A stretch of 64,000 nt of DNA from Nitrospirota bacterium (GTDB taxonomy: Bacteria > Nitrospirota > Thermodesulfovibrionia > Thermodesulfovibrionales > SM23-35), in the NCBI GenBank assembly GCA_963796125.1, contig CAWCKM010000047.1, forward strand, positions 66,299 to 130,298, given 5' to 3'. The position numbers and the translations under genes are program-made. The notes beneath the pieces are model-generated. The model worked only from the letters and a program-made list of their open reading frames with translations. It searched no databases and was not told the origin of the DNA. Positions within the stretch are counted from its first letter, which is position 1. Each line of letters starts with the position of its first letter. Positions 1 through 64,000 of this stretch are shown here, piece after piece.

Positions 1-72
1 GTTTTACTGATAGATATGTTATTAAATTTCAAAGATGTTAAGAGGTATTCAAGATTTTGGTTGTATTTTTTT

Positions 73-132
73 GTCATGCCGGCTTGTCCGGCATCCTTCT
101 TCAAAGAAAGATTCCCGACAAGCGGGAATGAC
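73..132 (+). repeat. Two-hairpin GTCAT...ATGAC palindromic element (MITE/REP-like), copy A
   Basis: The sequence gtcatGCCGGcttgtCCGGCatcc ... gattCCCGacaagCGGGaatgac has two local hairpins and terminal inverted GTCAT/ATGAC. It is near-identical to 31381-31448, and the homology continues to the ATG at 159. Confidence 0.8.
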
Positions 133-158
133 AGACAACCATTGGAATAGAGGTCGCC

Positions 159-896
159 ATGAATGAGGCACAAATCAAAGAGATTCTCAAGTCAATACAA
201 TCCGGCAAACTCAGCATAGATGTTGCACTGAGAAAATTAAAACACCTCCCCTATGAAGATCTCTCCTTTGCCAAGGTAGACCATCACAGGCATATCAGAC
301 AGGGAATTCCTGAAGTCATATTTGCGCAAGGGAAAAAAGTTGAGGAAGTTATTGCAATAGCGCGCTCACTGTATAAGAAAAGCAAAAAACTGTTAGTCAC
401 AAAAGCATCTCAGGAGATATATAGAAAAATAGGGATCAAAAAAGCTGTTTTCTATCCTGTATCAGGCGTGATATCAGCAGGAGGAGAAACAAAGAAAAAG
501 GGTCACATTCTGATTCTTTCAGCAGGGACATCTGATATCCCTGTTGCAGAGGAGGCATCTGTTACAGCATCATTTCTTGGAAGCAGGGTGGAGAGCATCT
601 ATGATGTTGGCGTGGCAGGAATTCACAGACTTCAGGAAGCCAGAAAGTCTATCGATTCAGCGCGGGTGCTTATTGTTGTTGCAGGGATGGAAGGCGCCCT
701 CCCATCAGTTGTTGGCGGCCTTACTGACAAGCCGGTTATTGCTGTTCCGACATCGATTGGTTATGGCACAAGCTTTAGCGGTCTCACTGCCCTCTTTGCA
801 ATGCTCAATTCCTGTGTGCCCGGTATTGCGGTGATGAATATAGACAATGGGTTCGGAGCCGGATGCATGGCACATAAGATAAATATTCTCGGTTGA
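159..896 (+). CDS. larB: Nickel-pincer cofactor biosynthesis protein LarB (PurE/AIR-carboxylase-like)
   Basis: 245-aa ORF with an N-terminal HLPYEDLSFAKVDHHR...GIPEVIFAQGK region and a C-terminal PurE-like fold (SAGTSDIPVAEE, VVAGMEGALPSVVGG) typical of LarB. Confidence 0.8.
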   Translation: MNEAQIKEILKSIQSGKLSIDVALRKLKHLPYEDLSFAKVDHHRHIRQGIPEVIFAQGKKVEEVIAIARSLYKKSKKLLVTKASQEIYRKIGIKKAVFYPVSGVISAGGETKKKGHILILSAGTSDIPVAEEASVTASFLGSRVESIYDVGVAGIHRLQEARKSIDSARVLIVVAGMEGALPSVVGGLTDKPVIAVPTSIGYGTSFSGLTALFAMLNSCVPGIAVMNIDNGFGAGCMAHKINILG

Positions 897-924
897 CATT
901 CCTTTGGAACCTTTACTATACTGA

Positions 925-1020
925 AATTGCCCCTGGGGGAGGCTGAAAGGCCTGAGAGGACGCAACGTCGACCCCTTGAACCTGATCCGGATTATGCCGG
1001 CGTAGGGAATGGGATAACGG
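925..1020 (+). promoter_or_regulatory. TPP (THI-box) riboswitch aptamer
   Basis: Conserved THI-box strings are present: ggggaggctgaaaggcCTGAGAgg ... aCCCcTTGAACCTGATCcGGaTtATGCCgGCGTAGGGAa. It lies directly upstream of the thiS-thiG-thiE-thiC-thiD genes. Confidence 0.85.
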
Positions 1021-1055
1021 ACCGTATCCTTCAGGGATGCGGTTTTTTTGTTTTT
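1021..1055 (+). terminator. Intrinsic terminator (probable riboswitch expression platform)
   Basis: Hairpin accgtatcc-ttca-gggatgcggt followed by tttttttgttttt, ending just before the thiS ATG at 1056. Confidence 0.6.
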
Positions 1056-1257
1056 ATGAGAATGATTGTTAATGGAGAAACTTTGGAGATGTCAAACGTG
1101 GAGACCCTTCAGGATCTCTTGAAGAAGCTCCAGGTTGATCCAGGGCGCGTTATTGTGGAAATAAACTTGTCTATTGTTAGAAAGTCCGAGTTCCCGACCT
1201 TTAAACTCCATGATGGGGATAAGGTTGAAATCGTGAATTTTGTTGGGAGGAGGATGA
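1056..1257 (+). pseudogene. thiS: Sulfur-carrier protein ThiS, C-terminus out of frame as sequenced
   Basis: MRMIVNGETLEM...LHDGDKVEIVNFVG is ThiS-like. In frame it continues GRRMKMM... until 1400. Skipping A1248 gives GGA GGA TGA, the canonical ...VGGG stop. Confidence 0.75.
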
Positions 1258-1264
1258 AGATGAT

Positions 1265-1390
1265 GGCAGGGGATCACTATGTCGCTCATTCTCGGGCTGA
1301 ATCGCCCTCCGAGGTTTTTGCCTCTTTATTTTTTAAAATATCCTATACGGACTATCGGCAAAAAAAGCCGCTCCATAATAATCCCCTGCC
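1265..1390. repeat. 125-nt element with terminal inverted repeats (ggcagggga...tcccctgcc), copy 1
   Basis: Shares the core tcgctcattctcgg..cctccgagg.ttttgcctc...tatcggcaaaa..ccgctc with 58755-58878. Its own termini are inverted repeats. Confidence 0.7.
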
Positions 1391-1418
1391 ATCAAGATAG
1401 AAAGAAGAAGGAGAAGGA

Positions 1419-2192
1419 ATGATGGATGATAAATTAATTATTAAAGGCATTGAATTTCAGTCAAGGCTCTGGGTGGGAACGGGTAAGTATAAAGACTTTG
1501 AGGAGACAAGGAGAGCTGTCGAGGCGTCAGGCACTGATGTGGTTACCGTTGCAGTAAGACGGGTAAATATCACAGACAGAAAATCAGAGAACCTGCTCGA
1601 TTACATTGATCCCAAGAAATACAAGATCCTGCCCAATACAGCAGGCTGTTATTCGGTAGAAGATGCACTCCGGTATTCAAGGCTTGCGCGGGAGGCTGGC
1701 ATTTCTGATCTTATCAAGCTTGAGGTGATCGGGGACGAAAAGACACTTTTCCCTGATGTTTGCGGGTTGTTGAAGGCAACAGAGATTCTTGCAAAGGAGG
1801 GTTTTATTGTCCTTCCTTATAGCAACGACGACCCTGTAACAGCAAAGAGGCTTGTTGATGCCGGTGCTGCTGCAGTGATGCCCCTCGGTGCACCTATTGG
1901 CTCCGGTCTTGGAATAAGGAATCCCTATAACATAAAAATTATCCTTGACACCGTCAATATTCCTGTTATTGTTGATGCTGGCGTGGGAACTGCATCCGAT
2001 GCTACCATTGCGATGGAACTCGGCTGCGATGCTGTTCTTATTAACACTGGGATAGCAGGCGCTCAAGACCCTATTGCAATGGCAGAGGCAATGAAATATG
2101 CTGTTATTGCAGGAAGGTTGGCATATAAGTCGGGAAGAATCCCTAAAAAACTCTATGCGACTGCAAGCAGTCCGATAGAGGGAATGCTGTGA
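1419..2192 (+). CDS. thiG: Thiazole synthase ThiG
   Basis: 257 aa; the strings [34 protein letters not shown] and [12 protein letters not shown] are typical of ThiG. Confidence 0.95.
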
Positions 2193-2893
2193 AGACAGTC
2201 AACAGTCAACAGTCATCAGTCATCAGTCAAAGCAGAGAGCGAAGAGCGAAGAGCAAAGAGCAAAAGATAACGGCTGTTGACTTTAATCTTTATTTAATAA
2301 CTGACCGGAGACTATTTACTGATCATTTTTCACTATTCACTGCTGTTGAGGAGGCTCTGAAGGGCGGGTTAGAGGCGGTGCAACTGCGAGAGAAGGATTT
2401 AGGGACAAGGGATTTACTGGACATGGCTTATAAGATGAGAGATTTAACGAAGATGTATAAAGCAGAACTTTTCATTAATGACAGGGTTGATATTGCGCTT
2501 GCTGTTGAAGCAGATGGTGTTCATCTCGGGAGAGAGAGTATACCCGCTTCTGCAGTGCGAAAAACTTTTCAGAATAAACTCAAAATTGCTGTATCAACTC
2601 ATACCCTTGACGAGGCTCTTGAGGCAGAGAGGGGAGGTGCTGATTTTATCACTCTCGGCCCTGTCTATCATACTCCCTCTAAAATAAAATATGGAGAGCC
2701 AGTTGGTATTGAGACCCTGAGAAACATAAAGGCTAAAATCTCGATCCCCGTTTTTGCTATAGGGGGAATGAAATTAGATAACGTTGCAGAGGTGAAAGAG
2801 GCAGGTGCCTACGGTGTAGCATTGATCTCTGCAATTCTCACAGCAGAGCATGTCAAAGAAACAACAGAAGAATTTTTGAGGTTACTGAAATGA
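2189..2893 (+). CDS. thiE: Thiamine-phosphate synthase ThiE with a repeat-encoded N-terminal extension
   Basis: The body (LYLITDR..., [22 protein letters not shown]) is ThiE. Its GTG start overlaps the thiG stop (GTGA). The first ~30 codons are encoded by a heptamer array. Confidence 0.85.
2196..2265 (+). repeat. Heptanucleotide tandem array (cagtcaa x5 variants, then agcgaag/agcaaag x5)
   Basis: Ten consecutive 7-nt units are read directly from the sequence. Confidence 0.9.
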
Positions 2894-4176
2894 CGAGAAT
2901 AGAATCGGCGAAAAGAGGAATCATTACAGAAGAGGTAAGGGCTGTTGCCCTCTCTGAGAATATATCACCCGAAAGGCTTGCTTCTGATATTGCAGAGGGA
3001 GTAACGGTAATCCCTATGAACGGCAGGCGCAGTATAAAGCCAATAGGCATAGGGAAAGGGCTGAAGACAAAGGTAAACGCGAATATAGGGACTTCGAAAG
3101 ACAGGGTTTCGCTTGATGAAGAAAAGGAGAAGCTTGATGTTCTTATTCAATACGGCGCTGACGCTGTTATGGACCTCTCAACAGGCGGGCCGATAAAAGA
3201 ACTGAGGCGATTACTCTTAGACAGAGCTACTGTTTCAGTCGGGACAGTTCCTGTCTATGAGGCTGCCATCAAGGGTGTAGAGACTCATGGCACAATAGCA
3301 AAGATGACCTCTGATGACCTCTTTGATGTTATAGAAGATCACGCAGAGGAAGGAGTCGACTTTGTTACTGTTCACTGTGGTCTGACGAGGAGAGCTGTTG
3401 AAAGATTACAGGGAGAAGGGAGAATCCTTGACATTGTAAGCCGCGGTGGCTCGTTTCTTCTCGAATGGATGATTTACAATGACAGAGAAAACCCTCTTTA
3501 TGAACATTTTGACAGGCTCCTTGAGATTGCAAAAAGATATGATCTGACCCTGAGTCTCGGGGACGGGCTTCGTCCTGGCTGTCTTGAGGACGCAACTGAC
3601 AGGAGCCAGCTCGAAGAACTCCTCACCATCGGAGAATTGAGAGACAAGGCTTTGGCTGAAGGGGTGCAGGTAATCATTGAAGGACCGGGTCATGTGCCTA
3701 TAAACCAGGTCGAGTTGAATATAAAGATCCAGAAAGAGATCTGCAAAGGGGCGCCTTTTTATGTTCTGGGTCCCCTCGTAACAGATATAGCAATGGGATA
3801 TGATCATATTGCAGCAGCTATCGGTGGTGCTATTGCAGGTGCTGCAGGCGCTGATTTCCTCTGTTATGTTACACCAGCGGAACATATCAGACTTCCCAAT
3901 ATCGAGGATGTGAAGGAAGGCCTCATTGCTTCCAGGATTGCCGCCCATGCAGCAGATATCGCAAAGGGTGTACCGGGTGCTATAGAGCTTGACAGGAAGA
4001 TGGCACATTACAGAAAGACCCTTGACTGGAATGGTCAGATTTCCCTGAGCCTTGATCCTGAAAAGGTGCGCAAGTGGCGTGCAGAGGTCCCTCCTTCGGA
4101 GAGTGAAGTCTGTTCGATGTGCGGGGAGTTCTGTGCGATACGAATTGTTGAGAAGGCGCTGAAGAAAAGGAATTGA
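2890..4176 (+). CDS. thiC: Phosphomethylpyrimidine synthase ThiC
   Basis: 428 aa with conserved ThiC blocks (TVHCGLT, GDGLRPG, EGPGHVP) and the C-terminal CSMCGEFCA cluster motif. Confidence 0.95.
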   Translation: MTRIESAKRGIITEEVRAVALSENISPERLASDIAEGVTVIPMNGRRSIKPIGIGKGLKTKVNANIGTSKDRVSLDEEKEKLDVLIQYGADAVMDLSTGGPIKELRRLLLDRATVSVGTVPVYEAAIKGVETHGTIAKMTSDDLFDVIEDHAEEGVDFVTVHCGLTRRAVERLQGEGRILDIVSRGGSFLLEWMIYNDRENPLYEHFDRLLEIAKRYDLTLSLGDGLRPGCLEDATDRSQLEELLTIGELRDKALAEGVQVIIEGPGHVPINQVELNIKIQKEICKGAPFYVLGPLVTDIAMGYDHIAAAIGGAIAGAAGADFLCYVTPAEHIRLPNIEDVKEGLIASRIAAHAADIAKGVPGAIELDRKMAHYRKTLDWNGQISLSLDPEKVRKWRAEVPPSESEVCSMCGEFCAIRIVEKALKKRN

Positions 4177-4934
4177 AAACAGCCTTACCAATAGCCGGTT
4201 CTGATCCAACAGGAGGTGCAGGGCTTCAGGCAGACCTGAAGGTCTTCAGGGCTTTCGGGGTACACGGCCTCTCTGTTGTATCTGCTATTACAGCACAGAA
4301 TACAGTAGCTGTCGAGTCTGTCCTTCCTGTCGAGAAAGATTTTTTCGGACAACAGCTCCATACCCTTTTATCTGATATCAGACCTGATGCAATGAAAGTA
4401 GGAATGCTCTACAGTGAATGGGCTGTTGATCTTATTGCAGAGGTAATAAAAGAATATTCGCTGCACAACCTCGTCATCGATCCTGTCACCGTTTCTTCAT
4501 CCGGTAAAGCCCTTGTTGCAGACGGAACCTTAGATGCAATAAAAGAAAAACTTTTTCCTCTCGCAAAGATAATTACTCCAAATATCTATGAGGCATCTGT
4601 TCTTACAGGTCTCAGGATCGAAGAGAGGAAGGATATGGAAGAAGCTGCTAAAATTCTGAAGGATATGGGCACTGAAGTTGTGGTAATAACCGGGGGGCAC
4701 CTTGAAGCAATTGCGCTTGATGTATATTATGACGGAGAGTTTCATGATGTTGAAAGTGAAAAGGTGGAGGGTGAATATCATGGCACAGGATGTGCGTTTT
4801 CTGCTGCCATTACAGCATCAATTGCCCTTGGCCACATTCCCCTCGAATCCGTAAGAGAGGCAAAGGAGTTTATCAGTAGGGCGATACGAAAGGCTTATCA
4901 CCCTGGAAAAGGGATGGGACTGCTTTATTTGTAG
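4173..4934 (+). CDS. thiD: Hydroxymethylpyrimidine/phosphomethylpyrimidine kinase ThiD
   Basis: IAGSDPTGGAGLQADLKVF, DPV, and GTGCAFSAAI near the C-terminus. Confidence 0.9.
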   Translation: MKTALPIAGSDPTGGAGLQADLKVFRAFGVHGLSVVSAITAQNTVAVESVLPVEKDFFGQQLHTLLSDIRPDAMKVGMLYSEWAVDLIAEVIKEYSLHNLVIDPVTVSSSGKALVADGTLDAIKEKLFPLAKIITPNIYEASVLTGLRIEERKDMEEAAKILKDMGTEVVVITGGHLEAIALDVYYDGEFHDVESEKVEGEYHGTGCAFSAAITASIALGHIPLESVREAKEFISRAIRKAYHPGKGMGLLYL

Positions 4935-4954
4935 AGGAGTAAATTCAAAAAGCG

Positions 4955-5620
4955 TTGAAAATAATCTTATGTGAAAATGGCCGGAGCATCTTGCTTCGGC
5001 TCAGCCTTTTCATTTTATTTCTTTTACTTGCAATCAGTTGTGATAAACCCCAGGTGACGAGTGAGGAGTCTGGTGAGATTGATGTTTCACAGGAACCCGT
5101 GCAGGTTCAATATGATTCAGACGAACCTATCATTATCAAAATAAACGATAAAAGTGAGTTTATCATCACTCCCATGGCAGAGTACAAGATTTCCGCTATT
5201 CTGGTAAACAGGAAGTCCTATCATGATGGATGGCGTTCGGAGGTTGCGCCTGTTGATATTGCGCTTGCCTGGGGGAGACTGGCAGAACCGGACTATGATA
5301 AATATATCTCTTACAGTCAGCGTGACAGGTGGTATTTTTATGAAAATGAAGCAGGAAGTCCGTTCAACAGTTCCTTTGTCATAAGCCATTCTGCAAATAA
5401 CCATATCATTCCAGCCGATGAAAATATTCTCAGGGCAATTAAGACAATTAAAAAGAAGGAAAAGATTCTCCTCGAAGGTTTTCTTGTGAATGTAAAAGGA
5501 CGCCATAAAGGAGACGCTTTCTGGTGGAACAGCAGCTTGAAACGCACCGACACCGGCGACGGTTCATGCGAGGTTTTTTATGTCAAGAGAGTCAGGATCG
5601 GTACAAAGGTTTATGAATAA
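4955..5620 (+). CDS. Hypothetical lipoprotein
   Basis: Signal peptide with a lipobox (LLLAISC). No family recognised. Confidence 0.5.
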   Translation: MKIILCENGRSILLRLSLFILFLLLAISCDKPQVTSEESGEIDVSQEPVQVQYDSDEPIIIKINDKSEFIITPMAEYKISAILVNRKSYHDGWRSEVAPVDIALAWGRLAEPDYDKYISYSQRDRWYFYENEAGSPFNSSFVISHSANNHIIPADENILRAIKTIKKKEKILLEGFLVNVKGRHKGDAFWWNSSLKRTDTGDGSCEVFYVKRVRIGTKVYE

Positions 5621-7011
5621 GGCATTTCCAAAAGCAAGGGATCTCTGCGTTCTCCTAAGGAATTAAGATAGTCCCTGGCTTCATCAAGTGCTCTCCTTAC
5701 GGCCTTCTTCCCGTATAGTCCGATTGCAACATGGAAGAAATCAAGATGGGTGAGGTGCTTGAAAATATATTTCCATGAATAAAATCGTCCCATTGCCTTG
5801 AGACTTTCGATATGAAGAGTCTGTGGGCTCATGAGAGAAGGTTCAAAGACGATATGATGGCCGTCATATTTGCTCCAGTCAATGTGGAGAAGCCTGCCTG
5901 ATTCTTTCATTTCATTAAAGAACGGTGTGCCCGGCAAAGGAGTAAGCATCAGAAATTGTATTGTATCAATGCCATGGGTTATGGCAAAGTCCGTTGTTTT
6001 TTTGAGGGTTTCTACCGTATCAGTGTCAGCGCCAAATACAAACATCCCATGAATTTCTATTCCATGGTCTCTGACCGTTCTGATACAGTGTATGATCTCC
6101 TCAAGGTTCTGTTTCTTGTTATATGCCTCGAGAGTTTTCGGGTTCACTGATTCAAAACCGATGTGAACGGTATCACAGCCTGCATCTGCCATAAGGCGTA
6201 ACAGTTCTTCGTCCTTAGCCACGTCTGTCCTCACCTGAGCAGACCACTTAAAACTAATGCGCTCAGCGATCATCGCACGGAGCAACTCCTTTGTCCGCTC
6301 CTTGTTTGCGGTAAAATTGTCGTCAACAAAAAACTTGTTGCCCTTTGAGAAAGAGTGGATGTGTTTTAATTCCTTCATCAGGATTTCAACAGACTTAAAC
6401 CGGTATTTTCTTCCAAACATCTGGATCACAGAGCAGAACTTGCAGTTAAAGGGGCATCCTCTTGATGTAGAAATGGGATAGATATTAGAGGGTTTCCACT
6501 GCTGAACGAGATGAAAATCAGGCAAAGGAAGTATATCAAGGTCTTCGATGAGAGGCCTCGGTGGATTATTGATAAGACCGCTGCCATTATTTCTGTAACT
6601 GAGGCCCTTTATTGAGGTAATGCCAGGAGTCCCTTTCTCAAGATAACCAACGAGTTCGGGCAGTGTCACATCTCCCTCTCCACGAACTACATAATCAGCA
6701 TGTTTCATTGCTTCTTCCGGAAGGAAGGAAGGATGAGCGCCTCCCATAACAACGGGAATCCCTTTTTTCCTGCATCTGTCTGCAATTCTATAGGCCCTCC
6801 TGGAAGTAGAGGTAATGGTAGAGATGCAGACGATATCAGAGTTTTCAATATAGGACCAGTCAGGGGCAGCAATATCTTCGATGAATGCCTTTACTTCGTG
6901 GCCGCGTTCTTTCAACATAGTAGAAAGCAGGACTGCGCCAAGCCTCGGAATCGGAAACTTGCTAAAAATATTGGCAGCGGGTGATTTTGCTTCGATAAAC
7001 GAGATTCTCAT
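5611..7011 (-). CDS. B12-binding-domain radical SAM protein
   Basis: N-terminal cobalamin-binding-like domain plus the CPFNCKFCS (CxxxCxxC) radical SAM motif; 466 aa. Confidence 0.8.
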   Translation of the reverse strand: MRISFIEAKSPAANIFSKFPIPRLGAVLLSTMLKERGHEVKAFIEDIAAPDWSYIENSDIVCISTITSTSRRAYRIADRCRKKGIPVVMGGAHPSFLPEEAMKHADYVVRGEGDVTLPELVGYLEKGTPGITSIKGLSYRNNGSGLINNPPRPLIEDLDILPLPDFHLVQQWKPSNIYPISTSRGCPFNCKFCSVIQMFGRKYRFKSVEILMKELKHIHSFSKGNKFFVDDNFTANKERTKELLRAMIAERISFKWSAQVRTDVAKDEELLRLMADAGCDTVHIGFESVNPKTLEAYNKKQNLEEIIHCIRTVRDHGIEIHGMFVFGADTDTVETLKKTTDFAITHGIDTIQFLMLTPLPGTPFFNEMKESGRLLHIDWSKYDGHHIVFEPSLMSPQTLHIESLKAMGRFYSWKYIFKHLTHLDFFHVAIGLYGKKAVRRALDEARDYLNSLGERRDPLLLEMPYS

Positions 7012-7232
7012 GCTTCTCCTTGATTAATAAAGGTTATTAAAAGATGTATCCTTTTTGGTGAGGAAGGAATAAAACTCCATGTCTAACAACTATAACATAA
7101 AAATGCATGTTTTAGGAGATAATTATTACATCTTTCATTGATTTGACTTCTGCCATTTCGTTCAGGTATGTTCACTATGGATTTTTCAACTCGCTGAAAA
7201 ATCTTATATTTATAAAGGAAAAATAACAACGT

Positions 7233-8705
7233 ATGCAAACCTATCCTGAATTTATTCCTGTAACTATAGACAAGAGCCATATTATCACCATAGGCGAGAG
7301 GATGTATGCCGAAAGCATCGAGTTTGTGAGAGAACTGGTGAATAATTCCTATGACGCTGATGCAAGTCTGGTTGAGGTTATTGTTGAAGAAGATACCATT
7401 GAAATAAGGGACAATGGAGCCGGTATGGACATTGAAGGGCTTAAACAATATTTCAATATCGGCTCACAACAGAAGCTTTATTCTCCAAAGTCTCCGATAT
7501 ACAACAGGGACAGGATCGGACAATTCGGCATAGGAAAGTTTGCAACCCTTTCTGCATGCAAGCGTTTTGAAGTCATTACAAGGAAAGATGGTTTTGTCGG
7601 AAGGGTTATCTTTGATAAGGAGCAATGGGAAAAGGCAGGGGATATATGGCAACTTCCTCTTGAGATACTCGCTGCAGATTTCAGAAAACAGAATGGCACA
7701 ACCGTCATATTGACAGGATTAGACAGAAGGTTTGATCCGAAAGACATAGAGGCAAAAATAATTGAAGGTACACCTATTAAGGCTCCCCATTTCAGAGTAA
7801 AAATAAATAATCATACTGTTACCCCGCGAAGCCTCACAGGTCACAGACTTCCATTTCTTGAAGGAACGTCCTTTGGCCCTGTAGCAGGAGAGATAATAAT
7901 CCTTTCTGAGACTGCTTCCATCGCCTCAGATCTCGGAATTGAAGTAAAGGTAAAACAAGTAACTATAAGAAGGGAGCTCTTCGGTATGGAAACATGGGGG
8001 AAGGCGATGGCAAGGGTCAGGGGTGAAGTGAATGCTGACTTCCTTCCTATAACGAGCGACAGGACTGGTTTTATAAGGGATTCCGATGAATATCGGGAAT
8101 TCCTCAAGGTTATGGAAAAGGTAATGGAGGGCGTAAAGGTATCTCTTCAGAAATTGACTATGAAGAAAGAAAGCAAAAAAGTCAGTCGTGCACTGAAAGA
8201 GGCACTTCAGAGGATATACAAGGCACTGGCAGTAAATCCTGATTTGTCACCTTTTGGTGCGATTCCCATTGGAGATGAGACAAGAGGCATAGGCAGTGCT
8301 GCTGAAATCTCTCAGAAAAAAGAAGAGGTCAGGGAATCAGAGGTCAAAGGAGAAGAAAAACCAAAAGCACCTGAGAAAAAGAGGAAAAAGAAACCAAAGG
8401 TAAAAAGGCTAACTCCTAATGCCATTATCAAAAAGATAAAATTTGGTGAAACAGGCGTCTCATGTGTTGTAGACAGCTTTGGAGAAGACGGTCCTGAGGT
8501 CTTCTCTGAAGAGACAACCATTTATTTAAACCGTGACCATCCCCTTTATAAAAGAGAATCTGCAAAGGTTGATACCCATGTACTAAACCTTGCAAGGCTT
8601 ATTACTCAGGAAATTTCCCTCATGAAAGACCCCCGAAATCCAAGACAGGCATTTGAGAGACAGAGCAAGCTTCTCAGGGATGCGTTTATTGAGAGAAGTG
8701 GTTGA
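7233..8705 (+). CDS. GHKL/HSP90-like ATPase domain protein (MORC-like) with a Lys-rich linker
   Basis: Bergerat-fold boxes are present: ELVNNSYDADA (N box), IRDNGAGM (G1), GQFGIGKFA (G2). There is a C-terminal KKEEVRESEVKGEEKPKAPEKKRKKKPKVK tract. Confidence 0.75.
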   Translation: MQTYPEFIPVTIDKSHIITIGERMYAESIEFVRELVNNSYDADASLVEVIVEEDTIEIRDNGAGMDIEGLKQYFNIGSQQKLYSPKSPIYNRDRIGQFGIGKFATLSACKRFEVITRKDGFVGRVIFDKEQWEKAGDIWQLPLEILAADFRKQNGTTVILTGLDRRFDPKDIEAKIIEGTPIKAPHFRVKINNHTVTPRSLTGHRLPFLEGTSFGPVAGEIIILSETASIASDLGIEVKVKQVTIRRELFGMETWGKAMARVRGEVNADFLPITSDRTGFIRDSDEYREFLKVMEKVMEGVKVSLQKLTMKKESKKVSRALKEALQRIYKALAVNPDLSPFGAIPIGDETRGIGSAAEISQKKEEVRESEVKGEEKPKAPEKKRKKKPKVKRLTPNAIIKKIKFGETGVSCVVDSFGEDGPEVFSEETTIYLNRDHPLYKRESAKVDTHVLNLARLITQEISLMKDPRNPRQAFERQSKLLRDAFIERSG

Positions 8706-8776
8706 TATTTTTTACCATAGAAGAAGCGAGAAGTGTCGTATTTCAGTCTTTTATTTGTACCACTTCTTCTACTGCG

Positions 8777-9091
8777 TTAAATTTCATCATCTCTTTTTCT
8801 TAAAGTCTCAATGGTGTACGAGAAATTACGCTTTCCGTGAATCAATGCAAGGATTGCAATTTTGTCTGGCAATATTTCGTAAATCAAACGATAAGAATAG
8901 ATGAATATTTCTCGTATGGTAAGTTCGCCAATCTCGGGAACGATTCTTCCAATCTCAGGAAAGGTAGTTAATTTTTCGGATTTTTCAACTATTTCAAGTG
9001 ATATTTTCTTCGCATAGAATTTGGAATCCCTTGCAATATAGTCATGGATCTGCTTTAAATCATGTTTCGCAGGCGTTGTCCACTTTACCAC
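8777..9091 (-). CDS. parE: ParE/RelE-family type II toxin
   Basis: 104 aa; A.HDL..I..YI...S..YA......I...LTTFPEIGR...E......REI.IYSYRLIYEI is a ParE-like pattern. GTG start. Confidence 0.85.
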   Translation of the reverse strand: MVKWTTPAKHDLKQIHDYIARDSKFYAKKISLEIVEKSEKLTTFPEIGRIVPEIGELTIREIFIYSYRLIYEILPDKIAILALIHGKRNFSYTIETLRKRDDEI

Positions 9092-9264
9092 GTCTGCATT
9101 TCTCTTTTTAAGTCTTCAAGAGAAATTGTGTCGTCGCGTTCTGCTGCATCCCTGCCTTTTTTAACTTTGTCAATCACATAAAGTTCATACATTATATCAT
9201 CAATATTTGCGGTATCAGGTAATTTTGCAATTACCTTGAGAGCTTCTTGTTTCAAGGTTTCCAT
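9085..9264 (-). CDS. Small antitoxin partner of ParE (59 aa, below the ORF-track cutoff)
   Basis: My own translation: METLKQEALKVIAKLPDTANIDDIMYELYVIDKVKKGRDAAERDDTISLEDLKREMQTW. Its stop overlaps the parE start (GTGGTAA). Confidence 0.6.
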   Translation of the reverse strand: METLKQEALKVIAKLPDTANIDDIMYELYVIDKVKKGRDAAERDDTISLEDLKREMQTW

Positions 9265-9318
9265 TCTTGCCCCTCCTTCATTTTCAAAACACCTTGAATT
9301 ATTTTATCATGTTATGGG

Positions 9319-9576
9319 TTAATCATCCATGCCACGAATACGAATTCTGGTTTCCTCCACTGGTAGCGGATGTTTTAGTTTTAAACCTACAAGAATCCAA
9401 TCTTCAAGTGTTGAACGCAGCGCATATTCACACTCGCGCAAAGTTTTTTCAAATGCAACAACACCAGAACATGAAGGAATCCGTCCAGCAAATGTGCCGT
9501 CTTCCAGCTTGTCATAGAGGGCTTGAGCCATCGCCCGCTCTATATACTCGCTAAGGATATGTCGTACTGTAGGCAT
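9319..9576 (-). CDS. HicB-like antitoxin-family protein (no adjacent HicA)
   Basis: 85 aa; ...DGTFAGRIPSCSGVVAFEKTLRECEYALRSTLEDWILVGLKLKHPLP resembles the HicB-like antitoxin fold. No toxin ORF lies beside it. Confidence 0.5.
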   Translation of the reverse strand: MPTVRHILSEYIERAMAQALYDKLEDGTFAGRIPSCSGVVAFEKTLRECEYALRSTLEDWILVGLKLKHPLPVEETRIRIRGMDD

Positions 9577-9653
9577 TGCATACCTCCATTTTGTGGAACT
9601 TTAACAAATTATATCAAAATTACTACGGAGTTCATAAGTAATGTCTCATGATT

Positions 9654-9677
9654 GTCATTCCCGCTTGTCGGGAATCC
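9654..9677 (-). repeat. Half copy of the GTCAT...GAATCC hairpin element
   Basis: gtcattCCCGcttgtCGGGaatcc; same arm as in 73-132 and 41170-41250. Confidence 0.6.
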
Positions 9678-9794
9678 GTCTTACGTCCAGAACAAAAAGG
9701 GAAATTTTCATCTGCTTAGGCTTTCTTTGTTAATCTTAAGCCCTCTGTTAACTGCCGTTGCAGACAGTTTAATAGAACCGTCCCAATACTTTCC

Positions 9795-9866
9795 AGAAAC
9801 CCAAGGCAGGCTTTTGAGCGACAGAGCAAACTTCTCAGGGATGCGTTTGTTGAGAGAAGCGGATAA
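9795..9866 (+). pseudogene. Displaced duplicate of the last 23 codons plus stop of the GHKL ATPase gene
   Basis: Encodes RNPRQAFERQSKLLRDAFVERSG*, against RNPRQAFERQSKLLRDAFIERSG* at 8634-8705. There are 10/72 nt differences: 8 synonymous, 1 Ile/Val, 1 TGA/TAA. There is no homology upstream. Confidence 0.75.
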
Positions 9867-10142
9867 TTAAGCAATGCTAATCTGCAACCGTTTTCCAAGT
9901 GCAGCCGCAACACGCTCTAATGTTGAGAGTTTAATGTCCTCTGAATGGTTTTCAATTCTCGAAATTGCTGTTTTCTTGGTTTTCAGCTTTCGCGCAAGTT
10001 CTTCCTGAGTTAACCCGGCAGATTCACGTGCCTGACGAAGCATTACACCAACTTTGAACTGTTCGTAGCCCTCATCATAGCCTTCAGCAAATTTTTTATC
10101 TCTCTTTTTTCTTTCGCTTATATATTTTTTCAGGTCACTCAT
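9867..10142 (-). CDS. higA: XRE-family HTH antitoxin (HigA-like)
   Basis: [31 protein letters not shown] is an HTH motif. The gene overlaps the upstream toxin gene by 8 nt. Confidence 0.8.
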
Positions 10143-10530
10143 GTTTTATCCTCCTTTTCAAAAAGTCTCTCCTGTAAGACTCTGCCTTTTCTATTTCAGA
10201 TTTTGGCGTTTTTTGGCTTTTCTTAACAATTCCATGTGTTAGCACAACAACCGAATCATCTACAAAGAAGCAAAATATGCGATACGCATTTGAACCGAAC
10301 TGAATTCTACACTCCCATATTTCTTCTGCTCCGTGAAGCTTCTTGAAATATGAGGATGGTACTATCTCCAAATCTTCTAATAAACTGAGCACCCATGTTG
10401 CCTTTTGTGCAACCTTTGAGGGTAAGGAATCAAGAAATTCCTGTGCAGGGCATTTACCATCAGCAGTTTTATAAAAGGTAATAACCCTGGTCACAGACAC
10501 TATGTTAACCTGCATGTTAACATTTGTCAA
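10135..10530 (-). CDS. higB: RelE/ParE-superfamily toxin (Gp49/HigB-like)
   Basis: ...[24 protein letters not shown]...L..L........YFKKL.G...[18 protein letters not shown]....VVVLTHG..KKSQKTP. The true start may be the internal Met at ~10515. Confidence 0.8.
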
Positions 10531-10749
10531 CTGATACTAAACGGTGAGGGCTGTATAACGTACGGGAAATTCTCCTATGTCAGCCTTTGGGTAGTCCTCT
10601 ATTAGCTGCCGGTCGCGGTATTTTAAGAAAACCGTTGTCCCGATTTCTACCTTTAAGGGGGATTATTTTTGAAGCTTTGTAGAAGATATGAAAGTAAAAA
10701 GGGCTGAGAGAGCAACCCTCAGCCTCCATCTTCAATGCTAAAAATCAAG

Positions 10750-11200
10750 GTTGTATCGTAAAGATCGTCACTGACATCTTTTACCAGCACGGTTCTTCAG
10801 GATCTTCCAATACTACTTTTATCTTGGCATCGCTTTTTGTCTTCAACTCTTATGTACTTGCCAAGGATACCATCCGAAATTGCCCGTACTAATAGCCATT
10901 AACTTCCAGGTACTTCCTCCATCAGAAGAGTTGATAAGTAATTTATCTTTCACAGTTTTTATCATAGATCTGTATCCCACCTCGCAAACCATTCTTGCCC
11001 TGATTCAAGGGTCTCCCCTCCATTGGTGAAGTTATAACTACTTTTGCTCCTTTTCCAGTTAATGGAACATTCGTCTGTCGGAGTGTCAGGGTCATTAGAT
11101 GGGATACTGAGAGTTGCACTCTTTAAGCCTGCTGCAGTAGGTGAGAATTTCACGTTAACTGTGCAGCTTGAACACATAGAAATTGGGACGGTTCTATTAT
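10750..11200 (-). pseudogene. Fragment of a repeat-domain surface protein
   Basis: SCTVNVKFSPTAAGLKSATLSIPSNDPDTPT and ...NSSDGGSTWKLMAISTGNFGWYPW domain pieces are interrupted by stops. No N- or C-terminus is present. Confidence 0.55.
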
Positions 11201-11343
11201 TGTCAATTAATTCGTGTTTTATAAAATGTTATTTGTCCGAAGTTTTCAATGAACAACAACATATTCTGCAAAAGATGTAGACTCAGGAATCGGCAAATTA
11301 TCCTCCAACAAACCCCGTACATGCCCTGACTGCTTCACCAACA

Positions 11344-11577
11344 TCAACAACTTTCAGCAAAATCAAAAACAGGAATTTCCAGTTTCTTAACAGGCTTAAA
11401 TTTGTCTTTTGCGAACTTCAATAACTCGTCAGTAACATCAGGAGAATAAGTTTTCTCTCCACACCGTTCGCAGACCTCGGCAGGCACATGTTCAACAAGA
11501 AAATACTTGCCTTCCTCTTCATAACTGAAGGTCGCCAACATTTTCTTCGTTTCACCGCCGCAAAAAACGCATCTCAT
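11344..11577 (-). CDS. YgiT/MqsA-type zinc-finger antitoxin-like protein
   Basis: MRCVFCGG...HVPAEVCERCGEKTYSP has paired CxxC motifs; 77 aa. Confidence 0.7.
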   Translation of the reverse strand: MRCVFCGGETKKMLATFSYEEEGKYFLVEHVPAEVCERCGEKTYSPDVTDELLKFAKDKFKPVKKLEIPVFDFAESC

Positions 11578-11708
11578 TCCTTTTTCCTCCTAACTCTGTA
11601 ATCTATCCATTCGGTCTTATCCGGATCATAAGCTGTAATAATAACAACTGTCGGCGGAAGTGAAAGCTGCACATGAAGATGTCTACCAGCTTTAGATAAG
11701 GGTTTCAA
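11574..11708 (-). pseudogene. N-terminally truncated DUF4258-like toxin remnant
   Basis: My own translation: ...LHVQLSLPPTVVIITAYDPDKTEWIDYRVRRKKE*. The stop overlaps the downstream ATG (ATGA). Only ~44 codons remain and a stop lies immediately upstream. Confidence 0.5.
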
Positions 11709-11796
11709 TGGTTAAATTATTGATTAAAGCCCCTATGTTGTCAAGGAATTTTCTGAGTCGGGTGTAAACATTCAGTGGCGCGTGAGTATATCATAA

Positions 11797-11841
11797 CCCC
11801 ACCTAACCTCCCCTTATCTTTAAGGGGAGGAATAAGCCCTC
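11797..11841. repeat. GC-rich hairpin element (cctcccctta-tct-ttaaggggagg + aataagccctctc)
   Basis: Palindrome read from the sequence. It shares the aataagccctctc tail with 39322-39392. Confidence 0.6.
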
Positions 11842-12071
11842 TCATCGCTGGAGGATTACAGTCTAGGTCGAGACATCATTGAAGCCGATGCAGCGATTCC
11901 GCTATAATTATGAAGTCATCTTTAATGAACTCGAAAGTTGATTCCGCGGTTTCTGTAGGCGGATGATCAAAGCAATCTAAAGACGAGATTCTCGCTGCGC
12001 TCAGAATGACAAGCGCAGTAAAGCTATGTATGAGACAGCACACTAATTTGTTCTGTTATAATGATTGAATC

Positions 12072-13433
12072 ATGTCCAAAGTAAAGACTTTTTATCAGTG
12101 TCAGTCCTGTGGCTACGCGAGTCCTAAGTGGCTTGGCAAGTGTCCTGACTGTGGAGAATGGAACACCCTTGTTGAAGAAAGGAAGGAAACGGTTCCCTCT
12201 CGACTTTCTCTCCCTGCTCAGTTCCGAAAGCCCGAACCACAGCTTTTAAGTTCAATCAAGGCTGGATATGAACAGAGGACGTCAACAGGAATAAAGGAAC
12301 TCGACAGGGTTCTCGGTGGGGGTGTTGTGACAGGCTCGGTAATCCTCGTTGGTGGCGACCCCGGCATCGGGAAATCCACAATGCTCTTACAGGCCATTGC
12401 AGGACTTTCAAGATATGGTCAGGTACTGTATGTTTCGGGTGAGGAATCACCTGAACAGATAAAGATCAGGGCTGAAAGACTGTCGGTAAATTCTGATGAC
12501 ATTATCCTCCTTTCAGAGACTTCGCTCAGGAGTATCCTTGATGCAGCAATGAAACTTGCCCCAAAAGCGATAGTCATAGATTCCATACAGACTGTTTACA
12601 CAGAGGAGATTCTCTCCGCCCCCGGTTCTGTGAGTCAGGTGAGGGAATGTGCTGCAAAACTGATGCTCTTTGCAAAAAAATCAGATATCCCGGTCTTTCT
12701 TGTCGGCCATGTAACCAAAGAAGGAGCAATTGCCGGTCCCCGGGTGCTTGAGCACATCGTAGACACGGTTCTTTATTTTGAAGGTGACAGGGGACATGCA
12801 TACCGGATTCTGAGAACAGTGAAAAACCGTTTCGGATCAACGAATGAAATTGGTGTCTTCGAAATGTCTGATTCAGGACTCAGGGAGATAGAAAACCCGT
12901 CAGAGCTTTTCCTCCTGGAAAGGCCTCTGAATGTATCAGGCTCGACCGTTGTTGCAGCCCTTGAAGGTACAAGACCCCTTATGGTTGAAATCCAGTCTCT
13001 TGTCTCTCAGACAAATTTTGGGATGCCCCGGAGGACGACAATAGGAGTTGACTTCAACCGGGTGAACCTCCTTGTGGCAGTTCTCGAAAAGAGGGTTGGT
13101 CTTCATCTTGGCGGAATGGATATATTCGTCAACGTTGTCGGAGGACTCAGAATCATTGAGCCGGCAGTTGACCTCGGAATTATTTCAACCATTGCTTCAT
13201 CTCTCAGGGATATCCCTATCGATCCAAAAACTTTTGTCTTTGGTGAAATCGGTCTCTCAGGTGAGATACGGGCAATTGCACAGGCAGAGATACGGATAAA
13301 GGAAGCATCAAAGATTGGTTTTAAGAAAGCCGTGATGCCTCTGGGAAATGCTGATAAAATTAAAGGTAGTTTCGGTTTGGAGATAATAGGAGTCAAAGAT
13401 GTTGAGAGCGCTCTCGAGGCTGTTCTTACTTAG
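12072..13433 (+). CDS. radA: DNA repair protein RadA/Sms
   Basis: N-terminal zinc ribbon CQSCGY..CPDCGEWNT, Walker A GDPGIGKST, KNRFG motif, and a Lon-like C-terminal domain. Confidence 0.95.
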   Translation: MSKVKTFYQCQSCGYASPKWLGKCPDCGEWNTLVEERKETVPSRLSLPAQFRKPEPQLLSSIKAGYEQRTSTGIKELDRVLGGGVVTGSVILVGGDPGIGKSTMLLQAIAGLSRYGQVLYVSGEESPEQIKIRAERLSVNSDDIILLSETSLRSILDAAMKLAPKAIVIDSIQTVYTEEILSAPGSVSQVRECAAKLMLFAKKSDIPVFLVGHVTKEGAIAGPRVLEHIVDTVLYFEGDRGHAYRILRTVKNRFGSTNEIGVFEMSDSGLREIENPSELFLLERPLNVSGSTVVAALEGTRPLMVEIQSLVSQTNFGMPRRTTIGVDFNRVNLLVAVLEKRVGLHLGGMDIFVNVVGGLRIIEPAVDLGIISTIASSLRDIPIDPKTFVFGEIGLSGEIRAIAQAEIRIKEASKIGFKKAVMPLGNADKIKGSFGLEIIGVKDVESALEAVLT

Positions 13434-14028
13434 TATCACCTTGATTTTCTTATGCTCCTGCGCACCAAAGCGGGTCGAGATTCCGACATATGAAGGTATT
13501 GATATTAGGGAAGTTCTCTCTGCAAAGAATATCTCAACAATAGATACTACATTTTCAATAGTATTTGAAAAAGATGATAGCGAGATGAGAGGAGAGGGGG
13601 TTTTAAATATATCAAGGAATGGTGATCTCAATCTCCGGGTATATTCCCTGGGATTTCTTGCGCTCGAAGTAATATCTGAAAATGGCGTGATTAAGAGCAG
13701 TCCCCGAATAGACAGGAACAAAACTAAAATACTCACCCAGGGCCTGCGGGACTGTCTCTTCTGGTGGGATATACAGGATTACGAGGTTGATGAGAAAGAC
13801 GGCATGTGTCATCTGAAAAATCTCTCGAGGGAGGTATGGTTCGACAAAAAGACAACACTGCCGATAAAGCAGAAAGTAGCCCTTGAAAATGGCAGGGAGC
13901 TTTCTATTTCATATGAAGATATGGAGAAAATGGGTGATGTCTGGTATCCTTCGACGATTACCATAGATCTCTCTCAATATTCTGTCAAATTGAAAATCAA
14001 GGAGATATCATTCAGTGGTGACGTTTAA
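13399..14028 (+). CDS. Hypothetical lipoprotein (LolB/DUF4292-like size and layout)
   Basis: Lipobox LIFLCSC. The family assignment is tentative. Confidence 0.45.
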   Translation: MLRALSRLFLLSITLIFLCSCAPKRVEIPTYEGIDIREVLSAKNISTIDTTFSIVFEKDDSEMRGEGVLNISRNGDLNLRVYSLGFLALEVISENGVIKSSPRIDRNKTKILTQGLRDCLFWWDIQDYEVDEKDGMCHLKNLSREVWFDKKTTLPIKQKVALENGRELSISYEDMEKMGDVWYPSTITIDLSQYSVKLKIKEISFSGDV

Positions 14029-14832
14029 GTCGAGATCAATAGCTACGGTCTTAATGAGCTGACTGTCAATGGAATCTGTCTTGAGCAGATATCCCTCAAG
14101 GAGCGCATTATCACAGATTGCGTTAATGAGCCTGGCTACACCTCCGGAATACTGAAAAATAAGTTTCAATGCCTCCCCAGTAAATATCTTCTTCTTGCTC
14201 CCTGCAACCGAGAGCCTGTGATCAATATAACTTCTTGCGTTTTCCTCAGAAAACGCCTTAAGTCTTATCTTCACAGCGACTCTTTGTCTGAGGGGTTCAT
14301 CCAGGGAAAGGACATCGTCAAGATCAGGAAGACCGAAGAAGATGAGATTGACCAGCTTTCCCTCCGGCATTTCCATATTCAAAAGACCCCTGAATTCTTC
14401 CATGATCCCCTTGGAGCTTAACATCTGCACCTCGTCGAGCATGACAATGGCAATCCTGCCTTCCTCTTTGATTTCATAGAGTCGCCTGTAAATCTGGGAA
14501 AGAAGCGTAACCTTGTCTTCCTTCACGTCTGAAACACCGAGCTGCATAGCTAATTTTTTCAGTACCCATTCAGCACTGACTGTTGAATGGACAACCATCA
14601 GGAGAGCCGCTTCATATTTCTTTTCGTCCAGTTGTTCAAGGAAAAGCCTTGCAAGTGTCGTCTTACCCGTCCCTATATCACCGATGACGACAGCGAGACC
14701 TTTTCTGGTATCTACTACATATTGCAGCTTCACGAGAGCGTTCGAATGCTGTGGATTGTTAAAATAAAACCTGTTATCTACTACATTCGAGAAGGGGTGT
14801 TCTTTCAGACCGTAATATTCCAAATAGTCCAT
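14008..14832 (-). CDS. ExeA/MshM-like AAA ATPase
   Basis: YGLKEHPFSNVVDNRFYF... followed by Walker A GDIGTGKTT and Walker B MLDEVQ; 274 aa. Confidence 0.75.
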   Translation of the reverse strand: MDYLEYYGLKEHPFSNVVDNRFYFNNPQHSNALVKLQYVVDTRKGLAVVIGDIGTGKTTLARLFLEQLDEKKYEAALLMVVHSTVSAEWVLKKLAMQLGVSDVKEDKVTLLSQIYRRLYEIKEEGRIAIVMLDEVQMLSSKGIMEEFRGLLNMEMPEGKLVNLIFFGLPDLDDVLSLDEPLRQRVAVKIRLKAFSEENARSYIDHRLSVAGSKKKIFTGEALKLIFQYSGGVARLINAICDNALLEGYLLKTDSIDSQLIKTVAIDLDLNVTTE

Positions 14833-14861
14833 GTTTCACTGTTCACTGTTTGCAGTTTTGA
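14833..14861. repeat. Heptanucleotide array (gtttcact gttcact gtttgca gttttga)
   Basis: Lies immediately 5' of the minus-strand ATG at 14832. Same AGTGAAC unit as 31288-31322. Confidence 0.7.
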
Positions 14862-14912
14862 GATGGACAAGTATGCAGGCTGGACTCTTAAAGGTATGAA
14901 ATCCTTGCCTTT

Positions 14913-17192
14913 TTATCCTCGGACTTTCCCTTTTCTGACCGAGTGCTGCATTTGTACCTCGACTTGATTTATCCTTTCCGGGATGTCACGAAATCCTGCA
15001 TTCCATCCATATATCTCAGTATAGATATCAAGAGCCTCTTTCAGGTTGCTATTCCTTTCGTATGCATCGGCAAGGTCATATTTCATTGCCCAGTAAAACT
15101 CATCCCGGTCTTTCATCTTCTCAATGGTACTGCTCAGGATTTCTATTGCAAGCGAGTAAAAGCCTTTTTCCTTATAACATATGCCCAGCATGCTCGAAGA
15201 AGAGAAAGATGTCTGTGGATCATCACGCGCTACCTGGAATTCTTTTATTGCATCGTCTATGAGTCCCAGCTCCTTGTAAGCGAGTCCGAGATTGTAATGT
15301 GTTTCGTGATCCTTCACGTCAATCTCGGTCTCAAGCCCTTTCTTAAACTCATTAAATATACTGAGGATATCACTGTCGAGGACATGCTCGGGTGATGTTT
15401 CTTTTCCAGGGGTCTTATCTTCAGGAAAGAGAGATTTTTCTTCCGTTTCTTCAACAGCTTCCAGTGCCATCAGCTTCTGTTTTATCTCTTCTTTTTCCGG
15501 AAAGAGTTTTTGCAGTTTCTCCAGGATCTCTTTCGCTTCATCTTTTAACCCCTGCTTAGCATAAAAATCAGCCTCTGCAATCTCCTCACCATAATCCTCA
15601 ATGGAAATCCCTTCTCCGGATGGAGCAGAGACTGGTGCTTCATGAACAGGGGTTTTTTCTATGCCAATAAGTCTGGGGTCTTCCGGGTTTATTGAAGATG
15701 CCTCTTTTATTATCTGTTCCCTTTCTTTAGTGTTGCCGGCCATCCCATAGAGGTTATGCAGGATAAGGCATTCAGAAATTGCCTTATCCTTGTTATCGGT
15801 GTGCAGGTAGAGGGACTTCAGCTTGAGATGAAGCTCGATGTTGTCCGGTTCTTTCTGGCAGAAATCTTTAAGGAGATTCTGTGCATCCTCATAAAGGCCG
15901 TACTGGAGGAAAACCTCTGCCTCTGCAATGGCCTCATCCGCTGTTTTCTTTTCCTTTGACGAGATATGCGCTGCACGGATTTCCTTCTCAAGATCGGCGA
16001 TTTTTGCTCTGACAGAATCATCATCTGGAGTTATCAGGAGCGCTTCTCTATAGCAGTTTACCCCTTCCTTTTGCATCCCTTTTTCTGTATATGCATTGCC
16101 GAGAGAGATAAGCTCCCGGACTACCTTTTGGTTCTCATCGTTTTGCCGGTAGAACGTAACGAGTTTTTTCCCTGTCTCGATAGGGTCGATATCTTTAAAA
16201 GACTCAAGGAATGTTATTGCATCATTGGAGTTCATGTCCAGTAACATCTCATCAAGGACATTCAGATATTTCCTCCATGCCTTTTCTCTGTCGCCCTTCT
16301 TTATATAGATCTCGCCAGAGAGTTTAGCTGCCGTGATATTCGCAGAATCTATTTCAGTTACCTGAGAAAGACATGCTATTGCTTCATCGAAGCGCTCTGC
16401 AGCTGAATACATCTCTGCGCACCTGAGGGATACATCTGTGTCCTGCGGGAAAAGGGAAGTAGCGCTTTTTACCAGTTCGATGGCAAGGGCGAGATTTCCT
16501 GTCTTTGCGTAGAAATGCATAATTCCTAATATAGCCTCTTTATTTGAAGGCTGAAGTTCAAGTGATTTCTGATAATATTCTAAAGTCTTCTCGGTTTCTT
16601 CTTTCTCTTCATGAAGCTTTGCTATACTGTGATATTCTCTTGCAGCTTCCTGAACAAGCCCTTCTTTGGTGTAGATCTCTGCTACCTTGATCCTGAAAGG
16701 GATGTTCGAAGGAGAAATAGCAATAATCTTTTCGTATATTTCAAAAAGCTTTTCTTTTTTCCCTTCCTTTGTAAGGATGTCAGCCGCTGAGAGATAATAC
16801 TTTATCGCATCTATTTTAAGGCCTCTCTCTTCATTAATTTGGCCGAGGGCAAAAAGGGCATCAGCATCGGAGGGGTTGATGTTGAGTATTTTCTTGTAGA
16901 GACCAAGTGCTTTAAGGGAAAAACCCTCATCCATGAAGAATGTTGCAGCTTTATGAAATGCTTCTACAGCATTTTTCCTGTCACCATTTTTCAGATAAAG
17001 ATCACCGAGGGCGTTGTAAGTATTGCCATCCGGGCATTCCTTTACCAGTTTTTCCCATGTTTCGATGGCCTTATCTACCTGTCCCTTTGCGAGATACTTT
17101 TGAGCTTCTTTTATTAAAACTGCTTTATTTGTCATTTCGTGCATCGTTAAAAGTATCACAATTGGAAAAAAGGTGTCAACAACCGGAATCAC
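14913..17192 (-). CDS. Large TPR-repeat protein
   Basis: 759 aa of tandem TPR-like helices (...A..Y.KAL...P....A...LG..Y). The likely start is an internal Met at ~17144 or ~17135. Confidence 0.8.
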   Translation of the reverse strand: MIPVVDTFFPIVILLTMHEMTNKAVLIKEAQKYLAKGQVDKAIETWEKLVKECPDGNTYNALGDLYLKNGDRKNAVEAFHKAATFFMDEGFSLKALGLYKKILNINPSDADALFALGQINEERGLKIDAIKYYLSAADILTKEGKKEKLFEIYEKIIAISPSNIPFRIKVAEIYTKEGLVQEAAREYHSIAKLHEEKEETEKTLEYYQKSLELQPSNKEAILGIMHFYAKTGNLALAIELVKSATSLFPQDTDVSLRCAEMYSAAERFDEAIACLSQVTEIDSANITAAKLSGEIYIKKGDREKAWRKYLNVLDEMLLDMNSNDAITFLESFKDIDPIETGKKLVTFYRQNDENQKVVRELISLGNAYTEKGMQKEGVNCYREALLITPDDDSVRAKIADLEKEIRAAHISSKEKKTADEAIAEAEVFLQYGLYEDAQNLLKDFCQKEPDNIELHLKLKSLYLHTDNKDKAISECLILHNLYGMAGNTKEREQIIKEASSINPEDPRLIGIEKTPVHEAPVSAPSGEGISIEDYGEEIAEADFYAKQGLKDEAKEILEKLQKLFPEKEEIKQKLMALEAVEETEEKSLFPEDKTPGKETSPEHVLDSDILSIFNEFKKGLETEIDVKDHETHYNLGLAYKELGLIDDAIKEFQVARDDPQTSFSSSSMLGICYKEKGFYSLAIEILSSTIEKMKDRDEFYWAMKYDLADAYERNSNLKEALDIYTEIYGWNAGFRDIPERINQVEVQMQHSVRKGKVRG

Positions 17193-17223
17193 GTAATGAG
17201 AGATTTCGCTTCGCAGAAAAGGT

Positions 17224-18834
17224 CTATGTCCGCTTAAACATCCTTTTCAGGTCTTCAAGGGAGAAGAATATTTTAGTTGGTCTCCCATGGGGGCAGTTGT
17301 CAGGGTGAAGACATTTCTGCAGGTCAGAGAGTAACTGTTCAACCTCTTCCTGTTTCAATATTGTTTTGCCACGGACTGATTGATGACATGCAATTTTGGC
17401 AGCAAGTGCCTCTTTCAGTTCTCTATCAGGGGCAATACCCTCGATAAGACATGATGCTATATCCGCAAGGATGCCCCTTATATCAGCATCTCTCATGACC
17501 TCGGGCAGCGAACGAACAATAACTGTATTATGTCCGAAATCATCGGTCTCTATCCCGAAATCTTTCAGGATTAAGCTATTGGTGAGGATCATATGATATT
17601 CCTTGTGTGACAACTGCACCTGCTTGGGAAACAGCAGGGGATGTGAATTGAGATCTACTCCTCTGAGGAATCTCTCGTAGAGTATCCTTTCATGAGCTGC
17701 ATGCTGATCAACCAGTGTCAGACCCCCTCGCCCTGATAGGGCGATGAAAGCATCGCCGAGAGGTATGAAGGATATGGAAGACTCGTATTCGAGATCAAGC
17801 GCTTCTGATATAACGGCCGGGGAAGGGAAGCCATATGGTGCGGGATGCACAGGCTGGGGGAGAGCATCTCTGATAACGGATAACACGAAATGGTAGACAG
17901 GTTCCTTATTTTCGAATCGCACCTCACGCTTTGCTGGATGGACATTTACATCAATGATAGCGGGGTTAATCATGAGAAAGAGGAAGAAGACAGGGTGTTT
18001 TTTGGGAGGGAGTATGCCTTCATATGCATTATATACGGCATGCGTTAATGAGGGATCCCGGATCGGGCGTTTGTTGATAAAGATAAACTGATAGGTTTTG
18101 CTGTTTCTCACATTAGTCTCTTTTGAGATGAAACAATTCATTATAATGTCCGGTGTTTCCCTGCTGGTCTCGATAAGTCCTTCGAGGAATTCGTCTCCGT
18201 ATATCTGCATGACTCTCTCTCTCAGGGAAGACGCAACAGGAATGCGCATGATTTCGTGATTATCTGATACCAGGCTGAAACCGATCTCATGATGAGCGAG
18301 TGCCTGCTCTGTTACCCTGTCGATAATATGGAAGGTCTCTGTATTATGTCCTTTAAGAAATTTTTTTCGTGCAGGGGTATTGAAAAAAAGATCTCGCACC
18401 TCAACGGTTGTTCCTACGGATGGAGAGTCCTTGACTGACTTTACCTCTCCGCCGTGTATTTCTACAGAGACACCCTTGTGTGTGCCTTTAGGTGCTGTCA
18501 CGAGTTTCACCTTTGCCACTGATGTAATGGACGGGAGGGCCTCACCCCTGAACCCCATGGTCATTATATGAAAGAGGTCCTCTTCTTTGATAAGCTTGCT
18601 CGTTGCATATCGTTCACCACAGAGGAGGGCATCTTCTTTGTCCATACCGTTGCCATTGTCTGAAACCTTCATGAGACGCTTTCCGCCATAGAGAATTTCT
18701 ATCCGGATATCGGTACTTCCCGCATCAATGGAATTCTCTATTAGTTCCTTTACAACAGAGGCAGGTCTTTCGATAACCTCTCCTGCTGCAATCTTGTTTC
18801 TTAAAATAGGTGGTAGGATACGAATCTGCGACAC
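17224..18834 (-). CDS. mutL: DNA mismatch repair protein MutL
   Basis: IAAGEVIERPASVVKELIENSIDAG, DNGNGM, GFRGEAL and a C-terminal dimerisation domain. Confidence 0.95.
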   Translation of the reverse strand: MSQIRILPPILRNKIAAGEVIERPASVVKELIENSIDAGSTDIRIEILYGGKRLMKVSDNGNGMDKEDALLCGERYATSKLIKEEDLFHIMTMGFRGEALPSITSVAKVKLVTAPKGTHKGVSVEIHGGEVKSVKDSPSVGTTVEVRDLFFNTPARKKFLKGHNTETFHIIDRVTEQALAHHEIGFSLVSDNHEIMRIPVASSLRERVMQIYGDEFLEGLIETSRETPDIIMNCFISKETNVRNSKTYQFIFINKRPIRDPSLTHAVYNAYEGILPPKKHPVFFLFLMINPAIIDVNVHPAKREVRFENKEPVYHFVLSVIRDALPQPVHPAPYGFPSPAVISEALDLEYESSISFIPLGDAFIALSGRGGLTLVDQHAAHERILYERFLRGVDLNSHPLLFPKQVQLSHKEYHMILTNSLILKDFGIETDDFGHNTVIVRSLPEVMRDADIRGILADIASCLIEGIAPDRELKEALAAKIACHQSVRGKTILKQEEVEQLLSDLQKCLHPDNCPHGRPTKIFFSLEDLKRMFKRT

Positions 18835-18944
18835 CTTTCCCTCGTCTCAGACAGGATCTCTTTCAGTTCTTCTTTTTTTACTTTCTCTATCTGTGATATT
18901 CTAACATACGATAGCTTCATGGAGAGTTCCCGGAATAAGTTCTT

Positions 18945-19418
18945 TTGAGAAAACAAATGAAGAAAATGAGACCTGGTTGGGATGAATACTTCATCAATAT
19001 CGCAAAGGCAGTTTCCACAAGAGCTACCTGCCTGAGGAGAAAATATGGCGCTGTTATCACAAAAGAGAACATCATTGTAAGCACGGGTTACAACGGTGCG
19101 CCTTCCGGGATGAAGGACTGCCTTGAAGTGGGTAAATGCACGAGGAAAGAACTGCAGATTCCTCATGGTGAACGGTATGAACTCTGTCATAGCGTACACG
19201 CAGAGGCAAATGCGATTATCCGTTCCTCTGTCGGTGAACTGCAGGGGGCAACTATTTACATATCGGGCAGTGACGGAGAGAACGAGTGCCATGCTGAGCC
19301 GTGTATGATGTGTAAGAGGATGATATTGAATGCGAGGATTGCGAAGGTTGTTTACTCAGACGGCAACAGAGGCTTCGTGGTTATTGATCCCGGGAAATGG
19401 CTGAAGAAAAGGGTTTAG
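18945..19418 (+). CDS. dCMP deaminase (ComEB-like)
   Basis: RPGWDEYF...HAEANAI...PCMMCKRMI are zinc-deaminase motifs. The probable start is the ATG at ~18957. Confidence 0.85.
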   Translation: MRKQMKKMRPGWDEYFINIAKAVSTRATCLRRKYGAVITKENIIVSTGYNGAPSGMKDCLEVGKCTRKELQIPHGERYELCHSVHAEANAIIRSSVGELQGATIYISGSDGENECHAEPCMMCKRMILNARIAKVVYSDGNRGFVVIDPGKWLKKRV

Positions 19419-19424
19419 TGGCAC

Positions 19425-20418
19425 ATGAAGAATATTCTTGTGACAGGGTGTGCAGGGTTTATTGGTTGGAAAGTATCTGAAAGATTGCTTGATGCGGGGC
19501 TGAGTGTCGTTGGAGTGGACAACCTCAATGATTATTATGATCCAAGGTTGAAAGAATGGCGCCTCAACCAGTTAAGGAAGAGGCAGTCTGAAGACAGAGC
19601 AAACAAGGGTGATTTTTATTTTTTCACGGGTGATATCGCAGATTTCAACTCAGTCAGGACTGTTTTTGCAAATAATGAAATCCATGCTGTCATAAATCTT
19701 GCCGCGCGGGCCGGCGTGAGGGCATCGGTGGAAGACCCCTGGGTTTATCTCGATACCAATATAAAAGGCACTCTGAATCTTCTGGAATGCTGCAGGAAAT
19801 ATAATGTTGGGAAATTCGTTCTGGCATCAACCTCCAGTATCTATGGTAATCACGAAATCCCTTTCCGGGAGGCAGACAGGACTGACGCCCCCTTAGCGCC
19901 GTATTCTGCAACAAAAAAAGGGGCTGAGGTTCTCTGTTACAGTTACCATTATCTCTATGGCATTGACATAAGCATCCCGAGGTACTTTACTGTCTACGGA
20001 CCTGCAGGGAGACCTGACATGAGTATCTTTATCTTTATAAAAAACATCGATACGGGTATCCCTATAACTGTTTTTGGCGATGGCAGACAGCAAAGAGATT
20101 TTTCGTATATTGATGATATCGCTGACGGGACATTCAAATGTCTCCAGCCTTTCGGGTATGAAATATTTAATCTTGGCAATGACAGACCCGTTGAACTAAT
20201 GCTCTGTGATTAGCCTGATAGAGGATGCCCTCGGTAAGAAAGCAGTTAAGAAGTTTTTACCCCGTCATCCTGCTGATGTTTCTGCAACCTGGGCAGACAT
20301 TGAAAAATCAAGGGATATATTGAACTGGTATCCAAAGACTACTATAGAAGATGGCATCCAAAAGACTGTTCAGTGGTATATTGAAAACAGGGACTTCGTG
20401 AACAGTCTTAAAGGGTGA
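19425..20418 (+). pseudogene. NAD-dependent epimerase/dehydratase (UDP-glucuronate 4-epimerase-like), one frame break
   Basis: The N-terminal part has GCAGFIG and YxxxK (YSATKKG). The C-terminal 70 aa (ISLIEDALGKKA...WYPKTTIEDGI..TVQWY) are in the +1 frame. The junction is at 20200-20210. Confidence 0.85.
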
Positions 20419-20509
20419 ATGAGATGCTCAAAATCTCCTCATTTATTCCTCTGAACCCTCTGGAAGATGAACTATAAATAGTAGCCCCGAAAGCTTTCGA
20501 GGTTCTTAA

Positions 20510-20542
20510 AATCCTCTTTCTCCCCCTTTTCCAAAGGGGGAA
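20510..20542. repeat. GC-rich hairpin element (ccccctttt-cc-aaaaggggg type)
   Basis: tctccccctttt ccaaaggggg aa. Same family as 38819-38851, 45668-45702 and 47251-47294. Confidence 0.65.
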
Positions 20543-20559
20543 GTAAATGATACTTACCT

Positions 20560-21021
20560 TTATGATTTTTCAAGTTTCTCCAAGAGGTCACATATTCTCA
20601 CCTTCAGGAGCGGATGGATTTTTTCCGGTGCAATTTCACACAGGGGTTTCAGAACAAAATCTCTTTCTTGCATTAAAGGGTGGGGTATTTGTAAAGAGTG
20701 ATCTCGTAAAACGAGATTATTGAAGAGGAGGATATCAAGGTCAATAATGCGGGGGCCCCATTTGAATGTTTCTCCTCTGCCTATTTCTTTCTCTATATCC
20801 TTTAGAGTCCTGAGGAGATGATAAGGTTCAAGTTCTGTCTCCACCTCCAGCGCCATATTTATGAATTGAGGCTGATCTGTTACGCCCCACGGTTCAGTTT
20901 CATACATGGAGGACATTTTCTTGACGACGATCCCTCTCTTTTCGAGAAGCTCAATTGCACGGGAGCAGTTTTTCTGCCTGTTACCCAGATTGGAACCTAT
21001 GCCAATGTAGACAATAGCCAT
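20560..21021 (-). CDS. folK: 2-amino-4-hydroxy-6-hydroxymethyldihydropteridine diphosphokinase
   Basis: IGIGSNLGNR, ETEPWG, RIIDLDILLF, IPHP. Confidence 0.9.
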   Translation of the reverse strand: MAIVYIGIGSNLGNRQKNCSRAIELLEKRGIVVKKMSSMYETEPWGVTDQPQFINMALEVETELEPYHLLRTLKDIEKEIGRGETFKWGPRIIDLDILLFNNLVLRDHSLQIPHPLMQERDFVLKPLCEIAPEKIHPLLKVRICDLLEKLEKS

Positions 21022-21115
21022 AAGTCACTCAACCTCGCAATCTTAATAGCTTGTTACAGCTTATTTATTTCTACCATCGATCTCTCGAGGGTAACTAAGC
21101 TGGGAAGCTATGTTC

Positions 21116-21550
21116 TTATATCTGTTCTGATTCTGCTTTATTCAGAAGGATTTTCGCCTTTGCAAGTTTCTTGTAAACCGTTTTTACCTTTGCCATATTC
21201 TTTGCAACAATTGCTTTAAGCAGGTCTCCTTGCAGTTCAGCAACTTCAAGGAGTTTGTAATAATCAAGGGATTCCTTGAGATGGGCAAGCACGATTTTCC
21301 CGGTTAAGACGGGATGGTTATTTGTTACATTTGCATCCTTGAATCTTGTGCCATGTTCTAACTCTACCTCGAGCCCTCTTCTAAAATCCTCAAGATTGAT
21401 TTTCATCCCCTCTGTATTAACCTCGGCAAGAATTATACGGGCTTCTTTTGGGAGCACGTTCGCATCCCTTATTTTTGTCCAGTCACGGATTTTGAGTTCT
21501 TTACAGACTCTTCTGACTTCTTCAACAGTTATATACGCTGGAAGTTTCAT
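21116..21550 (-). CDS. Conserved hypothetical protein (GLEVELEHG motif)
   Basis: 144-aa ORF with coding-like composition. Function not recognised. Confidence 0.5.
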   Translation of the reverse strand: MKLPAYITVEEVRRVCKELKIRDWTKIRDANVLPKEARIILAEVNTEGMKINLEDFRRGLEVELEHGTRFKDANVTNNHPVLTGKIVLAHLKESLDYYKLLEVAELQGDLLKAIVAKNMAKVKTVYKKLAKAKILLNKAESEQI

Positions 21551-21610
21551 CGATTTCTCCTTTCTTGATAGTTACTAACAGTCTCATAATAGTAAAGACA
21601 TGAAGATGAT

Positions 21611-21682
21611 CCCCCTCACCCTTGCCCTCTCCCTCCAGGGGAGAGGGGATTATAGCTGGTTTCTCCCCATTGAAGGGGGGTC
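21611..21682. repeat. Double-hairpin element (ccctctccc..ggggagaggg type), copy 3
   Basis: ccctcacccttgCCCTCTCCctccaGGGGAGAGGGgattatagctggtttCTCCCCattgaaGGGGGG. Related to 41898-41983 and 43022-43109. Confidence 0.7.
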
Positions 21683-21755
21683 TGTTTTCATGCTCCTTTA
21701 TGAGCCAAGGGTTCATAGTGGTTTGATCAGTATTTGTTTTGAGTTATAAGATCCG

Positions 21756-22934
21756 TTAAAGAATGTTTTTTATTCTCTCGACAGCCTCTTGTATCCTTTT
21801 CACAGATGCTGTTAATGCAAACCTTACATAGCCTTCGCCTGCATCTCCGAAACCATTACCGGGTGTTGCAAGCACGCCTGTCCTGTTCAGAAGATGTTTC
21901 ACGAAGCCCATAGAGTCAAACTGAGAAGGTATCCTGGCCCAAAGGTAGAATGTTGCCTGAGGTTTTATCACATGCATTCCTATTTTTTTTAAGCCATTGT
22001 AAAGCGTATCTCTCCTTTCCTGGTAGGTCCTCCGTATTGTTGAGAGGATGTTTTCCCTTGTACCAAGAGCAACAATAGCTGCTTCCTGTATGGCCTGAAA
22101 GACTCCTGAATCAAGGTTTGTCTTTATCTTTCCGAGTCCTGCCAGAACTTCTCTGTTGCCGACAGCAAACCCTATCCTCCAGCCTGTCATGTTGTAAGTC
22201 TTTGAGAGTGAATGGAATTCGATGCCCACATCTTTTGCCCCGGGGACCTGCATAAAGCTCAAAGGTTTCTTGTTGAAATATATTTCGGTGTATGAGGCAT
22301 CATGGCAGACAATGAGATTGTACTTTAAAGCAGTCCGTATCACTTCCTTGTAAAATGCTATCGGAGCCATTGCCGAGGTTGGATTGTTTGGGTAGTTCAG
22401 GAAGATAAGTTTTGCTTTCCTCAATACACTCCTGGGTATTGAGTCGAGATCAGGAAGAAAGCCGTTCTTTTCTTCGAGCGGCATGGCATAACTTTCTCCA
22501 CCGGCAAACAACGTACCTACTGAATACACTGGATATCCAGGAGATGGAACGAGTACTATATCACCCGGATTGATGAAGGCTAAGGGAATATGTCCTATGC
22601 CTTCCTTCGAGCCGATTAATGAGAGGACCTCTGTCTGTGGGTCAAGTTTTACGGTAAATCTTCTCTCATACCACTTTGCAACAGCTTCCCGGTATGGAAG
22701 CATGCCCTCATATGAGGGATAGCGGTGGTGAACCGGTTTCTCAACAGCCTTTTGCATTGCCCTGACGATATGAGGCGGTGTAGGTATATCAGGGTCACCG
22801 ATACTCAGATCAATGAGGTCAATACCTGTTTCTCTCGCCTGCTGTTTCATTCTGTCTATGGATGCGAAAAGGTACGGTGGAAGATGTTTGACACGGCCGG
22901 CGAGTTCAATAGATTTATTTTTCTTCAAATCCAC
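21756..22934 (-). CDS. Class I/II aminotransferase, LL-diaminopimelate aminotransferase-like
   Basis: 392 aa; LPPYLFA..D, DLSIGDPD, NNPT, SLSKTYNMTGWRIG (PLP lysine). Confidence 0.75.
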   Translation of the reverse strand: MDLKKNKSIELAGRVKHLPPYLFASIDRMKQQARETGIDLIDLSIGDPDIPTPPHIVRAMQKAVEKPVHHRYPSYEGMLPYREAVAKWYERRFTVKLDPQTEVLSLIGSKEGIGHIPLAFINPGDIVLVPSPGYPVYSVGTLFAGGESYAMPLEEKNGFLPDLDSIPRSVLRKAKLIFLNYPNNPTSAMAPIAFYKEVIRTALKYNLIVCHDASYTEIYFNKKPLSFMQVPGAKDVGIEFHSLSKTYNMTGWRIGFAVGNREVLAGLGKIKTNLDSGVFQAIQEAAIVALGTRENILSTIRRTYQERRDTLYNGLKKIGMHVIKPQATFYLWARIPSQFDSMGFVKHLLNRTGVLATPGNGFGDAGEGYVRFALTASVKRIQEAVERIKNIL

Positions 22935-23096
22935 CTCCTGATTTTTGGTGTGATTATTATACTATATCCCAAATCCAGCTATAACATTGCGAGTGATCGA
23001 GCGCCGCACTGGAGATCGCTTCTCGTGCAATCTCCTCGAAAAGCAGACGCTCGATACTCGCAATCAGTTCATCACTGGATTTGGGTATATGGAAAC

Positions 23097-23864
23097 TCAA
23101 TACTCGATCTTTTCCAAAAAAAGGCCATGTGCTGGAGCAGTTGGCCCTGCAAGTCTTCTGTCGCGAGACTCTAAAATCTCTTCCATATGCTGAGGTGGTA
23201 TTCTTCCTCTCCCAATCTCAACAAGGGTACCTACGATGTTTCTTGCCATGTGCTTTAAAAACCCGTCCGCATCTATTCTTATTCTTATGAATTCACCTGT
23301 TATACATGCAGTCATAAAATTCATTTCCTCTAATTTTTCAATATCCAAAGAGAAGATTTCTCTTACAGGATCTTTTATGTCACTGCCGGCTCCCATGAAA
23401 GAAGAAAAATCGTACCTTCCAATAAGAATGTGCGATGCTTCCCCCATTGATTTAAAGTCAAGGAACTGTCTGACTGTCCATGCATACTTGTGGACAAATG
23501 CCGAAGGTTTCTTCTGATTTGAAATAATATAAAAATAGCTTTTTCTTCTGACATCATTTCTTGGGTGAAAGGAGTTATCAACCTCGGAGACATCAAGAAC
23601 CCTGATATCCTCAGGAAGCAGAGCATTCAATGCCTTTTTGATTGTTTCGGAATCAAGTTTTGATTCTGTCCTGAATGTTGCAACCTGTCCGAGGGCATGT
23701 ACCCCTGCATCTGTCCTGCTTGCTCCAATAACTCTCGAATGACTATCCGTTATGTTGAATATCTTCTCTTCGATGATGCCTTGCATAGTAAGTCCCTCTT
23801 TCTGTATCTGCCATCCGTGATAGGCTGTACCATCATACTCAAGGAGGAGTTTTATTTTTTTCAC
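23097..23864 (-). CDS. truA: tRNA pseudouridine(38-40) synthase TruA
   Basis: LEYDGTAYHGWQIQ, GASRTDAGVHA, and the RxFxH-type C-terminal half. Confidence 0.95.
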   Translation of the reverse strand: MKKIKLLLEYDGTAYHGWQIQKEGLTMQGIIEEKIFNITDSHSRVIGASRTDAGVHALGQVATFRTESKLDSETIKKALNALLPEDIRVLDVSEVDNSFHPRNDVRRKSYFYIISNQKKPSAFVHKYAWTVRQFLDFKSMGEASHILIGRYDFSSFMGAGSDIKDPVREIFSLDIEKLEEMNFMTACITGEFIRIRIDADGFLKHMARNIVGTLVEIGRGRIPPQHMEEILESRDRRLAGPTAPAHGLFLEKIEY

Positions 23865-23937
23865 AGTTTACGATACACCAACCTTTCCCGGTTCTTCAAC
23901 GAAGTAACTCATTCAACCTTTCTTCTGATACAATATC

Positions 23938-25025
23938 TTGAAGATGCAACCATCGATAAATCTTCATGCACTCATTACCAGCGTAAAGAGGAACTGCAAT
24001 ATCTCTGATGCAAAATACTGGGGGTTTTATTCTTTGTGCGGTTTTCTCCTGAGACTCAGAGAACTTTATCGCAGCGAGAAGGGTATGAGACCCTGGGAAA
24101 GGATCAACCAGGAGGAGATTTCCGAATGGATATCAGACAAGGGAAACACTTTGGAAGGAACTCGAAGAGAAAGACTTAGGAGGCATTATTATCAGGAGAA
24201 GAAGTCTATGGCCCTTTTGAAATCGAAAGAGTAAATGCAGTTCTGGAAAAAGAAAACCTCCTGTATGGCGCAGGCTACGGCATTCATATGAAACCCTCTT
24301 TTTTCCTTGCTGACCTTCTCTCAAAACAAACCATCGAGGACCATGATGTTTATATTGCAGGGCATGAGTATGTGAGGGACCTTGCAGTTTATCCTGCCAC
24401 ATTACAGGATGGGTCAATCTTTGCAAGGGTAGATACGACAAGGCATCTCCTCTGGGAAAAATTTGAGGAGTTGGAGATGAAAGCATCAAAAGTCTCTCTT
24501 GCATTTGCATTTTCAAGGTATGGCATAACACGTGGAGATGAACCATCAGAGGATATGTACAAACAGATGTTCCACGTTGCATTTTCTGAAGTCGAGACAT
24601 ACATCTACCATGAGATCGGTGAGGCATACGAGGAGGGAAAATTGGGCGGTGAGTGGAAAGATCTGCTTATTGATTTTGCAGGCACAAAGATTGAGGTCTT
24701 TGCCCGTGGAGTTAAAGACCTCCTTTCCGATACCTCTGAGAAGGGTATGATCAGATACATTATCGAAAATAAAAAGGAAGGGTCTCTCGGTTTCTACCTC
24801 GTGTTTCTTGGGGGCTACAGGAAGCCTCTTTTTCCTGAGATCACCAAGGCATTTGAGGGTTTTGTTGAGTCAGGGGACTGGGGACTTATTGAAGATGCCA
24901 GGAGGGCTGGTTACAAAAAGGCTTCAATTTGTGCAGAAAAGCTGCTTACTTTCAGAAGAGAAAAAAGAGATCAGTCATGGATCTCTGAATATATAGATAA
25001 GGAAATGCTGGGCAGCAAAAGTTAA
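23938..25025 (+). pseudogene. Conserved hypothetical protein split by one frame break
   Basis: ORF 23938-24234 and ORF 24288-25025 are contiguous. The downstream frame is already open and protein-like from 24180 (EALLSGEEVYGPFEIERV...) but has no start. A -1 junction lies at ~24177-24181. Confidence 0.6.
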
Positions 25026-25134
25026 AAAATAGCAGTTGTCGCATATATATTAACACCTGAAATGAGACTAATGATCGCCTACCCTTCTCCCATCCGAAGC
25101 AGATTAACTGGTTCTTATAAGGCGCTTTCTTAAA

Positions 25135-26370
25135 GTGAAAGTATTAGCTATAATAATTTCCCAGAGACGGGAGGATTTTATCAAAAGAGTACCTGACAGA
25201 AAGGGCTATTTCGGTATTTATGGCGGACGGTTTGTACCCGAGACCCTCATGCCTGCCCTCAGGGAACTTGAGGAAGCATTCTTTCAATCAAAAAAAGATA
25301 AAGAATTTCAAAAAGAACTAAGCCACCTCCAGAAAACATTCATAGGGAGACCTACCCCTCTTTACTTTGCCCGGCGCTTAACAGAATACCTTGGCGGTGC
25401 AAAAATTTACCTGAAGCGCGAGGACCTTGCACATACGGGTGCGCATAAGATAAACAATGCCCTCGGCCAGGCATTGCTTGCAAAAAAAATGGGGAAGACA
25501 AGGGTGATCGCTGAGACAGGTGCAGGCCAACATGGAGTGGCAACTGCAACAGGTGCAGCCCTCGTTGGTCTTGAGTGCGAAATTTATATGGGCACTGAGG
25601 ATGTCAAAAGGCAGGCACTGAATGTATTCAGGATGAGACTCCTTGGAGCGAAAGTCACAGAGGTGCCTGTTGGGTCACAAACATTAAAGGATGCAATTAA
25701 TGAGGCGTTACGGGATTGGACAACGAATGTCCGTACTACCCATTATGTTTTAGGTACAGTGTTTGGACCTCATCCCTTCCCTGTTATGGTCAGAGACTTT
25801 CAATCCGTTATTGGGAAAGAAGCGAAGAAGCAGATACTCGATGCCGAGGGGAGACTTCCTGATTATCTCGTTGCTTGTGTTGGCGGCGGGAGTAATGCTA
25901 TCGGACTTTTTTATGCCTTTCTGAAAGATGAAATAAGAATGATTGGCGTTGAGGCAGGAGGGGAGGGGATAGAAACGGGAAGACATGCAGCACGGTTTGC
26001 AGGCGGCTCTCTCGGGGTACTCCAGGGATGCAAAAGTTATCTCCTGCAGGACGATGACGGAAATGTCCTCGGAACCCATTCTGTTTCTGCTGGTCTTGAT
26101 TATGCATCGATCGGCCCTGAGCATCCCTATTTAAGGGACAAGGGGATTATTCAGTATACCTATGCAACTGATGATGAGGCTTTGGCAGCTTTTGAGCTTT
26201 TATCAAGGATAGAGGGTATTACACCGGCCCTTGAGTCTGCGCATGCCATTGCAGAAGTCGTGAAACGTGCACCCAGGCTTTCCAAAGAGGAGATTATCAT
26301 GGTGAATCTCTCAGGGCGGGGTGATAAAGATGTTCAGCATGTTGCAAACATAAAGGGCATTGAACTGTGA
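25135..26370 (+). CDS. trpB: Tryptophan synthase beta chain
   Basis: [33 protein letters not shown]. Confidence 0.95.
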
Positions 26371-27146
26371 TTACAAGAATCGGAGAGACTTTCAAAAAAT
26401 TAAAGATAAAAGGGGGAAAAGCGTTTATCCCATATATCATGGCGGGGGATCCTTCCCTGGAGAGAACAAAGGATATTGTTCTTCTTTTTGAAGAGAGCGG
26501 GGCTGATATCGTTGAATTGGGTGTTCCTTTTACTGATCCACTTGCAGACGGTCCGGTAATTCAGAGGGCATCAGAAAGGGCATTGCTGGGAGGTGTCACA
26601 TTAAAAAAAGTGATAGCCTTTGTAAAAGATCTTAGACAAAGCACACAGATTCCTCTTATTCTCATGACTTATTACAACCCTGTTTTCAAATATGGTGAGG
26701 AGATGTTTGTTAAGGATGCAAAAGATGCAGGCGTTGATGGTGTTATTATCCCTGATCTTCCTCCTGATGAGGCAGGGAATTTAATCCGGTCTTCGAGAAA
26801 AGTATCTCTCGATACCATTTTCCTCCTTGCACCGACATCGACTACTGACAGGATTGAGAAAGTGGCAAAGGCATCAAAGGGTTTTATATACTATGTCCCG
26901 ATGACCGGAATAACGGGAAGCAAGCTTTTACTTGATGGTTCTCTCGAACTATTGATATCAGAAATCAGAAAATATACTGACAAGCCTGTCGCAGTTGGCT
27001 TCGGTGTTTCCACACCTGAAGAGGCATCATCAGTTGCTAAGGTATCTGATGGTGTGATCATAGGCAGCGCCATAGTCAAAAGGCTTCATGAACCGTATGA
27101 TGATCTCAGGAGATATCTTGTCAGTCTCAGAGAGGCGATATCGTGA
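26367..27146 (+). CDS. trpA: Tryptophan synthase alpha chain
   Basis: [26 protein letters not shown]. Overlaps the trpB stop. Confidence 0.95.
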
Positions 27147-28213
27147 ATGGCATCCTGAAGAAGAAGCTCCAACGGCTTAACACGTTGGTAGAACTCTCCT
27201 CTCTTATTAATTCGACCCTTGACACGATGGAGATCAAGGAGCGTGCGATTGTTGCAGCTACACGGCTTCTGAATGCAGAAGCCGGCAGTCTCCTCCTTAT
27301 TGACCAGGACACAGAGGAGCTCTTCTTTGAGGTCGCTCTTGGAGAAAGAGGAGAAGAATTAAAAGAAATCAGGCTCAAAAAAGGAGAGGGGATTGCCGGA
27401 TGGGTGACAGAGAAAGGAGAGCCTTTGGTTATCCATGATGTGCAGTCAGATCACAGGTTTTCAAAATCGGTCGATCAGAAGAGCACCTTTATTACCAGGA
27501 ACATGGTATGTGTACCTCTGAAGAAAAAGGATAAGATTATAGGGGCCCTCCAGGTAATCAACAAGAGGCAGGGTTTCTTTGATGAGGAGGATAAGGATGC
27601 CCTGATAGCCCTGGCAAATCAGGTTGCCATTGCAATAGAAAATGCAACCCTCTATCAGGAACTCAAACAGGCATTCTACTACACAGCTATGGCTCTTGCA
27701 GAGGCGATAGAGATACGGGATCCTTATACAGGCGGCCATACGAAAAGGGTAATGGACTACAGCATTATGATAGGAAAGGCAATGAGACTTTCGAAGAGAG
27801 AACTTGAGAACCTTGAACTTGCAGCTATACTCCATGATGTCGGTAAGATAGGAGTGAAGGACAATATCCTTCTAAAGAAAGGCAAACTCAGCCCTGAAGA
27901 ACTTGGTGAGATGGTCAGGCATACAAAATACGGTGCTGAGATCCTCAACCATTTCAGACACCTCAGTGAGGTAGCGCTGGGAGTGAAAGGGCATCATGAA
28001 AGGTTTGACGGCACAGGATATCCTGATAAACTCTGCGGCGAAGAAATCCCGTTGATAGCCAGGATAATCGCTGTTGCGGACAGTTTTGATGCGATGACAA
28101 CGGACAGGCCTTACCGGAAAGCTATAGAAATGGAGAGGGCTTTCGAAGAGCTCAAATATAATATGGGGACGCAATTTGACAAAAATGTGGTCGAAGCGTT
28201 CATAAGGATATAG
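27143..28213 (+). CDS. GAF-domain HD-GYP phosphodiesterase
   Basis: N-terminal GAF domain (GIAGWV...) and C-terminal HD-GYP domain (HDVGK, HHERFDGTGYP). Confidence 0.85.
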   Translation: MNGILKKKLQRLNTLVELSSLINSTLDTMEIKERAIVAATRLLNAEAGSLLLIDQDTEELFFEVALGERGEELKEIRLKKGEGIAGWVTEKGEPLVIHDVQSDHRFSKSVDQKSTFITRNMVCVPLKKKDKIIGALQVINKRQGFFDEEDKDALIALANQVAIAIENATLYQELKQAFYYTAMALAEAIEIRDPYTGGHTKRVMDYSIMIGKAMRLSKRELENLELAAILHDVGKIGVKDNILLKKGKLSPEELGEMVRHTKYGAEILNHFRHLSEVALGVKGHHERFDGTGYPDKLCGEEIPLIARIIAVADSFDAMTTDRPYRKAIEMERAFEELKYNMGTQFDKNVVEAFIRI

Positions 28214-28231
28214 AAGGTTTACAGTCATTAT

Positions 28232-28993
28232 ATGAAGCTGAGAGTGTTAGGAAGTTCCGGGGCAGAATTCGGTCGATATAACCTGCCGGCCTTTTTGGTA
28301 GACAAATGTCTGCTCCTTGATGCAGGCACCATAGGCTTGGCTATAAGAGAAGTTGAGCAGAGGAACATACGCTGTATTCTCTTAACCCATGCACATCTCG
28401 ATCATGTCAAGGGAATCCCCTTCTTTGCAGAAAATCTCTACATGAGACACAAGGGACATGGCGTTACTATTATGAGCATCCCTCAGGTACTTGAGGCACT
28501 GCAGAATAATCTCTTCAACAATATTTTATGGCCGGATTTTACAAAGATACCCGATGCCAAAAATCCTGTACTGAAACTCAAGAAGATAGTGCCTGGCCGG
28601 TCATTCCATATTTGTGCGCATAAAGTTACAGCATACAGAGTTAATCATTCCGTGCCTGCTGTGGGATATATTGTTGAAGATGTCAAAGGAAAGCGGCTTC
28701 TCTATACGGGAGATACCAGCCCAACCGATTTAATATGGAAGGCAACAGACAGGATAGATTGCGTGATAATGGAAGTGTCCTTTCCAAACAGGATGGAAGA
28801 GTTTGCCATCAAGAGCGGCCATTTAACGCCGAGGCTTATCGTAAAGGAGCTACAGAAGATGGACAGTTTTCCTGGTAGAGTTCTTATAACCCACCAAAAA
28901 CCTCTGTACTTTAAACAGATTCACAGGGAAATAGAGGCTCTTCGCATGAAAAATGTGAAGGTTGTGGAAGACGGCAAAACCTATGAAATATAA
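28232..28993 (+). CDS. MBL-fold hydrolase, class II cyclic-nucleotide phosphodiesterase-like
   Basis: LLTHAHLDHVKG metallo-beta-lactamase motif; 253 aa. The family call is tentative. Confidence 0.65.
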   Translation: MKLRVLGSSGAEFGRYNLPAFLVDKCLLLDAGTIGLAIREVEQRNIRCILLTHAHLDHVKGIPFFAENLYMRHKGHGVTIMSIPQVLEALQNNLFNNILWPDFTKIPDAKNPVLKLKKIVPGRSFHICAHKVTAYRVNHSVPAVGYIVEDVKGKRLLYTGDTSPTDLIWKATDRIDCVIMEVSFPNRMEEFAIKSGHLTPRLIVKELQKMDSFPGRVLITHQKPLYFKQIHREIEALRMKNVKVVEDGKTYEI

Positions 28994-28994
28994 A

Positions 28995-29082
28995 TTCAGA
29001 ATACAGAAAACAGTATTCAGAATACGGCATTCGGAAAGCTTATTTTTTACTGTTTACTGTCTACTATCTGCTGTTTACTTTT
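28995..29082 (+). repeat. Two adjacent heptanucleotide arrays (ttcagaa/tacagaa x6; tactgtt/tactgtc x5)
   Basis: The 7-nt units are counted base by base. The arrays are separated by 11 nt and end 3 nt before the accD ATG. Confidence 0.85.
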
Positions 29083-29085
29083 AAT

Positions 29086-29919
29086 ATGGCGTGGTTTAAG
29101 AAGACAAAAGATCTGAGGGCCGACAAGAAGGTAAAAATACCCGAAGGGTTATGGGTCAAGTGCGAGAGCTGCAAGGAGATCATATATAAGAAAGAGATAG
29201 ACAGGAATCTCCAGGTCTGTCCAAAATGCAATTACCACTTCAGAATAAGCGCACGGGAACGGTTGAAACTCCTCGTTGATGAAGGAAGTTTCACGGAATT
29301 CGATAATAATCTGTTATCAAGTGACCCTCTCAATTTCAAAGACACTATGTCGTATAAAGATAGGATGAAAGAAAACCAGAAAAAGAGCGGGCTTAATGAA
29401 GCAGTGATTTCCGGAGAGGCCTTCATCAAAGGTAACCCTGTCAGCCTCGTTGTTATGGATTTTTCCTTTATGGGTGGAAGTATGGGCTCTGTGGTCGGAG
29501 AGAAAGTCTCGAGGGCCGCAGAACGTGCTCTGGAAAAAAAGCAACCCCTTGTGACTGTATCATCATCTGGCGGCGCAAGAATGCAGGAGGGGATATTCTC
29601 ACTTATGCAGATGGCAAAGGTCTCTGCTTCCATAGGAAGGTTGAGGGGAAACGGGATCCTCTTTGTTTCTGTAATAGCAGATCCCACGTTCGGAGGAGTT
29701 ACCGCAAGCTTTGTTATGCTCGGGGATATCATTCTTGCTGAACCGAAAAGTCTTATAGGGTTTGCCGGACCGAGAGTTATCGAACAGACGATCAAACAAC
29801 CACTCCCTGAGGACTTTCAGAGGGCTGAGTTCCTCCTCGAACACGGTATGATCGATATTATTGTAGAAAGAAAGAACCTGAAGGATACGCTTGCGAAGCT
29901 CTTTGAACTTCTCCAATGA
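29086..29919 (+). CDS. accD: Acetyl-CoA carboxylase carboxyltransferase beta subunit
   Basis: Zinc ribbon CESC...CPKCNYH and a GGSMGSVVGEK / GGARMQEG core. Confidence 0.95.
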   Translation: MAWFKKTKDLRADKKVKIPEGLWVKCESCKEIIYKKEIDRNLQVCPKCNYHFRISARERLKLLVDEGSFTEFDNNLLSSDPLNFKDTMSYKDRMKENQKKSGLNEAVISGEAFIKGNPVSLVVMDFSFMGGSMGSVVGEKVSRAAERALEKKQPLVTVSSSGGARMQEGIFSLMQMAKVSASIGRLRGNGILFVSVIADPTFGGVTASFVMLGDIILAEPKSLIGFAGPRVIEQTIKQPLPEDFQRAEFLLEHGMIDIIVERKNLKDTLAKLFELLQ

Positions 29920-31285
29920 GCTACGGCGAGACAATTCATTACCTCTATAGTCTTCAGAAACAGGGTATCAAATTCGGTCTCGATAATATCACCAGTCTGA
30001 TGTCATCTCTTGGTGATCCTCAGAAATCATTTCCTTCCCTCCATGTTGCAGGCACCAACGGGAAGGGTTCAACATCAGCTATCATTGCGTCTGTACTCAG
30101 GACGCTTGGTCTCAAGGTCGGTCTTTTCACATCACCTCACCTAGTAAGTTTTACCGAGAGGATCAGGATCAATGATGAAGAAATACCGGAATTCGAGGTA
30201 ATACATATTGCCGAGGAGTTAAGAACAAAGATCTTGCAGATCCAGGCTTCTGACCCAGGCTTTTTACCTACCTTCTTCGAGGTTGTAACTGCAATGGGAC
30301 TGCTTTATTTCAAGAGGGAACAAATAGATATTGCGGTAATAGAGGTAGGGATGGGAGGAAGACTCGATGCTACAAATATCATCATCCCTGAGGTTTCCGT
30401 TATTACAAGCATAAGCTATGACCACAGAGAATTTCTTGGAAATACTCTCAAAGAAATAGCTTACGAGAAAGCAGGCATTATCAAAAAAGATATTCCTGTG
30501 GTCATCTCTCCTCAAATTCCAGAGGTTTTAGAGGGTATTGAAGAAAGAGTGAAGGAGAACAGGCACCGTTTCCTGTCTGTACGGCAGGGATTTTTCAGCA
30601 GCTCTCAAAAGAGAGGATGTTTCGGGAATATACTTTGATTACTACAGTAATAATTCTCTTATGCTCCATGATTTATACCTTCCTCTTACCGGTGAACATC
30701 AAATGCAGAACGCCTCTGTTGCAATAAAGGCAGTTGAATTGTTTTTTGAACGCAGGCTAAGCCGAGCTCTACGACTCATTACATCACTTCCAATCAAAGA
30801 TGGTCTCGCAACGGTGAAGTGGCCGGGAAGACTTGAGATGATAAAAGACGACCCGCCTCTTCTTATCGATGGAGCGCATAACCCTGCTGCAGCAGTTGCT
30901 CTCTCCCGCGCACTGGAAAATACATTCCTTAAACAATATAAAGGGATTATTCTTGTCCTCGGAATTATGGGTGACAAAGATATAGAGGGTATTATGAAGC
31001 CTCTTCTTCCCCTGGCTTCAGAAATCATACTGACTTCCCCTCATTACGAGAGGGCTGCTCCTCCCGACAGACTCGCCAGTGTAGCTGCATCTTTAGGGTT
31101 CCCTGATGTACGCACTGCGCCAACCGTAAAAGATGCTCTTGAATTGGCTCAAAATATCTTGTCGAGCAGTTAAATCACCATACTCTCACTCGTCACTTAT
31201 TGTGGTAACGGGTTCGTTTTACACCATAGGAGAGGCAAAGGAGTGTATCGGTTACAGAGGTGTGCTCACGAGGCTGCGGGAATAG
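29916..31285 (+). pseudogene. folC: Folylpolyglutamate synthase/dihydrofolate synthase FolC, at least 2 frame breaks
   Basis: HVAGTNGKGST P-loop. The middle part (LYGRDF...LPLTGEHQMQNA...DGAHNP) is in another frame from ~30555. The last 38 aa (...IVVTGSFYTIGEAKE...) are in a third frame from ~31165. Confidence 0.9.
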
Positions 31286-31287
31286 AA

Positions 31288-31322
31288 GTGAACAGTGAAC
31301 AGTTATCAGTGAATAGTAAGAA
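31288..31322 (+). repeat. Heptanucleotide array (gtgaaca gtgaaca gttatca gtgaata gtaagaa)
   Basis: Read directly from the sequence. Confidence 0.85.
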
Positions 31323-31380
31323 ATATGCTATTAATCTCTCAAGTTCTTAAAAATTATTTGAGATCTTTGGTTGTATTCTT

Positions 31381-31448
31381 GTCATGCCGGCTTGTCCGGC
31401 ATCCTTCTTTGAAGAAAGATTCCCGAGGCGACGACAAGCGGGAATGAC
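31381..31448 (+). repeat. Two-hairpin GTCAT...ATGAC element, copy B
   Basis: Near-identical to 73-132 apart from a 7-nt insert (ggcgacg). The flanking ~25 nt up to an ATG are also conserved. Confidence 0.8.
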
Positions 31449-33400
31449 AGACAACCAGTGGAACAGAGTTCGCTATGAAATTATTTTCATTATTTTACTA
31501 TTCACTATTCACTATTCACTATTTACTAATTATTGTTTTGCACAAGGAGAAACAACCATAACTTCCGAGACCCTTGAATACATAGAAAGTACATCCACAT
31601 ATATCGCAAAAGGTTCTGTGAAGATTACGAGCGGAGGGAGAGTCATTGAAGCAGATGAGATGATCTACAATGAACAGACAACCGGTATCAGTGCGTCAGG
31701 CAACGTACGGTATGATGACGCCCAGGTGGTAATCACGTCAAGTAAGCTGGAGTTGAATATGGAAACAGATACAGGCAAAGTTTATGATGCAGTGATCTTA
31801 TTCAAAAAAGACAGTTATCATATCTCCGGGAAATCGATCGAAAAGAGGGGTGAGAAGTATTACTATGCCCCTGAGGCAACATTCTCTACCTGTGATGATC
31901 CTGTTCCTGCATGGTCTTTCAAAGGTAAAGATGTAGATCTCCAGGTCGATGAGAGGTTAAAGGCAAAACATGTATCTTTTTACATCAAGGATGTTCCAGC
32001 GCTCTATACCCCTTATTTCTTTCTTCCTTTCCATACCGACAGAGAAACAGGTTTTTTGATTCCGGTTGTAGATTACAGTACTTCAAGGGGATTGCACCTG
32101 AACATTCCTTTTTACTGGGTCATATCAGAAAACAGGGATGCAACTGCGGTACTGGATGTCTATTCAGAGAGGGGAATCGGGGAGGGTCTGGAATACAGAT
32201 ATATAGAACCGGAAGGCATCAAAGGAAACTGGTGGCTTTACCATATAAGGGACACGGAACTTAATAAGGATTTCTTTGAAATGAGGGCATTGCATGAACA
32301 GAGGTCACAAGAAAGACTGGGAGGGTTTCTGAGCATCAACTTTGTCAACGAAAAAGATTTCTACAGAGAGTTCAGTCCCTACCTTGAGGTAAGCACACTC
32401 CGATTTCTTGAGTCTACAGGAGAGATCTCTCTCCCTCTCAGGAACTCCCGTGCTTATCTTCTAACTCAGTACTGGGTAGACCTGGAAGAGGAGCTAAGAC
32501 CTCCATTGCAGAGATTACCGGAAGCAGGATATGTCCTTTATCCTACAAAGGTCGGTCCTTTCTGGTTTTCCGGCACATCAACAGTCTCCAATTTCTGGAG
32601 GGATGAAGACATGTTTGGGCAGAGGCTTGATATCTACCCGGGGATGTTATCCAAGGTCGGTAATGAGTTTGTCCTTACCCAGTCACTTGGTTTTCGGGAA
32701 ACAGCCTATGCCCTGCACAGGACAGAGGAGGACTCATTACATAGAGAGGCAATTGAATATAACATTGGAGTCCATACAAGTCTTTTGAAAAGATATAGTT
32801 CCTTTACACATGTTATAGAACCATCAATCGGATATACCTTCATCACTGACTTCAGAAGATCCTCCTCTTTTCGATTCAACAGAACTTTTTAAAAAGACAT
32901 CGACAGTAGGAGCCTCCCTCGTTAACCGGTTCTTTTATAAAGGTGGAGAAGTCGCTATTTTCAGGGCTACACAGTCCTTTGATGCAGAGTTAGGTGACAG
33001 GCCGTTTCTGCCGTTCAGACTCGAGGTCGGGATTAAGAAGCCTGTCTCTCTGCGCCTTGATACAGCTTATGATGTACATGAAGGGAAGCTTGACAGCATA
33101 AATTCTGACTTGTCTTTCAATATCCCTAGAGGAACACTGTTTGTTGGGCAGAGATATAACAGGCTGGAGGATGTAGTCTATTACAGGGCAGGATTTGACC
33201 TTTACCCGTCTAAACCCTGGTATGTAAGAGGAGTGATATGGTACGACGACGATATGAAAGAAATCCGGGACATTTCTATAGATCTGAGATATTCGAGCCA
33301 GTGCTGGGGTGTGAATGTAGAATTTATTAAGAGACCCCATGACTTTACCTTCGCAGTAATGTTTGATCTCAAGGGTATTTCGAAAGGCTTCAAGATATAA
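31444..33400 (+). pseudogene. lptD: LPS-assembly protein LptD (OstA family), frame break near 32854; start uncertain
   Basis: OstA-like N-terminal domain and beta-barrel body. The C-terminal ~180 aa (EDPPLFDSTELF...RYSSQCWGVNVEF...) continue in the +1 frame to 33400. The in-frame ATG at 31444 lies inside the repeat. Confidence 0.85.
31493..31527 (+). repeat. Heptanucleotide array (attcact x3 plus variants) inside the lptD signal-peptide region
   Basis: attttact attcact attcact attcact atttact. Confidence 0.85.
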
Positions 33401-33965
33401 ATTTCGCTATCTCGAGATCTATCCTTTCTATTGAATCTTCAAGAGAAGTTTTGTCTGTATCAATAATGACCTCAGGGTTCAATGGCTCCTCATAGGGAAT
33501 AACCAACCCCGGCACCGGAGATCCCGCAGCTCCCTTTTTGTAAATATCCGCTGGTGCCTCGTGCCTCTCCAGCCTTTGCGTCTCTCTTTCCATGCATAGC
33601 TTGAGAGGACATCTGAGATATACCTCAATGTATTTCGGAATTATCCCTCTGGCGAGATCACGCCATCTCCTGAGATTCCCTGTTGCATCAATGATTACAT
33701 GGTGCCCGAGTTCTGTTAGTTTCTTTGCAAGAAAGACGAGGGCCCTGTAAACGATTTCCCTCTCTGAATCAGAATAGGTCGGATCAGGTGTGACGACTTT
33801 TCTAATCTCGTCCATCCTGAGAATAATAAACTCAGGGCGGACCTTTTTGAGGGCATCAGCAATGGTACTTTTTCCGCTTCCCGGGAGACCTGTTATCCAT
33901 AGAGCGATACCGCTTAACTCATTAGCATACTGAATTGCTTTCAATCTTCTAATATTTACAGTCAA
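33390..33965 (-). CDS. cysC: Adenylyl-sulfate (APS) kinase-like protein
   Basis: LWITGLPGSGKSTIA P-loop with an ...IIDATG.. core; 191 aa with a non-ATG start. Confidence 0.7.
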   Translation of the reverse strand: MTVNIRRLKAIQYANELSGIALWITGLPGSGKSTIADALKKVRPEFIILRMDEIRKVVTPDPTYSDSEREIVYRALVFLAKKLTELGHHVIIDATGNLRRWRDLARGIIPKYIEVYLRCPLKLCMERETQRLERHEAPADIYKKGAAGSPVPGLVIPYEEPLNPEVIIDTDKTSLEDSIERIDLEIAKFIS

Positions 33966-34069
33966 AAAAGGAAGACTTATGTCCTCTTCTGCATTGAATC
34001 GGTCGGTAACTTAGGGAGCTATAAGTAGATACTGAAGAAAGTAGGAAACTCTTTTAAGAAGAAACAGAC

Positions 34070-34336
34070 TCAATCAAATAATGATGTAAGGACTTCTGTC
34101 TTGTCTTCGATTACTTTTGTCAATTTCTCCTGTTCATTTTTCATCCTGAAGATTTCGTCAGCAAGATTCAGAGAAGTGAGTATTAATGCCTTTACTGGCA
34201 TCACATTTGGGATAGAACTGTTGACTTCCTTGAGTTTTATATCAACATATGAGGCGAGATTTCTGATATATTCTTCAGGAGCGTCGCCTTTTATTGTATA
34301 TTTCTGGCCAAGAATGATGACCTCGACACTACCCAT
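34070..34336 (-). CDS. zapA: Cell division protein ZapA
   Basis: VEVIILGQKYTIKGDAPEEYIRNLASYVD...ALILTSLNLADE. Confidence 0.85.
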   Translation of the reverse strand: MGSVEVIILGQKYTIKGDAPEEYIRNLASYVDIKLKEVNSSIPNVMPVKALILTSLNLADEIFRMKNEQEKLTKVIEDKTEVLTSLFD

Positions 34337-34338
34337 AC

Positions 34339-34641
34339 CTATTCCTTCTCAGATACGAGTGTTTCGAGTTCGTCGAGGAGACTTTCAATCTGGTTTTTTA
34401 TGGTATTTTTTTCATACCTGAGTTGTTCGATCTCCTCATTCTTATCGTTGAGGATCCCTTCAAGCTCTTTGAGCTTTCTTTGCGTAATGAGTTTTTCGTC
34501 TTTAAGGGTTTTGACCCTCTCAATAGCTGTACTGATCTTGTCTTCGAGGCTCTTTAGTCTTTCCAACGATGTAACCTCCTTTCTTAACCCTGTAGATTGG
34601 TCTTTACGTTGGTTGTCGTCAAAGAGGGTCTTCTTTAACAT
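34339..34641 (-). CDS. Coiled-coil protein, ZapB-like
   Basis: 100 aa, heptad-rich (LEDKISTAIERVKTLKDE...), immediately upstream of zapA. Confidence 0.5.
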   Translation of the reverse strand: MLKKTLFDDNQRKDQSTGLRKEVTSLERLKSLEDKISTAIERVKTLKDEKLITQRKLKELEGILNDKNEEIEQLRYEKNTIKNQIESLLDELETLVSEKE

Positions 34642-34667
34642 CGTATCTAAGATAACAAAGATTTATT

Positions 34668-36628
34668 CTAAAGTCTACCCATTTCCTCAGGTTTTTTTAT
34701 GGCCTCATTGTTGCCCGAGGGCCTTTTATATTCGAAGAAGGTAGTCATGACTTTTTTTACATAATTTCTTGTCTCATTGTAAGGAATATCTTCAATGAAT
34801 TCATCGACGGATTTATAATTTCCTTTTTGAATCCACTTCCTTACCTTCTCCTCGCCTGCATTGTAAGCAGCAAGGGCATAGGCATAAGAGCCGAATTCCC
34901 TGATGAGGGTACTCAGATAAAATGTGCCGACATGAATGTTGTTCCTGACATTGCATACCTGAGAAACATTTGTTATTCTTAGGTGCAGGTCACGGTTAAG
35001 ACGGAAAGCGGTCTGGGGCATAAGCTGCATGAGGCCAAGCGCCCCTGCTGTGGACCTGGCATTCGGATCGAACGTACTTTCTTCTCTCATGACAGACAGC
35101 ACAAGGAAAGGATCAATACTGTATTGTTGAGACACCGGTTCAACAATATTCCAGTATGCGTGAGGATAGCGGAGATGATGCACGGTTTCTATGGCAGGAA
35201 GTCTATTCGCAAGAATGACCAGATATCTGTATTCTCCAATGTCCTGTAATTTTGAGCCGATATACAGAATGTCTTCTATCGAAGTTGTGGTTTTTGAAAT
35301 AAAGATGAGTTCTGAAAGGGCATCTTCTGAAAGCCCGATTTCAAAAAGAGCTTCTGCCCGCTCAAATTTTTTAACTCCCGTATAGCCCCCTTTAAGTTCC
35401 CCCTTACTAAGGGCGTGATCATCCAGTAGAGGGTAAGGGGGAATTGAAAGGGGGTGGAGGCGGATTATTTTCATGGTTTCCTGTGTCACCGTGGGATTCC
35501 ATTGTTTCTTTAGTACCTAATTGTTCGATAGGTTCTTTCATCCTCAGAAAGGACATGGCACTGTAAAAGTCTCCATTCTTTTTCCTGAGTGTATGATATG
35601 AATCCTTGACATCTTTCCCTGAGGCTTCGAGGCTCCGTGCCTTCCAATAGAGATACTTAGTATCACTACTGTTCTCGTATAGTCTTGCGAAGACATCTGC
35701 AGCTTTCTCATATGCTCCGCTCATGAAGTAAGTCCATCCGATTCCCCACAGGGCATTTTCTGATTCTGAAGGATACTGTTCTAAAACATTCTGGTAAATC
35801 TTCAAAGCTTCTTCAATCTCACCCTCTCTTCTTTTGTCAGAAGCAACAGCGATAAGAATGGAGCCAGCCCTTCCATCTCCACTCTTCAAAAGTTCCTCAA
35901 GAGAAGAAGTAAATGTCTCTTTTCCCCCGGCCCGGTAGAGTGAATATACCTTCCAGAATTTTTCTTCTGCTTTCTCATATACCTCTGCTGCCTCGGAATA
36001 TCTTTTCTGTTTAAAAAGGGAGAGTCCGAGGTTTTTCAGGATCTCGTTCTTCAAACTCCCATCATCTTTTTCAAGCGCTGTCCTGAGAACAGACTCTGCC
36101 TCTTTGTAGTCCATGAGTTTCATAAAGTTCGATGCCTTTTCTATCAGGTCTCTTGTCTGCATATCTGCGGGACTCAGTTCACTGCAGGCCATTTCAGAAA
36201 GAGGGCAGGCACTGATACATATGTCCTTGAAAATTGACTTTGCAGCATCCGCATTATTCTTTTGAAGCCAGCGGGCATAGGAGTATTTTATTTCCATGTC
36301 TTTTGGATAATCCTTAATAAAGGATTCAAACAGTTGTTGCATATTTTCTTCAGGCACCTCTTGTGCTTCCGTGAGTTCTCTTGAACGTGCTTTCTTTTCT
36401 AAGGGGTGAATCAGGAAATTTTTTCAGGAGAGAACGGATAGTCTTCAGAGCCTCTCCATGATTTCCAGTTTCGTGATATGCGTCAGAAAGCCATAACAAG
36501 GCATAATCACCTAACAAGGGGAATTCTTTCTCTGCAATAGAGAGGCTTTTTATGGCATCTTCGTATTTTTTGCCTTCTAGTTCTTCTCTGCCCTGTCTTG
36601 AGAAATGCTTTGCCGTCAATATCTTCAC
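34668..36628 (-). pseudogene. Soluble lytic transglycosylase (Slt70-like: TPR-like superhelix plus SLT domain), 2 frame breaks
   Basis: Three abutting ORFs (36628-36350, 36357-35419, 35489-34668). The last one carries the SLT motif ESTFDPNARSTAGALGLMQLMP. The junctions are at ~36390-36400 and 35419-35489. Confidence 0.8.
35393..35462. repeat. GC-rich hairpin element inside the transglycosylase gene
   Basis: ttccccctt-actaa-ggg ... agggggaattgaaagggggtggagg. It coincides with the second frame junction. Confidence 0.55.
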
Positions 36629-36823
36629 AATAAATAGTCGAGCAATGAAGAATGAAGATTAAGAGGAACAGAAAACGTAGTTTCATAAAATTATATTAGT
36701 CAAAATGGCAGTCTTTGACAATATCAAAAAGGAACCATTCTTTTCGGTTTTACCACATGTCTAAGAGGAGAGACGCTGATAGTCACTTATTTGCCTAATT
36801 AATTCTGTCAGGTTTCTCTGCCA

Positions 36824-37297
36824 TTATCTACCCCATAATCCCCTATTATGCTCCCTTGCCTCCCTCTCGTATTGCCTGAAATCATCAAGATGTTTAAAGG
36901 GGTATCTGGTATAGGCAAAGCCATAGCCCTGCTTTATTATCTCGGCATTCAGAAAAGTTCCGTCTTCGATATAAACATAAGCTAATAGTCTTCCATATTT
37001 GTCTCGTGTCTGCCAGTCGTATTCAAGCCTTATTCCCTTACCTTCTACCATCCTACGTGTAAACTCAGACGCTTCCTTGCCAAAATATTCTACCGGCTTT
37101 CGAGGATGAACAGTCTCAGGCGTATCTACCCCTATGAGGCGGACTTTTTCTTCCTGGCCTCCTATTGTAACGACAATAGTATCACCATCTATGACACGAG
37201 TACAATAATTGTCTCTATTGCCAATCGAAGCCAAAGTAATAGCCAATGGTATCCAGAAAAGTGCAATCAGATAGGATTTGATTGGCCAGCGTGACAT
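36824..37297 (-). CDS. Thermonuclease (staphylococcal nuclease homologue), secreted or anchored
   Basis: VIDGDTI.V....E.VRLIGVDTPE...P...V..FG.EA..F........YGRLLAYV, with an N-terminal hydrophobic segment. Confidence 0.85.
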   Translation of the reverse strand: MSRWPIKSYLIALFWIPLAITLASIGNRDNYCTRVIDGDTIVVTIGGQEEKVRLIGVDTPETVHPRKPVEYFGKEASEFTRRMVEGKGIRLEYDWQTRDKYGRLLAYVYIEDGTFLNAEIIKQGYGFAYTRYPFKHLDDFRQYEREAREHNRGLWGR

Positions 37298-37543
37298 ATG
37301 ATTCTACCCGTCCACAGTCACATTACATAATCTTCCAGACAAGTAATGATCAGAGAAGCAGGGTGGGTATTTTGTCTGGAAGAATTAAAAAAAATTGGCA
37401 TCCCAAAAGTGTCCATCTTCGTTTCAGTATAGATTGACATTGACCTGTAAGCCCCGTGACTGCAATCACAGTGCAGAAGCTGTTCTAAGGGACGTGAATA
37501 TACTAATGCGGTCATTAGTAACGGCACATCAACATCTTTGTAT

Positions 37544-37618
37544 GTCATGCCAGGCGAGAGGCGGTTTAATCGGGCATCCAGTGTCTTTCTGGATTCCCCG
37601 GTCAAGCCGTGGAATGAC
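37544..37618 (+). repeat. Two-hairpin GTCAT...ATGAC element, copy D
   Basis: gtcatGCCaggcgagaggcggtttaatcGGGCatcc..gattCCCCGGtcaagCCGTGGaatgac. Confidence 0.65.
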
Positions 37619-37773
37619 GAGAATGTGGTCTTACTTATGAACTCCTTAGTAAATGAGGGGCGTATATGTGGTAATTGACAGTTATTAAGGAATGGATTGA
37701 TAAAAGGGACTTTTATTCCGTTGAGAATTTCTATCGCGAACTTAAACGTTTTAAATGGGAGGTTAAATAACCT

Positions 37774-38060
37774 ATGATAACCGCTGAGAAAATTTATAAA
37801 GAGATATTAGAGATGCCGATCTGCAAATGTTTCACTGCCCTCTTTTTTGGTCTTTTAATGAACCTAATGTCGGCGTCTTTTGTATCTTTGGAAAGGGTTA
37901 TCTGTTAAGGAGAGTATTGATTTATCGACTTTCAGAAATATTTACAGCTTTACCAAAGCATCGTCATTGGTATAGAACAGTTGAACTTGTGTTAAACATA
38001 CTAAAGAAATTTAACGACTATCATGACTGTCAGATAAATCAGGCGACAAGGACCGGGTAA
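37774..38060 (+). pseudogene. Decayed toxin-antitoxin module (addiction-module antitoxin start, then out-of-frame remnant)
   Basis: MITAEKIYKEILEMP resembles the N-terminus of small addiction-module antitoxins and then loses similarity. The downstream frame has ...RRVLIYRLSE.., a weak ParE/RelE-like string. Confidence 0.3.
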
Positions 38061-38206
38061 GGGACACATCAATTGTTGGTCAAATAGCGCATGGCGCGAC
38101 AATTGAAGAAGTGCTTTCAGATTATCCTGACCTCGAACAAGAAGACATCAAGCAGGCACTCGAATATGCAGCGTGGTTAGCACAGGAAGAAGTCTATCCA
38201 GTTTAG
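38027..38206 (+). pseudogene. DUF433-like antitoxin remnant (C-terminal half only)
   Basis: ...IVGQIAHGATIEEVLSDYPDLEQEDIKQALEYAAWLAQEE* matches the DUF433 C-terminal pattern (..EEIL.DYP.L..EDI.AAL.YAA). No intact N-terminus. Confidence 0.5.
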
Positions 38207-38211
38207 TCTAA

Positions 38212-38286
38212 ATGCGATTTCTTGCCGACATGGGAGTATCCCAGAGAGTTGTTAGCTGGCTCAGAAATGAAACCTCCGTTAAGTGA
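38212..38286 (+). pseudogene. DUF5615-like (PIN-like) toxin remnant, 24 codons
   Basis: MRFLADMGVSQRVVSWLRNE matches the DUF5615 N-terminus and is followed by a premature stop. Confidence 0.45.
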
Positions 38287-38344
38287 AACTTTACATAGAA
38301 AAATAAGATTTTTGCTATACTTAAACAATATTTGGGAGGTTAAT

Positions 38345-38629
38345 ATGTCATCAACCTTAAAAGACCGAATCATTAAAGAAATAGAGGATTTGCCTTCAGA
38401 GGTACAAGGAAAAATAATTAAGTTGGTTCATTCAATGAAAGAAGAAATTCTTGCATCGAAGAAAGCAAAACCAAAAAAGACGAATGCACTTTCTGATGTG
38501 GATAAACTTGCCTTTGAAACCAACATTCCTGACCTTTCATATCAGCATGATCACTTATGGGAGGGCAAGGGACATATCTCACATTTCTTCAATCTGCCCG
38601 TAAATAAGTGTACTTTGATATCCCAATAA
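38345..38629 (+). CDS. Small antitoxin-like protein (DUF2281-like), with no partner toxin
   Basis: An ATG with a gggagg RBS. MSSTLKDRIIKEIEDLPSEVQGKIIKLVHSMKEE... followed by ...DLSYQHDH.... The family call is weak. Confidence 0.35.
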   Translation: MSSTLKDRIIKEIEDLPSEVQGKIIKLVHSMKEEILASKKAKPKKTNALSDVDKLAFETNIPDLSYQHDHLWEGKGHISHFFNLPVNKCTLISQ

Positions 38630-38818
38630 ATTCTTGCCCCTTTTTTCTCTTTCCTATCCGGAAAAACAAAAGGTTCTTCAGGCTTTTCTATGAATACTCT
38701 CCACCCCTCTGGAAGGAAGGGCCTGGGAAGATTTCAGAATCACAAAGACCTCCATGTTTTTTAGAACGCCCTGTATATTCTCGAATATCTTTTGTTGTAA
38801 CGTAGCATTGTTCCTTTT

Positions 38819-38851
38819 AAATCCCCCCTCACCCCCTTTTCCAAAGGGGGT
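38819..38851. repeat. GC-rich hairpin element (aatcccccctcaccccc-ttttcc-aaaggggg)
   Basis: Same consensus as 45668-45702 and 47251-47294. Confidence 0.7.
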
Positions 38852-38956
38852 TTATTCCACGACAAATCCCTGAGGAACCAAGCAGAAAGAGGCCTACTTA
38901 TGACGGAGAAGTTAAAAAAGATGCAAGATCTTAGTGCGATGAATCCATCAAGTGTT

Positions 38957-39032
38957 TGGAGGCGGCGAGCGGATTTGAACCGCTGCATAAAGGTTTTGCA
39001 GACCTCTCCCTTAGCCACTTGGGTACGCCGCC
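38957..39032 (-). tRNA. tRNA-Cys (GCA)
   Basis: The reverse complement ggcggcgta...gaggtCTGCAAAacctt...agcggTTCAAATccgctcgccgccTCCA folds as a 76-nt cloverleaf with anticodon GCA and an encoded CCA. Confidence 0.9.
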
Positions 39033-39041
39033 GTTAACGAC

Positions 39042-39137
39042 AGTTATAAGTTAAGAGTTAGTGAGTTAAGAGTTAAGAGTATTTAATCCAATTATAATTG
39101 CCTTTAACTTTCAACTCTTAACTTCATTCACTTCAAA
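39042..39137. repeat. Inverted pair of AGTTAAG heptamer arrays between the two tRNA genes
   Basis: 39042-39084 reads agttata agttaag agttagtg agttaag agttaag agtattt. 39103-39137 is the same unit in reverse complement. The arms can pair (gttaagagt/actcttaac). Confidence 0.75.
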
Positions 39138-39159
39138 AATTGCTTAGCAATTTTTAATA

Positions 39160-39235
39160 TGGAGCGGGCGACGGGATTCGAACCCGCGACCCCAACCTTG
39201 GCAAGGTTGTGCTCTACCAACTGAGCTACACCCGC
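39160..39235 (-). tRNA. tRNA-Gly (GCC)
   Basis: Reverse complement gcgggtgtagctcagttggtagagcacaaccTTGCCAAggttggggtcgcgggttcgaatcccgtcgcccgctcca; anticodon GCC, CCA encoded. Confidence 0.95.
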
Positions 39236-39242
39236 ATAAAAA

Positions 39243-39271
39243 AGTTATTAAGTTAAAAGTGAAAAGTTAAA
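39243..39271 (+). repeat. Heptanucleotide array (agttatta agttaaa agtgaaa agttaaa)
   Basis: Read directly from the sequence. Confidence 0.75.
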
Positions 39272-39321
39272 AATCTCTAAGTACAACATCCAATGGTGCG
39301 TGGTATATCATAAGCCATCAC

Positions 39322-39392
39322 TCTCGCCTCACCTTCTATCATTCAAGGGCGAGGCAATAAGCCCTCTCTTAAGTAAGAGGGGCAAGCGGAGA
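39322..39392. repeat. Double GC-rich hairpin element (ctcgcc..ggcgag + aataagccctctctt-aagt-aagagggg)
   Basis: Palindromes read from the sequence. The tail is shared with 11797-11841. Confidence 0.6.
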
Positions 39393-39534
39393 GTTATCAT
39401 TCAACTCGTCATGCAGGATTACTATGTATAGATAGTAACTGTTAACTATAACTCTCTACTCTTAACTTGTCTTTAATTTATAGGCTATAATGAATGATGT
39501 TGAATATTAATGAAAAAACACGGGCTTTGTCAAT

Positions 39535-41079
39535 ATGGTCTACCCTGATTTAGAAGAGCTTTAAGATCCCTTTCATCAAAGGGAAATCTTAATTCCTGTT
39601 TACAGGGAGATTCTTGCTGATACAGATACACCTGTGTCAGCAGCCCTGAAACTTGGGGGGACCCCGTCATTTTTGCTCGAAAGCGTTGTAGGGGGTGAAA
39701 AATGGGCACGGTATTCCTTCCTTGGTTCAAGACCATCAAAGGTCATTAAGAAGCTGGGGCAGGAGAGTAGAAATAAAGGATGAAAAAAGGAAGAAACAGG
39801 TCTTTGACGTAGATGATCCTCTTGATATTATTAAGAATGAGATTAAAGCTTATAATCCTGTTGATGTTAAGGGTTTACCAAGGTTCTGCGGCGGTCTTGT
39901 TGGTTATATAGGGTATGACATGGTCAGATTTTTCGAGAAGGTTCCTGATCAGAAAAAACCCGGCCTCGACCTTCCTGATATGTTTTTCATGGTTGCAGAT
40001 ACAATGCTAATTTTTGACGGTCTCAGACAAAATATAAAAATTGTATCCAATGCCTATCTCGATGGCAAAGATAGTACTGAGGCATACTCAGAGGCTGTAG
40101 AAAAAATAGAGAGAGTGGTGGAACGGCTTAAACGGTCAGGGGTAAAGCAAAGAGCAAAGAGCAAAGAGCAAAGAGTAAAGGGCAATAAACAGGGAGATCC
40201 CGGAGTTCAGTACTCTGCTTCAAATGCTGAATTCTCTTCAGGGTATTCATCGTCTTTTGTTACACGGGATGCATTTGAGAAAGCAGTGCTCAAGGGAAAG
40301 GAATACATAATGTCCGGCGATGTTGTTCAGGTTGTCCTTTCCCAGAGGTTTGAACGTGAGTCTCATGTTGATCCCTTCCATATATACAGGGCATTGCGTG
40401 TTATAAACCCTTCTCCCTACATGTACTATATCGATACAGGCGATGCAAAAATTGTAGGCTCATCCCCTGAGATACTGGTAAGGCTTGAGGGTCGAAAGAT
40501 CATTCTGAGACCTATTGCAGGAACCCGGAAAAGAGGGGAGACAGAAGAAGAGGATGCGTTACTTGAAGCAGAACTCAGAGATGATCCGAAAGAAAAAGCC
40601 GAGCATATCATGCTCGTTGACCTCGGAAGGAATGATGTCGGGAGGGTTGCAGAGACTAGGTTCTGTGAAGGTCACAGAACTTATGACTGTTGAAAGATAC
40701 AGCCATGTTATGCATCTTGTCTCGAATGTAGAAGGTAATCTGAAAAACGGACTTGATGCCTTTGACGTGTTAAGAGCCTCTTTCCCTGCAGGGACTGTTA
40801 CAGGGGCTCCAAAAGTGAGGGCGATGGAGATTATAGAAGACCTTGAACCAACGAGGAGAGGCCCTTATGCAGGTGCTGTTGGCTACTTCAGCTATTCAGG
40901 GAACATGGACACCTGTATTACGATAAGAACTCTTGTCATTAAAGATAATAAAGTTTATGTTCAGGCAGGGGCAGGAATTGTAGCTGACTCGATTCCGCTG
41001 AAGGGAGTATACTGAAACCTTGAATAAGGCAATGGGAATGATGAGGGCTGTTGATATGGCGGAAAAGGAAATAAGTTAA
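39535..41079 (+). pseudogene. trpE: Anthranilate synthase component I TrpE, about 5 frame breaks
   Basis: All conserved blocks are present but spread across frames: MVYPD / ..LSSKGNL / [22 protein letters not shown] / WGRRVEIKD...[13 protein letters not shown] / [22 protein letters not shown]...GAGIVADS / EYTETLNKA...*. The junctions are at ~39549, 39591, ~39750, 40658 and ~41004. Confidence 0.9.
40146..40187 (+). repeat. Heptanucleotide array (agcaaag x4, agtaaag, ggcaata) inside trpE
   Basis: Six units (42 nt, so in frame) encode ...KQRAKSKEQRVKGNK... in a surface-loop position. Confidence 0.85.
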
Positions 41080-41127
41080 GGTTAAAAGTTGCAGAAAAAG
41101 TTCGAAAAGTGAGAAGTTAAAACTTGA
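41074..41127 (+). repeat. Degenerate heptanucleotide array (agttaag gttaaaa gttgcag ... agtgaga agttaaa)
   Basis: Read directly from the sequence; the period drifts. Confidence 0.6.
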
Positions 41128-41169
41128 AGAGACTTTATAAAACATACTTTATAAGGAGAATGTAGAACT

Positions 41170-41250
41170 GTCATTCCCGCGTAGGCGGGAATCCAGAATC
41201 AAATGAATACACTTAAGAGCTATCTGGATTCATGCTTTCGCAGGAATGAC
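41170..41250 (+). repeat. Two-hairpin GTCAT...ATGAC element, copy E
   Basis: gtcattCCCGCgtagGCGGGaatccag ... ctggattCATGCtttcGCAGGaatgac. Confidence 0.75.
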
Positions 41251-41316
41251 TGAAACAGTTAGGAATGAATTATTCAGAGACTTATTAATGTGAAAGAAAG
41301 GATATAAAGCGATTAA

Positions 41317-41889
41317 ATGTTATTAATGATTGATAATTACGATTCTTTTACCTACAACCTTGTCCAGTACCTGGGGGAGCTTGGTGAAGATATAAAGGTC
41401 TTCAGGAATGATAAGATCACGATCAAAGAGATAGAAGGGATGAACCCTGAAAAGATTGTTATCTCACCGGGGCCCTGTACTCCAAAAGAAGCCGGGATAT
41501 CGGTTGAACTGATACGATATTTCGCCGGAAAGATTCCGATCCTGGGAGTATGCCTTGGACATCAATCTATAGGCGCTGCCTTTGGAGGTGAAATCATAAG
41601 GGCACCTCGTCTTATGCACGGGAAAACATCGATGATTTTACATGATGGAAAAACAATCTTTGAAGGCCTCCCCAATCCGTTCGAAGCAACGAGATATCAC
41701 TCTCTGGTGATAAAGAGGGAAACCCTCCCTGATTGTCTTGACATTACGGCATGGACAGACACAGGTGAGATCATGGGCGTAAGGCATAAAGAGGCAGTTA
41801 TCGAAGGTGTTCAGTTTCATCCCGAATCGATTCTTACAAGGGTTGGAAAAGACCTGTTGAGAAATTTTCTGAAGTTAAAACAAAATTAA
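41317..41889 (+). CDS. trpG: Anthranilate synthase component II (glutamine amidotransferase)
   Basis: [23 protein letters not shown] triad motifs. Confidence 0.9.
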
Positions 41890-41897
41890 GTTTACAT

Positions 41898-41983
41898 ACC
41901 CCTCACCCTAACCCTCTCCCGCAAGGGGAGAGGGAACTATAATTATACCCCTCCCTTGATGGGAGGGGATGAAGGGGAGGGTG
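41898..41983 (+). repeat. Double-hairpin element (CCCTCTCCCgcaaGGGGAGAGGG + ACCCCTCCCttgatGGGAGGGGA), copy L
   Basis: About 85% identical to the reverse complement of 43022-43109. It overlaps the first codons of the trpD ORF. Confidence 0.8.
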
Positions 41984-43003
41984 GAGCAACTTGTGCTGAA
42001 AGCAGCAATAAACATGCTTGTCAATAAGGTAAGCCTCTCTGAATCGGAGATGGCTGAGTGCATGAATGAGATTATGGAGGGAAGGGCAACTGATGCCCAG
42101 ATTGGGGCATTCCTTACAGCTTTAAGGGTGAAAGGAGAGACGGTTGAGGAGATAACGGGTGCCGCAAGGATTATGAGGGAGAAGGCAATAACCATCAAGG
42201 CGCCAGAAGGGGTTCTCGATACGTGCGGGACTGGCGGTGATATGTCACACACCTTTAATATTTCCACAACGACATCAATCGTTGTCTCTGCCTGTGGTGT
42301 TCCTGTTGCAAAACATGGGAATCGTTCTGTCTCAAGCCAGTCCGGCAGTGCTGATGTCCTTGAGGCCCTTGGTATTATCATCGATCTTCCTCCCGAGAAA
42401 GTTGAAGAATGTCTTTTCGAGACAGGTTTTGGATTTCTTTTTGCACCGTTATTCCATCCTGCGATGAAATACGCTATAGGGCCAAGAAGGGAAATGGGTA
42501 TAAGAACTATTTTCAATATCCTCGGCCCACTGACGAATCCTGCAGGGGCAAAAAGGCAGTTACTCGGGGTTTTTGCTGATCATCTGACAGAAACACTTGC
42601 CATGGTTCTTGGAAACCTCGGTGCTGTTGATGCAATGGTAATCCATGGCAGGGACGGGCTTGATGAGATAAGCATTTCTGATGAAACAAAGGTATCGAGA
42701 TTTAGTGATGGTAAGACAGAAAACTTTTTCATTGCGCCGGAAGACTTTGGTATCAGGAGAATGGAGATCGATTCCATACTTGGCGGCAACAAGGAAGAAA
42801 ATGCATTGATAACCCTCGCAGTCCTTCGAGGAGAGAGAGGACCGAGGAGGGATATTGTTTTGATGAATTCAGCTGCTGCTATCGTTGTATCCGGAAAGGC
42901 AGGGGATTTCAGAACAGCCTTTGATATGGCTGCAGATGGAATCGATTCAGGCAAGGCGTTGAAAAAACTTGAAGAGGTAAAGAGGGTCAGCAATTCCCTA
43001 TAG
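41969..43003 (+). CDS. trpD: Anthranilate phosphoribosyltransferase
   Basis: DAQIGAFLTALRVKGET, CGTGGD, KHGNRS, NPAG. The exact start is uncertain (ATG 41969 lies in the repeat; GTG 41993 is an alternative). Confidence 0.9.
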   Translation: MKGRVEQLVLKAAINMLVNKVSLSESEMAECMNEIMEGRATDAQIGAFLTALRVKGETVEEITGAARIMREKAITIKAPEGVLDTCGTGGDMSHTFNISTTTSIVVSACGVPVAKHGNRSVSSQSGSADVLEALGIIIDLPPEKVEECLFETGFGFLFAPLFHPAMKYAIGPRREMGIRTIFNILGPLTNPAGAKRQLLGVFADHLTETLAMVLGNLGAVDAMVIHGRDGLDEISISDETKVSRFSDGKTENFFIAPEDFGIRRMEIDSILGGNKEENALITLAVLRGERGPRRDIVLMNSAAAIVVSGKAGDFRTAFDMAADGIDSGKALKKLEEVKRVSNSL

Positions 43004-43021
43004 TGAAGGAATTACATAAAT

Positions 43022-43109
43022 CACCCTCCCCATACCCCTCTCCATCCAAGGGAGGGGTATAATTACATAGTTCCCTCTCCCCTTGAGGGAGAGGGTTAGG
43101 GAGAGGGGT
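43022..43109 (-). repeat. Double-hairpin element, copy R (inverted relative to copy L)
   Basis: caccctccccataCCCCTCTCCatccaaGGGAGGGGtataattacatagttCCCTCTCCCCttgaGGGAGAGGGttagggagaggggt. Confidence 0.8.
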
Positions 43110-43122
43110 AAGAGGAGGATGC

Positions 43123-44040
43123 TTGTCTTTAAAAGTAGGCGTTATTGGTGTTGGTTATCTTGGTCAGCATCATGCAAGGATTTATTCTGAGATAAAAGAT
43201 GCAGAACTTGTAGCTGTTGTTGACGCAGACAGAGAGAGGGCTGACGCTTTTGCAGAAAAGTATGGATGTACTGCATATTCTGACTTCAGAGAAATTCTTC
43301 CTCAGGTTGATGCCCTGAGTATTGTGACACCTACACTATCGCACTATTTCATTGCCCTTGAATGTCTCAGAGCAGGCAAGGATATTCTTGTAGAGAAACC
43401 AATAACAGGAATTGTCAGAGAGGCTGATGAGCTTATTCTTGAGTCAGAAAAAGGGGGGTGCATTCTTCAGGTGGGTCATCTTGAGAGGTACAATCCGGCT
43501 GTCCATAATGCCTTTGATATCATAAAGGAGCCCAGATTCATAGAATCAGAAAGGCTTTCGCCCTTTCTCGGGAGAGGAACTGATGTCGACGTCACTGTTG
43601 ATCTCATGATTCATGACGCAGATATCATACTAAGTCTTGTTTCTTCCCCGGTTAAAGAAATAAAAGCAGTGGGTGCAAAAGTTGTTACCGACAAGATTGA
43701 TTTTGCGAAGGCGTGGCTTGAATTTGACAATGGCTGCATAGCCGTTCTGACGGCAAGCCGTGTTTCGCCTGAAAAACAGAGGACACTGAAGGTTTTTCAA
43801 AAAGACTCCTACTTTTCTATTGATTACCAGCACTGTGAGATAAAACGCTATCATAGAACAGCAGAGGGCATGTTAAGTGATTCCATGAAGATTGACAATA
43901 AGGAGCCGCTCAGAGAGGAATTGGAGGATTTTGTCCGATGTGTAAAAGAAAGAAGGAGACCAAAAGTATCTGCCGTTGAAGGAAGAGAGGCACTGAAATT
44001 GGTGCTGGACATTACAGAGATGATAAGGAGAAAAGGATGA
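43123..44040 (+). CDS. Gfo/Idh/MocA-family oxidoreductase, GnnA-like (UDP-GlcNAc 3-dehydrogenase candidate)
   Basis: N-terminal Rossmann motif VGVIGVGYLGQHH. The GnnA assignment comes from context with the aminotransferase, lpxB and waaA. Confidence 0.65.
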   Translation: MSLKVGVIGVGYLGQHHARIYSEIKDAELVAVVDADRERADAFAEKYGCTAYSDFREILPQVDALSIVTPTLSHYFIALECLRAGKDILVEKPITGIVREADELILESEKGGCILQVGHLERYNPAVHNAFDIIKEPRFIESERLSPFLGRGTDVDVTVDLMIHDADIILSLVSSPVKEIKAVGAKVVTDKIDFAKAWLEFDNGCIAVLTASRVSPEKQRTLKVFQKDSYFSIDYQHCEIKRYHRTAEGMLSDSMKIDNKEPLREELEDFVRCVKERRRPKVSAVEGREALKLVLDITEMIRRKG

Positions 44041-45156
44041 AAAAGGTTGTTGAAGAAAGGCAAACGGTTCCCATGCTCGATCTGAAGATTCAACTCCAGA
44101 ATATTAAAGATGAGATACTGGAGGTTCTTACGGAAATTCTCACAAGTAGCCAGTACATTCTCGGTCCAAAGGTCTCTGAATTCGAGGGGAAGGTAGCCGG
44201 TTACATCGGTGTTCCTGAGGCAATAGGTGTTGCATCATGTACAGATGCCCTTCATCTGTCTCTCGATAGTTTTGGCATTGGACACGGAGACGAGGTGATC
44301 ACGTCACCTTTTACCTTTTTTGCTACTGCTGAAGCGATACTTTATACGGGCGCTCAGCCAGTCTTCGTTGATATTGCACCAGACACATTTAATATAGATG
44401 TAAATCAGGTTGAGGAAAAAATAACGGAAAAGACAAAGGCCATCCTGCCTGTTCATCTGTATGGCCATATGGCGGATATGGAATCGATAATGAATTTAGC
44501 AAGAAGACACGGTCTGAAGGTTATCGAAGACTGTGCACAATCCTTTGGTGCTGAACTGAATGGTAAAAAGGCTGGAAGTTTTGGAGATGCCGGATGCTTC
44601 AGTTTTTATCCGAGTAAAAACCTTGGCGGTTATGGAGACGGAGGAATGATTGTTCTTTATGACCCACAGATAGCAGGAACAATAAGAAAATTGAGAAACC
44701 ATGGGTCAAAGGAGTCTTACATACATGAAAAGGTAGGGTTTAACAGCAGGCTGGATGAGATACAGGCCGGCATTCTCCTTGTAAAGCTGAAGCATATAGA
44801 TGAATACAATAGGGAAAGGAGACAGAAGAGCAGCATTATATACAGAACTCCTTTCGGATAAAGTAACGTGCCCCATTGAAAAGAAAGGTACATACCACGT
44901 TTATCACCAGTATACAATACGGAGTCCCCAACGGGATGAAATACAGAAGAGGCTGAGGGAAAAGGGAATTTCATCTGTGGTTTATTATCCTGTGCCATTG
45001 CATCTTCAGGAAGCCCTCAGATTTTTGGGTTATAGAAGGGGTGATTTCCCGGTTGCTGAGAAGGCATCTCAGGAAGTCCTCTCATTACCTATCTACCCTG
45101 AGCTGAAAGAATCTGTGGTAGAGGAGATTGCGGAGATAATCAGGGACGCTGTGTGA
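44037..45156 (+). pseudogene. DegT/DnrJ/EryC1/StrS aminotransferase, GnnB-like, one frame break
   Basis: PMLDLK..., FYPSKNLGGYGDGG (PLP Lys). The C-terminal 110 aa (AALYTELL...HVYHQYTIR...YYPVPLH...SLPIYPEL) are in the +1 frame from ~44828. Confidence 0.85.
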
Positions 45157-46340
45157 ATACAGTCATGATCATTACCGGTGAAAGCTCCGGTGAACTGTAC
45201 GGTTCTCTCCTTTCTCAGGCATTAAAAAACAGGTATCCTGACCTCCTTATCCTTGGCGTTGGCGGTGAGAGGATGCAAAAGGCCGGCGTGGAACTCATCT
45301 CAGGGATATCAGGCGCTTTTGGCATTACCGAGTTGTTTTCTGCACTGAAAGATTTAAAAGCAGCATTCAAAAAGACAACAGAAGCGATTAAAAAGTTTAT
45401 GCCCGGTGTCATTGTCCTGATTGATTATCCTGATTTCAATTTAAAAGTGGCAGAGTTTGCAAAGATTCTCGGCATAAAGATACTGTATTATGTAAGTCCT
45501 CAGGTATGGGCATGGCGGAAAGGCAGGGTAAAAAAAATAGCACGCCTTGTTGACAGGATGGCTGTTGTACTTCCTTTTGAGGTAGAGATTTACAGGCAAG
45601 CGGGAGTACCGTGTGAGTTTGTCGGACATCCTATTGTCGAAGAGATAGAAGATGTTTTACGATCAATAAATCCCCCCTCACCCCCCTTTACTGAAGGGGG
45701 GATCATAGACTCAGGACGCAGGGCTTTCTTTAAAACTTCGCTCGGTCTCAATGCACATCTTCCCCTCATTTCTCTCCTTCCCGGAAGCAGACCCCATGAA
45801 TTAAAGAGACTCTTTCCGCTGATGATTGAGTTTATCAGGTATTGCAAGAAGGAATTCAGTGATTATCAGTTCTGCATTCCCCTTGCTCCGAACACAGACG
45901 AGGGGAAATACAGTCATTACCTTGAGACCCTCAAACGGGAAGGTGTAGTCATTAAAAAAGGGGAATCAATAAAAGTCCTCGCTGCATCAGATATGTCGGT
46001 TATTGCTTCAGGCACTGCTACCCTTCAGGCTGCATTTCTTGAGGTCCCAATGGTTGTTATCTATAAGCTCTCTCCTCTCACGTATCTTCTCGGAAGGTTT
46101 TTTGTTGATGTCGAACATATATCTCTGGTCAATATCCTTTCTAAAAGAAGAGTTGTACCGGAGCTTTTGCAGCAAAAGGCAAGTCCTGAAGGTATCACAA
46201 TGGAGCTGAAAAAAATCATGGAAGATAAGCCGTATAGAGAAGAAATGGTCAAATATTTCAGAGCATTAAAAGAACCTTTTTCTGGATTGGGGGCCTCAAA
46301 GAGGGTAACAGAAATGATAATCGAGATGGCAGGATGGTGA
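45153..46340 (+). CDS. lpxB: Lipid-A-disaccharide synthase
   Basis: ITGESSGELYG, YYVSPQVWAWR, LLPGSR, ASGTATLQ. Intact ORF containing an in-frame hairpin-element insert. Confidence 0.9.
   Translation: MNTVMIITGESSGELYGSLLSQALKNRYPDLLILGVGGERMQKAGVELISGISGAFGITELFSALKDLKAAFKKTTEAIKKFMPGVIVLIDYPDFNLKVAEFAKILGIKILYYVSPQVWAWRKGRVKKIARLVDRMAVVLPFEVEIYRQAGVPCEFVGHPIVEEIEDVLRSINPPSPPFTEGGIIDSGRRAFFKTSLGLNAHLPLISLLPGSRPHELKRLFPLMIEFIRYCKKEFSDYQFCIPLAPNTDEGKYSHYLETLKREGVVIKKGESIKVLAASDMSVIASGTATLQAAFLEVPMVVIYKLSPLTYLLGRFFVDVEHISLVNILSKRRVVPELLQQKASPEGITMELKKIMEDKPYREEMVKYFRALKEPFSGLGASKRVTEMIIEMAGW
45668..45702. repeat. GC-rich hairpin element translated in frame within lpxB
   Basis: aaatcccccctcaccccccTTTactgAAgggggga encodes INPPSPPFTEGGI, in the variable linker between GHP and LLPGSR. 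Confidence 0.75.
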
Positions 46341-46470
46341 TTTTTAGGAATGTATTTTCTTTATAGTCTGCTCTATTGCGTAGTACTGCTTTTTTTACTA
46401 CCTCTTCACTATCTCAAAAGGCCGAAGCAATTAAGGAAAAGATGGCTGAGAGAAAAGTTTGGATTTATAA

Positions 46471-46512
46471 ACCCCTCCTTATTCCCCCTTGACTAAGGGG
46501 GGAATTGAAGGT
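46471..46512. repeat. GC-rich hairpin element inside waaA (first frame junction)
   Basis: acccctccttattCCCCCttgactaaGGGGGGaattgaaggtggg. The arms are C5 and G6. Confidence 0.65.
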
Positions 46513-47250
46513 GGGTATAACGGGATTATCTGGGTTCACGCCGTCTCTGTAGGAGAGGTTATGGCAGCATTGCCTTTGCTGAAAAAGCTCAGAGAGAAAT
46601 ATCCATCTAAAAGCATTATACTGTCAACCATTACTGACTACAGGGCAGAAGGTTGGAAGAGAAGGGGCACCTGAAGGCACGTCAGTTGTTTATCTTCCTT
46701 TTGATATCCCTTTCATCCTCAGGACTGTTCTCAGACGATTCAAACCAGAGCTTCTTATAACAATAGAGACAGAATTATGGCCCAATATCTTCAAGATTTT
46801 CAAAGAACACGGGATTCCCGTAATCTTGCTCAATGGAAGAATTTCCGGGAACTCATTCAAGGGATATAAAAAGATATTTTTTTTTATGAAGAGAGTTCTC
46901 GCCCATGTAGACCTCTTTTGTATGCAGTCTGAACTCGATGCAGAAAGAATAAGAAGCCTTGGTGTTGAGAGAGACAGGATAAAGGTTCTGGGTAATTTCA
47001 AGTTTGATACAAAACCTCCTTCAGCAATTCCTGAATGGGCTGAAAGAATTTCAGGGCCTGTCCTTATTGCCGGCAGTACACATGAGGGGGAAGAGGAATT
47101 GATAATGTCTGTTTACCGTGAACTGAAAAAAGATTTTTTTGATCTTAATCTCATCATTGCTCCACGACATCCTGAAAGGTTTCAGGGAGTTGAAGACTTG
47201 CTCAGATCAAAAGGGCTCTCGTTTATAAAGCGATCAGAGTTCAGAACCTC

Positions 47251-47294
47251 TAATCCCCCCACCCCCCCTTTGGGAAAGGGGGGTGGGGGGGGAG
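47251..47294. repeat. GC-rich hairpin element translated in frame within waaA
   Basis: taatccccccaCCCCCCCtttgggaaaGGGGGGtggggggggag encodes SNPPTPPLGKGGGGGV. Confidence 0.75.
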
Positions 47295-47679
47295 TTTCCG
47301 AACCTCAATTTTTAAAAGGTGAGATAATCCTTCTTGATACGGTTGGTGAGCTATCAGCGATTTATGGTATAGCTGATATCGCAATCATCGGCAAGAGCTA
47401 TAAAGGATATGGCGGGCAGAACCCCCTCGAACCGGCATATTGGGGAAAGGCGATTGTATGCGGACCTCATATGGAAAATTTTCCTTTTATCCGGGATTTC
47501 TACAGTCAGGGTGCATCCTTAGAAGCAAATGAAGAAAGTCTTTATTCAGCATTAAGAGAGCTTCTCTATTCGCCTGAGAAAGTAAGAAAGATGGGCGATA
47601 AGGCTAAGGAGATTTATATGAAGAATTCAGGCGCTGTTGAGAAGGCAATGGAAGTTCTTACACAATATATCCGTTGAAA

Positions 47680-48404
47680 TAAAAGAGCCATTTTAAAGGT
47701 CTGCTTGATTGGACAGCCTGGACGCTGGCATATCTTACTTTATGCGCTACGTCTTACAGGATGGCCATTTACCCTTATTATGGCTCTATAGTTAGTTGCG
47801 ATCCCCAGATCCGTGAAACAAACCCTAAGCTCTTTTTTCTAAGTGGGTGCTTCGGTAGATGCTTTAGGCTTCCTCCTCACTGCTGGAGGCTTGCTCACCA
47901 CATCTAACTCCCGCTCCCGATCCCAGTGACTTGATTCTCAGGTTTCGCGTCCTGGGAGTCGCAATTCCTTTTTCCTAATTTCAATTTAGATCCTTTCGTA
48001 AGACATTGCAAGGGTCAGATATCTTGAAAAAGGAACGGCCAGGCTCGTTCCCTCATATTAATATCTGCTATTGATCATTCTGTCTCGCGATCAACAATTA
48101 TTGATGTCTTTCATGAGCTATTAGAGATGCAAAGAAAAACCCCGACAATTCAACACTATATTCAGCAAAACTGTTTCCTAGTGATACCGAAGATTTACTC
48201 TCTAAACCACGTGTAATGAAAAATATTTTCATTGTGAAAGCCTGCTTCCCCGGGGAGCGCAAGACTCCGAATAACACTTAGAAATGCACACCTCGGAAGT
48301 TTCCGACCTCCGTTTAGTGCTTCCTGAAGTCACTAACTCCGCAATCTGCTAAAATAGCTCATGTTACTGATAATTGACATCAGGCATCTCCGAGCCAAAA
48401 AATA
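47680..48404. other. 725-nt segment with no ORF of 60 aa or more in any frame (candidate ncRNA or decayed DNA)
   Basis: The ORF track is empty here. Several short stems are present (48032-37/48046-51 ggaacg/cgttcc; 48071-76/48089-94 ttgatc/gatcaa). It matches no RNA family I can recognise. Confidence 0.4.
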
Positions 48405-48617
48405 ATGAGGTGCCCTAAGTGTAATTTTGATCAGCCCGACAGTGGAATTGAGTGTTTAAAATGCGGTATTGTTTTTGCAAAATATCTATCAATAAAAAAT
48501 CAGGCATCTGACAAATCTGTGGTCATCCCCCACCTTGACTCCCCTAAGGAAGTAAATCACCATTCAAGTAAAATAAAAGCGTATCTTAAAAATCTGCTTC
48601 TTTCATATCAACCCTGA
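48405..48617 (+). CDS. Zinc-ribbon protein (possibly the N-terminal part of the next ORF)
   Basis: MRCPKCNF....GIECLKCGIVFAKY. The downstream ORF's frame is already open from ~48577. Confidence 0.5.
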   Translation: MRCPKCNFDQPDSGIECLKCGIVFAKYLSIKNQASDKSVVIPHLDSPKEVNHHSSKIKAYLKNLLLSYQP

Positions 48618-48633
48618 AATTGGTATATATCAT

Positions 48634-49179
48634 TTGATCGGCAGGGTAATTGTATTATTGGTAATTATTGTTTGGGGCCTCAAATTTATATTTTCTTCCA
48701 TAGAGAGCAATTATTCCGGAATCAGTTTCATGCATCTCATTAACCTTCCCTTTCACGAGGCTGGTCATATCTTGTTCCGTATCTTTGGGCAATTCATGAT
48801 GACATTGGGCGGGAGCCTGACACAGTGTTTGGTGCCTTTAATTTGTCTTTTGACTTTTCTTGTGAAGACAAAGGATCCGTTTGCAGCTTCAGTATCATTA
48901 TGGTGGCTGGGGGAGAACCTCATAGATTTGGCTCCGTATATAAACGATGCAAGAGCGCTTAAATTGATGTTGTTAGGTGGCGTAACCGGTCGGGATGTAG
49001 AAGACTACCATGATTGGGAATTCATCCTTCGCAAAATCGGTTTGCTTGAATATGATCATCTGATAGCCAAAACCGCACACGTGATCGGAGCACTATTCAT
49101 GATCTGTGCATTTCTTTGGGGTGGCAGTGTGTTGCTATCCCAATACAGAAATCGTCACTCAGACAGGGAAGAAAAGTAA
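48634..49179 (+). CDS. Multi-pass membrane protein with an HEAGH (HExxH) motif, putative metallopeptidase
   Basis: About 4-5 hydrophobic segments, with LPFHEAGHILF next to the first. Confidence 0.5.
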   Translation: MIGRVIVLLVIIVWGLKFIFSSIESNYSGISFMHLINLPFHEAGHILFRIFGQFMMTLGGSLTQCLVPLICLLTFLVKTKDPFAASVSLWWLGENLIDLAPYINDARALKLMLLGGVTGRDVEDYHDWEFILRKIGLLEYDHLIAKTAHVIGALFMICAFLWGGSVLLSQYRNRHSDREEK

Positions 49180-49460
49180 TGGCTTTATATAGTCATAGAG
49201 CATAAGTTTCTTCCAGAAATCCAGACTTTCGGGCATGATATAATGATGCGGAGTACAAAGGGAGAATTAAATTAGATGTTGACAAAATTCCTATGTTATA
49301 CCGATCCCGTCTTTTGTCCTTATTTCCAGAAAATACGGGTGCAGCATGAAACCGAAGGAGCAGGATTGGCAACCAACCGAATTGTGAGGACATGATCATG
49401 CAAGGGGAAATTGCCTGAGGCAAACAGAAACGCAAACAGGAGAGCAAGCGAGGTTGCTGC

Positions 49461-50522
49461 TTATATTTCTTTCAGCTTCTCTGCCTGGTAGTGGGTAGTC
49501 AGACTATCTATGATCTCGTCAAGATTGCCTTCGAGAACTTGTTCGAGCTTGTGGAGTGAAAGGCCGATCCTATGGTCAGTGATACGGTTCTGGGGAAAGT
49601 TATATGTCCTAATTCTCTCACTTCTGTCTCCGGTACCTACCTGTGATTTCCTCTCAAGGGCCCTCTCTTTTTCTTTCCTTTCCATTTCAGCCTCATAAAG
49701 CCTTGCGCGGAGAACCTTCATAGCCTTCTCTCTGTTTTTAATCTGTGAGCGTTCATCCTGGCACTGAACAATAAGACCTGTTGGAATATGGACTATCCTT
49801 ACTGCAGAATAGGTTGTATTAACTCCCTGACCCCCAGGCCCTGAGGAGCAAAAGGTATCTACCCTGAGGTCTTTTTCTTGAACCGTGATATCAACCTCCT
49901 CTGCCTCGGGAAGGACGGCTACTGTTGCAGCAGAGGTATGGATTCTTCCGGAGGCTTCTGTAACAGGAACCCGCTGAACCCTGTGTGCCCCGCTTTCATA
50001 CTTCAATCTGCTGTATGCACCTTTCCCCTGAATTGAAGCGATCACTTCTTTTATTCCTCCGAGGCCGGTAGAGTTCATGTCTATCATTTCAACTTTCCAT
50101 CTTTTCTGCTCGGCATATTTTAGATACATTTTTAGGAGATTAGCGGCGAACAAAGCGGCTTCTTCGCCTCCCGTTCCTGCCCTGATCTCGATGATTACAT
50201 TCTTCTCGTCACGTGGATCTTTCGGAAGGAGCATCATTTTAAGTTCTTCTTCTATCTCCGGTTTTTTCCCTTTGAGCTCTTCGAGTTCTTCCTGGGCAAG
50301 CTTGCGAAGGTCGCCATCACCCCCTTTTAGCAGCTCTTCTGCCCCTTCTATATCGGAGAGGAGTTTTCTGTATTCCCTGATTTTTTCAACAAGCGGTTGG
50401 AGTTCAGCCCGTTCCTTTGAGTATTTATGAAGCTCTGACGGTTTCGATAAAACAGACTGGTCCATAAGAAGCTCTGTAAGTTCTTCGTATTTATCTTCTA
50501 TTGTTTTAAGTTTTTCGAGCAT
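49461..50522 (-). CDS. prfA: Peptide chain release factor 1
   Basis: [23 protein letters not shown] (RF1-type PxT region) and [11 protein letters not shown]. Confidence 0.95.
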
Positions 50523-51393
50523 CTGCTTCCTCTATTTTCAATACCTCTTCGAGTGCCCTGACAGCTACCTCAATCTGGTTATCATCAGGCTCTCTTGTCG
50601 TGAGGTTCTGAAGTAAAAGACCTGGCTGTATGAGTACGTTAATAAAAGGATTGGTTCTCATCCTCGATGATAATTTCAGAAGTTCAAAAGAAAGCCCTGC
50701 TATTACAGGAATAAGAACAAGTCTCGAAAGGAATTTGTTCAAAAAAGACCATGTTTGAGGAATGAGGGAAAAGGTGAGAATGCTTACGACCATGACTATG
50801 AGCAAGAAACTTGTGCCACAGCGCGGATGATGGGGACTGTAATCTTTTATCTCTTGCAGTGTAAGCTCCTTTTTATTCTCATAGGCATGGATCACTTTGT
50901 GCTCCGCACCATGGTATTCGAATACCCTTCTCATCTCTTTCCAGGTGCCTACAGCAGCAAGGTATGCGAGAAAAAGAATAATCCTGATGATACCGTCAAC
51001 CAGATTAAAGAGGAGTGAACTCTTTGAGACGGAGGGCAGGATGACACCCAATAATTTTGTCGCATAGAGTGGAAGCACTATGAAAAAAGCTATTCCAAGT
51101 ATTATGGCAGCTACGATGGTGAGGCCCATGATAAGAGGGTTTGACGGATTTTTATCTTCCTCTTCGTAGGCCTTTCGCGCAGAGAACTCAATGGCCCTTA
51201 TACCGATAGAAAGGGCCTGATAGAGTGCCACAGCGCCTCTCAAAACAGGGAGTTTAAAGATTCCGGGAATGTTTTTCAGTGCCTCCCTTTTTACATGAAT
51301 ATCCCCCTTTGGTCCTCTGACTGCTACTGTCCAGCCTTTCCGGGACTTCATCATGACACCTTCTATAACTGCCTGACCGCCAATGTTTTCCAT
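50506..51393 (-). CDS. DUF1385-domain membrane protein
   Basis: [11 protein letters not shown]... and ...HGAEHK motifs. Its position between rpmE and prfA is the classic one. Confidence 0.8.
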
Positions 51394-51401
51394 GGGATTA
51401 C

Positions 51402-51439
51402 AAAAAAAATCGTTAGTCCTGTAAAAAAGACTAACGATT
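51402..51439 (-). terminator. Intrinsic terminator downstream of rpmE
   Basis: On the minus strand: a perfect 10-bp stem atcgttagtc/gactaacgat followed by an 8-T run. Confidence 0.6.
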
Positions 51440-51454
51440 GTGAAGTTCTTGTAT

Positions 51455-51676
51455 CTACTTCTCGGTAGCTATTGCCTGTTTCTTGGTGTATTTTTTCCTG
51501 AACTTCTCAACCCTTCCTTCAGCATCAACAATCTTCTGTTTTCCTGTAAAGAAAGGGTGACACTTGGAGCATATATCGACACGGATAGTGTTTTTTGTCG
51601 ATTTTGTCATAAAAGTCTCACCACAGGCACAGACAGCTTTCACTTCTTTATATTGAGGATGAATTTTTTCCTTCAA
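51455..51676 (-). CDS. rpmE: 50S ribosomal protein L31
   Basis: MKEKIHPQY....V.CACG......ST......[16 protein letters not shown]. Confidence 0.95.
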
Positions 51677-51763
51677 TCTCTTCCTCCTGTATTTATTTTG
51701 GCTTAAAAATTTGTTTTTTAATAGGTAAGTGTAATTGTAATAAATTTCTTATGCTTTTGGCAA

Positions 51764-51806
51764 CCTCCCCTTAATCCCCTCCTTGGTGAGGAGGGGAATG
51801 AGGAGG
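51764..51806. repeat. GC-rich hairpin element (cccctcc-ttggtga-ggagggg)
   Basis: Palindrome read from the sequence, upstream of the nadB start. Confidence 0.55.
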
Positions 51807-51857
51807 TATCAATGGCTTTCTCTTGATTTCCCCTCATCTATCCGTTATCCTTCCTGT

Positions 51858-53458
51858 ATGAAAAATGAGATAGTTGATTTTCTCATCATAGGCAGTGGTG
51901 TTGCAGGGCTCAGGGCCGCCATAGAGCTTGCACCCTACGGGAGTATCCTTATCGCGACAAAGGACAGACCAAGGGAGAGCAGCACCGAGTATGCCCAGGG
52001 GGGTATCGCTGTTGCACTGAGTGATGAGGATGAAATAGGTATCCACTATGAAGATACCCTCAGAGCCGGAGATGGTCTCTGCAGGGAAGAAGCCGTGAAA
52101 ATACTCGTTGAGGAAGGCCCTGAAAGGATTATGGAGCTTATATCATGGGGTGCAGAGTTCGACAAAGAGGGAACAAAGCTTGACTTCACGATTGAGGCTG
52201 CCCATTCAAGAAGGAGAATACTGCATGCCCATGGTGATGCAACGGGAAGGGAACTCGAGAGAGTTCTTCTCGGAAAGGTAAATTTTTTTACATCTATTAT
52301 CACCTATCCCTTTTCCTTTACTATTGATCTGATTGTTCGAGATGAGGAATGTCATGGTGCTTACATTTTAAAGGGGAGAGAAATCATCGCTGTGTCCGCC
52401 GGAGCAACAATTTTGGCTACAGGCGGAGGATGCCAGGTTTTTTCGAGGACAACAAACCCGCCTGTTTCAACAGGAGATGGTATGGCAATAGCCTTCAGGG
52501 CAGGAGCAATGCTGGAGGACATGGAACTCATACAGTTTCATCCAACAAGTCTCTATTCTCCTCTTGCTCCCCAGTTTCTCCTCAGTGAGGCGATGAGGGG
52601 GGAAGGGGCGATACTCAGGAATATAAGGAAAGAAAGATTTATGGAGGATTACCATCCAATGGCAGAACTTGCTCCAAGGGATGTCGTATCACGTGCAATT
52701 ATATCAGAGATGGTTGCAACACGAAGTGACTATGTGTATCTTGACCTTACACATCTCGGGAAGGAATTTCTCAAGAAAAGGTTTCCACGGATTTATTCAA
52801 CCTGTCTCCAGTATAACATTGACATTGCCAGAGAGCTTGTTCCTGTTTCTCCGGCAGCCCATTATATGATGGGTGGTGTCAAGACTGACACCGGAGGTAG
52901 CACAAACATAAGAGGACTCTATGCAGCCGGAGAAGTTGCCTGTACGGGTGTGCACGGCGCGAACAGACTTGCGTCGAATAGCCTGCTCGAGGGTCTGGTC
53001 TATGGTGCGAGAACAGGGAAGACAGCGTTAGATTCTCCTGTTTCCAAAAGGACAGTTAGCATTAAGAGGTGATGAAATAACCGCATTACATGCCACTCGT
53101 CACTCGTTACTCATCTATTCCTGACCATGAAGAAACAAGACATGAACTGAGGAAGCTTATGTGGGAAAGGGTTGGCATTATCCGATGTGGGGAATCTCTC
53201 GGTTATGCAAAGGATAGACTTGCAGAATGGTCTTTCATGCAGGAAATAACTCCTCTTACGAGAAGGGAACTTGAACTGAAAAACATGCAGGTTGTGGCTT
53301 ACCTCATAACAGAGGCTTCTCTTCAGAGAAAGGGGAGTGCAGGCGCCCATTACAGATCTGATTATCCTGAAAAAGGAGAGGGATGGCAGAAGCATACTGT
53401 ATGGAGAATGAAAGATGGAGGAGTTGTTGATACCCGAAGCGTCCGCGAAACAGCATAA
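51858..53458 (+). pseudogene. nadB: L-aspartate oxidase NadB, with the C-terminal helical domain in a different frame
   Basis: DFLIIGSGVAGL, TGDG, HPT and RLASNSLLEG are in frame 0 and end at 53072. ...HELRKLMWERVGIIR...GAHYRSDYP is in frame 2 from 53081. Joining them needs two +1 steps; otherwise the gene is a genuine two-ORF split. Confidence 0.85.
53094..53114 (+). repeat. Heptanucleotide array (cactcgt cactcgt tactcat) at the nadB frame junction
   Basis: Read directly from the sequence. Confidence 0.7.
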
Positions 53459-54849
53459 TGATTGATCCGTGAGATTTGGTCAGCCTGAATGACAAACCAA
53501 GAGCCTATGATCTCTTTTATATTGTAAGCCTTGATCTTTTTGTGCAGGTTACTTCTTTCCATCTGCAGGATTTCTGCTGTCTTTGATATGTTCCAGTTGT
53601 TTTCTTCAAGCCTCTTTGTAATAAAGTCTTTCTCAAAAGCGTCTCTTGCCTCCTTCATGGTCTTGTAGGAAAGATAGTCTTGACTGGATTGTTCGACTAT
53701 AAGAAGATTTTTTGCCGTTATCGTGTCTGAAGGTGTCATGATCACAAGTCTTTCTATCACATTTCTCAGTTCCCTTATATTTCCAGGCCAGTCATAGGCC
53801 TCAATCATCTTTAGTGCTTCAGGGCTTATTTTCTTGGATTTCTTCCCGTATTCACCAGCAAAGGAATCGAGGAAATAATCAACGAGTAAAGGAATATCTT
53901 CTTTTCTTTCTCTCAGGGGAGGAACTAAGATGGGAATGACATTCAATCTGTAAAGCAGGTCTTCTCTGAAGTTGCCCTTTTTTACCTCCTCCTTTAAATC
54001 CTTATTCGTAGCTGAAATAATTCTCACATCTACTTTTATATTCTTGCTGCCCCCAACTCTCTGAAACTCCTGGGTCTCGATAACGCGAAGCACTTTCGCC
54101 TGGGCAGAGAGAGACATATCACCCACCTCATCAAGAAAGAGAGTGCCTTCATCGGCAAGTTCAAATTTACCCTTCTTACTTTCAAATGCTCCGGTAAAAG
54201 AACCCTTTTCATGACCGAAGAGTTCACTTTCTATGAGTTCCTGTGGTATTGCAGCACAGTTCACCTCAATAAAGAGGTTTCCGGCACTTTTGCTGTTTTC
54301 ATGGAGAAGGCGCGCAACAAGCTCTTTCCCTGATCCACTCTCACCCATGATCAATACCCTGCTATTGCTCTGTGCTGCCATTTTGATCTGTTCCCTCAAA
54401 AGTTCCATTTTTGGTGAGTTGCCGAGGAGCCTATATTTTTTTGTCAGGTCCTTCCGGAGTGCCTTATTCTCTATTTCAAGGGTTCGTCTTTCGAGAGCCC
54501 TTTTTGAAACCAGTAAAACTCTCTCGAGAGAAAGGGGTTTTTCGAGGAAATCATATGCCCCTAACCTTGTTGCTTTCACGGCAAGTTCTATATTGCCGTG
54601 GCCTGAGATCATGATTACCGGGAGATCCGGCCTGAGAGCCTTGATCTCTTCGAGGGTTTGAATGCCGTCAATGCCAGGGAGCCATATGTCGAGGAGTATA
54701 AGATCAGGGTTTTGTTCTTTGAGGAGGTCGAGTGCCTCTTCACCTGAATTTGCAGTAACGATAGAACATCCCTCATCCTCGAAAATACCTGAGAGAGTCT
54801 CCCTTATACCTTCCTCATCATCTACTACAAGAACAACAGGTTCTGCCAT
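53362..54849 (-). CDS. Sigma-54-dependent response regulator (NtrC/NtrX family)
   Basis: Receiver domain (VVDDE...[11 protein letters not shown]), AAA+ domain ([23 protein letters not shown]) and a Fis-type HTH ([23 protein letters not shown]). The ~50-aa tail overlaps the nadB 3' end. Confidence 0.9.
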
Positions 54850-54867
54850 GTAATCCCTCCGTTAAGG

Positions 54868-56899
54868 TTACCTTATGGGAATCTCCATTGTGAAGATAGT
54901 CCCTTTAGGTTCATTATCCCTTACCCGTATATATCCTCTATGCTCTGCAATAATTCTGTTTGCTATTGCAAGACCGAGGCCGGTGCCTTCTTTCTTCGTA
55001 GAAAAATAGGGGAGGAACAATCTTTCCTTGTCCTCATCCCTTATGCCCGGACCATTGTCTGCAATGTCAATGAATGCCATGTTGGAGGCAAGATCGAAAC
55101 GGAGTTTCACGTCAATCTTCCCTTTATTAGAGATGGCATGGACAGCATTATCAAAGATATTTATCATAACCCTTTTGAACTGTTCTTCATCCAATTCGAT
55201 CAAGGGACATTCCTCCGGCAACAATACGTTTACTTCAATACCCTTATAGCCCTTATAAAGGTTGACCACTTCATCTATTATTGTGGGCAGATGGGACGGC
55301 ATTTTTTTTATCTCCGGCATTTTGCTGAACCTTGAAAATTCATCGACCAGCCTTTTTAATCCTTCAACCTCCTTGATAATGGTTTTTGTTGAACGCTCAA
55401 AAACCTGATCAAAATCACGCTCCTTCGTCTCCCATTTTTTGACCATCCGTTCGGTTGAGAGTTTAATCGGCGTCAGGGGGTTTTTTATTTCGTGAGCGAT
55501 CCTTCTGGCAACCTCCTGCCAAGCGACCGCTTTCTGAGCCTTGATGATATTCGTGAGATCATCAAAAACAACGAGGAGCCCGATGTATTTCTGGGGATCT
55601 TTCAGACCCTTGATAAAGACCCTGAGGATGGCCTGCCTGTTACCGATAGCCACCTTTACTTCCTTGTCGATCCACCTGAATTCCCTGCCCTCTATTCCTT
55701 TGACAAGATTCTACAAGTTCCTCTGATATTATCAAGGACATGAGATCCCTGTAACTTTTATATGTGACTGCCTCTGGTTCTATATTAAGTATTGAACAGG
55801 CAGCACCATTTATCATCAGTATCTTTCCATCAATATCCAGCATGATAACCCCTGAATTTATATTATCGAGGATATTCTTCATAAAAAGTCTTTGTCTGTC
55901 AGATTCAATATATGCGGACTGGAGAGATTCCTTGCCTTCTTTCAATTCCTTCACCATGTGGTTAAAGGAATTCACAAGGAGTCCTATTTCATCGCTCCGG
56001 TGCAAATCAACCGCTACGTCCAGATTGCCGGCAGCTACCTGTTCAGTAGCCTGTGCAAGATTCTGAATAGGGTCTGTTATTCCCTTCGAAATCCTGAGGG
56101 CAATCCACAGGGCCAAGAAGATGACAATGAGTGTGAGGAAACCGAGAATCAGGAGATAGTTGATCTTTATAGGGACTCTCCAGGATTCAAGGGTTAGGTA
56201 CTGTTCATAAGCGGTTTTTATATTTTCTACATTTTCAGTAATCTTTTTTGGTATAACCGACTCAACGACAACCACCCCTGTTTGCCTGCCACTCCGGTAT
56301 TCGGGCACTACGGCTCTCACTCTGTCCCCATTCTCTTCAGATATGACTTCAACGCCTTCTTTGCCCTCAAAGGCTGATCTTACTGTTTCCGTAGCGTTTT
56401 TTGGTATTCCGGTAAGGTGCATGACAGAATAAGTGCCTGCAGGTGTTTCATCTGCCGGGAGTCTCTTTGCGAGATCGAGGGCTCTCTGTTTTTCTAACTC
56501 ATAAAAGGCCTTGGCTATTTCAACAGAGCTGTCAAGAGGCCGTCTAAGGTAAGGAGCAAACCAGCGGTCGATATAATTCGTGAGAAGCCCGCTTGCAACA
56601 ATGAATAGAATAGTAGCGGGTATTAAGGTCAGGACAACAAGGATAACGACGAGTTTTGTTTTAAACCTGTATCCAAGGATTCTGCTTCTTCTTTCGAGAT
56701 ACAGCCTCACAAGGCTTTTGGCAACAAAGAACATGAGGGTAAGAAGGGCAATGATCGTGAGGTTCAACAGAATGAGGACGGTTAACTTTGTCAGGAAGGA
56801 TGCACTCTCAAGCTTTATGTAGTAGAGTTCAACCCAGAAGGCACTGATGATGATTAACAATAAAAGGGCTATGATAGCGTGAAAACGGAGATTTTTCAC
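54868..56899 (-). pseudogene. NtrY-like sensor histidine kinase (TM-HAMP-PAS-HisKA-HATPase), one frame break
   Basis: The upstream ORF has the TM segments, HAMP and PAS domains. The downstream ORF has AHEIKNPLTPI (H box), DNGPGI and GTGLGL. The downstream frame is open from ~55712 (LVKGIEGREFRWIDKEVKVAIGN). Confidence 0.85.
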
Positions 56900-57468
56900 G
56901 GAACAGGCCTTAACCTGAAATGAGGAGACTCTTTGGAGATCTTGAATTCATTTTCAGACAAGAAAATTATGAAGGGACCTATCAATGGAGGGAGTTTTCT
57001 TATCTTTGATGCTGCTGTTATTTTCACAAAATGTGTTCCTGGCTCAAGTTCCCTGATATTGGTCAGTTTAAGTTCCTCGATGCTCAGTGCCCACGCGGTC
57101 AAGGATTCTAAAGACTTGAAACGTTTCTCTATGATGGTGTTTCCATCGAAGGAAGTTGCAACAAACTCACTCTTTACAGGGTCACATCGGATAGTCCTTG
57201 TTATTGATTTACCGAGGACGAATTCATCAGGCCACATATCCCAGACCCTGAAAAGGTCAATGTAGAATACCAGTTCCTTTTCCATTCCATCTCTGATCTC
57301 ATGTAAATATAGGTCATCGAGAGCAAGGGAGGTTGTGACGAACATTTCATTGTTTTTCAGTGTCACCTCAGGCCCTGTTAATTCTGCACCACCTGCCTGA
57401 GAAGAGAAAAATATCAGATATAAAGAAAGAAAAATTAGGTAGCGGACTATTTTCAAATTCCTTTTCAC
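56896..57468 (-). CDS. DUF4390-like exported protein (first gene of the ntrYX-like operon)
   Basis: Signal peptide. ...FYIDLFRVWDMWPDEFV...R.I.CDPVK..F matches the DUF4390 pattern. The gene overlaps the kinase start. Confidence 0.6.
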   Translation of the reverse strand: MKRNLKIVRYLIFLSLYLIFFSSQAGGAELTGPEVTLKNNEMFVTTSLALDDLYLHEIRDGMEKELVFYIDLFRVWDMWPDEFVLGKSITRTIRCDPVKSEFVATSFDGNTIIEKRFKSLESLTAWALSIEELKLTNIRELEPGTHFVKITAASKIRKLPPLIGPFIIFLSENEFKISKESPHFRLRPVP

Positions 57469-57607
57469 ACCTCACCACTGCAAACTCATTCTGTGTATAT
57501 TTTGTTTAGGCTTGACATCTTCCCGGAAATTTATTTTCATTATAGCATAGCAAAAAAGTGTGGAAGTCAGTAGGCGACAGTTAAAGATGTCATACTAAAT
57601 CTGAGTA

Positions 57608-57677
57608 GTCATGCTGAATTTATTTCAGCATCTCATAAAAAGATAGGGACGAGACACTGAAATGAATTCAGTGTGAC
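57608..57677 (+). repeat. Two-hairpin GTCAT...GTGAC element, divergent copy F
   Basis: gtcatGCTGAAtttatTTCAGCatc ... gaCACTGAAatgaaTTCAGTGtgac. Same architecture as the other copies but with different hairpin sequences. Confidence 0.5.
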
Positions 57678-57724
57678 AAGAAACTACTTTTGATAGGCTG
57701 TTAACTTTTAAAACGGAGGTAACC

Positions 57725-58207
57725 ATGGAGCTAAAGGTAATAAGGGTGGAAATCCCAGAAGGGGCTAACATAATCCTCGGTCAGACGCATTTTATAAAGA
57801 CTGCGGAAGACCTCTATGAAATCATAGCGACGACTATCCCCCAGGCAAAATTCGGCATTGCCTTTACAGAGGCATCGGGGCCTTGCCTGATAAGAACCGA
57901 AGGTAACGACAGTGAACTTATAAGTCTCTGTACTAAAAACCTTCAAGAATTGGGAGCAGGTCATGTATTCTGTATCCTTCTTAGAAATGCCTTTCCTATT
58001 AACGTGCTCAACCAGATAAAGAACTGCCCTGAGGTCTGCAGGATTTTCTGCGCAACAGCAAACCCTCTTGAAGTTGTTGTAGCAGAGACGTCTCAGGGTA
58101 AGGGTATTCTTGGAGTCATTGACGGGTTCCCGCCAAAAGGCGTCGAAGGTGCAGAAGATAAGACTCTCAGGAAGGAGTTTCTGAGGAAGATAGGATATAA
58201 GCTATGA
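57725..58207 (+). CDS. Adenosine-specific kinase family protein (PF04008-like)
   Basis: IGQTHFIKTAEDLYE, FTEASG, GAGH.F.ILLRNAFPINVLN.IKN.PEVCRIFCATANP, LGV.DG; 160 aa. Confidence 0.6.
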   Translation: MELKVIRVEIPEGANIILGQTHFIKTAEDLYEIIATTIPQAKFGIAFTEASGPCLIRTEGNDSELISLCTKNLQELGAGHVFCILLRNAFPINVLNQIKNCPEVCRIFCATANPLEVVVAETSQGKGILGVIDGFPPKGVEGAEDKTLRKEFLRKIGYKL

Positions 58208-58230
58208 ATAGGGTTCAAGGATAGGGTTCA

Positions 58231-58325
58231 AGGGTTCGATAGAGATCAGAGTGTCATAGTCTATGAATCTTTGAGAGGTTGACTCTTTGTCGCTTAGTAT
58301 TAATCCTGGCTCCCTTGATCCCTCT
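58231..58325 (+). repeat. ~100-nt intergenic repeat, copy 1
   Basis: agggttcgatagag...gtgtcatagtctatgaatctttgaga.ttgactctttg.cgct.tagtatt.aatcct...cccttga is shared with 60222-60335. Confidence 0.75.
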
Positions 58326-58380
58326 TTGCCATTGGTGATTTAATGTGAATAAAATTCGTCTGGTCTTTTAAGGAGGAATA

Positions 58381-58704
58381 ATGATACCTGAATTGAAATA
58401 TGATGAGAAAGGGCTCATACCTACCATAGTACAGGATGCGGTAAACAACGAAGTTCTGATGCTTGCCTACATGAACAAAACATCTCTGGAGATGACTGTC
58501 GAGACAGGGCTTACCCATTTTTGGTCCAGGTCAAGGCAAAAATATTGGAAGAAGGGCGAAACATCAGGCAATGTTCAGGAAGTCAAGGAAATCCTTTATG
58601 ACTGTGATGCTGATACTCTCCTGATAAAGGTGGTTCAGAGAGGTAAGGGTGCCTGTCATACAGGAGAAAGGACGTGTTTTTTCAGGAGCATTTTGAAAAC
58701 CTAA
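58381..58704 (+). CDS. hisI: Phosphoribosyl-AMP cyclohydrolase
   Basis: GLIPTIVQD...MLAYMN...FWSRSR...W.KGETSGN.Q....I..DCD.DTLL.KV....[11 protein letters not shown]. Confidence 0.9.
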
Positions 58705-58754
58705 AGCCAGACAAAGGGGGAAACAATAGGCATTAGCTTTGATTATTTTAAAGA

Positions 58755-58878
58755 GGCGGGACATAGTATTTTCGCTCATTCTCGGTCGCAACGACCTCCG
58801 AGGCTTTTGCCTCATGATTTTTATTGATATTCTCTTTGAATATCGGCAAAAGAATCCGCTCAAATACCACGTCCCGCC
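58755..58878. repeat. 125-nt element with terminal inverted repeats (ggcgggac...gtcccgcc), copy 2
   Basis: Core shared with 1265-1390; its own termini are inverted repeats. Confidence 0.7.
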
Positions 58879-58916
58879 TCTATGCCTGACTCCCGTAAGA
58901 AAGGAGATAAGAAAAA

Positions 58917-59237
58917 ATGATTACCATTGAAGATTTCGCAAAGGTTGAACTAAAGATAGGGAAGGTTCTTGAGGCCAAGAGGGTTGAAGGTTCAAATAAG
59001 CTGATCGTTATGAAGGTTGACACAGGTGAGGAGCGACAGATAGTAGCAGGGATCGGCAAGGCATATTTACCGGAAGAACTGGTGGGTAAGAGTATTGTAG
59101 TTGTTACGAACCTGCAGCCAGCAAAGCTCATGGGCGTAGAATCACAGGGTATGTTACTTGCTGCATCTGATGCTGATGGAAAGCTCTCGATACTTACCAT
59201 TGATAGAGAAATAACAGAAGGTGCAAAAGTAAAGTAA
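58917..59237 (+). CDS. tRNA-binding (EMAP/CsaA-like) domain protein
   Basis: IEDFAKVELKIGKVLEA..VEGSNKL....VD.GEE.RQIVAGI...Y.PEELVGK.IVVV.NL.PAKLMGVESQGMLLAA. Confidence 0.8.
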   Translation: MITIEDFAKVELKIGKVLEAKRVEGSNKLIVMKVDTGEERQIVAGIGKAYLPEELVGKSIVVVTNLQPAKLMGVESQGMLLAASDADGKLSILTIDREITEGAKVK

Positions 59238-59307
59238 TTTTCATCTGTTTCTGTTAATGATAATATCTCCTCTTGACCGGCCGGGAAGATCGCATCTATA
59301 ATGGAGT

Positions 59308-60216
59308 ATGGGCATTCTCCACTGCATAGGAAACACCCCGCTTGCCAGCATCGACGGTTTAAATCCTAATCCGAGTGTAAAGCTCTTTGCAAAGCTTGAA
59401 GGCAATAATCCCGGTGGCTCTGTAAAAGACAGGATAGCCCTCTTTATGATAGAAGCAGCGGAGAAGGAAGGGAAGCTTACGAGGGATAAGGTGATACTCG
59501 AAGCTACCTCAGGAAATACTGGAATTGGACTTGCGATGGTTGCGGCAGCCAAGAAATACAGGGTAAAGCTTATCATGCCTGCATGCGTCAGTATGGAAAG
59601 GAGAAAGGTCCTTGAGGCTTTTGGAGCAGAGCTTTTACTGAGTCCGGCGGAAGAGGGGACTGACGGCGCAATAAGGTTAGTCCACAGGATACACTCCGAG
59701 GATCCAGAGAGATATTTTATGCCGAACCAGTTTGACAACCAGGCAAATGTATTAGCCCATTATGAGACAACAGGAAAAGAAATAATAGAGCAGACAGGCG
59801 GGAAAGTAACTCATTTTGTGGCTGGAATGGGAACCACAGGAACACTCATGGGTGTAGGAAAGAGACTTAAAGAATTCAATAAAGATATAAAGATTATCGG
59901 GGTAGAGCCAATTTTGGGTCACAGGATACAGGGACTGAAAAATATGACAGAGTGCATTGTTCCAAAGATTTTTGACCCATCTGTCCTCGATGAGCGCCAT
60001 ATTGTTAATGATGAGGGGGCCTTTGACACAACACGGATGCTCGCAGTGAAGGAAGGAATATTTGTGGGAATGTCAAGTGGTGCTGCAATGCACATAGCCC
60101 TCAGAAAATCGAGTGAACTTACTGAAGGTGTTATTGTTGTTATCCTGCCAGACAGGGGAGACAGGTATCTCTCTACATCCCTCTTTGCATCTATCTGTGC
60201 CAAATGCCCGCCGTAA
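59308..60216 (+). CDS. cysK: Cysteine synthase family PLP enzyme (CysK/CysM-like)
   Basis: IGNTPL, NPGGSVKDR (PLP Lys), TSGNTGIGLA, GTTGT. Confidence 0.85.
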   Translation: MGILHCIGNTPLASIDGLNPNPSVKLFAKLEGNNPGGSVKDRIALFMIEAAEKEGKLTRDKVILEATSGNTGIGLAMVAAAKKYRVKLIMPACVSMERRKVLEAFGAELLLSPAEEGTDGAIRLVHRIHSEDPERYFMPNQFDNQANVLAHYETTGKEIIEQTGGKVTHFVAGMGTTGTLMGVGKRLKEFNKDIKIIGVEPILGHRIQGLKNMTECIVPKIFDPSVLDERHIVNDEGAFDTTRMLAVKEGIFVGMSSGAAMHIALRKSSELTEGVIVVILPDRGDRYLSTSLFASICAKCPP

Positions 60217-60221
60217 CAGGA

Positions 60222-60335
60222 AGGGTTCGATAGAGTCATCAGATTGTCAGAGTTTCAAGTGTCATAGTCTATGAATCTTTGAGACTTTGACTCTTTGGCG
60301 CTTTAGTATTGAATCCTTGACCCCTTGAATCCTAC
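60222..60335 (+). repeat. ~100-nt intergenic repeat, copy 2
   Basis: See 58231-58325. This copy has a ~20-nt internal insert and overlaps the last codons of the nifS ORF. Confidence 0.75.
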
Positions 60336-61502
60336 TTTTTTATCTTTTCTTTCCCGAAAGGGTGAGAGTTCTCTTAATTCTTTTATGATCTTCGGCACTA
60401 TATCCAGTACCTTGTCAATTTCATCTTCTGTATTGTACCGGCTGAGGGAAAATCTTATTGAGCCATGAATGGCAGTGAAGGGGGTCCCCATAGCTCTCAG
60501 GACACGGCTTGGTTCTAAAGACCCGGATGTACATGCAGATCCTGATGATGCACAGATGCCGTACTCATTTAACCTGAGGAGTATTGCTTCTCCCTCAACA
60601 TATTCAAAACTTATATTCGTTGTATTTGGAAGGCGATACTCTGTATTACCATTAATCCTTACATCAGGACAACATTTCAGGAGATTTCTTTCAAGTTTAT
60701 CCCTGAGTCTGCTGAGATAGGGTATTTCATGTTCAAGGTTCTCGGCTGCAAGCTCACATGCTTTTCCAAGACCAATGATGGAAGCAACATTCTCTGTCCC
60801 TGCTCTCCTTCCGTTCTCCTGATGTCCTCCGATTATGTATGGATAAAACCTTGTGCCTTTCCTCACATACAATGCTCCTATCCCTTTTGGGGCATGAAGT
60901 TTGTGTCCTGAGAGAGAAAGCATATCAACGGGAAGTTTTGTCACATCTATTGTGAGTTTCCCCACTGCCTGAACAGCATCTGTATGAAAAGGTATCTTTC
61001 TTTCCCTCAGAATTTCCCCTATTTCTTGTATAGGGAAGATCACCCCTGTTTCATTGTTCGCATACATAATTGAAACGACAACTGTATCATCATCAAGTGC
61101 TTTTGAGAAAGAGTCAATATCGAGTATTCCTGCATTGTCAACAGGAATGAATGTTACCCGGTAACCTTTCCTTGCGAGATGTTTCACAAAGTTGAAGACA
61201 GCAGGATGTTCTACACGAGAAGTTATGATATGCCGTTTCTGCGGATAAGACTCCGCAGCGCTCATCAAAGCAGTGTTGTCACTTTCAGTACCGCAGCTCA
61301 TAAAGATTATTTCTTCGGGATCTGCACCTATCAGTCCTGCAACTTTCGCTCTTGACTCTTCAATCTTGCTGTAGAGCTTTCCGCCGAAGGTGTGCATGCT
61401 TGAAGGGTTCCCATAGTAGTCGGTCAGGTAAGGCTTCATCTCATCAAATACCTCAGGCGCTATTTTTGTTGTTGCATTATTGTCAAGGTAAATTGTCTTC
61501 AT
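60303..61502 (-). CDS. nifS: Cysteine desulfurase NifS
   Basis: IYLDNNATT, SLSGHKLHAPKGIGALY (PLP Lys), SSGSACTSG (active-site Cys). Confidence 0.9.
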   Translation of the reverse strand: MKTIYLDNNATTKIAPEVFDEMKPYLTDYYGNPSSMHTFGGKLYSKIEESRAKVAGLIGADPEEIIFMSCGTESDNTALMSAAESYPQKRHIITSRVEHPAVFNFVKHLARKGYRVTFIPVDNAGILDIDSFSKALDDDTVVVSIMYANNETGVIFPIQEIGEILRERKIPFHTDAVQAVGKLTIDVTKLPVDMLSLSGHKLHAPKGIGALYVRKGTRFYPYIIGGHQENGRRAGTENVASIIGLGKACELAAENLEHEIPYLSRLRDKLERNLLKCCPDVRINGNTEYRLPNTTNISFEYVEGEAILLRLNEYGICASSGSACTSGSLEPSRVLRAMGTPFTAIHGSIRFSLSRYNTEDEIDKVLDIVPKIIKELRELSPFRERKDKKVGFKGSRIQY

Positions 61503-62333
61503 CCTATCTCCACAGTGATGTCCTCGCTGACAAGTTCCCTGAGTTTAGTTTCAATACCTTTTACTGTCACATCTCCCATGAGACATCCAACACACATTGC
61601 CCTCAGGCCGATGATAACCTTACTGCCGTCTATGTCTATGAGCTCAAGGTCTCCACCGTCAGACTGGAGTCTTGGTCGAATCTCTTTTTCAATGACATCC
61701 TGAATCAGTGCTATTTTCTGAAGATTGGTCAGTTTTCTGGGCGCAGAAGGTTTTTCAGGAACAGGTTTTATTAACCATATATCCTTCAATATGGCCTCTA
61801 TGTCGGGAATACAGCTGCCACATCCGCCGCCTGCTTTTGTAAAGTTTGTTATATCTTCTACTGTTGTGAGATGGTTTTCAATGGCGACCTTCCGTATCTT
61901 TTCCTCAGAGACCTCAAAGCATTCGCATACGATTTTTCCCTCTGTCTCAGTCGGCTTCTTTTCACCTTTGAAATTGGCTATTGCAGCCTCCAGAGCTTCC
62001 CTGCCCATGACAGAACAATGCATCTTTTCTTTCGGAAGACCTCCGAGGTAATCTGCAATATCCTGATTGCTTATTATCAGCGCTTCATCAAGTGTCTTTC
62101 CTTTTATGAGTTCTGTTAAGGCTGAGGAGCTTGCAATTGCGCTTGCACAGCCAAAGGTCTGAAATTTTGCATCGGCAATTCTGTTGCTTTTGTCTGTCAA
62201 TTTTAAGAGTCAGCCGGAGGGCATCGCCACATATAATGCTGCCCACTTCTCCTACGGCATCAGGGTTTTTTATTTCGCCGACATTCTTAGGGTGAAGAAA
62301 AAATTCCTTTACCTTTTTTGTATAGTCCCACAT
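61499..62333 (-). pseudogene. nifU: Fe-S cluster assembly scaffold NifU (IscU + BFD-like + NifU C-terminal domain), one frame break
   Basis: The N-terminal ORF has [12 protein letters not shown]......[18 protein letters not shown]. The downstream ORF has [28 protein letters not shown]... Skipping one A in gac-a-gac at ~62195 joins them. Confidence 0.9.
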
Positions 62334-62428
62334 AGTCCTTTTTTAGCATAATGTCTTAGTCATGTCAATGAGCGTTGTGATATTATAATGCAGTTGCTAA
62401 GGAATTGAATTCATCGGAGGAGAAACAG

Positions 62429-63685
62429 ATGGATATAAAGGAATATGTTCTGAAGAAGGCCAGGGAGGCAAAAGAGGGTGCAAAGGCATTAGCAAAATTA
62501 CCATCAAAAGAGAAAAACAATATCCTCCAGAGAATGGCAGAAGCATTGAAGAAGAAGAGAAAAACTCTGATTGAAGAGAATCAGAAGGATATACAATGTG
62601 CAGAGCAGAAGGGACTTTCAAAGGCTTTGATTGACAGGCTGACCCTGAATGAGAAACGTATCGAAGAAATGGCTAAGGGTCTCATGGAAGTTACGGCTCT
62701 ACCTGACCCTGTTGGTGAAATAACAAAGATGTGGAAAAGACCGAATGGGATGACTGTTGGGAAGATGCGCGTGCCTATCGGGGTCATAGGAATCATCTAT
62801 GAGTCCAGACCGAATGTAACAGTCGATGCAACAGGGCTTTGCCTGAAGGCTGGCAATGCTGTGATACTCAGAGGCGGGTCCGAGGCTATTAACTCGAACA
62901 AGGCAATTGTAAATGTTTTGAGAAATGTTGCAAAGGAAGAAGCTCTCCATGAAGGCGCTATTACGTTTATTGATATCCCTGAACGAGAGGCGGTTATGGA
63001 AATGCTCAAGCTCGAGGGAATTGTTGACCTTATAATCCCAAGAGGCGGGGAGGGTCTTATCAGGACTGTCACAGAAAATGCAAGGATTCCGGTTCTCAAG
63101 CATTATAAAGGTGTCTGTCATGTTTTTGTTGACAGGGATGCAGATTTAATAATGGCTGAGGAAATATGTTTCAATGCAAAGGTTCAGAGGCCGGGGACCT
63201 GTAACGCTATGGAGACTATGCTCGTTGATGAATCTGTTGCAGAAGGTTTTTTACCAACGATGCTTAAAAAATTTGAAAAGGCCGGTGTAACACTGAAAGG
63301 GTGTCCAAAGACTCTTTTCATATATCCAAATATCGTAGAAGTTACAGAAGAGGATTATTACAAAGAATACCTTGACCTCATCTTAAATGTAAGAGTTGTG
63401 AAGGATATGGATGAAGCTATGGAACATATTGCACAGTATGGTTCCTCACACTCTGATGCTATTGTGACAAAAGACTATGACAAGGCCCTGAGATTTCTGA
63501 AAGAGGTAGACTCTTCAGCAGTCTTTGTGAATGCCTCAACAAGGCTCAATGACGGGTACCAGTTTGGTCTTGGAGCTGAGATAGGTATCTCAACCGATAA
63601 AATTCATTCACGAGGGCCGATGGGTCTTGAGGAACTTACCTGCACAAAGTTTATTGTTCTCGGAAATGGGCAACTGAGGGAATAA
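62429..63685 (+). CDS. proA: Glutamate-5-semialdehyde dehydrogenase
   Basis: IGVIGIIYESRPNVTVDA, RGGSEA, CNAMETMLV, STRLNDG. The ORF opens at 62405, but the ATG at 62429 (MDIKEYV...) is the likely start. Confidence 0.95.
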   Translation: MDIKEYVLKKAREAKEGAKALAKLPSKEKNNILQRMAEALKKKRKTLIEENQKDIQCAEQKGLSKALIDRLTLNEKRIEEMAKGLMEVTALPDPVGEITKMWKRPNGMTVGKMRVPIGVIGIIYESRPNVTVDATGLCLKAGNAVILRGGSEAINSNKAIVNVLRNVAKEEALHEGAITFIDIPEREAVMEMLKLEGIVDLIIPRGGEGLIRTVTENARIPVLKHYKGVCHVFVDRDADLIMAEEICFNAKVQRPGTCNAMETMLVDESVAEGFLPTMLKKFEKAGVTLKGCPKTLFIYPNIVEVTEEDYYKEYLDLILNVRVVKDMDEAMEHIAQYGSSHSDAIVTKDYDKALRFLKEVDSSAVFVNASTRLNDGYQFGLGAEIGISTDKIHSRGPMGLEELTCTKFIVLGNGQLRE

Positions 63686-63724
63686 GCGAGAGATGCAGGA
63701 TACACGGTACCTGATACAGAATAG

Positions 63725-64000
63725 ATGAAGATCGGGATATTCGGAGGAACGTTTAATCCTATCCACTACGGCCATTTGAGGGCGGCGGAAGAGGTCAGGG
63801 AAAGATTTAAGCTGGCGAAAATTATCTTTATCCCCTCCAAGAAACCACCTCTTAAAACCCAGGATCTTTTGGAATCAGAACATAGGTACAAAATGACAGA
63901 GCTTGCTCTGTCAGGCAACGGCTTCTTCGAAATTTCCGACATTGAATTTAAAAGGCCTGGTAAGTCATTTACAGTGCAAACCCTGGAAGAGCTTCTGAAA
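63725..64000 (+). CDS. nadD: Nicotinate-nucleotide adenylyltransferase (partial; runs off the window end)
   Basis: My own translation: MKIGIFGGTFNPIHYGHLRAAEEV...IFIPS..PP.K. No stop before 64000. Confidence 0.9.
   Translation, partial: MKIGIFGGTFNPIHYGHLRAAEEVRERFKLAKIIFIPSKKPPLKTQDLLESEHRYKMTELALSGNGFFEISDIEFKRPGKSFTVQTLEELLK

Follow-up and report, generated by a model that had tools for sequence, protein, structure and literature searches.

Heptanucleotide tandem arrays with a shared AGT core in a Thermodesulfovibrionales genome segment: probable STRR-like repeats outside the cyanobacteria

A 64-kb stretch of DNA from a Nitrospirota bacterium of the order Thermodesulfovibrionales, termed here the window, carries 14–17 tandem arrays of 7-nt units. 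These arrays extend the known heptamer repeats, which are found in cyanobacteria, Beggiatoaceae, Xanthomonas and others, to the Nitrospirota/Thermodesulfovibrionales. They are probably heptanucleotide microsatellites of this order that resemble the STRRs (short tandemly repeated repetitive elements) of cyanobacteria, i.e. slippage and foldback repeats that arise at the DNA level, are filtered by tolerance and are occasionally co-opted. Heptamer repeats have no agreed origin or function despite long being known, and we know of no mechanism for this repeat class since its description in 1990. Many close and distant metagenomic genomes of the lineage are available, and therefore provide comparative handles on the arrays. 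These handles are orthologous arrays that span an order (those of the TrpE linker, the ThiE N-terminus, the signal peptide of LptD and the tRNA-Gly/trpE spacer), frame-constrained three-unit steps in open reading frames (ORFs), and a testable polarity rule for inverted pairs.

Tandem Repeats Finder (TRF) was run on the window for arrays of period 7 (Table 1). An earlier note on this DNA had listed period-7 tracts, and nearly every coordinate is matched by a TRF array or adjoins one. The tract at 28995–29036 is scored by TRF with a period of 14. Two tracts are weaker, the degenerate 41074–41127 and 39103–39137; neither is called by TRF, and a scan with the core motif recovers parts of both. Two minus-strand arrays are additional to that listing, 39436–39470 upstream of trpE and the degenerate 2310–2344. 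Runs of at least two exact copies at period 7 number 17, versus 3.6 on average and at most 10 in 100 dinucleotide shuffles, and runs of at least three exact copies number 3 versus 0. Periods 8–12 show no excess over shuffles in the window. The earlier note had named comparison with shuffled sequence as a refuting test, and within the window its claim of a period-7 excess withstands it. Of 537 array bases, 335 (∼62%) are in non-ORF DNA, which constitutes 14% of the window. Orientation relative to transcription is mixed among arrays.

Table 1. Heptamer arrays and associated features of the 64-kb window, with the corresponding TRF period-7 calls.
Feature	Position	Strand	TRF call	Location
Array (CAGTCAA/CAGTCAT)x5	2194–2230	+	2195–2230	Starts 2 nt past thiG stop, within thiE ORF
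Array (AGCGAAG/AGCAAAG)x5	2231–2269	+	2231–2264	Adjoins preceding array, same orientation, translated in ThiE
Degenerate inverted arm in thiE	2310–2344	-		Encodes FTDHFSLFT
Array (AACAGTG)x2–4	14830–14861	-	14835–14850	Abuts ATG of exeA-like gene
accD pair arm 1	28995–29036	+		Starts 1 nt past stop of metallo-beta-lactamase-fold gene
accD pair arm 2 (TTTACTG units on + strand)	29041–29083	-	29046–29083	Ends 3 nt before ATG 29086
lptD arm 1 (AGTGAAC units)	31284–31322	+	31287–31317	Upstream of lptD
GC-rich palindromic MITE-like element TGTCATGCCGGC...GCGGGAATGACAG	31380–31451	+		Loop between lptD arms
lptD arm 2 (ATTCACT units on + strand)	31493–31537	-	31497–31528	Inside lptD
tRNA-Cys	38957–39032	-		
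tRNA-spacer pair arm 1 (AGTTAAG units)	39039–39084	+	39049–39080	tRNA-Cys/tRNA-Gly spacer
tRNA-spacer pair arm 2	39099–39137	-		tRNA-Cys/tRNA-Gly spacer
tRNA-Gly	39160–39235	-		
Array A (AAGTTAA/AAGTGAA units)	39240–39275	+	39240–39272	5 nt upstream of tRNA-Gly mature 5′ end
Array B (TAACTnT units on + strand)	39436–39470	-		Inverted partner of array A
Array (AGCAAAG)x6, 42 nt	40143–40187	+	40146–40185	In frame, trpE interdomain linker KQRAKSKEQRVKG
Degenerate array (AGTTAAG, GTTAAAA ...)	41074–41127	+		trpE-trpG spacer
MITE-like palindromic element GTCATTCCCGCGTAGGCGGGAATC ... GATTCATGCTTTCGCAGGAATGAC	41170–41250	+		Beside array, polymorphic trpE-trpG spacer
Array (CACTCGT)x3, 21 nt	53094–53114	-	53094–53112	Linker, NadB/SdhA-like flavoprotein

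A common core, AGTNAHN, had been proposed by eye. Unsupervised alignment of rotations and strands of 14 arrays of the window recovers it objectively as A-A-N-A-G-T-N (AAnAGTn, equivalent to AGTnAAn), with an information content of 5.65 bits versus 4.10 ± 0.20 (maximum 4.86) in column-permuted controls. A three-unit, in-phase scan with the core matrix finds 17 sites versus 0.62 in shuffles; the scan is partly circular because the matrix was built from those arrays, but the shuffles still control the count. The closest relatives of the window are metagenome-assembled genomes of Nitrospirota/Thermodesulfovibrionales, and their arrays have the same core. Among such genomes, GCA_964588365.1 encodes an AccD identical to that of the window, and GCA_036782055.1 an identical ExeA-like protein. 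Outside the window, 25 arrays at 11 loci of Nitrospirota genomes give AAAGTnA, with 5.54 bits versus 4.10 ± 0.13.

The resemblance to STRRs of heterocystous cyanobacteria, also pointed out earlier, holds for the length of the units, their dispersal, their bias towards intergenic DNA and the inverted pairs that form hairpins. The window has tandem 7-nt units, detected by TRF and in period-specific excess over shuffles, and within 64 kb these occur as many dispersed, mostly non-coding copies. The host is not a heterocyst-forming cyanobacterium. It belongs to the Nitrospirota/Thermodesulfovibrionales, and hence membership in the STRRs as originally delimited fails on host range. A cyanobacterial origin of the DNA was considered and rejected, given a sigma-54 activator, LptD, an ExeA-like gene, Nitrospirota neighbours and the absence of any HIP1 site from the 64-kb window. 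As in cyanobacteria, there are several unit families per genome in dispersed short arrays, which are mostly intergenic, often within operons, at times inverted and capable of forming hairpins, and occasionally located inside genes (in cyanobacteria, that of RNase P RNA). The window differs in that nearly all units share one core, AAnAGTn, and in that arrays are documented as translated in frame in housekeeping proteins. Its pairs also have a strict convergent polarity, possibly a further difference. Mazel and co-workers reportedly described STRR1–3 in 1990 with the units CCCCAGT, TTGGTCA and CAACAGT. The thiE unit CAGTCAA is a rotation of CAACAGT, which we take to be STRR3. These three units find a match at array 2195–2230 only, and the other units of the window differ.

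MacGregor (2015; PMC4679880) described TAACTGA direct repeats in marine Beggiatoaceae, in some cyanobacteria and in Bacteroidetes. The arrays of the window are similar to those of Beggiatoaceae in being heptamer arrays (2–6 copies), in being situated directly upstream of starts without a Shine-Dalgarno sequence (many such starts in Beggiatoaceae) or overlapping upstream stop codons, and in that some are translated at the protein periphery. Beggiatoaceae have one dominant unit in one orientation relative to the downstream gene, whereas the window has many units in both orientations, the two arrays that abut starts are in opposite orientations, and the remaining arrays have other locations. No exact TAACTGA array is present in the window, where only sites with two mismatches are found, within other arrays.

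Prokaryotic heptanucleotide long simple-sequence repeats (LSSRs, a class with units of 5–11 nt), as summarized from Mrazek et al. (2007) in PMC4679880 and PMC4692102, share with the arrays an over-representation of period 7 and an intergenic bias. By the counts of 17 versus 3.6 and 3 versus 0, the repeats of the window are likewise longer and more numerous than chance. LSSRs and the Xanthomonas GGGAATC repeats (Rehm et al., 2015) are also described as varying in length and sequence between close relatives and occasionally forming inverted pairs, and polymerase slippage has been proposed as their origin. The units of the window are A/T-rich with an AGT core and are not G-rich quadruplex formers like GGGAATC. 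In-frame colonization of ORFs and pair polarity are not known to be among the features described for them.

Changes in copy number by whole units, a property of LSSRs, are found between relatives of the host. A same-species alignment of 51 kb has a single indel of more than 6 nt within an array, and it is exactly one unit, AACAGTA at 29009 relative to strain L092. The accD-proximal arm has TTTACTG units in the window and CACTCGT units in L092, AccD being identical, a difference that shows concerted unit turnover. The array in thiE differs from that of L001 at 4 of ∼72 positions, and the surrounding 4.8 kb by 1.9%; this divergence suggests relaxed constraint. Through replication slippage, arrays lengthen, shorten and become homogenized, and the slippage and turnover steps are seen in these comparisons.

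Arrays are read in frame in ThiE (N-terminal extension), TrpE (interdomain linker), LptD (signal peptide) and the NadB-like protein (linker). They consist of stop-free units and are in variable segments. The sole ORF available for thiE starts at GTG 2189 and includes the first array as part of an N-terminal extension of 33 residues. This length is found in the window clade, versus 4–10 residues in array-less relatives, and other variants have 26 (= 33 − 7), 20 and 13 (= 20 − 7) residues. The TrpE linker of relatives has arrays in the same position and these persist across the order; it differs by 7 residues between proteins P0013 and P0001 and between P0015 and P0007, and the arrays beneath the changes are confirmed at the DNA level. 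ORF arrays among relatives thus change by 7-residue steps, or 21 nt and three units. Arm 2 of lptD encodes the signal-peptide core LLFTIHYSLFT; it is kept in L097 and L098, and the signal-peptide array persists across the order. The nadB-like array separates the FAD-binding and C-terminal domains. Within genes, the arrays that persist are built of stop-free units and confined to disordered segments (N-terminal extension, interdomain linker, signal peptide), and the only changes that survive there are of three units. Gene callers translate the arrays, and the MITEs between them, into housekeeping proteins, and length variation of such proteins should therefore not be taken for functional domains.

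Since 7 = 1 mod 3, gain or loss of one unit would shift a reading frame, as the earlier note remarked. The arithmetic is correct and it matters because at least four arrays are inside ORFs; the switching it would permit is not seen, and the frame is conserved. That the arrays are contingency loci, in which genes are switched on and off through one-unit changes (phase variation), is extremely improbable. The single-unit indel between strains would be in keeping with it, though this is in an intergenic array. The thiE array has the same length in seven same-species contigs, ORF arrays of relatives differ only by the frame-preserving 7-residue steps, and the array-associated genes (thiE, trpE, lptD, nadB-like and accD) have housekeeping and not surface or antigen functions. 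The apparent frameshifts of trpE are outside its array, at single-base differences from all other strains. Comparison of same-species contigs and relatives reveals no sign of phase variation.

The split ORFs of trpE, the nadB-like gene and folC initially resembled array-induced frameshifts. For trpE this was rejected: each break is due to one added base, at 40657 and at 41003, and no other same-species contig has these bases, which are treated as assembly errors or strain-specific lesions. The nadB-like gene appears split at its array, probably by a frameshift in the assembly. For the lptD start, a frameshift (an extra base, with the start at ATG 31475) was also proposed and withdrawn, as comparison with L097 and L098 confirms the ORF frame, which starts at ATG 31444. 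The arrays are possibly awkward spots for assembly. The window assembly has 1-nt errors, and exact array lengths from the window alone are thus to be taken with caution.

Arrays persist in operon spacers, tRNA spacers and promoter-proximal DNA, as would be expected of repeats filtered by tolerance. Among strains that share an identical TrpG, the spacer between trpE and trpG measures 12 bp, 223 bp with a MITE, or ∼240 bp with an array and a MITE, and the array is missing from the same-species alleles L087–L091. The tRNA-Cys/tRNA-Gly spacer is 127 nt in the window versus 2 nt in L007. Judged by these two contrasts, the arrays appear to be dispensable. Most of them may have no dedicated function, with passive co-option in certain cases. 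The trpE stop codon is supplied by the first unit of the trpE-trpG array. The last unit of array B, TTAACT, is the −35 hexamer of a promoter-like site (TTAACT-18-TATAAT, 39462–39491) upstream of the trpE ATG at 39535. Co-option would account for these two sequences, for the hydrophobic signal-peptide core of LptD, and for the leaders of accD and the exeA-like gene that lack a Shine-Dalgarno sequence.

Array A is kept in L007, L008 and L012, and array B in L007 and L008. The A/B pair aligns among genomes whose TrpG proteins are 79–84% identical, whereas the remaining tRNA-Gly/trpE spacer does not. Array A adjoins tRNA-Gly and B is upstream of the trpE promoter-like site; the two are therefore probably on different transcripts, which points to an origin of the pair at the DNA and not the RNA level.

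Many arrays had been said to end close to start codons, those of accD, the exeA-like gene and lptD. This is borne out for the first two. The accD pair fills the whole spacer from the metallo-beta-lactamase-fold gene to accD, and the exeA-like gene, which the other array adjoins, is an AAA_22 ATPase gene (14008–14832, minus strand). In lptD, one array is 122 nt upstream of the start and the other falls within the ORF, in the part that encodes the signal peptide. The exeA-like and accD starts have no visible Shine-Dalgarno sequence before them, and arrays occupy its place. Perhaps arrays are cis-acting post-transcriptional signals, i.e. platforms for a protein (a cold-shock protein, an RRM-type protein or ribosomal protein S1) that binds single-stranded nucleic acid, covers ∼7 nt and recruits or blocks ribosomes at such starts. 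A model of this type has been proposed for the TAACTGA repeats of Beggiatoaceae (PMC4679880), and Nostoc recF/recO reporter experiments provide hints (PMC4679880; bioRxiv 10.1101/2022.06.06.494920). The positions of the arrays 0–3 nt before the two ATGs, the retention of the exeA-like array in three same-species contigs, the shared core as a potential binding motif, and RRM_1 RNA-binding protein genes in two related loci are all compatible with it. The mixed orientation in mRNA argues against a common signal: the exeA-like gene and thiE have the AGT strand as their sense strand, and accD, lptD and the nadB-like gene have the ACT strand. In addition, strains that encode an identical AccD have different accD-proximal units, same-species strains lack the array upstream of trpG, and several arrays are in ORFs, in the tRNA spacer or in promoter DNA that is probably untranscribed. 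The arrays are thus unlikely to be signals of this type. Replacement of Shine-Dalgarno sequences by arrays at accD and the exeA-like gene fits the translational-control idea put forth for Beggiatoaceae (PMC4679880) and does not favor slippage with tolerance.

Neighboring opposite-strand arrays were oriented by motif, and 11 pairs are convergent (AGT arm first) versus one divergent (p = 0.006). Purine content with TRF-only pairing had been used as a polarity criterion; it was noisy, gave one apparent counter-example (L009 1237/1284) and was replaced. Terminal inverted repeats of consistent polarity, a property of MITEs and foldback elements, are thus present in 11 of 12 pairs, and the same architecture is found in L096, L097, L098, L046 and L018. 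In L096, whole pairs are inserted in frame in oppD/oppF-like genes and trpE. TrpE and ThiE of relatives have in-frame PPLPPFxKGG peptides between the two arms, and these are counted as MITEs in loops. In lptD, the right end of the MITE-like element overlaps the start ATG at 31444. Convergent pairs are foldback pairs and their loops attract MITEs. With slippage as the source of single arrays, inverted duplication would often yield such pairs, with the AGT-strand arm first and the ability to extrude hairpins, and the loops would be preferred landing sites of small palindromic MITEs.

The pairs might instead be RNA hairpins that stabilize or process transcripts, as RNase III/RNase E sites between cistrons or tRNAs, stability elements or weak bidirectional terminators. 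An RNA role of this kind was suggested for STRR hairpins between hupS and hupL (PMC2670836). Folding gives z = −4.05 for the tRNA-Cys/tRNA-Gly spacer, z = −6.6 for the long-range stem of the lptD pair, and z = −2.05 for the accD pair. Lone arrays have no structure as RNA (z between −1.3 and +1.1), and Rfam detects a TPP riboswitch and two tRNAs in the window and no RNA family at any array. An RNA hairpin function is quite improbable: the stems are weak and AT-rich, the accD arms of L092 (CAGAATA versus GAGTGAC units) are no longer complementary, arrays A and B are probably on different transcripts, pairs also occur within ORFs, and the tRNAs of L007 need no spacer at all.

Another possibility is that convergent pairs are mobile or enzyme-made modules and single arrays are half-modules. 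If mobile, they would be foldback-type elements whose heptamer-array terminal inverted repeats are recognized by a transposase; if enzyme-made, they would be scars left by the repair of DNA ends, a dedicated polymerase or reverse transcriptase having added AGT-core heptamers to the two 3′ ends before these were joined. Rickettsia palindromic elements (RPEs) are small repeats inserted in frame at permissive sites of housekeeping proteins, and eukaryotic foldback transposons have long inverted termini of short tandem subrepeats and variable loops. The likeness to both is architectural only, as no transposition machinery, target-site duplication or defined termini are found here. The strict polarity and its recurrence in the five related loci, the in-frame insertions of whole pairs in L096, the MITEs in loops or alongside arrays, and the core common to arrays and species speak for such modules. 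So do the differences in insertion and absence between species (tRNA spacer) and strains (trpE-trpG spacer); the boundaries of these filled and empty sites are not precise. Against modules, no target-site duplications or conserved element termini are recognized in the spacer sequences examined, no gene for a transposase or a reverse transcriptase is present in the 64-kb window, and arm lengths and unit sequences vary by locus. The A/B and lptD pairs are old and stationary across species. The arm at 2310–2344 is in a conserved part of ThiE, which relatives without arm 1 also have, and may either match by chance or be a very old array. A modular origin is therefore doubtful.

The 7-nt period and the AGT core are outside the account by slippage and tolerance. 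Plain slippage predicts neither the shared core nor the strict convergent polarity. The core may derive from a strand-asymmetric bias in array generation and not from selection for a common function. Conservation over long distances is found for the A/B pair, for the signal-peptide array of LptD and for the TrpE linker arrays, and selection or continual regeneration seems a better fit to it than pure drift.

This raises the question of whether the arrays are left not by passive slippage but by a dedicated, strand-asymmetric activity through which AGT-core heptamers are written or recognized, a tentative proposal to which we assign a low probability. Candidates would be break repair with templated extension of 3′ ends, or a transposase that acts on foldback modules with heptamer arrays as their inverted termini. 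If such an activity exists, it would account for the fixed period of 7 nt, for the core that the arrays share and for the near-absolute convergence of pairs, and would provide a mechanism for the heptamer repeat class. The same process could then make the cyanobacterial STRRs and the Beggiatoaceae TAACTGA repeats, whose units also carry AGT/ACT. The reverse complement of TAACTGA, TCAGTTA, has the AGT core, and AGTTATC fits AGTNAHN. In the related Nitrospirota locus L097, positions 9713–9748 have three copies of TGATAAC, a rotation of TAACTGA.

Tandem Repeats Finder places period-7 arrays at or beside nearly every position at which the earlier note had listed heptamer tracts, and the units are directly visible by eye in the window. 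Seventeen period-7 runs reach two or more exact copies, as against a mean of 3.6 and a maximum of 10 in 100 dinucleotide-preserving shuffles of the window; runs of at least three exact copies number three versus 0 in the shuffles, and periods 8–12 show no excess over shuffled window sequence. The tandem arrays are thus borne out, with the excess confined to period 7. Most listed tracts stand; the weak ones are 41074-41127, which is degenerate, and 28995-29036, where period 14 scores better. Two other arrays had been overlooked (see the table).

The earlier note also proposed a common core, AGTNAHN. When 14 window arrays were aligned for maximal mutual similarity, with strand and rotation of each left free, the consensus A-A-N-A-G-T-N was returned with 5.65 bits, above all column-permuted controls (4.10±0.20, maximum 4.86). 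Arrays of other Nitrospirota (25 arrays, 11 loci) give AAAGTnA with 5.54 bits versus 4.10±0.13; the core therefore belongs to the lineage at large rather than just to the window. The signal is weaker in three loci of other phyla (4.75 versus 4.13±0.18). The analysis covered the 64 kb window and about 250 kb from related loci. Non-Nitrospirota lineages reached through TrpG include loci rich in period-7 arrays with a different or weaker core: 12 arrays in 20 kb (L046, labelled an Actinomycetota MAG), six in 20 kb (L018, Thermodesulfobacteriota) and three in 3.6 kb (L072, Desulfobaccales). The remaining 70 loci mostly have 0 or 1.

Positions of heptamer arrays and associated features (L-numbers are loci of the same species or of other genomes)
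Feature	Locus	Position	Units or content
TPP riboswitch	window	925-1025	Rfam RF00059, 75 bits
thiE arrays, abutting	window	2196-2265	(CAGTCAA/T)x5, then (AGCGAAG/AGCAAAG)x5
Overlooked array	window	2310-2344	degenerate
Array A (+)	window	39240-39275	5 nt upstream of mature tRNA-Gly 5′ end
Array B (-), overlooked	window	39436-39470	upstream of trpE
Convergent pairs, AGT-strand arm first	window	2194/2310, 28995/29041, 31284/31496, 39039/39099, 39248/39450	
Insertion between arrays A and B	window	39276-39435	about 175 nt
MITE-like elements	window	31380-31451, 41170-41250	GC-rich, palindromic
MITE-like element	L087	about 250-340	GC-rich, palindromic
trpE-trpG spacer	window; L087-L091	41060-41316 (window)	
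 allele 1			12 bp
 allele 2			223 bp; MITE, without array
 allele 3			about 240 bp; array and different MITE copy
TrpE linker array	L011, L008	equivalent to window array	AAAGTTC
TrpE linker array	L010	equivalent to window array	GTTCAAC
TrpE linker array	L097	equivalent to window array	AGTCAGG
TrpE linker array	L098	equivalent to window array	GTCAACA
TrpE linker arrays	L096	equivalent to window array	AGAGCAA, then ACTCGTC
In-frame convergent pairs	L096	5977-6048, 6868-6941	AGTAACG, then ACTTGTC
Array upstream of lptD	L097	9713-9748	TGATAAC x3-5
Single extra bases	window	1244, 1299, 14937, 40657, 41003	
ORF breaks	window	30638/30661, 53072/53090, about 39560, 32892	folC-like, nadB-like, trpE 5′ end, lptD
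Strain-divergent segment	window; L001	7120-11950; 11167-16646	
Gp49-like gene	window	10135-10530	
TPR gene segment	window; L093/L094	15602-16018; 2133-2234	about 416 nt; about 100 nt
RRM_1-type genes	L097; L098	1418-1744; 20234-20572	

Arrays are depleted in open reading frames. On a greedy ORF map, ORFs make up 85.8% of the window, and the non-ORF 14% holds 335 of the 537 array bases, so that arrays are about ten times as dense there as in ORFs. Operon spacers are filled by arrays: the accD pair runs from 1 nt after the upstream stop to 3 nt before the ATG, and another array borders directly on the ATG of the exeA-like gene. The 127 nt spacer between tRNA-Cys and tRNA-Gly is also taken up by arrays, while in the related locus L007 these tRNAs are 2 nt apart, and further arrays flank the divergent tRNA-Gly/trpE region. 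Some arrays are old: in that region, arrays A and B can be aligned with three related loci (L007, L008 and L012) but the remainder of the spacer cannot. The last unit of array B doubles as the -35 element of a promoter-like site (TTAACT-18-TATAAT) that precedes the trpE ATG at 39535. The unit found upstream of lptD in the Nitrospirota genome L097 is a rotation of the Beggiatoaceae TAACTGA.

Among same-species contigs (51 kb aligned), the sole indel of more than 6 nt inside any array is one exact unit, AACAGTA at 29009. Units also turn over in concert: the accD-proximal arm is of the TTTACTG type in the window versus the CACTCGT type in same-species contig L092, with AccD identical. Strains that share an identical TrpG fall into three alleles at the trpE-trpG spacer, with arrays present or absent, and the inserted content is unrelated from one allele to another; the spacer is an insertion hot spot. 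One main rival holds that arrays are protein-binding translational signals, as put forward for the Beggiatoaceae TAACTGA repeats. Two SD-less starts abutted by arrays are consistent with this, but array orientation is mixed, units are replaced and arrays are dispensable. Strains differ elsewhere too. The gene of a 759-residue TPR protein is longer in the window than in two same-species contigs (L093 and L094), probably through TPR-repeat copy number. Downstream of the thi cluster, identity to L001 falls from 98% to 91%, reaches 82% and then disappears, L001 continuing with HicB-like antitoxin and phage-integrase genes and the window with a Gp49-like gene; this looks like a strain-variable island.

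The window differs from all same-species contigs by single extra bases (GGG versus GG was seen directly near 41003), which break up trpE and probably further genes. This looks like an error-prone, perhaps long-read, assembly rather than true pseudogenes. Array lengths known from the window alone are accordingly to be used with care; that of thiE is backed by six other, independently assembled contigs, which carry the ORF with equal array length and differ solely by substitutions.

At the translated level, arrays inside ORFs keep the frame. The thiE arrays begin 2 nt past the thiG stop codon, and the sole canonical in-frame start is GTG 2189, which overlaps that stop. No alternative start lies ahead of the conserved LYLITD motif, and the arrays are therefore translated as a 33-residue N-terminal extension of ThiE. 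They show 4 differences from L001 in about 72 nt; for the 4.8 kb around them the figure is 1.9%. Among 120 relatives, array-less forms have 4-10 residues before LYLITD (e.g. MIDFK|LYLITD) and the window clade has 33, with variants of 26 (33-7), 20 and 13 (20-7); lengths of 42 or 63 occur with an in-frame GC-rich palindromic element (…PPSPPFLKGGKGG…). Steps of seven residues equal 21 nt, or three units, which matches ongoing slippage with only frame-preserving survivors. As the riboswitch lies upstream of thiS-thiG-thiE-thiC-thiD, these arrays are inside a riboswitch-controlled operon.

In trpE, (AGCAAAG)x6 (42 nt) lies in the linker joining the N-terminal and chorismate-binding domains; this linker is short and non-repetitive in more distant genomes. 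Over 120 TrpE relatives the segment spans 38 to 80 residues, again with 7-residue steps, and is pieced together from array-encoded stretches (KQRAKSKEQR, SGVRSQE, QQSLVNS, SSLVTRH, KFQIPNS) and a MITE-encoded one that separates the two arms. With start ATG 31444, (ATTCACT)n of lptD encodes the signal-peptide core LLFTIHYSLFT, kept in L097 and L098, with heptamer periodicity persisting in L097 DNA. The nadB/sdhA-like gene has (CACTCGT)x3 (21 nt) in an interdomain linker. Every unit in ORF arrays is stop-free on the sense strand, and units with TAA or TGA (AGTTAAG, AGTGAAC) are found solely outside ORFs or at their extreme ends; the first unit of the array at 41074 provides the trpE stop codon. 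Phase variation, another main rival, is at odds with the housekeeping nature of the genes and with the conserved reading frames. In L096, two neighbouring oppD/oppF-like ABC ATPase genes each contain one in-frame convergent pair, near the C-terminus in one case and within the C-terminal third of the protein in the other.

Opposite-strand arrays lie in pairs with a preferred polarity. Oriented by the core matrix, neighbours within 350 nt in the window and all other-species loci comprise 11 convergent and 1 divergent pairs (two-sided binomial p = 0.006); some are orthologous, and the independent count is estimated at about 8-9 to 0. The divergent case consists of two adjoining pairs with tRNA-Gly between, and one counter-example is seen at the TRF level, in L009. 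An inverted pair is identical read on either strand, so the polarity cannot reflect transcription or replication direction; it points to strand-asymmetric pair-making or to an architecture like that of terminal inverted repeats. Folded as RNA, pairs are more stable than shuffled sequence (z = -4.05, tRNA spacer; -6.6, lptD; -2.05, accD), single arrays no more so (z from -1.3 to +1.1). An RNA hairpin function, also a main rival, is nonetheless doubtful as a general purpose, since the L092 accD arms are not complementary, arrays A and B are probably on different transcripts and pairs also occur within ORFs.

Pair loops draw insertions: a MITE-like element lies in the lptD loop, the loop of arrays A and B is larger than in L007 and L008, and in relatives both TrpE and ThiE have a translated MITE, NPPLPPFxKGGxGG, flanked by the two arms. 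MITE-like elements have the form GTCATTCCCGC-N4-GCGGGAATC ... GAATGAC, and their in-frame relatives occur in many Thermodesulfovibrionales; the A/B insertion carries two GC-rich hairpins, CTCGCCTCACC...GGCGAGGC and GCCCTCTCTTAAGTAAGAGGGGC. Pair polarity, the common core and the MITE association would suit the remaining main rival, mobile or enzyme-made foldback modules, but neither defined termini nor target-site duplications were seen in the spacer sequences inspected, and no transposase gene lies in the window.

The earlier note likened the arrays to short tandemly repeated repetitive (STRR) heptamers of heterocystous cyanobacteria. The likeness holds in structure and behaviour but not in host. 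Gene content (a sigma-54-dependent response regulator, LptD, ExeA-like ATPase, MutL, thi, trp, lpx), the absence of HIP1 sites from the window and Nitrospirota nearest relatives rule out a cyanobacterium: TrpG is closest to Nitrospirae/Nitrospirota MAGs (75-84% identity), TrpE and ThiE relatives are named Thermodesulfovibrionales or Nitrospirota, and several metagenomes hold same-species contigs (97-98% DNA identity). Besides STRRs, the closest known repeats are the Beggiatoaceae TAACTGA repeats, from which the window arrays differ in unit and orientation, and prokaryotic heptanucleotide long simple-sequence repeats (LSSRs) generally. The arrays are therefore filed as LSSR/STRR-like repeats, a known class occurring here in Nitrospirota. 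Order-wide in-frame colonisation in 7-residue steps (TrpE linker, ThiE N-terminus, LptD signal peptide), the convergent-polarity rule and MITE capture in pair loops were not found in the accessible literature.

We consider it moderately probable, as a whole, that replication slippage generates the arrays and drives their turnover, that arrays become duplicated in inverted orientation, and that they survive where harmless, with occasional co-option. For heptanucleotide repeats of prokaryotes, slippage had been suggested earlier (Mrazek et al., 2007, as summarised in PMC4679880 and PMC4692102). The class is probably mostly non-adaptive. The 7-nt period and the AGT core are left unaccounted for by every test made, and the lineage lends itself unusually well to comparative work on the unsolved origin of heptamer repeats. 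RRM_1-type RNA-binding protein genes are present in L097, adjoining rpsU, and in L098. Such a gene beside rpsU is typical of cyanobacteria, likewise a heptamer-rich lineage, and RRM_1-type genes might be a correlate of array density.

Follow-up and report, generated by a model that had tools for sequence, protein, structure and literature searches.

Some integrative elements enter a protein-coding or tRNA gene at its 3' end and bring a substitute for that end with them; e14 and phage 21, both in icd of E. coli, are examples. A different kind of rearrangement, the displacement of modules, takes place in rhs, CDI and T6SS effector-immunity loci, where it has been proposed to proceed via homology-facilitated illegitimate recombination (Kirchberger et al. 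2017, PMC5361080); as cited in that article, Jackson et al. 2009 is a source for the displacement of C-termini and modules. The dif modules of Acinetobacter plasmids are small and often consist of toxin-antitoxin (TA) pairs, higBA among them; short quasi-palindromic recombination sites of alternating orientation delimit them, and they are shuffled between replicons (PMC6449649, PMC13141974).

The locus described here lies in a 64-kb stretch of DNA from Thermodesulfovibrionia (64,000 nt, henceforth the window) and comprises a GHKL-type ATPase gene whose 3' end occurs twice, on both sides of a 1.16-kb insert with TA genes (Table 1). It resembles the icd-type elements in that the repeated end brackets the insert with mostly silent differences, the gene is intact and relatives possess empty sites; it differs from them in that no integrase is found in or beside the insert, a chromosomal flank follows the new end, content and borders vary between the two carrier genomes, and the joint lies at a microhomology. 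The likeness to the rhs/T6SS loci is that a conserved upstream gene would serve as the anchor, the incoming DNA would bring a new gene end together with modules, the old end and its protective neighbour would be pushed downstream and kept as orphans, and relatives show the undisplaced arrays. Here, however, the displaced end encodes the same conserved peptide, with no swap of a toxin domain, the gene is a GHKL ATPase with TA cargo, and the retained neighbour is a complete higBA pair instead of an immunity gene. We give an even chance to the reading that copy 2 is the former end of the ATPase gene, stranded beside higBA when other TA cassettes recombined in between. The locus would then extend the displacement logic of polymorphic-toxin loci to an ordinary conserved gene with TA cargo.

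Table 1. Features of the locus, with positions in the window (loci in other genomes are given L numbers)
Feature	Position	Strand	Basis
GHKL-type ATPase gene, 490 aa	7233-8705	+	Pfam HATPase_c_3, 9.9e-20
Copy 1, working ATPase 3' end ('type 1', ...AGT GGT TGA)	8632-8706	+	repeat comparison
3' flank of type-1 gene end	8706-8762		common to L001/L082 in part
parE toxin gene (within parDE module 8763-9314)	8777-9091	-	Pfam ParE_toxin, 2e-18
59-aa ORF, putative antitoxin, overlaps parE start	9085-9264	-	ORF, position only
Orphan hicB-like antitoxin gene, without hicA	9319-9576	-	Pfam UPF0150/HicB, 3e-27
Half copy of REP-like double-hairpin repeat (hairpin 9657-9675)	9650-9680		full copies at 68-163 and 31376-31479
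Junction element A, ~95 nt, right border of insert	9702-9796	+	nhmmer copies in relatives
Copy 2, untranslated relic of 'type 2' ATPase end	9793-9867	+	continuous with higA as in empty-site genomes
higA antitoxin gene	9867-10142	-	Pfam HTH_3, 5.7e-13
higB (Gp49-type) toxin gene	10135-10530	-	Pfam Gp49, 1.6e-20
Junction element B, diverged copy upstream of higB	10567-10650	+	nhmmer E = 8e-7
Inverted copy of element core	11173-11199	-	perfect 18-nt inverted repeat with 9770-9787
radA, conserved gene beyond variable island	12072-13433	+	tblastn/blastn synteny with L001, L161, L164, L171, L180

Two ends of one gene

The two copies form an ungapped direct repeat of 75 nt with 87% identity, in which the longest identical run is 18 nt. 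Within the last 23 codons and the stop (8634-8705 and 9795-9866) mismatches occur at 10 of the 72 nt, and both copies translate to RNPRQAFERQSKLLRDAF(I/V)ERSG followed by a stop. One of the ten differences is TGA versus TAA; among the nine in sense codons eight are synonymous and one is Ile/Val (P of at least 8 of 9 under random placement ~3e-5), which indicates that both ends diverged under selection as functional ends. The duplicated 23-codon end with mostly synonymous divergence, which the earlier note had reported, is thus confirmed, and the synonymous divergence shows, in support of the note, that both evolved as working ends in different lineages. The closest counterparts of copy 1 are the ends of L169 (70/72), L081 and L082 (69/72 each) and L001 (67/72). 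The TAA of copy 2 (9864-9866) directly touches the stop codon of the convergent higA (9867-9869); the sequence at this point is ...AGC GGA TAA/TTAAGCAATGC both in the window and in copy 2 of the contig L162, and ...AGC TGA TAA/TTAAGCAATGC in the empty-site genomes described below. An assembly chimera is unlikely, because the sides of the junction share at most 4 nt and L162, an independent metagenome contig, also has two copies. SNP patterns proved uninformative for placing a crossover within the 72 nt, the population being mosaic and the copies undergoing gene conversion (in L162).

It could be argued that copy 2 is all that deletions have left of a second ATPase paralogue, once complete, all the more so as the relic in L162 is 9-11 nt longer, so that the borders seen today may differ from the original ones. 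We rejected this explanation as highly improbable, since homology to the ATPase gene stops at 9793, with nothing similar found 5' of it in DNA or in any frame, none of ~185 loci contains two full ATPase copies, the relic runs on into higA just as the single-copy gene of relatives does, and it would be an improbable coincidence for two deletions that arose independently in a gene of 1.47 kb to stop no more than 9 nt apart.

Empty sites and haplotypes

A first scan of 80 species representatives yielded one syntenic locus only, L001, which could be taken neither as an empty site nor as the same arrangement, since a SPOR-domain-like gene stands in place of the TA island. The empty site predicted in the earlier note, i.e. 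an ATPase gene abutting higA in related genomes, was then found in no fewer than 13 independent contigs, which come from different samples and show the synteny thiC-thiD-rSAM-ATPase ... radA: in L161, L163-L168, L170-L175 and L180 a full-length ATPase of 489 aa ends 3 nt from higA. Positions 9793-10560 of the window (copy 2, higA and higB) are ~95% identical to these genomes, in which the same sequence is continuous with the gene body; this identifies copy 2 as the ancestral gene end of the haplotype.

A hypervariable island made up of small TA modules separates the ATPase gene from radA; it is present as several haplotypes in this Thermodesulfovibrionia population. In one that is common (henceforth E-type) only 3 nt lie between the end of the ATPase gene and the convergent higA; in the O-type haplotypes a slightly different ATPase end (...SG, TGA) is followed by its own short flank and then by TA modules such as parDE and hicB, which end in a junction element of ~95 nt. 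The flanks of the insert in the window are thus of hybrid ancestry, and an empty site, an occupied site and a part of the donor-type haplotype can be seen together in uncultivated bacteria.

The ATPase gene is the conserved border of this island (orthologues in 160 loci, 52-96% identity) and probably its homology anchor. It is pieced together from tracts that match different relatives at 84-100% identity: sliding-window identity to L081 amounts to 93-98% over the 5' half and to 84-88% in the middle part, which is 97-99% identical to L082, L161 and L167. The neighbouring rSAM gene is 99% identical to that of L081, and this match, together with the mosaic ATPase gene, shows frequent homologous exchange in the proposed anchor. 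Relics of the ATPase gene also occur in other lineages at the other end of the gene (118 nt in L079 and 20 nt in L005); as they differ in length and in gene position, they are not what a fixed attachment site would predict.

The pairing of toxin and antitoxin genes is that of type II TA systems: in higBA the gene for the Gp49/HigB domain overlaps that for the HTH-type HigA, as the ParE gene overlaps the 59-aa ORF. The HigA proteins P0001-P0003 are 98-100% identical to that of the window. An exact-protein look-up with the window ATPase, HigA, ParE and HicB and with HigA P0001 (100% identical) found no record. The pair (9866-10530) adjoins sufBD in other genomes, with no ATPase tail, and homology there begins exactly at the higA stop, so that the idea of copy 2 travelling with a mobile higBA cassette was dismissed.

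The insert is a mosaic

The 1.16-kb insert is composed of a native-type 3' flank, parDE, hicB, a REP half-hairpin and the ~95-nt junction element. The first ~21 nt after the stop of copy 1 also follow the ATPase gene in L001, which lacks TA genes altogether, and 8706-8760 is common to the window and L082; the new end thus belongs to a different chromosomal haplotype as its ordinary gene end and is not element DNA. The native-type flank is also present in relatives that are devoid of the parDE-hicB insert.

Homology of the parDE module to L171, where it occupies another position in the island, starts only at 8763 (93.5% identity); in L171 the module is flanked by direct repeats of AACCGTTG/TTCTAT (the slash marks the border). 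It is found elsewhere in the island also in L180 and L176-L179, and it is mostly deleted in L082. The closest ParE relatives were considered as a second case of the ATPase-parE junction and discarded, as they occupy other positions in the island. The 59-aa ORF just upstream of parE has no match in Pfam or NCBIfam. An ORF of this length is called at the same place in L171, L177, L179 and L180; the similarity of the window's ORF to L082, the sole locus compared, is 97% by tblastn. HicB has 72% amino acid identity to the hicB product of a hicB-hicA cassette in L079; the gene is also present in L081, L082, L162 and L163, and together with the element it forms a module that has other arrangements in L081, L162 and L163. 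The TA gene content given in the earlier note holds for parE, the hicB-like gene and higA, all with Pfam matches, while the antitoxin of parE is a candidate by its position alone. The half hairpin element listed there is indeed one half of the double-hairpin repeat; at the equivalent position of L162 it is absent. A search of Rfam with 8500-12100 gave no match at E <= 1.

The ORFs of the insert are ParE, the 59-aa ORF and HicB according to Pfam, with no recombinase among them, and a tblastn search with an integron integrase as the query revealed no tyrosine recombinase in the window, in agreement with the earlier note. Its proposal of a discrete integrating element that brings its own replacement end was not supported. 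A direct repeat of the target end and an unoccupied site with an intact gene are there, as such an element should leave them; what was found besides is a composite insert with chromosomal flank instead of element DNA after the new end, no integrase of its own and borders that differ across genomes. Nor did the same cassette with its 72-nt end and the same borders turn up elsewhere: L162 differs in the left half of the insert, in the relic and in the junction, and the modules occur separately.

How the old end may have been stranded

Homology of element A to L081 extends exactly to ...TCCAG (9796), after which L081 enters unrelated DNA, and the relic allele in L162 reads GACCCCAGAAA at the joint; together they define a 4-nt microhomology, CCAG (9793-9796), common to both sides and located 13 nt past the element core. 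No donor haplotype that continues past the element, and would so prove the CCAG joint, was recovered. L082 has an IS30-family insertion that cuts at the equivalent point. Several further, independent joints are concentrated where the junction element ends, on its core or only a few nt away from it: L081 passes into the interior of hicB (the copy L081a), and L162, L163 and L083 pass into other sequences.

We infer the order of events, the donor side, the enzymatic route and the selective argument of displacement as follows. The window would be a hybrid, the left part of which (the ATPase 3' end, flank, parDE, hicB and junction element) would be O-type DNA, and the single non-homologous joint at CCAG would connect it to an E-type ATPase gene at position -74. 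The last 74 nt of this E-type gene would have been stranded with higBA, while the working gene retained a complete end. The likeliest route would be one-sided homologous recombination in the ATPase/rSAM anchor, with illegitimate end-joining on the other side, i.e. the homology-facilitated illegitimate recombination that has been proposed for C-terminal displacement in rhs/T6SS loci. Selection probably favoured the duplicated end, since losing either an addictive TA pair or the ATPase gene would be costly; with higA abutting the ATPase gene without a spacer, new DNA could then enter only if the gene end is present twice. A TA island could grow in this manner beside a conserved gene with both the gene and its addictive TA neighbour undamaged. 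Natural transformation is not known to occur in these organisms, which counts against the proposed route.

Several observations agree with displacement: the old end is kept downstream in attachment to its original neighbour (copy 2-higA-higB, ~95% identical to E-type genomes), the anchor gene shows homologous exchange (the mosaic ATPase and the rSAM gene), and the modules of the insert are placed elsewhere in other haplotypes. The clustering of joints at the element core argues against it, as it suggests a preferred, perhaps enzyme-cut, breakpoint. Likewise on the opposing side, L081 encodes an integron integrase near a copy of the element. The relics of the window and of L162 end within 9 nt of each other, which would be unexpected for random illegitimate joints unless the two share ancestry.

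Site-specific capture is possible, given the integron integrase that a sister genome has beside the same element. In a rather unlikely version of it, which refines the model of the earlier note, a circle carrying the gene end, flank, parDE, hicB and element would have been excised from an O-type chromosome when the element end recombined with a secondary site at -74 in the ATPase gene. It would then have entered an E-type chromosome, either site-specifically through that secondary site or through a Campbell-type crossover in the 72 nt of homology, with a tyrosine recombinase such as the L081 integron integrase acting in trans. Such a circle would account for the direct repeats around the insert and the empty sites, for the conserved element with a quasi-palindromic core at the right border, for the cassette-like module of L171 between its AACCGTTG/TTCTAT repeats, for the joints to unrelated sequences at the element end, for the integrase of L081 (383 bits versus a cut-off of 265) and for the existence of L162 as a second two-copy genome. 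However, the sequence after copy 1 is shared with the insert-free L001 and fits only a circle that came from such a chromosome, the joint in the window lies outside the core and at a microhomology, the longest stretch over which the copies agree is short for recombination by RecA, the window has no recombinase, the element has no attC hairpin (z ~0) and the island no R''...R' hairpins, the borders and content of L162 differ, and the relics of L079 and L005 lie at other gene positions.

L162 has both copies of the ATPase end, with a different left half of the insert, a different junction and a relic of 83 nt (74 nt in the window). At its inverted core site there is also a joint into the interior of radA (12746/11177 in window equivalents), which is of the tandem-duplication type. 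Over the middle 44 nt its copies agree completely and share variants found in no other genome, which shows gene conversion between them. Both features could be read in favour of an intragenomic tandem duplication, in which unequal exchange between sister chromosomes would have joined the end of a junction element distal to higBA to position -74 of the ATPase gene, thereby doubling the stretch from the gene tail to the element; the first copy would later have lost higBA, and replacement by a homologous ATPase allele would have made the ends diverge. The E-type loci L163 and L166 do carry hicB or parD together with the element distal to higBA and in the right orientation, and duplication of the stretch from tail to element in a genome like these would give exactly the observed element-tail joint. 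We nevertheless regard this course as quite unlikely, because it requires the deletion of the first higBA, an addictive TA pair, the import of the type-1 end and flank, and the loss of the distal copy, and because 10651-11172 of the window shows no similarity to the corresponding parts of E-type islands.

A conserved element at module borders

Further copies of the junction element were identified by nhmmer in L081, L083, L162 and L163 (two each), in L166 and L171, and at 10567-10650 of the window, in each case upstream of a TA operon on the minus strand, the family of which varies. The core of element A is TAATAGAACCGTCCCAAT (9770-9787), and the element ends at the CCAG where copy 2 starts; the core of element B is AACCGTTGTCCCGATTTCTAC. 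The layout of the core may be written TAATAGAA-CCGTTG-TTCTATTA (8-6-8), and an intact quasi-palindromic form, TAATAGAAC-CGTT-GTTCTATTA, is found in L171, L166 and L162. In L171 two core half-sites abut as the palindrome TAATAGAACCGTTGTTCTATTA. The string AACCGTTG/TTCTAY lies at module borders in L171 (twice), L166, L162 and L161 and at 10630 of the window. The core has two matches where 0.02 are expected, and the inverted cores at 9770-9787 and 11182-11199 surround copy 2 and higBA.

In L081 the integron integrase (TIGR02249, 383 bits) lies ~50 nt from a copy of the junction element, with its 3' end facing the TA modules. The apparent likeness of the island to integron arrays and CALINs extends to the small, often TA modules, to borders with a ...AAC...G/TTCTAT-like core, to the integrase beside the array in a sister genome and to the shuffled order of modules between strains. 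It differs from them in that the ~95-nt element has no attC hairpin and its R''/R'-like halves are only 4-10 nt apart, that intI is missing from the window, and that the L081 array is on the 3' side of intI, with a GC-rich palindrome that is more attC-like on the opposite side. By the definition of attC used here (imperfect hairpins of 57-141 nt, R''/L''...L'/R', core G/TTRRRY) the junction element was rejected as an attC site: it folds no better than shuffled sequences (z ~0), RNAalifold predicts no pairs, and a scan for R''...R' (AAC...GTT) hairpins across the island found none.

The dif modules offer another comparison, for which we used the definition of 28-bp sites with XerC and XerD arms, a 6-bp spacer and alternating orientation. 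The two inverted core sites of the window around copy 2 and higBA recall them; the island here is chromosomal and belongs to another phylum, however, and the core bears no evident similarity to XerC/XerD arms.

The conserved junction element may be a new kind of recombination site, which, if true, would bear on how cassette arrays recruit and shuffle genes. A more specific and, on balance, unlikely proposal is that it works as the site of recombination in a hairpin-less, integron-like cassette system of Thermodesulfovibrionia (the intact core given above, with a longer form ...CCGTCCCRATTTCTAT), that its outer end also recombines with secondary sites in the bordering essential genes, and that the system may be served by the long integron-type integrase of L081. 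Recombination at the outer end would then yield the ATPase gene relics of the window and L162 as well as the radA relic of L162, and would show how fragments of chromosomal genes get captured beside cassettes.

The duplicated end of the ATPase gene

The last 23 codons and the stop codon of the GHKL ATPase gene (copy 1) recur beyond the 1.16-kb toxin-antitoxin (TA) insert as copy 2, from which copy 1 differs at 10 of 72 nt. Both translate to RNPRQAFERQSKLLRDAF(I/V)ERSG*; nine of the differences fall in sense codons, eight of them synonymous and one an Ile/Val exchange, and the tenth lies in the stop codon, TGA versus TAA. Under random placement, at least 8 synonymous changes in 9 would have a P-value of about 3e-5. 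The tail peptide NPRQAFERQSKLLRDAF is kept family-wide, even at 52% overall identity, and this conservation, together with the synonymous excess, argues that both copies diverged as working gene ends. The gene end duplicated with almost exclusively silent divergence, which the earlier note had described, is thereby confirmed, as is its 'half hairpin' in the insert (half of a repeat present twice elsewhere in the window; see table). Upstream of 9793 no similarity to the ATPase gene was found, either by DNA or by translation, and the TAA of copy 2 contacts the stop codon of the convergent higA; that copy 2 is a decayed paralogue is considered very improbable.

The 59-aa ORF of the insert has no Pfam match. 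In NCBIfam, the ATPase gives sub-threshold N-terminal matches only, to BbrUII/HgiDII restriction enzymes, MutL, MzaB and HSP90. Each locus examined has one full-length ATPase homologue, in varied contexts spread across Nitrospirota and Desulfobacterota.

Coordinates of the features discussed (positions in the window unless another locus is named)
Feature	Position	Strand	Description	Basis
ATPase gene	7233-8705		GHKL ATPase	Pfam
Insert and flank genes			ParE, HicB/UPF0150, HTH HigA, Gp49/HigB	Pfam
Copy 1 / copy 2	8634-8705 / 9795-9866
Ungapped direct repeat	8632-8706 / 9793-9867		75 nt, 87% identical
Repeat matching 'half hairpin'	68-163 / 31376-31479
Junction element (element A)	9702-9796		~95 nt, right border of insert
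Diverged junction element copy (element B)	10567-10650			nhmmer
Core inverted repeat	9770-9787 / 11182-11199		18 nt, perfect
ORF	10962-11177	-	71 aa
L081 integron integrase	4644-6203	-	~200-aa N-terminal extension	TIGR02249
L081 palindrome	6330-6480		~130 nt, GC-rich, imperfect
L082 putative IS30-family transposase	3633-3837		C-terminal part	Read by eye
L079 duplicated ATPase gene start	3385-3502 / 4082-4199		First 39 codons, 95% identity
L005/L085 direct repeat	3861-3880 / 10001-10020		20 nt, perfect
Repeat family	20506, 38816, 45666, 46467, 47248		About 35 nt, ending in C5...G5 hairpin (CCCCCTTTTCCAAAGGGGG)
Direct repeat	58241-58295 / 60249-60303		55 nt, 87% identical

The empty site and the origin of the two ends

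Among 80 loci from a scan of species-representative genomes (Nitrospirota/Thermodesulfovibrionales and Desulfobacterota), L001 alone is syntenic (rSAM-ATPase ... radA), with a 297-aa SPOR-like gene in the place of the window's TA genes. A metagenome scan yielded closer relatives, namely L081 (ATPase protein 96% identical, rSAM gene DNA 98% identical), L082 (93%) and L083 (91%). The HigA relatives P0002, P0003 and P0009 (98–99% identical) sit on contigs with a full-length 489-aa ATPase gene that converges with higA across a gap of 3 nt. The empty site predicted in the earlier note was thus found, in L161, L163-L168, L170-L175 and L180 (JGI, NCBI, ENA and Logan samples), with the same gene order as in the window, thiC-thiD-(orf)-rSAM-ATPase|higA-higB ... 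radA. All these contigs match the stretch that comprises copy 2, higA and higB (9793 to about 10560) with about 95% identity, and this alignment overlaps that of the ATPase body in subject coordinates; their ATPase genes end in ...AGC TGA TAA|TTAAGCAATGC, and copy 2 in ...AGC GGA TAA|TTAAGCAATGC. This alignment identifies copy 2 as the ATPase gene end of this haplotype (E-type), with its original neighbour still attached.

The higBA pair as a mobile unit that brought the tail was excluded, as its homology elsewhere ends exactly at the higA stop codon. In L181-L186 the same pair, 83% identical in nucleotides over a homologous stretch of exactly 9866-10530 (window coordinates), is flanked by an aspartate kinase gene and sufBD, and in one case it has an rve-family transposase gene next to it; therefore higBA is itself a mobile module.

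Copy 1 has a 'type 1' end, ...AGT GGT TGA, and its nearest counterparts are those of L169 (70/72), L081 and L082 (both 69/72) and L001 (67/72), while copy 2 scores at most 66/72 against any gene. The expectation that the old and the new end come from related lineages was borne out, copy 2 matching the E-type and copy 1 the type-1 relatives. A tandem duplication, with later loss and replacement of the allele, is regarded as quite unlikely. In a simple att-type integration, the flank after copy 1 would belong to the element, yet the ~21 nt directly after its stop codon (in L082, TGGTTTTGTCATAGAAGAA) are found downstream of the gene in L001 too, a locus without TA genes. Positions 8706-8760 are common to the window and L082, and only from 8763 on does the sequence match parDE modules of other genomes. 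Copy 1 and its 3' flank thus do not belong to an element.

The insert as a mosaic

Judged by its matches elsewhere, the insert is a mosaic. Its parDE module (8763-9314) has counterparts of 93.5% identity in L171 and L180, where they lie distal to higBA with direct repeats AACCGTTG|TTCTAT on both sides; the closest ParE proteins elsewhere have this higBA-distal type of context and are not beside the ATPase gene. The region of hicB and its upstream sequence (9360-9796) is found again in L081, L162 and L163. The left part of L082 is that of the window, with parE mostly deleted. The earlier note's proposal of an integrating element that brings a replacement end was not upheld: the flank is native, the insert a mosaic and its borders are not conserved. 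In L082 the putative IS30-family insertion lies just upstream of hicB (window equivalent 9622) and cuts the contig, so that the sequence beyond hicB in this haplotype is hidden.

Both tail copies are also present in another genome, L162. The start of its insert resembles the L081 island, with a different hicB-like gene; its relic (the stranded gene end corresponding to copy 2) measures 83 nt and is set apart from the element by about 45 nt of other sequence. Over their central 44 nt, the two tail copies of L162 are identical and have variants found in L162 alone, which indicates gene conversion between them.

The joint and the proposed displacement of the gene end

Homology of the window with L081 runs through ...TTTCCAG (9796), beyond which L081 continues into the integrase flank and the window into AAACCCAAGG..., the ATPase tail; the joint of element into tail reads AACCGTCCCAATACTTTCCAGAAACCCAAGG. 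Since the L162 relic allele at this point is GACCCCAGAAAT, CCAG is common to both partners. The joint lies 13 nt past the core of the junction element and has the look of microhomology joining, not of a core-site crossover.

The best-supported reading of the duplicated end, to which we give roughly even chances, is displacement. O-type DNA, comprising the 3' part of the ATPase gene, the type-1 end, flank, parDE, hicB and the element, would have recombined with an E-type chromosome, with the ATPase/rSAM region as the site of homologous pairing and with a single illegitimate joint, at the CCAG that precedes the E-type stop codon by 74 nt. At T6SS and rhs loci, such a mechanism has been put forward to account for orphan gene ends and orphan immunity genes (PMC5361080). 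A gene end displaced or duplicated at the edge of a variable island is a variation on an event type already known. Selection, we infer, explains why the relic is obligatory: there is no spacer between higA and the ATPase gene, therefore an insertion that damages neither the ATPase gene nor the addictive higBA pair must carry or leave a second end.

Sliding-window identities along the rSAM and ATPase genes revealed that the rSAM gene is 97–100% identical to that of L081, and the ATPase gene 93–98% in its 5' half and 84–88% in 7686-7985, a tract that is 97–99% identical to L082, L161 and L167; other tracts are nearest L162 or L166. Recombination has made the gene a mosaic on a fine scale, its tracts 84–100% identical to these different relatives, and homologous exchange within it is evidently common.

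Relics of the gene occur elsewhere. The Nitrospinae MAG L079 has two copies of the first 39 codons, one on either side of a hicB-hicA cassette, with 6 of 6 differences synonymous; the upstream copy ends right past codon 39, the working gene begins 9 nt past the hicA stop, and HicB is 72% identical to that of the window. In L005/L085 (one contig), a repeat of the first 20 nt of the gene, in which the ADH-like gene upstream also has its stop codon, flanks a 6.1-kb island with MNT/HEPN, VapBC and PIN genes and an 891-aa NACHT/SUMF1-like gene. The relics are 20, 74–83 and 118 nt long and differ in the gene end involved, which argues for a general process preserving both neighbours and against one attachment site.

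The junction element

Copies of the junction element were found by nhmmer in L081, L083, L162 and L163 (two each) and in L166 and L171 (one each), always upstream of a minus-strand TA operon, the operons being of five different kinds. The best-conserved part is ...TTTAATAGAACCG followed by TTGTTCTATTA or TCCCRATTTCTAT, the former yielding the palindrome TAATAGAACCGTTGTTCTATTA in L171, L166 and L162. In the window the core forms an inverted repeat, for which 0.02 matches are expected by chance. Joints to unrelated DNA occur at the core in L081a (into the interior of a hicB gene) and in L162, L163 and L083 (into other sequences); at a separate core site, which is inverted, L162 has a joint that falls inside radA, after 675 nt of the gene. 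No attC-like hairpin fold and no Rfam match were found for the element. L081 encodes a 519-aa integron integrase (383 bits, cut-off 265) whose stop codon is about 50 nt from an element copy; no such gene is present in the window. The element could be a new recombination site.

The main rival to displacement is a circular block captured and integrated by a recombinase acting on this element. The clustering of breakpoints at the element and the L081 integrase favour it, but the joint 13 nt outside the core, the native character of the flank behind copy 1 and the lack of conserved insert borders speak against it, and we hold it to be unlikely.

The inverted repeat encloses copy 2, higBA, element B and about 520 nt of non-coding/pseudogene DNA; in L171 its half-sites adjoin as a 22-nt palindrome. 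At about 6368-7698 of L162 (reverse complement), the cut radA continues, at window equivalents 12746|11177, into the inverted core site (its outer end) and an MqsA-like module. This joint resembles a second gene relic, now at the island's other border; no intact radA is reached before the end of the contig. The L081 palindrome, on the 5' side of the integrase, may be a true attC or attI region. The 71-aa ORF of the window, by eye a surface-protein domain fragment (...SATLSIPSNDPDTP...) with no Pfam match, is probably a pseudogene remnant within the island.

Further repeats in the window

Three of the ~35-nt repeats lie about 800 nt apart at 45.6–47.3 kb, and the family could be another repeat-bounded array. 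The copies of the 55-nt direct repeat are 2,008 nt apart.

Follow-up and report, generated by a model that had tools for sequence, protein, structure and literature searches.

A ~45-nt GC-rich palindromic repeat lies in frame in hypervariable loops of LpxB, WaaA and other proteins of uncultured bacteria

A GC-rich palindrome of ~45 nt occurs in seven copies in the 64-kb stretch of Nitrospirota DNA analysed here (the window), and four of these copies lie within coding sequence, in lpxB, waaA (two copies) and a lytic transglycosylase gene. The Pro/Gly-rich segments encoded at these sites probably derive from a short selfish repeat, palindromic, non-autonomous and REP- or MITE-like, whose copies have been filtered by selection inside genes. 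A sequence-only reading of the window had already attributed the segments to a repeat, and the same DNA element was indeed common to intergenic DNA and unrelated proteins. The copies, with their covariance model (CM) matches, and the genes that carry them are:

45666..45705, + strand: shortened family-A element without its right outer arm, in frame in lpxB (CM match 45677-45705, E=5e-5)
46467..46517, + strand: diverged full palindrome, waaA site 1 (CM match 46470-46516, E=5e-4)
47249..47296, + strand: full-length 45-nt element, waaA site 2 (CM match 47252-47295, E=9e-17; -19.2 kcal/mol)
35385..35466, - strand: composite (nested) palindrome in the lytic transglycosylase gene (CM match 35395-35445, E=2e-3; -17.3 kcal/mol, z=-4.4)
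20506..20554, + strand: intergenic copy, left arm diverged (CM match 20508-20554, E=4e-4)
38816..38856, + strand: intergenic copy with the exact 20-mer AATCCCCCCTCACCCCCTTT (CM match 38820-38856, E=6e-5)
51762..51808, + strand: related palindrome (CCCCTCC...GGAGGGG) shortly before the start of a gene (CM E=2e-5)
45153..46340, + strand: lpxB (lipid-A-disaccharide synthase), intact, 395 aa (Pfam PF02684, E=1.5e-87; PDB 5W8N/5W8S, E=4e-50)
46350..47677, + strand: waaA (Kdo transferase), in three frames in the window from +1 insertions at 46491 and 46640 (intact in the relative L001, 441 aa)
34668..36686, - strand: soluble lytic transglycosylase gene, split by three length changes, +1 at 36599, +1 at 36399 and +4 near 35420 (intact in the relative L126, 670 aa)

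In the element, a loop separates a pair of C-rich arms from a pair of G-rich arms in the general order AATCCCCCC-N3-CCCCCTTT-loop-AAAGGGGG-N3-GGGGGGATT, and the sequence reads AATCCCCCC-TCA-CCCCCTTT-loop-AAAGGGGG-TGA-GGGGGGATT. Copies span 42-46 nt, the consensus starts with (A)AATCCCCCC and ends with GGGGGGATT(T), and its non-palindromic 12-nt 5' part is AATCCCCCCTCA. The entire element forms a single nested inverted repeat (terminal inverted repeats present) with an internal period of 9 nt (C6N3 and G6N3), and five of its six frames are free of stop codons. The pattern CCCCC-N4-16-GGGGG was matched eight times in the window (0.36 expected), and AATCCCCCCTCACCCCC, with up to three mismatches, six times (0.21 expected). 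Repeat grouping placed the window sites at 20506, 38816, 45666, 46467 and 47248 in one family, and a CM built from 16 full-length copies found seven copies at E<0.01; both recovered the intergenic copies at 20.5 kb and 38.8 kb that had been proposed by inspection. Folding energies of the elements as DNA ranged from -9 to -19 kcal/mol (z-scores between -2.3 and -4.4). A scan of the window at Rfam gathering thresholds identified a TPP riboswitch and two tRNAs but nothing that matched the element; a literature search with the element's sequence strings returned nothing relevant, and one for repeats of Thermodesulfovibrio or Nitrospirae returned general REP papers only.

As originally described, the reading frame stays open through the element in lpxB, where it encodes INPPSPPFTEGGI (copy peptide (I)NPPSPPFTEGG(I); inner hairpin folding at -9.4 kcal/mol), and at waaA site 2, where the peptide is SNPPTPPLGKGGGGGV. 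The waaA site 1 copy, located after the N-terminal membrane helix region and ahead of the first beta strand, encodes INPSLFPLTKGGIEGGY in an intact relative and carries one extra loop G, at 46491, in the window. The transglycosylase copy falls between the superhelical/TPR part and the SLT domain, where intact relatives encode NNPPPPPFNSTLTPSVSPLSKGELKGGYTG. Conservation of these reading frames suggests that the inserts are translated. Outside coding sequence, the copy at 20.5 kb is flanked by an epimerase gene and folK, whose 3' ends converge on it, the copy at 38.8 kb lies in non-coding DNA close to tRNA genes (the homologous site is present in L031), and the palindrome at 51762..51808 places its right arm, GAGGAGG, a few bases 5' of an ATG.

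The inserts lie in variable linkers, as had been supposed, and the structures of these were predicted. The AF2 model of LpxB had a mean pLDDT of 86.6 and 5W8S as its best structural match; residues 171-186 were predicted as coil, with pLDDT<50 at 174-176 and 178-183. In the WaaA model, pLDDT fell below 50 only at the two insert sites, residues 41-55 and 299-317. The inserts are thus predicted to be low-confidence coil, i.e. disordered loops, and they appear to be tolerated as floppy Pro/Gly loops. Window LpxB exceeds E. coli LpxB by 18 residues (~19 had been estimated). Comparison with the window proteins showed that E. coli LpxB and Aquifex WaaA are without the Pro/Gly segments, whose presence in distant taxa would have marked them as ancestral.

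Alignment also bore out the expectation that the inserts vary by lineage: orthologues lack, double or replace the segments, and even contigs that are 97-99% identical differ. Among ~120 orthologues of each protein, all Thermodesulfovibrionales-like, every coding copy sits in a hypervariable loop. Depending on the orthologue, this loop is empty or contains a single copy, a partial tandem copy, a different palindrome or an array of heptanucleotides. Across 120 homologues the LpxB linker ranged from 30 to 83 aa; about half carried the peptide NPPxPPFxKGG and some had none, and at the DNA level 'empty' lpxB orthologues had heptamer arrays in place of the element. L002 lpxB has a half-copy followed by a full 45-nt copy at the codon position used in the window. 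WaaA sites 1 and 2, the transglycosylase and a TrpE-like protein varied in the same manner as the LpxB linker. Overall, three protein searches gave ~360 homologues with the inserts in frame, and intact copies were stop-free. A CM search of six related loci placed 12 of 12 matches within called genes, 9 of which are biased by the choice of these loci via lpxB and waaA; the matches extend to genes that had played no part in choosing the loci, namely trpE, a Gfo/Idh/MocA gene and lpxK.

Two near-identical contigs (L048 and L049) differed in presence or absence of the element, and nearly all indels between them were repeats. Coding indels (+51, +48, +9 and +12 nt) were all multiples of three, compared with +223, +166 and +159 nt in intergenic DNA, and the 9-nt indels were located in G arms. 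Two filled/empty pairs from these contigs, with diverged flanks, showed no clear direct repeat indicative of target-site duplication; in both, the 10-20 nt adjoining the element differed too, so that insertion is not separable from replacement by recombination. At waaA site 1, one near-identical contig has a half-palindrome and the other a heptamer array, which looks like replacement and not simple insertion. Sequence divergence was 4.3-fold higher in the elements (12/126) than in the remainder of the genes (99/4426; p=5e-5). Between the window and L001, all five differences in the lpxB copy were synonymous, which hints at some constraint on the peptide, and waaA site 2 had four non-synonymous changes.

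Beyond the window, 117 public contigs with a GC content of 33-68% contained the exact 20-mer. At least 72 of these also had, 3' of the 20-mer, the complementary arm, a stretch not included in the query, and in 32 the 20-mer was deep inside a long ORF. Pfam confirmed ORFs with the 20-mer as BamA, MetRS, a histidine-kinase ATPase domain and an HlyD/CusB (efflux) adaptor, in all of which the element is in frame. The 20-mer and hairpin occurred in MAGs of uncultured bacteria named for ~11 phyla, with multiple copies in loci from several of these, and the element was read in five different frames and on both strands. Viral contigs contained no exact match of the element and so gave no indication of phage carriage; nor did a transposase or RAYT turn up in the few loci inspected, or an IS with matching ends in the sequences analysed. 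We tentatively raise the possibility that all copies belong to one mobile DNA lineage, which has moved horizontally among uncultured bacteria of ~10 phyla (anaerobic, sediment and groundwater bacteria) and has proliferated independently in each host. Such a lineage might persist preferentially inside genes because its make-up suits translation, five frames having no stop codon and the internal period being 9 nt. If so, it would be a general and previously undescribed source of disordered Pro/Gly loops in essential proteins, with tandem half-copies giving rise to long inter-domain linkers, and the question would arise of what mobilises a 45-nt hairpin in many hosts.

A selfish repeat filtered inside genes could account for these patterns as follows. 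Copies would arise genome-wide through a putative trans-acting function or through recombination between copies, presumably at little cost or benefit to the host. Within genes, selection would retain those that add a multiple of three bases, without a stop codon, in a permissive surface loop; the stop-free requirement would be easily met because five of six element frames lack stops. Candidates for such loops are two in WaaA, the inter-domain linker of LpxB and, in the transglycosylase, the linker that joins the superhelical part to the SLT domain. Surviving copies would be translated as Pro-rich then Gly-rich disordered peptides of the form NPPxPP[FL]xKGGxGG[FI]. The 9-nt periodicity may drive in-frame slippage, giving 9-nt indels, arm loss and tandem half-copies, while substitutions would erode the hairpin. 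Given survival filtering, slippage and erosion, permissive loops would therefore gather different repeats and turn over quickly.

The main competing reading dispenses with transposition: local replication slippage, hairpin-mediated template switching and gene conversion among existing copies would generate and spread the repeats, and the 'hot spots' would be mutational instead of selection-filtered. The lack of a clear target-site duplication in the two pairs, fuzzy boundaries, sequence that is replaced instead of simply inserted, 9-nt indels within G arms, heptamer arrays filling identical loops and tandem half-copies in L002 lpxB and an L016 kinase all fit this. We nevertheless regard it as unlikely, since the 45-nt consensus, including its non-palindromic 5' part, is common to unrelated genes and to genomes of 33-68% GC, which makes repeated de novo origin impossible, and since it still requires some copying from an existing copy to a new locus, already a form of mobility. 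It is very unlikely that the segments are instead selected flexible linkers of envelope enzymes, with the palindrome a by-product of Pro (CCN) and Gly (GGN) codons. The synonymous differences in lpxB, the placement at domain boundaries and the long, linker-like Pro-rich arrays of the L016 sensor kinase would suit such linkers, but identical DNA is also intergenic and is read in five frames on both strands, orthologues lack the segment or have unrelated repeats instead, and codon choice is not free, as third positions create the arm complementarity; waaA site 2 has also changed non-synonymously at four positions, and the segments are predicted to be disordered. A function of the hairpins as nucleic-acid signals (mRNA stability, ribosome pause, attenuator/terminator or protein-binding DNA site) is similarly improbable. 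The hairpins are stable, intergenic copies lie close to 3' gene ends, TTTATT directly follows one copy and one palindrome overlaps a likely ribosome-binding site; against this, complementarity was lost via synonymous changes in a close relative, presence varied among near-identical contigs, the host genes are functionally unrelated and no Rfam family matched. A terminator role was rejected, with terminator-like sites not enriched relative to shuffles and a weak T tail on only one copy.

The frame breaks in the window bear on a further alternative, namely that ribosomes decode the frame-junction copies through programmed frameshifting or bypass them, or that these copies mark incipient pseudogenes that result from homopolymer instability. 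We compared six breaks (44823, 46491, 46640, 36599, 36399 and ~35420), including as a control for the frame-junction claim one that splits a neighbouring gene:

44823..44823, + strand: extra base splitting a DegT-type aminotransferase gene (intact in L001, 372 aa)

The sequence-only reading had placed two copies at frame junctions, at C5/G6 homopolymer arms. Breaks were indeed present in the loops of the waaA site 1 and transglycosylase copies, with more breaks elsewhere, and the homopolymer part of the claim did not hold, as none of the six fell in a C or G run when compared with L001 and L126. At waaA site 1, comparison with intact L001 (96.7% identical) revealed one extra loop G at 46491 (CTTGACTAAG vs CTT-ACTAAG); the third transglycosylase break, near 35420, is a 4-nt length difference in the loop. 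The other four breaks (44823 and 46640, compared with L001, and 36599 and 36399) were outside any element. All five clean breaks were +1 insertions of non-homopolymer bases that are absent from close intact relatives. Because the breaks are scattered, four of six are outside elements, none is in a C or G run and relatives are intact, they are probably sequence errors unrelated to the element; homopolymer slippage as their cause was ruled out by the base-level comparison. Two of six breaks do fall in element loops, which make up <2% of the compared DNA, and bypassed GC-rich palindromes exist in yeast mitochondria (as cited in PMC6649704). Yet the relatives lacking the five insertions share 95-98% protein identity, further window genes are split too and all database orthologues are intact and in frame, so that recoding or pseudogene formation is extremely unlikely.

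If the segments are copies of a selfish repeat, such DNA appears to reshape essential enzymes, both envelope and housekeeping ones (LpxB, WaaA, the lytic transglycosylase, the TrpE-like protein, BamA and MetRS) by adding and swapping disordered loops, with a few permissive loops struck repeatedly. Such hypervariable loops could be sensitive strain markers, and palindromes with C and G runs are a hazard for gene calling, homology-based length checks, and MAG assembly and polishing.

Several known systems resemble this element. Cyanobacterial small dispersed repeats and STRR heptamers were reportedly described by Elhai et al. in 2008 and Mazel et al. in 1990. The dispersed repeats are very small and mobile, can nest in one another and also occur within genes, and genomes that contain them are rich in heptanucleotide tandem arrays; their sequences and hosts differ from those reported here. 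Terminal inverted repeats are shared with MITEs. The element is also REP-like in being a short imperfect palindrome with many copies (seven in 64 kb, and multi-copy in other loci). GTAG/CGTC REPs are 20-40 nt palindromes, a minority of which lie wholly in ORFs, encoding 20-80 aa; different REPs sometimes occupy one site of one gene in related species, and super-families span many taxa (Di Nocera et al. 2013, PMC3733652). The present element, however, lacks a GTAG or CGTC end tag (PMC3733652). Whereas REPs are mainly extragenic, it is mostly intragenic in the loci examined (4/7 window copies and 12/12 in related loci, 9/12 being biased by the lpxB/waaA choice), and the near-identical 20-mer itself is common to several phyla. 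According to PMC6649704 and references therein, yeast mitochondrial GC clusters, 'byp' elements and Nematomorpha coding palindromes are GC-rich or perfect palindromes in protein-coding genes of an AT-richer genome, the byps being skipped by the ribosome and the Nematomorpha repeats being long and actively maintained. The inserts described here are, in contrast, stop-free, multiples of three and decaying. Membership in the translational-bypass (byp) class was rejected, as intact copies are stop-free and in frame in ~360 homologues and the window breaks are absent from relatives.

The closest parallels are with the Rickettsia palindromic elements (RPE), reportedly described by Ogata et al. in Science in 2000 and in Genome Res in 2002. 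RPEs are dispersed palindromic repeats that lie in frame in unrelated housekeeping genes and add a peptide compatible with the fold (PMC10969869, PMC3184786). In both systems a dispersed hairpin-forming repeat is in frame in real genes and tolerated as extra peptide, copies occur in non-coding DNA too, and inserts are absent from orthologues and positioned in surface loops (predicted by AF2 for the present element). RPE repeat identity is lost over time (PMC6649704, citing Claverie & Ogata 2003), and a similar decay was seen here. RPEs are ~105-150 bp, AT-rich and confined to an obligate intracellular genus, whereas the present element is 42-46 nt, has C and G runs, and occurs in a Nitrospirota host and in free-living uncultured bacteria of ~11 phyla; it also shares loops with heptamer arrays and forms tandem half-copies. 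Length and host genus set it apart from RPE-1 to RPE-10. Palindromic repeats tolerated as peptide loops in essential enzymes had been called unusual, which overstates the case, as in-frame examples are documented in Rickettsia and, as intragenic REPs, in several free-living bacteria (PMC10969869, PMC3733652, PMC3184786); what is new is this repeat family.

The GC content of the window is ~43%. The motif CCCCC-N4-16-GGGGG was matched 8 times in the window (cf. 0.36 expected), and the 17-mer AATCCCCCCTCACCCCC, allowing ≤3 mismatches, was matched 6 times (cf. 0.21 expected). A repeat search assigned the copies at 20506, 38816, 45666, 46467 and 47248 to one family, and full-length copies from the window and related loci gave a consensus of 42–46 nt, AATCCCCCC-N3-CCCCCTTT-loop-AAAGGGGG-N3-GGGGGGATT. 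A covariance model made from this consensus, run on the window with filters off, recovered seven copies and, at 21608, one copy of a second palindrome family that is related to this one.

Copies of the element recovered in the window by the covariance model (cut-off E < 0.01)
47252-47295, waaA site 2, E = 9e-17
51762-51808, 5' of an ATG, E < 0.01
45677-45705, lpxB, E < 0.01
38820-38856, E < 0.01
20508-20554, E < 0.01
46470-46516, waaA site 1, E < 0.01
35395-35445, transglycosylase gene, E < 0.01

Folded as single-stranded DNA, element copies reached -9 to -19 kcal/mol (z-scores -2.3 to -4.4). The motif excess, the repeat grouping and the seven model copies show that the hairpin family proposed by the sequence-only reading is real. 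The right arm of the palindrome at 51762-51813, GAGGAGG, lies a few bases 5' of an ATG and may provide the gene that follows with its ribosome-binding site.

The ORF at 45153..46340 encodes LpxB (Pfam PF02684, E = 1.5e-87; E. coli LpxB structures 5W8N/5W8S, E = 4e-50) and stays open across the element, which is read as AAT CCC CCC TCA CCC CCC TTT ACT GAA GGG GGG ATC and encodes INPPSPPFTEGGI. The waaA gene for the Kdo transferase (46350..47677) is broken across three frames in the window, and the lytic transglycosylase gene (36686..34668, minus strand) is also split. LpxB, WaaA and the transglycosylase all have their nearest homologues in metagenome-assembled genomes (MAGs) of Thermodesulfovibrionales/Nitrospirota. 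The genes lpxB and waaA are direct neighbours (junction 46340-46350) in the window and in the related contig L001, and are separated by an msbA-like ABC transporter gene in the more distant contigs L002 and L046–L049. Upstream of lpxB (43123-45156) are a Gfo/Idh/MocA gene and a DegT-type gene which, going by family names, resemble GnnA/GnnB and would imply a GlcN3N-containing lipid A. Rfam matches at the gathering threshold were confined to a TPP riboswitch (925-1025) and two tRNA genes (38960-39032 and 39163-39235, minus strand).

Frame breaks were located at base level relative to two close references, L001 (96.7% identical to 42887-47773, with intact DegT, LpxB and WaaA genes) and L126 (intact transglycosylase gene).

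Length differences of the window relative to intact references
44823, +1, DegT gene, vs L001
46491, +1 (extra G), loop of the waaA site-1 element, CTTGACTAAG vs CTT-ACTAAG, vs L001
46640, +1, waaA, outside any element, vs L001
36599, +1, transglycosylase gene, outside the element, vs L126
36399, +1, transglycosylase gene, outside the element, vs L126
Near 35420, 4-nt length difference, loop of the transglycosylase element, vs L126

The proposal that frame junctions coincide with homopolymer arms was not supported, because none of the six breaks fell in a run of C or G, four lay outside elements, all five clean ones were +1 insertions, and ORFs elsewhere in the window were split too (near 20206-20213 and 40515-40693). 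The two breaks in element loops exceeded the loops' share of DNA. Sequence error appears to be the most economical reading of the breaks: added non-homopolymer bases that are absent from intact close relatives suggest that the reads or the assembly are prone to insertion errors, rather than that the genes are pseudogenes.

The LpxB and WaaA inserts occupy low-confidence positions of the protein models. Relative to E. coli, LpxB carries extra residues after the N-terminal domain ends and before the C-terminal domain forms its first strand; the longer segment claimed earlier is present, at 18 residues rather than ~19. In the AlphaFold2 model of LpxB (mean pLDDT 86.6; best structural match E. coli LpxB), residues 171–186 form a coil between two helices, with pLDDT < 50 at 174–176 and 178–183. 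The WaaA model (mean pLDDT 85.0) drops below 50 only at 41–55 and 299–317, which are exactly the two insert sites. These predictions are consistent with the proposed location of the inserts in variable linkers.

Orthologues differed markedly at these sites. Among 120 LpxB homologues (64–98% identity), the stretch from FVGHP to LLPGSR ranged from 30 to 83 aa; about half held a single NPPxPP[FL]xKGG peptide, some a half-copy and then a full one, many different repeat-derived peptides, and several none. In L002, the lpxB DNA has a duplicated left half and loop, after which comes a full 45-nt element, and the 'empty' orthologues of L046 and L047 hold heptanucleotide arrays, (AACTCCG)3 and (CTCGTCA)4. 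WaaA sites 1 (between REKFGF and IIWVHAVSVGE) and 2 (between FIKRS and IILLDTVGELS) each contained, depending on the homologue, nothing, the palindrome, a second palindrome family (peptide PSPSPLEGEGRGGG) or heptamer-derived peptides. The transglycosylase site was as variable, and in one loop of a TrpE-like protein the window has a heptamer array and L002 a 44-nt palindrome. Judged from these alignments, the inserts of four proteins share one pattern and are lineage-specific and repeat-derived, as had been proposed for those of LpxB and WaaA; the same peptides in distant taxa would argue otherwise, and since the segments are missing from E. coli LpxB and from Aquifex WaaA, this objection does not arise.

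Other repeats are abundant in the window. Heptanucleotide tandem arrays, which also occupy LpxB and WaaA loops of orthologues, were found at 2195-2264, 29046-29083, 31287-31317, 31497-31528, 39049-39080, 39240-39272, 40146-40185 (AGCAAAG x5.7, in frame in the TrpE-like ORF) and 53094-53112, and resemble cyanobacterial STRR repeats in style. The second palindrome family (CCCTCACCC..CCCTCTCCC-loop-GGGAGAGGG..), also seen inside WaaA homologues, lies at 21608-21654, 41896-41983 and 43020-43110, with pairs flanking trpD on both sides. A ~130-nt MITE-like element with 31-nt terminal inverted repeats occurs at 58752-58881 and 1307-1373, and a ~100-nt repeat (92–94% identical, two internal hairpins) at 68-163 and 31376-31479, with a partial copy at 9653-9682; the latter repeat lies directly 5' of two ATG starts and may be a common 5' leader or promoter module.

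Turnover is recent. The JGI contigs L048 and L049, 97–99% identical across 10.7 kb, differ almost only in repeats.

Differences between L048 and L049
Coding, waaA site 2: 51-nt gain with a 44-nt palindrome adjoining a (GAACTCC)4 array
Coding, waaA site 1: half-palindrome in one, (AATTCGG)4 in the other
Coding, Gfo/Idh/MocA gene: 48-nt gain with a full 45-nt element
Coding, lpxB copy, G arms: 9-nt indel
Intergenic: 223, 166 and 159-nt indels made of other repeats

Indel length was a multiple of three in 4/4 coding and 0/3 intergenic cases. The 223-nt presence/absence segment (L048:531-753) is related to the MITE-like element. The covariance model had 12 matches in 69.5 kb from six related loci, every one inside a called gene; among these genes, trpE, lpxK and the Gfo/Idh/MocA gene had played no part in picking the loci. 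Between the window and L001, divergence of the elements was 4.3 times that of the remaining gene sequence (12/126 vs 99/4426, p = 5e-5); all five differences in the lpxB copy were synonymous and broke the stem, and waaA site 2 showed four amino-acid changes.

The exact 20-mer AATCCCCCCTCACCCCCTTT was found in 41 stretches of a species-representative genome collection, where by our own estimate from collection size a random 20-mer would match ~1 time. All 41 came from MAGs, 16 of Nitrospirota and the rest named for about ten other phyla, a count that binning errors may inflate; the GC range of the 20-mer-bearing contigs (33–68%) shows that hosts are diverse despite such errors. A further 76 matches came from metagenome contigs and zero from the viral contigs searched. 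The complementary AAAGGGG arm, which is not in the query, followed a short loop in at least 72 of 117 contigs, and the outer arm GGGGGGATT was also present 3' in 27/117. Several non-Nitrospirota loci held multiple copies within 8 kb. Thirty-two copies lay ≥40 codons deep in long ORFs, using all five stop-free frames; Pfam-confirmed hosts included BamA, methionyl-tRNA synthetase, a hybrid histidine kinase ATPase domain and an HlyD/CusB adaptor. In a 1446-aa hybrid sensor kinase from a Thermodesulfobacteriota MAG (L016:3651-7991), two long tandem half-element arrays of ~ten PPLEKG units each, ending in the G-arm peptide KGDTGGF, have evidently grown into extended Pro-rich linkers between domains.

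A selfish, non-autonomous palindromic repeat, with intragenic copies filtered by selection, is the best-supported explanation. Selection would keep an intragenic copy only if it is stop-free, a multiple of three in length and in a permissive loop; a survivor would then be reshaped by in-frame slippage between 9-nt C6N3 and G6N3 units and decay through substitution. That copies reach new sites by recombination or slippage is a live rival, because no transposase was seen in the few loci inspected, the element carries no GTAG or CGTC tag, the filled/empty pairs of L048 and L049 show no clean target-site duplication, and their waaA site 1 looks like a replacement. A functional role, as protein linker or as RNA or DNA signal, is made unlikely by the presence/absence polymorphism, the five reading frames in use, the unrelated host genes, the predicted disorder and the lost stem complementarity.

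The sequence-only reading was right in its core, as the LpxB, WaaA, transglycosylase and TrpE-like comparisons indicate in-frame, lineage-variable, repeat-derived inserts; it was wrong about the homopolymer frame junctions and overstated how unusual such inserts are. In-frame palindromes are well documented as Rickettsia palindromic elements (RPEs; Ogata 2000, reviewed in PMC10969869, PMC3184786) and as intragenic REPs, short dispersed palindromes found in several free-living bacteria and at times located at an identical position within a given gene (PMC3733652), and mitochondria have both coding palindromes and bypassed GC-rich palindromes (PMC6649704). Our literature search, incomplete in coverage, found no description of this element family. 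What raises its interest is multi-copy spread across phyla together with quick turnover of the same loops. Overall, the element works like RPEs and intragenic REPs, but belongs to neither group, whether judged on size, sequence, tag or host.
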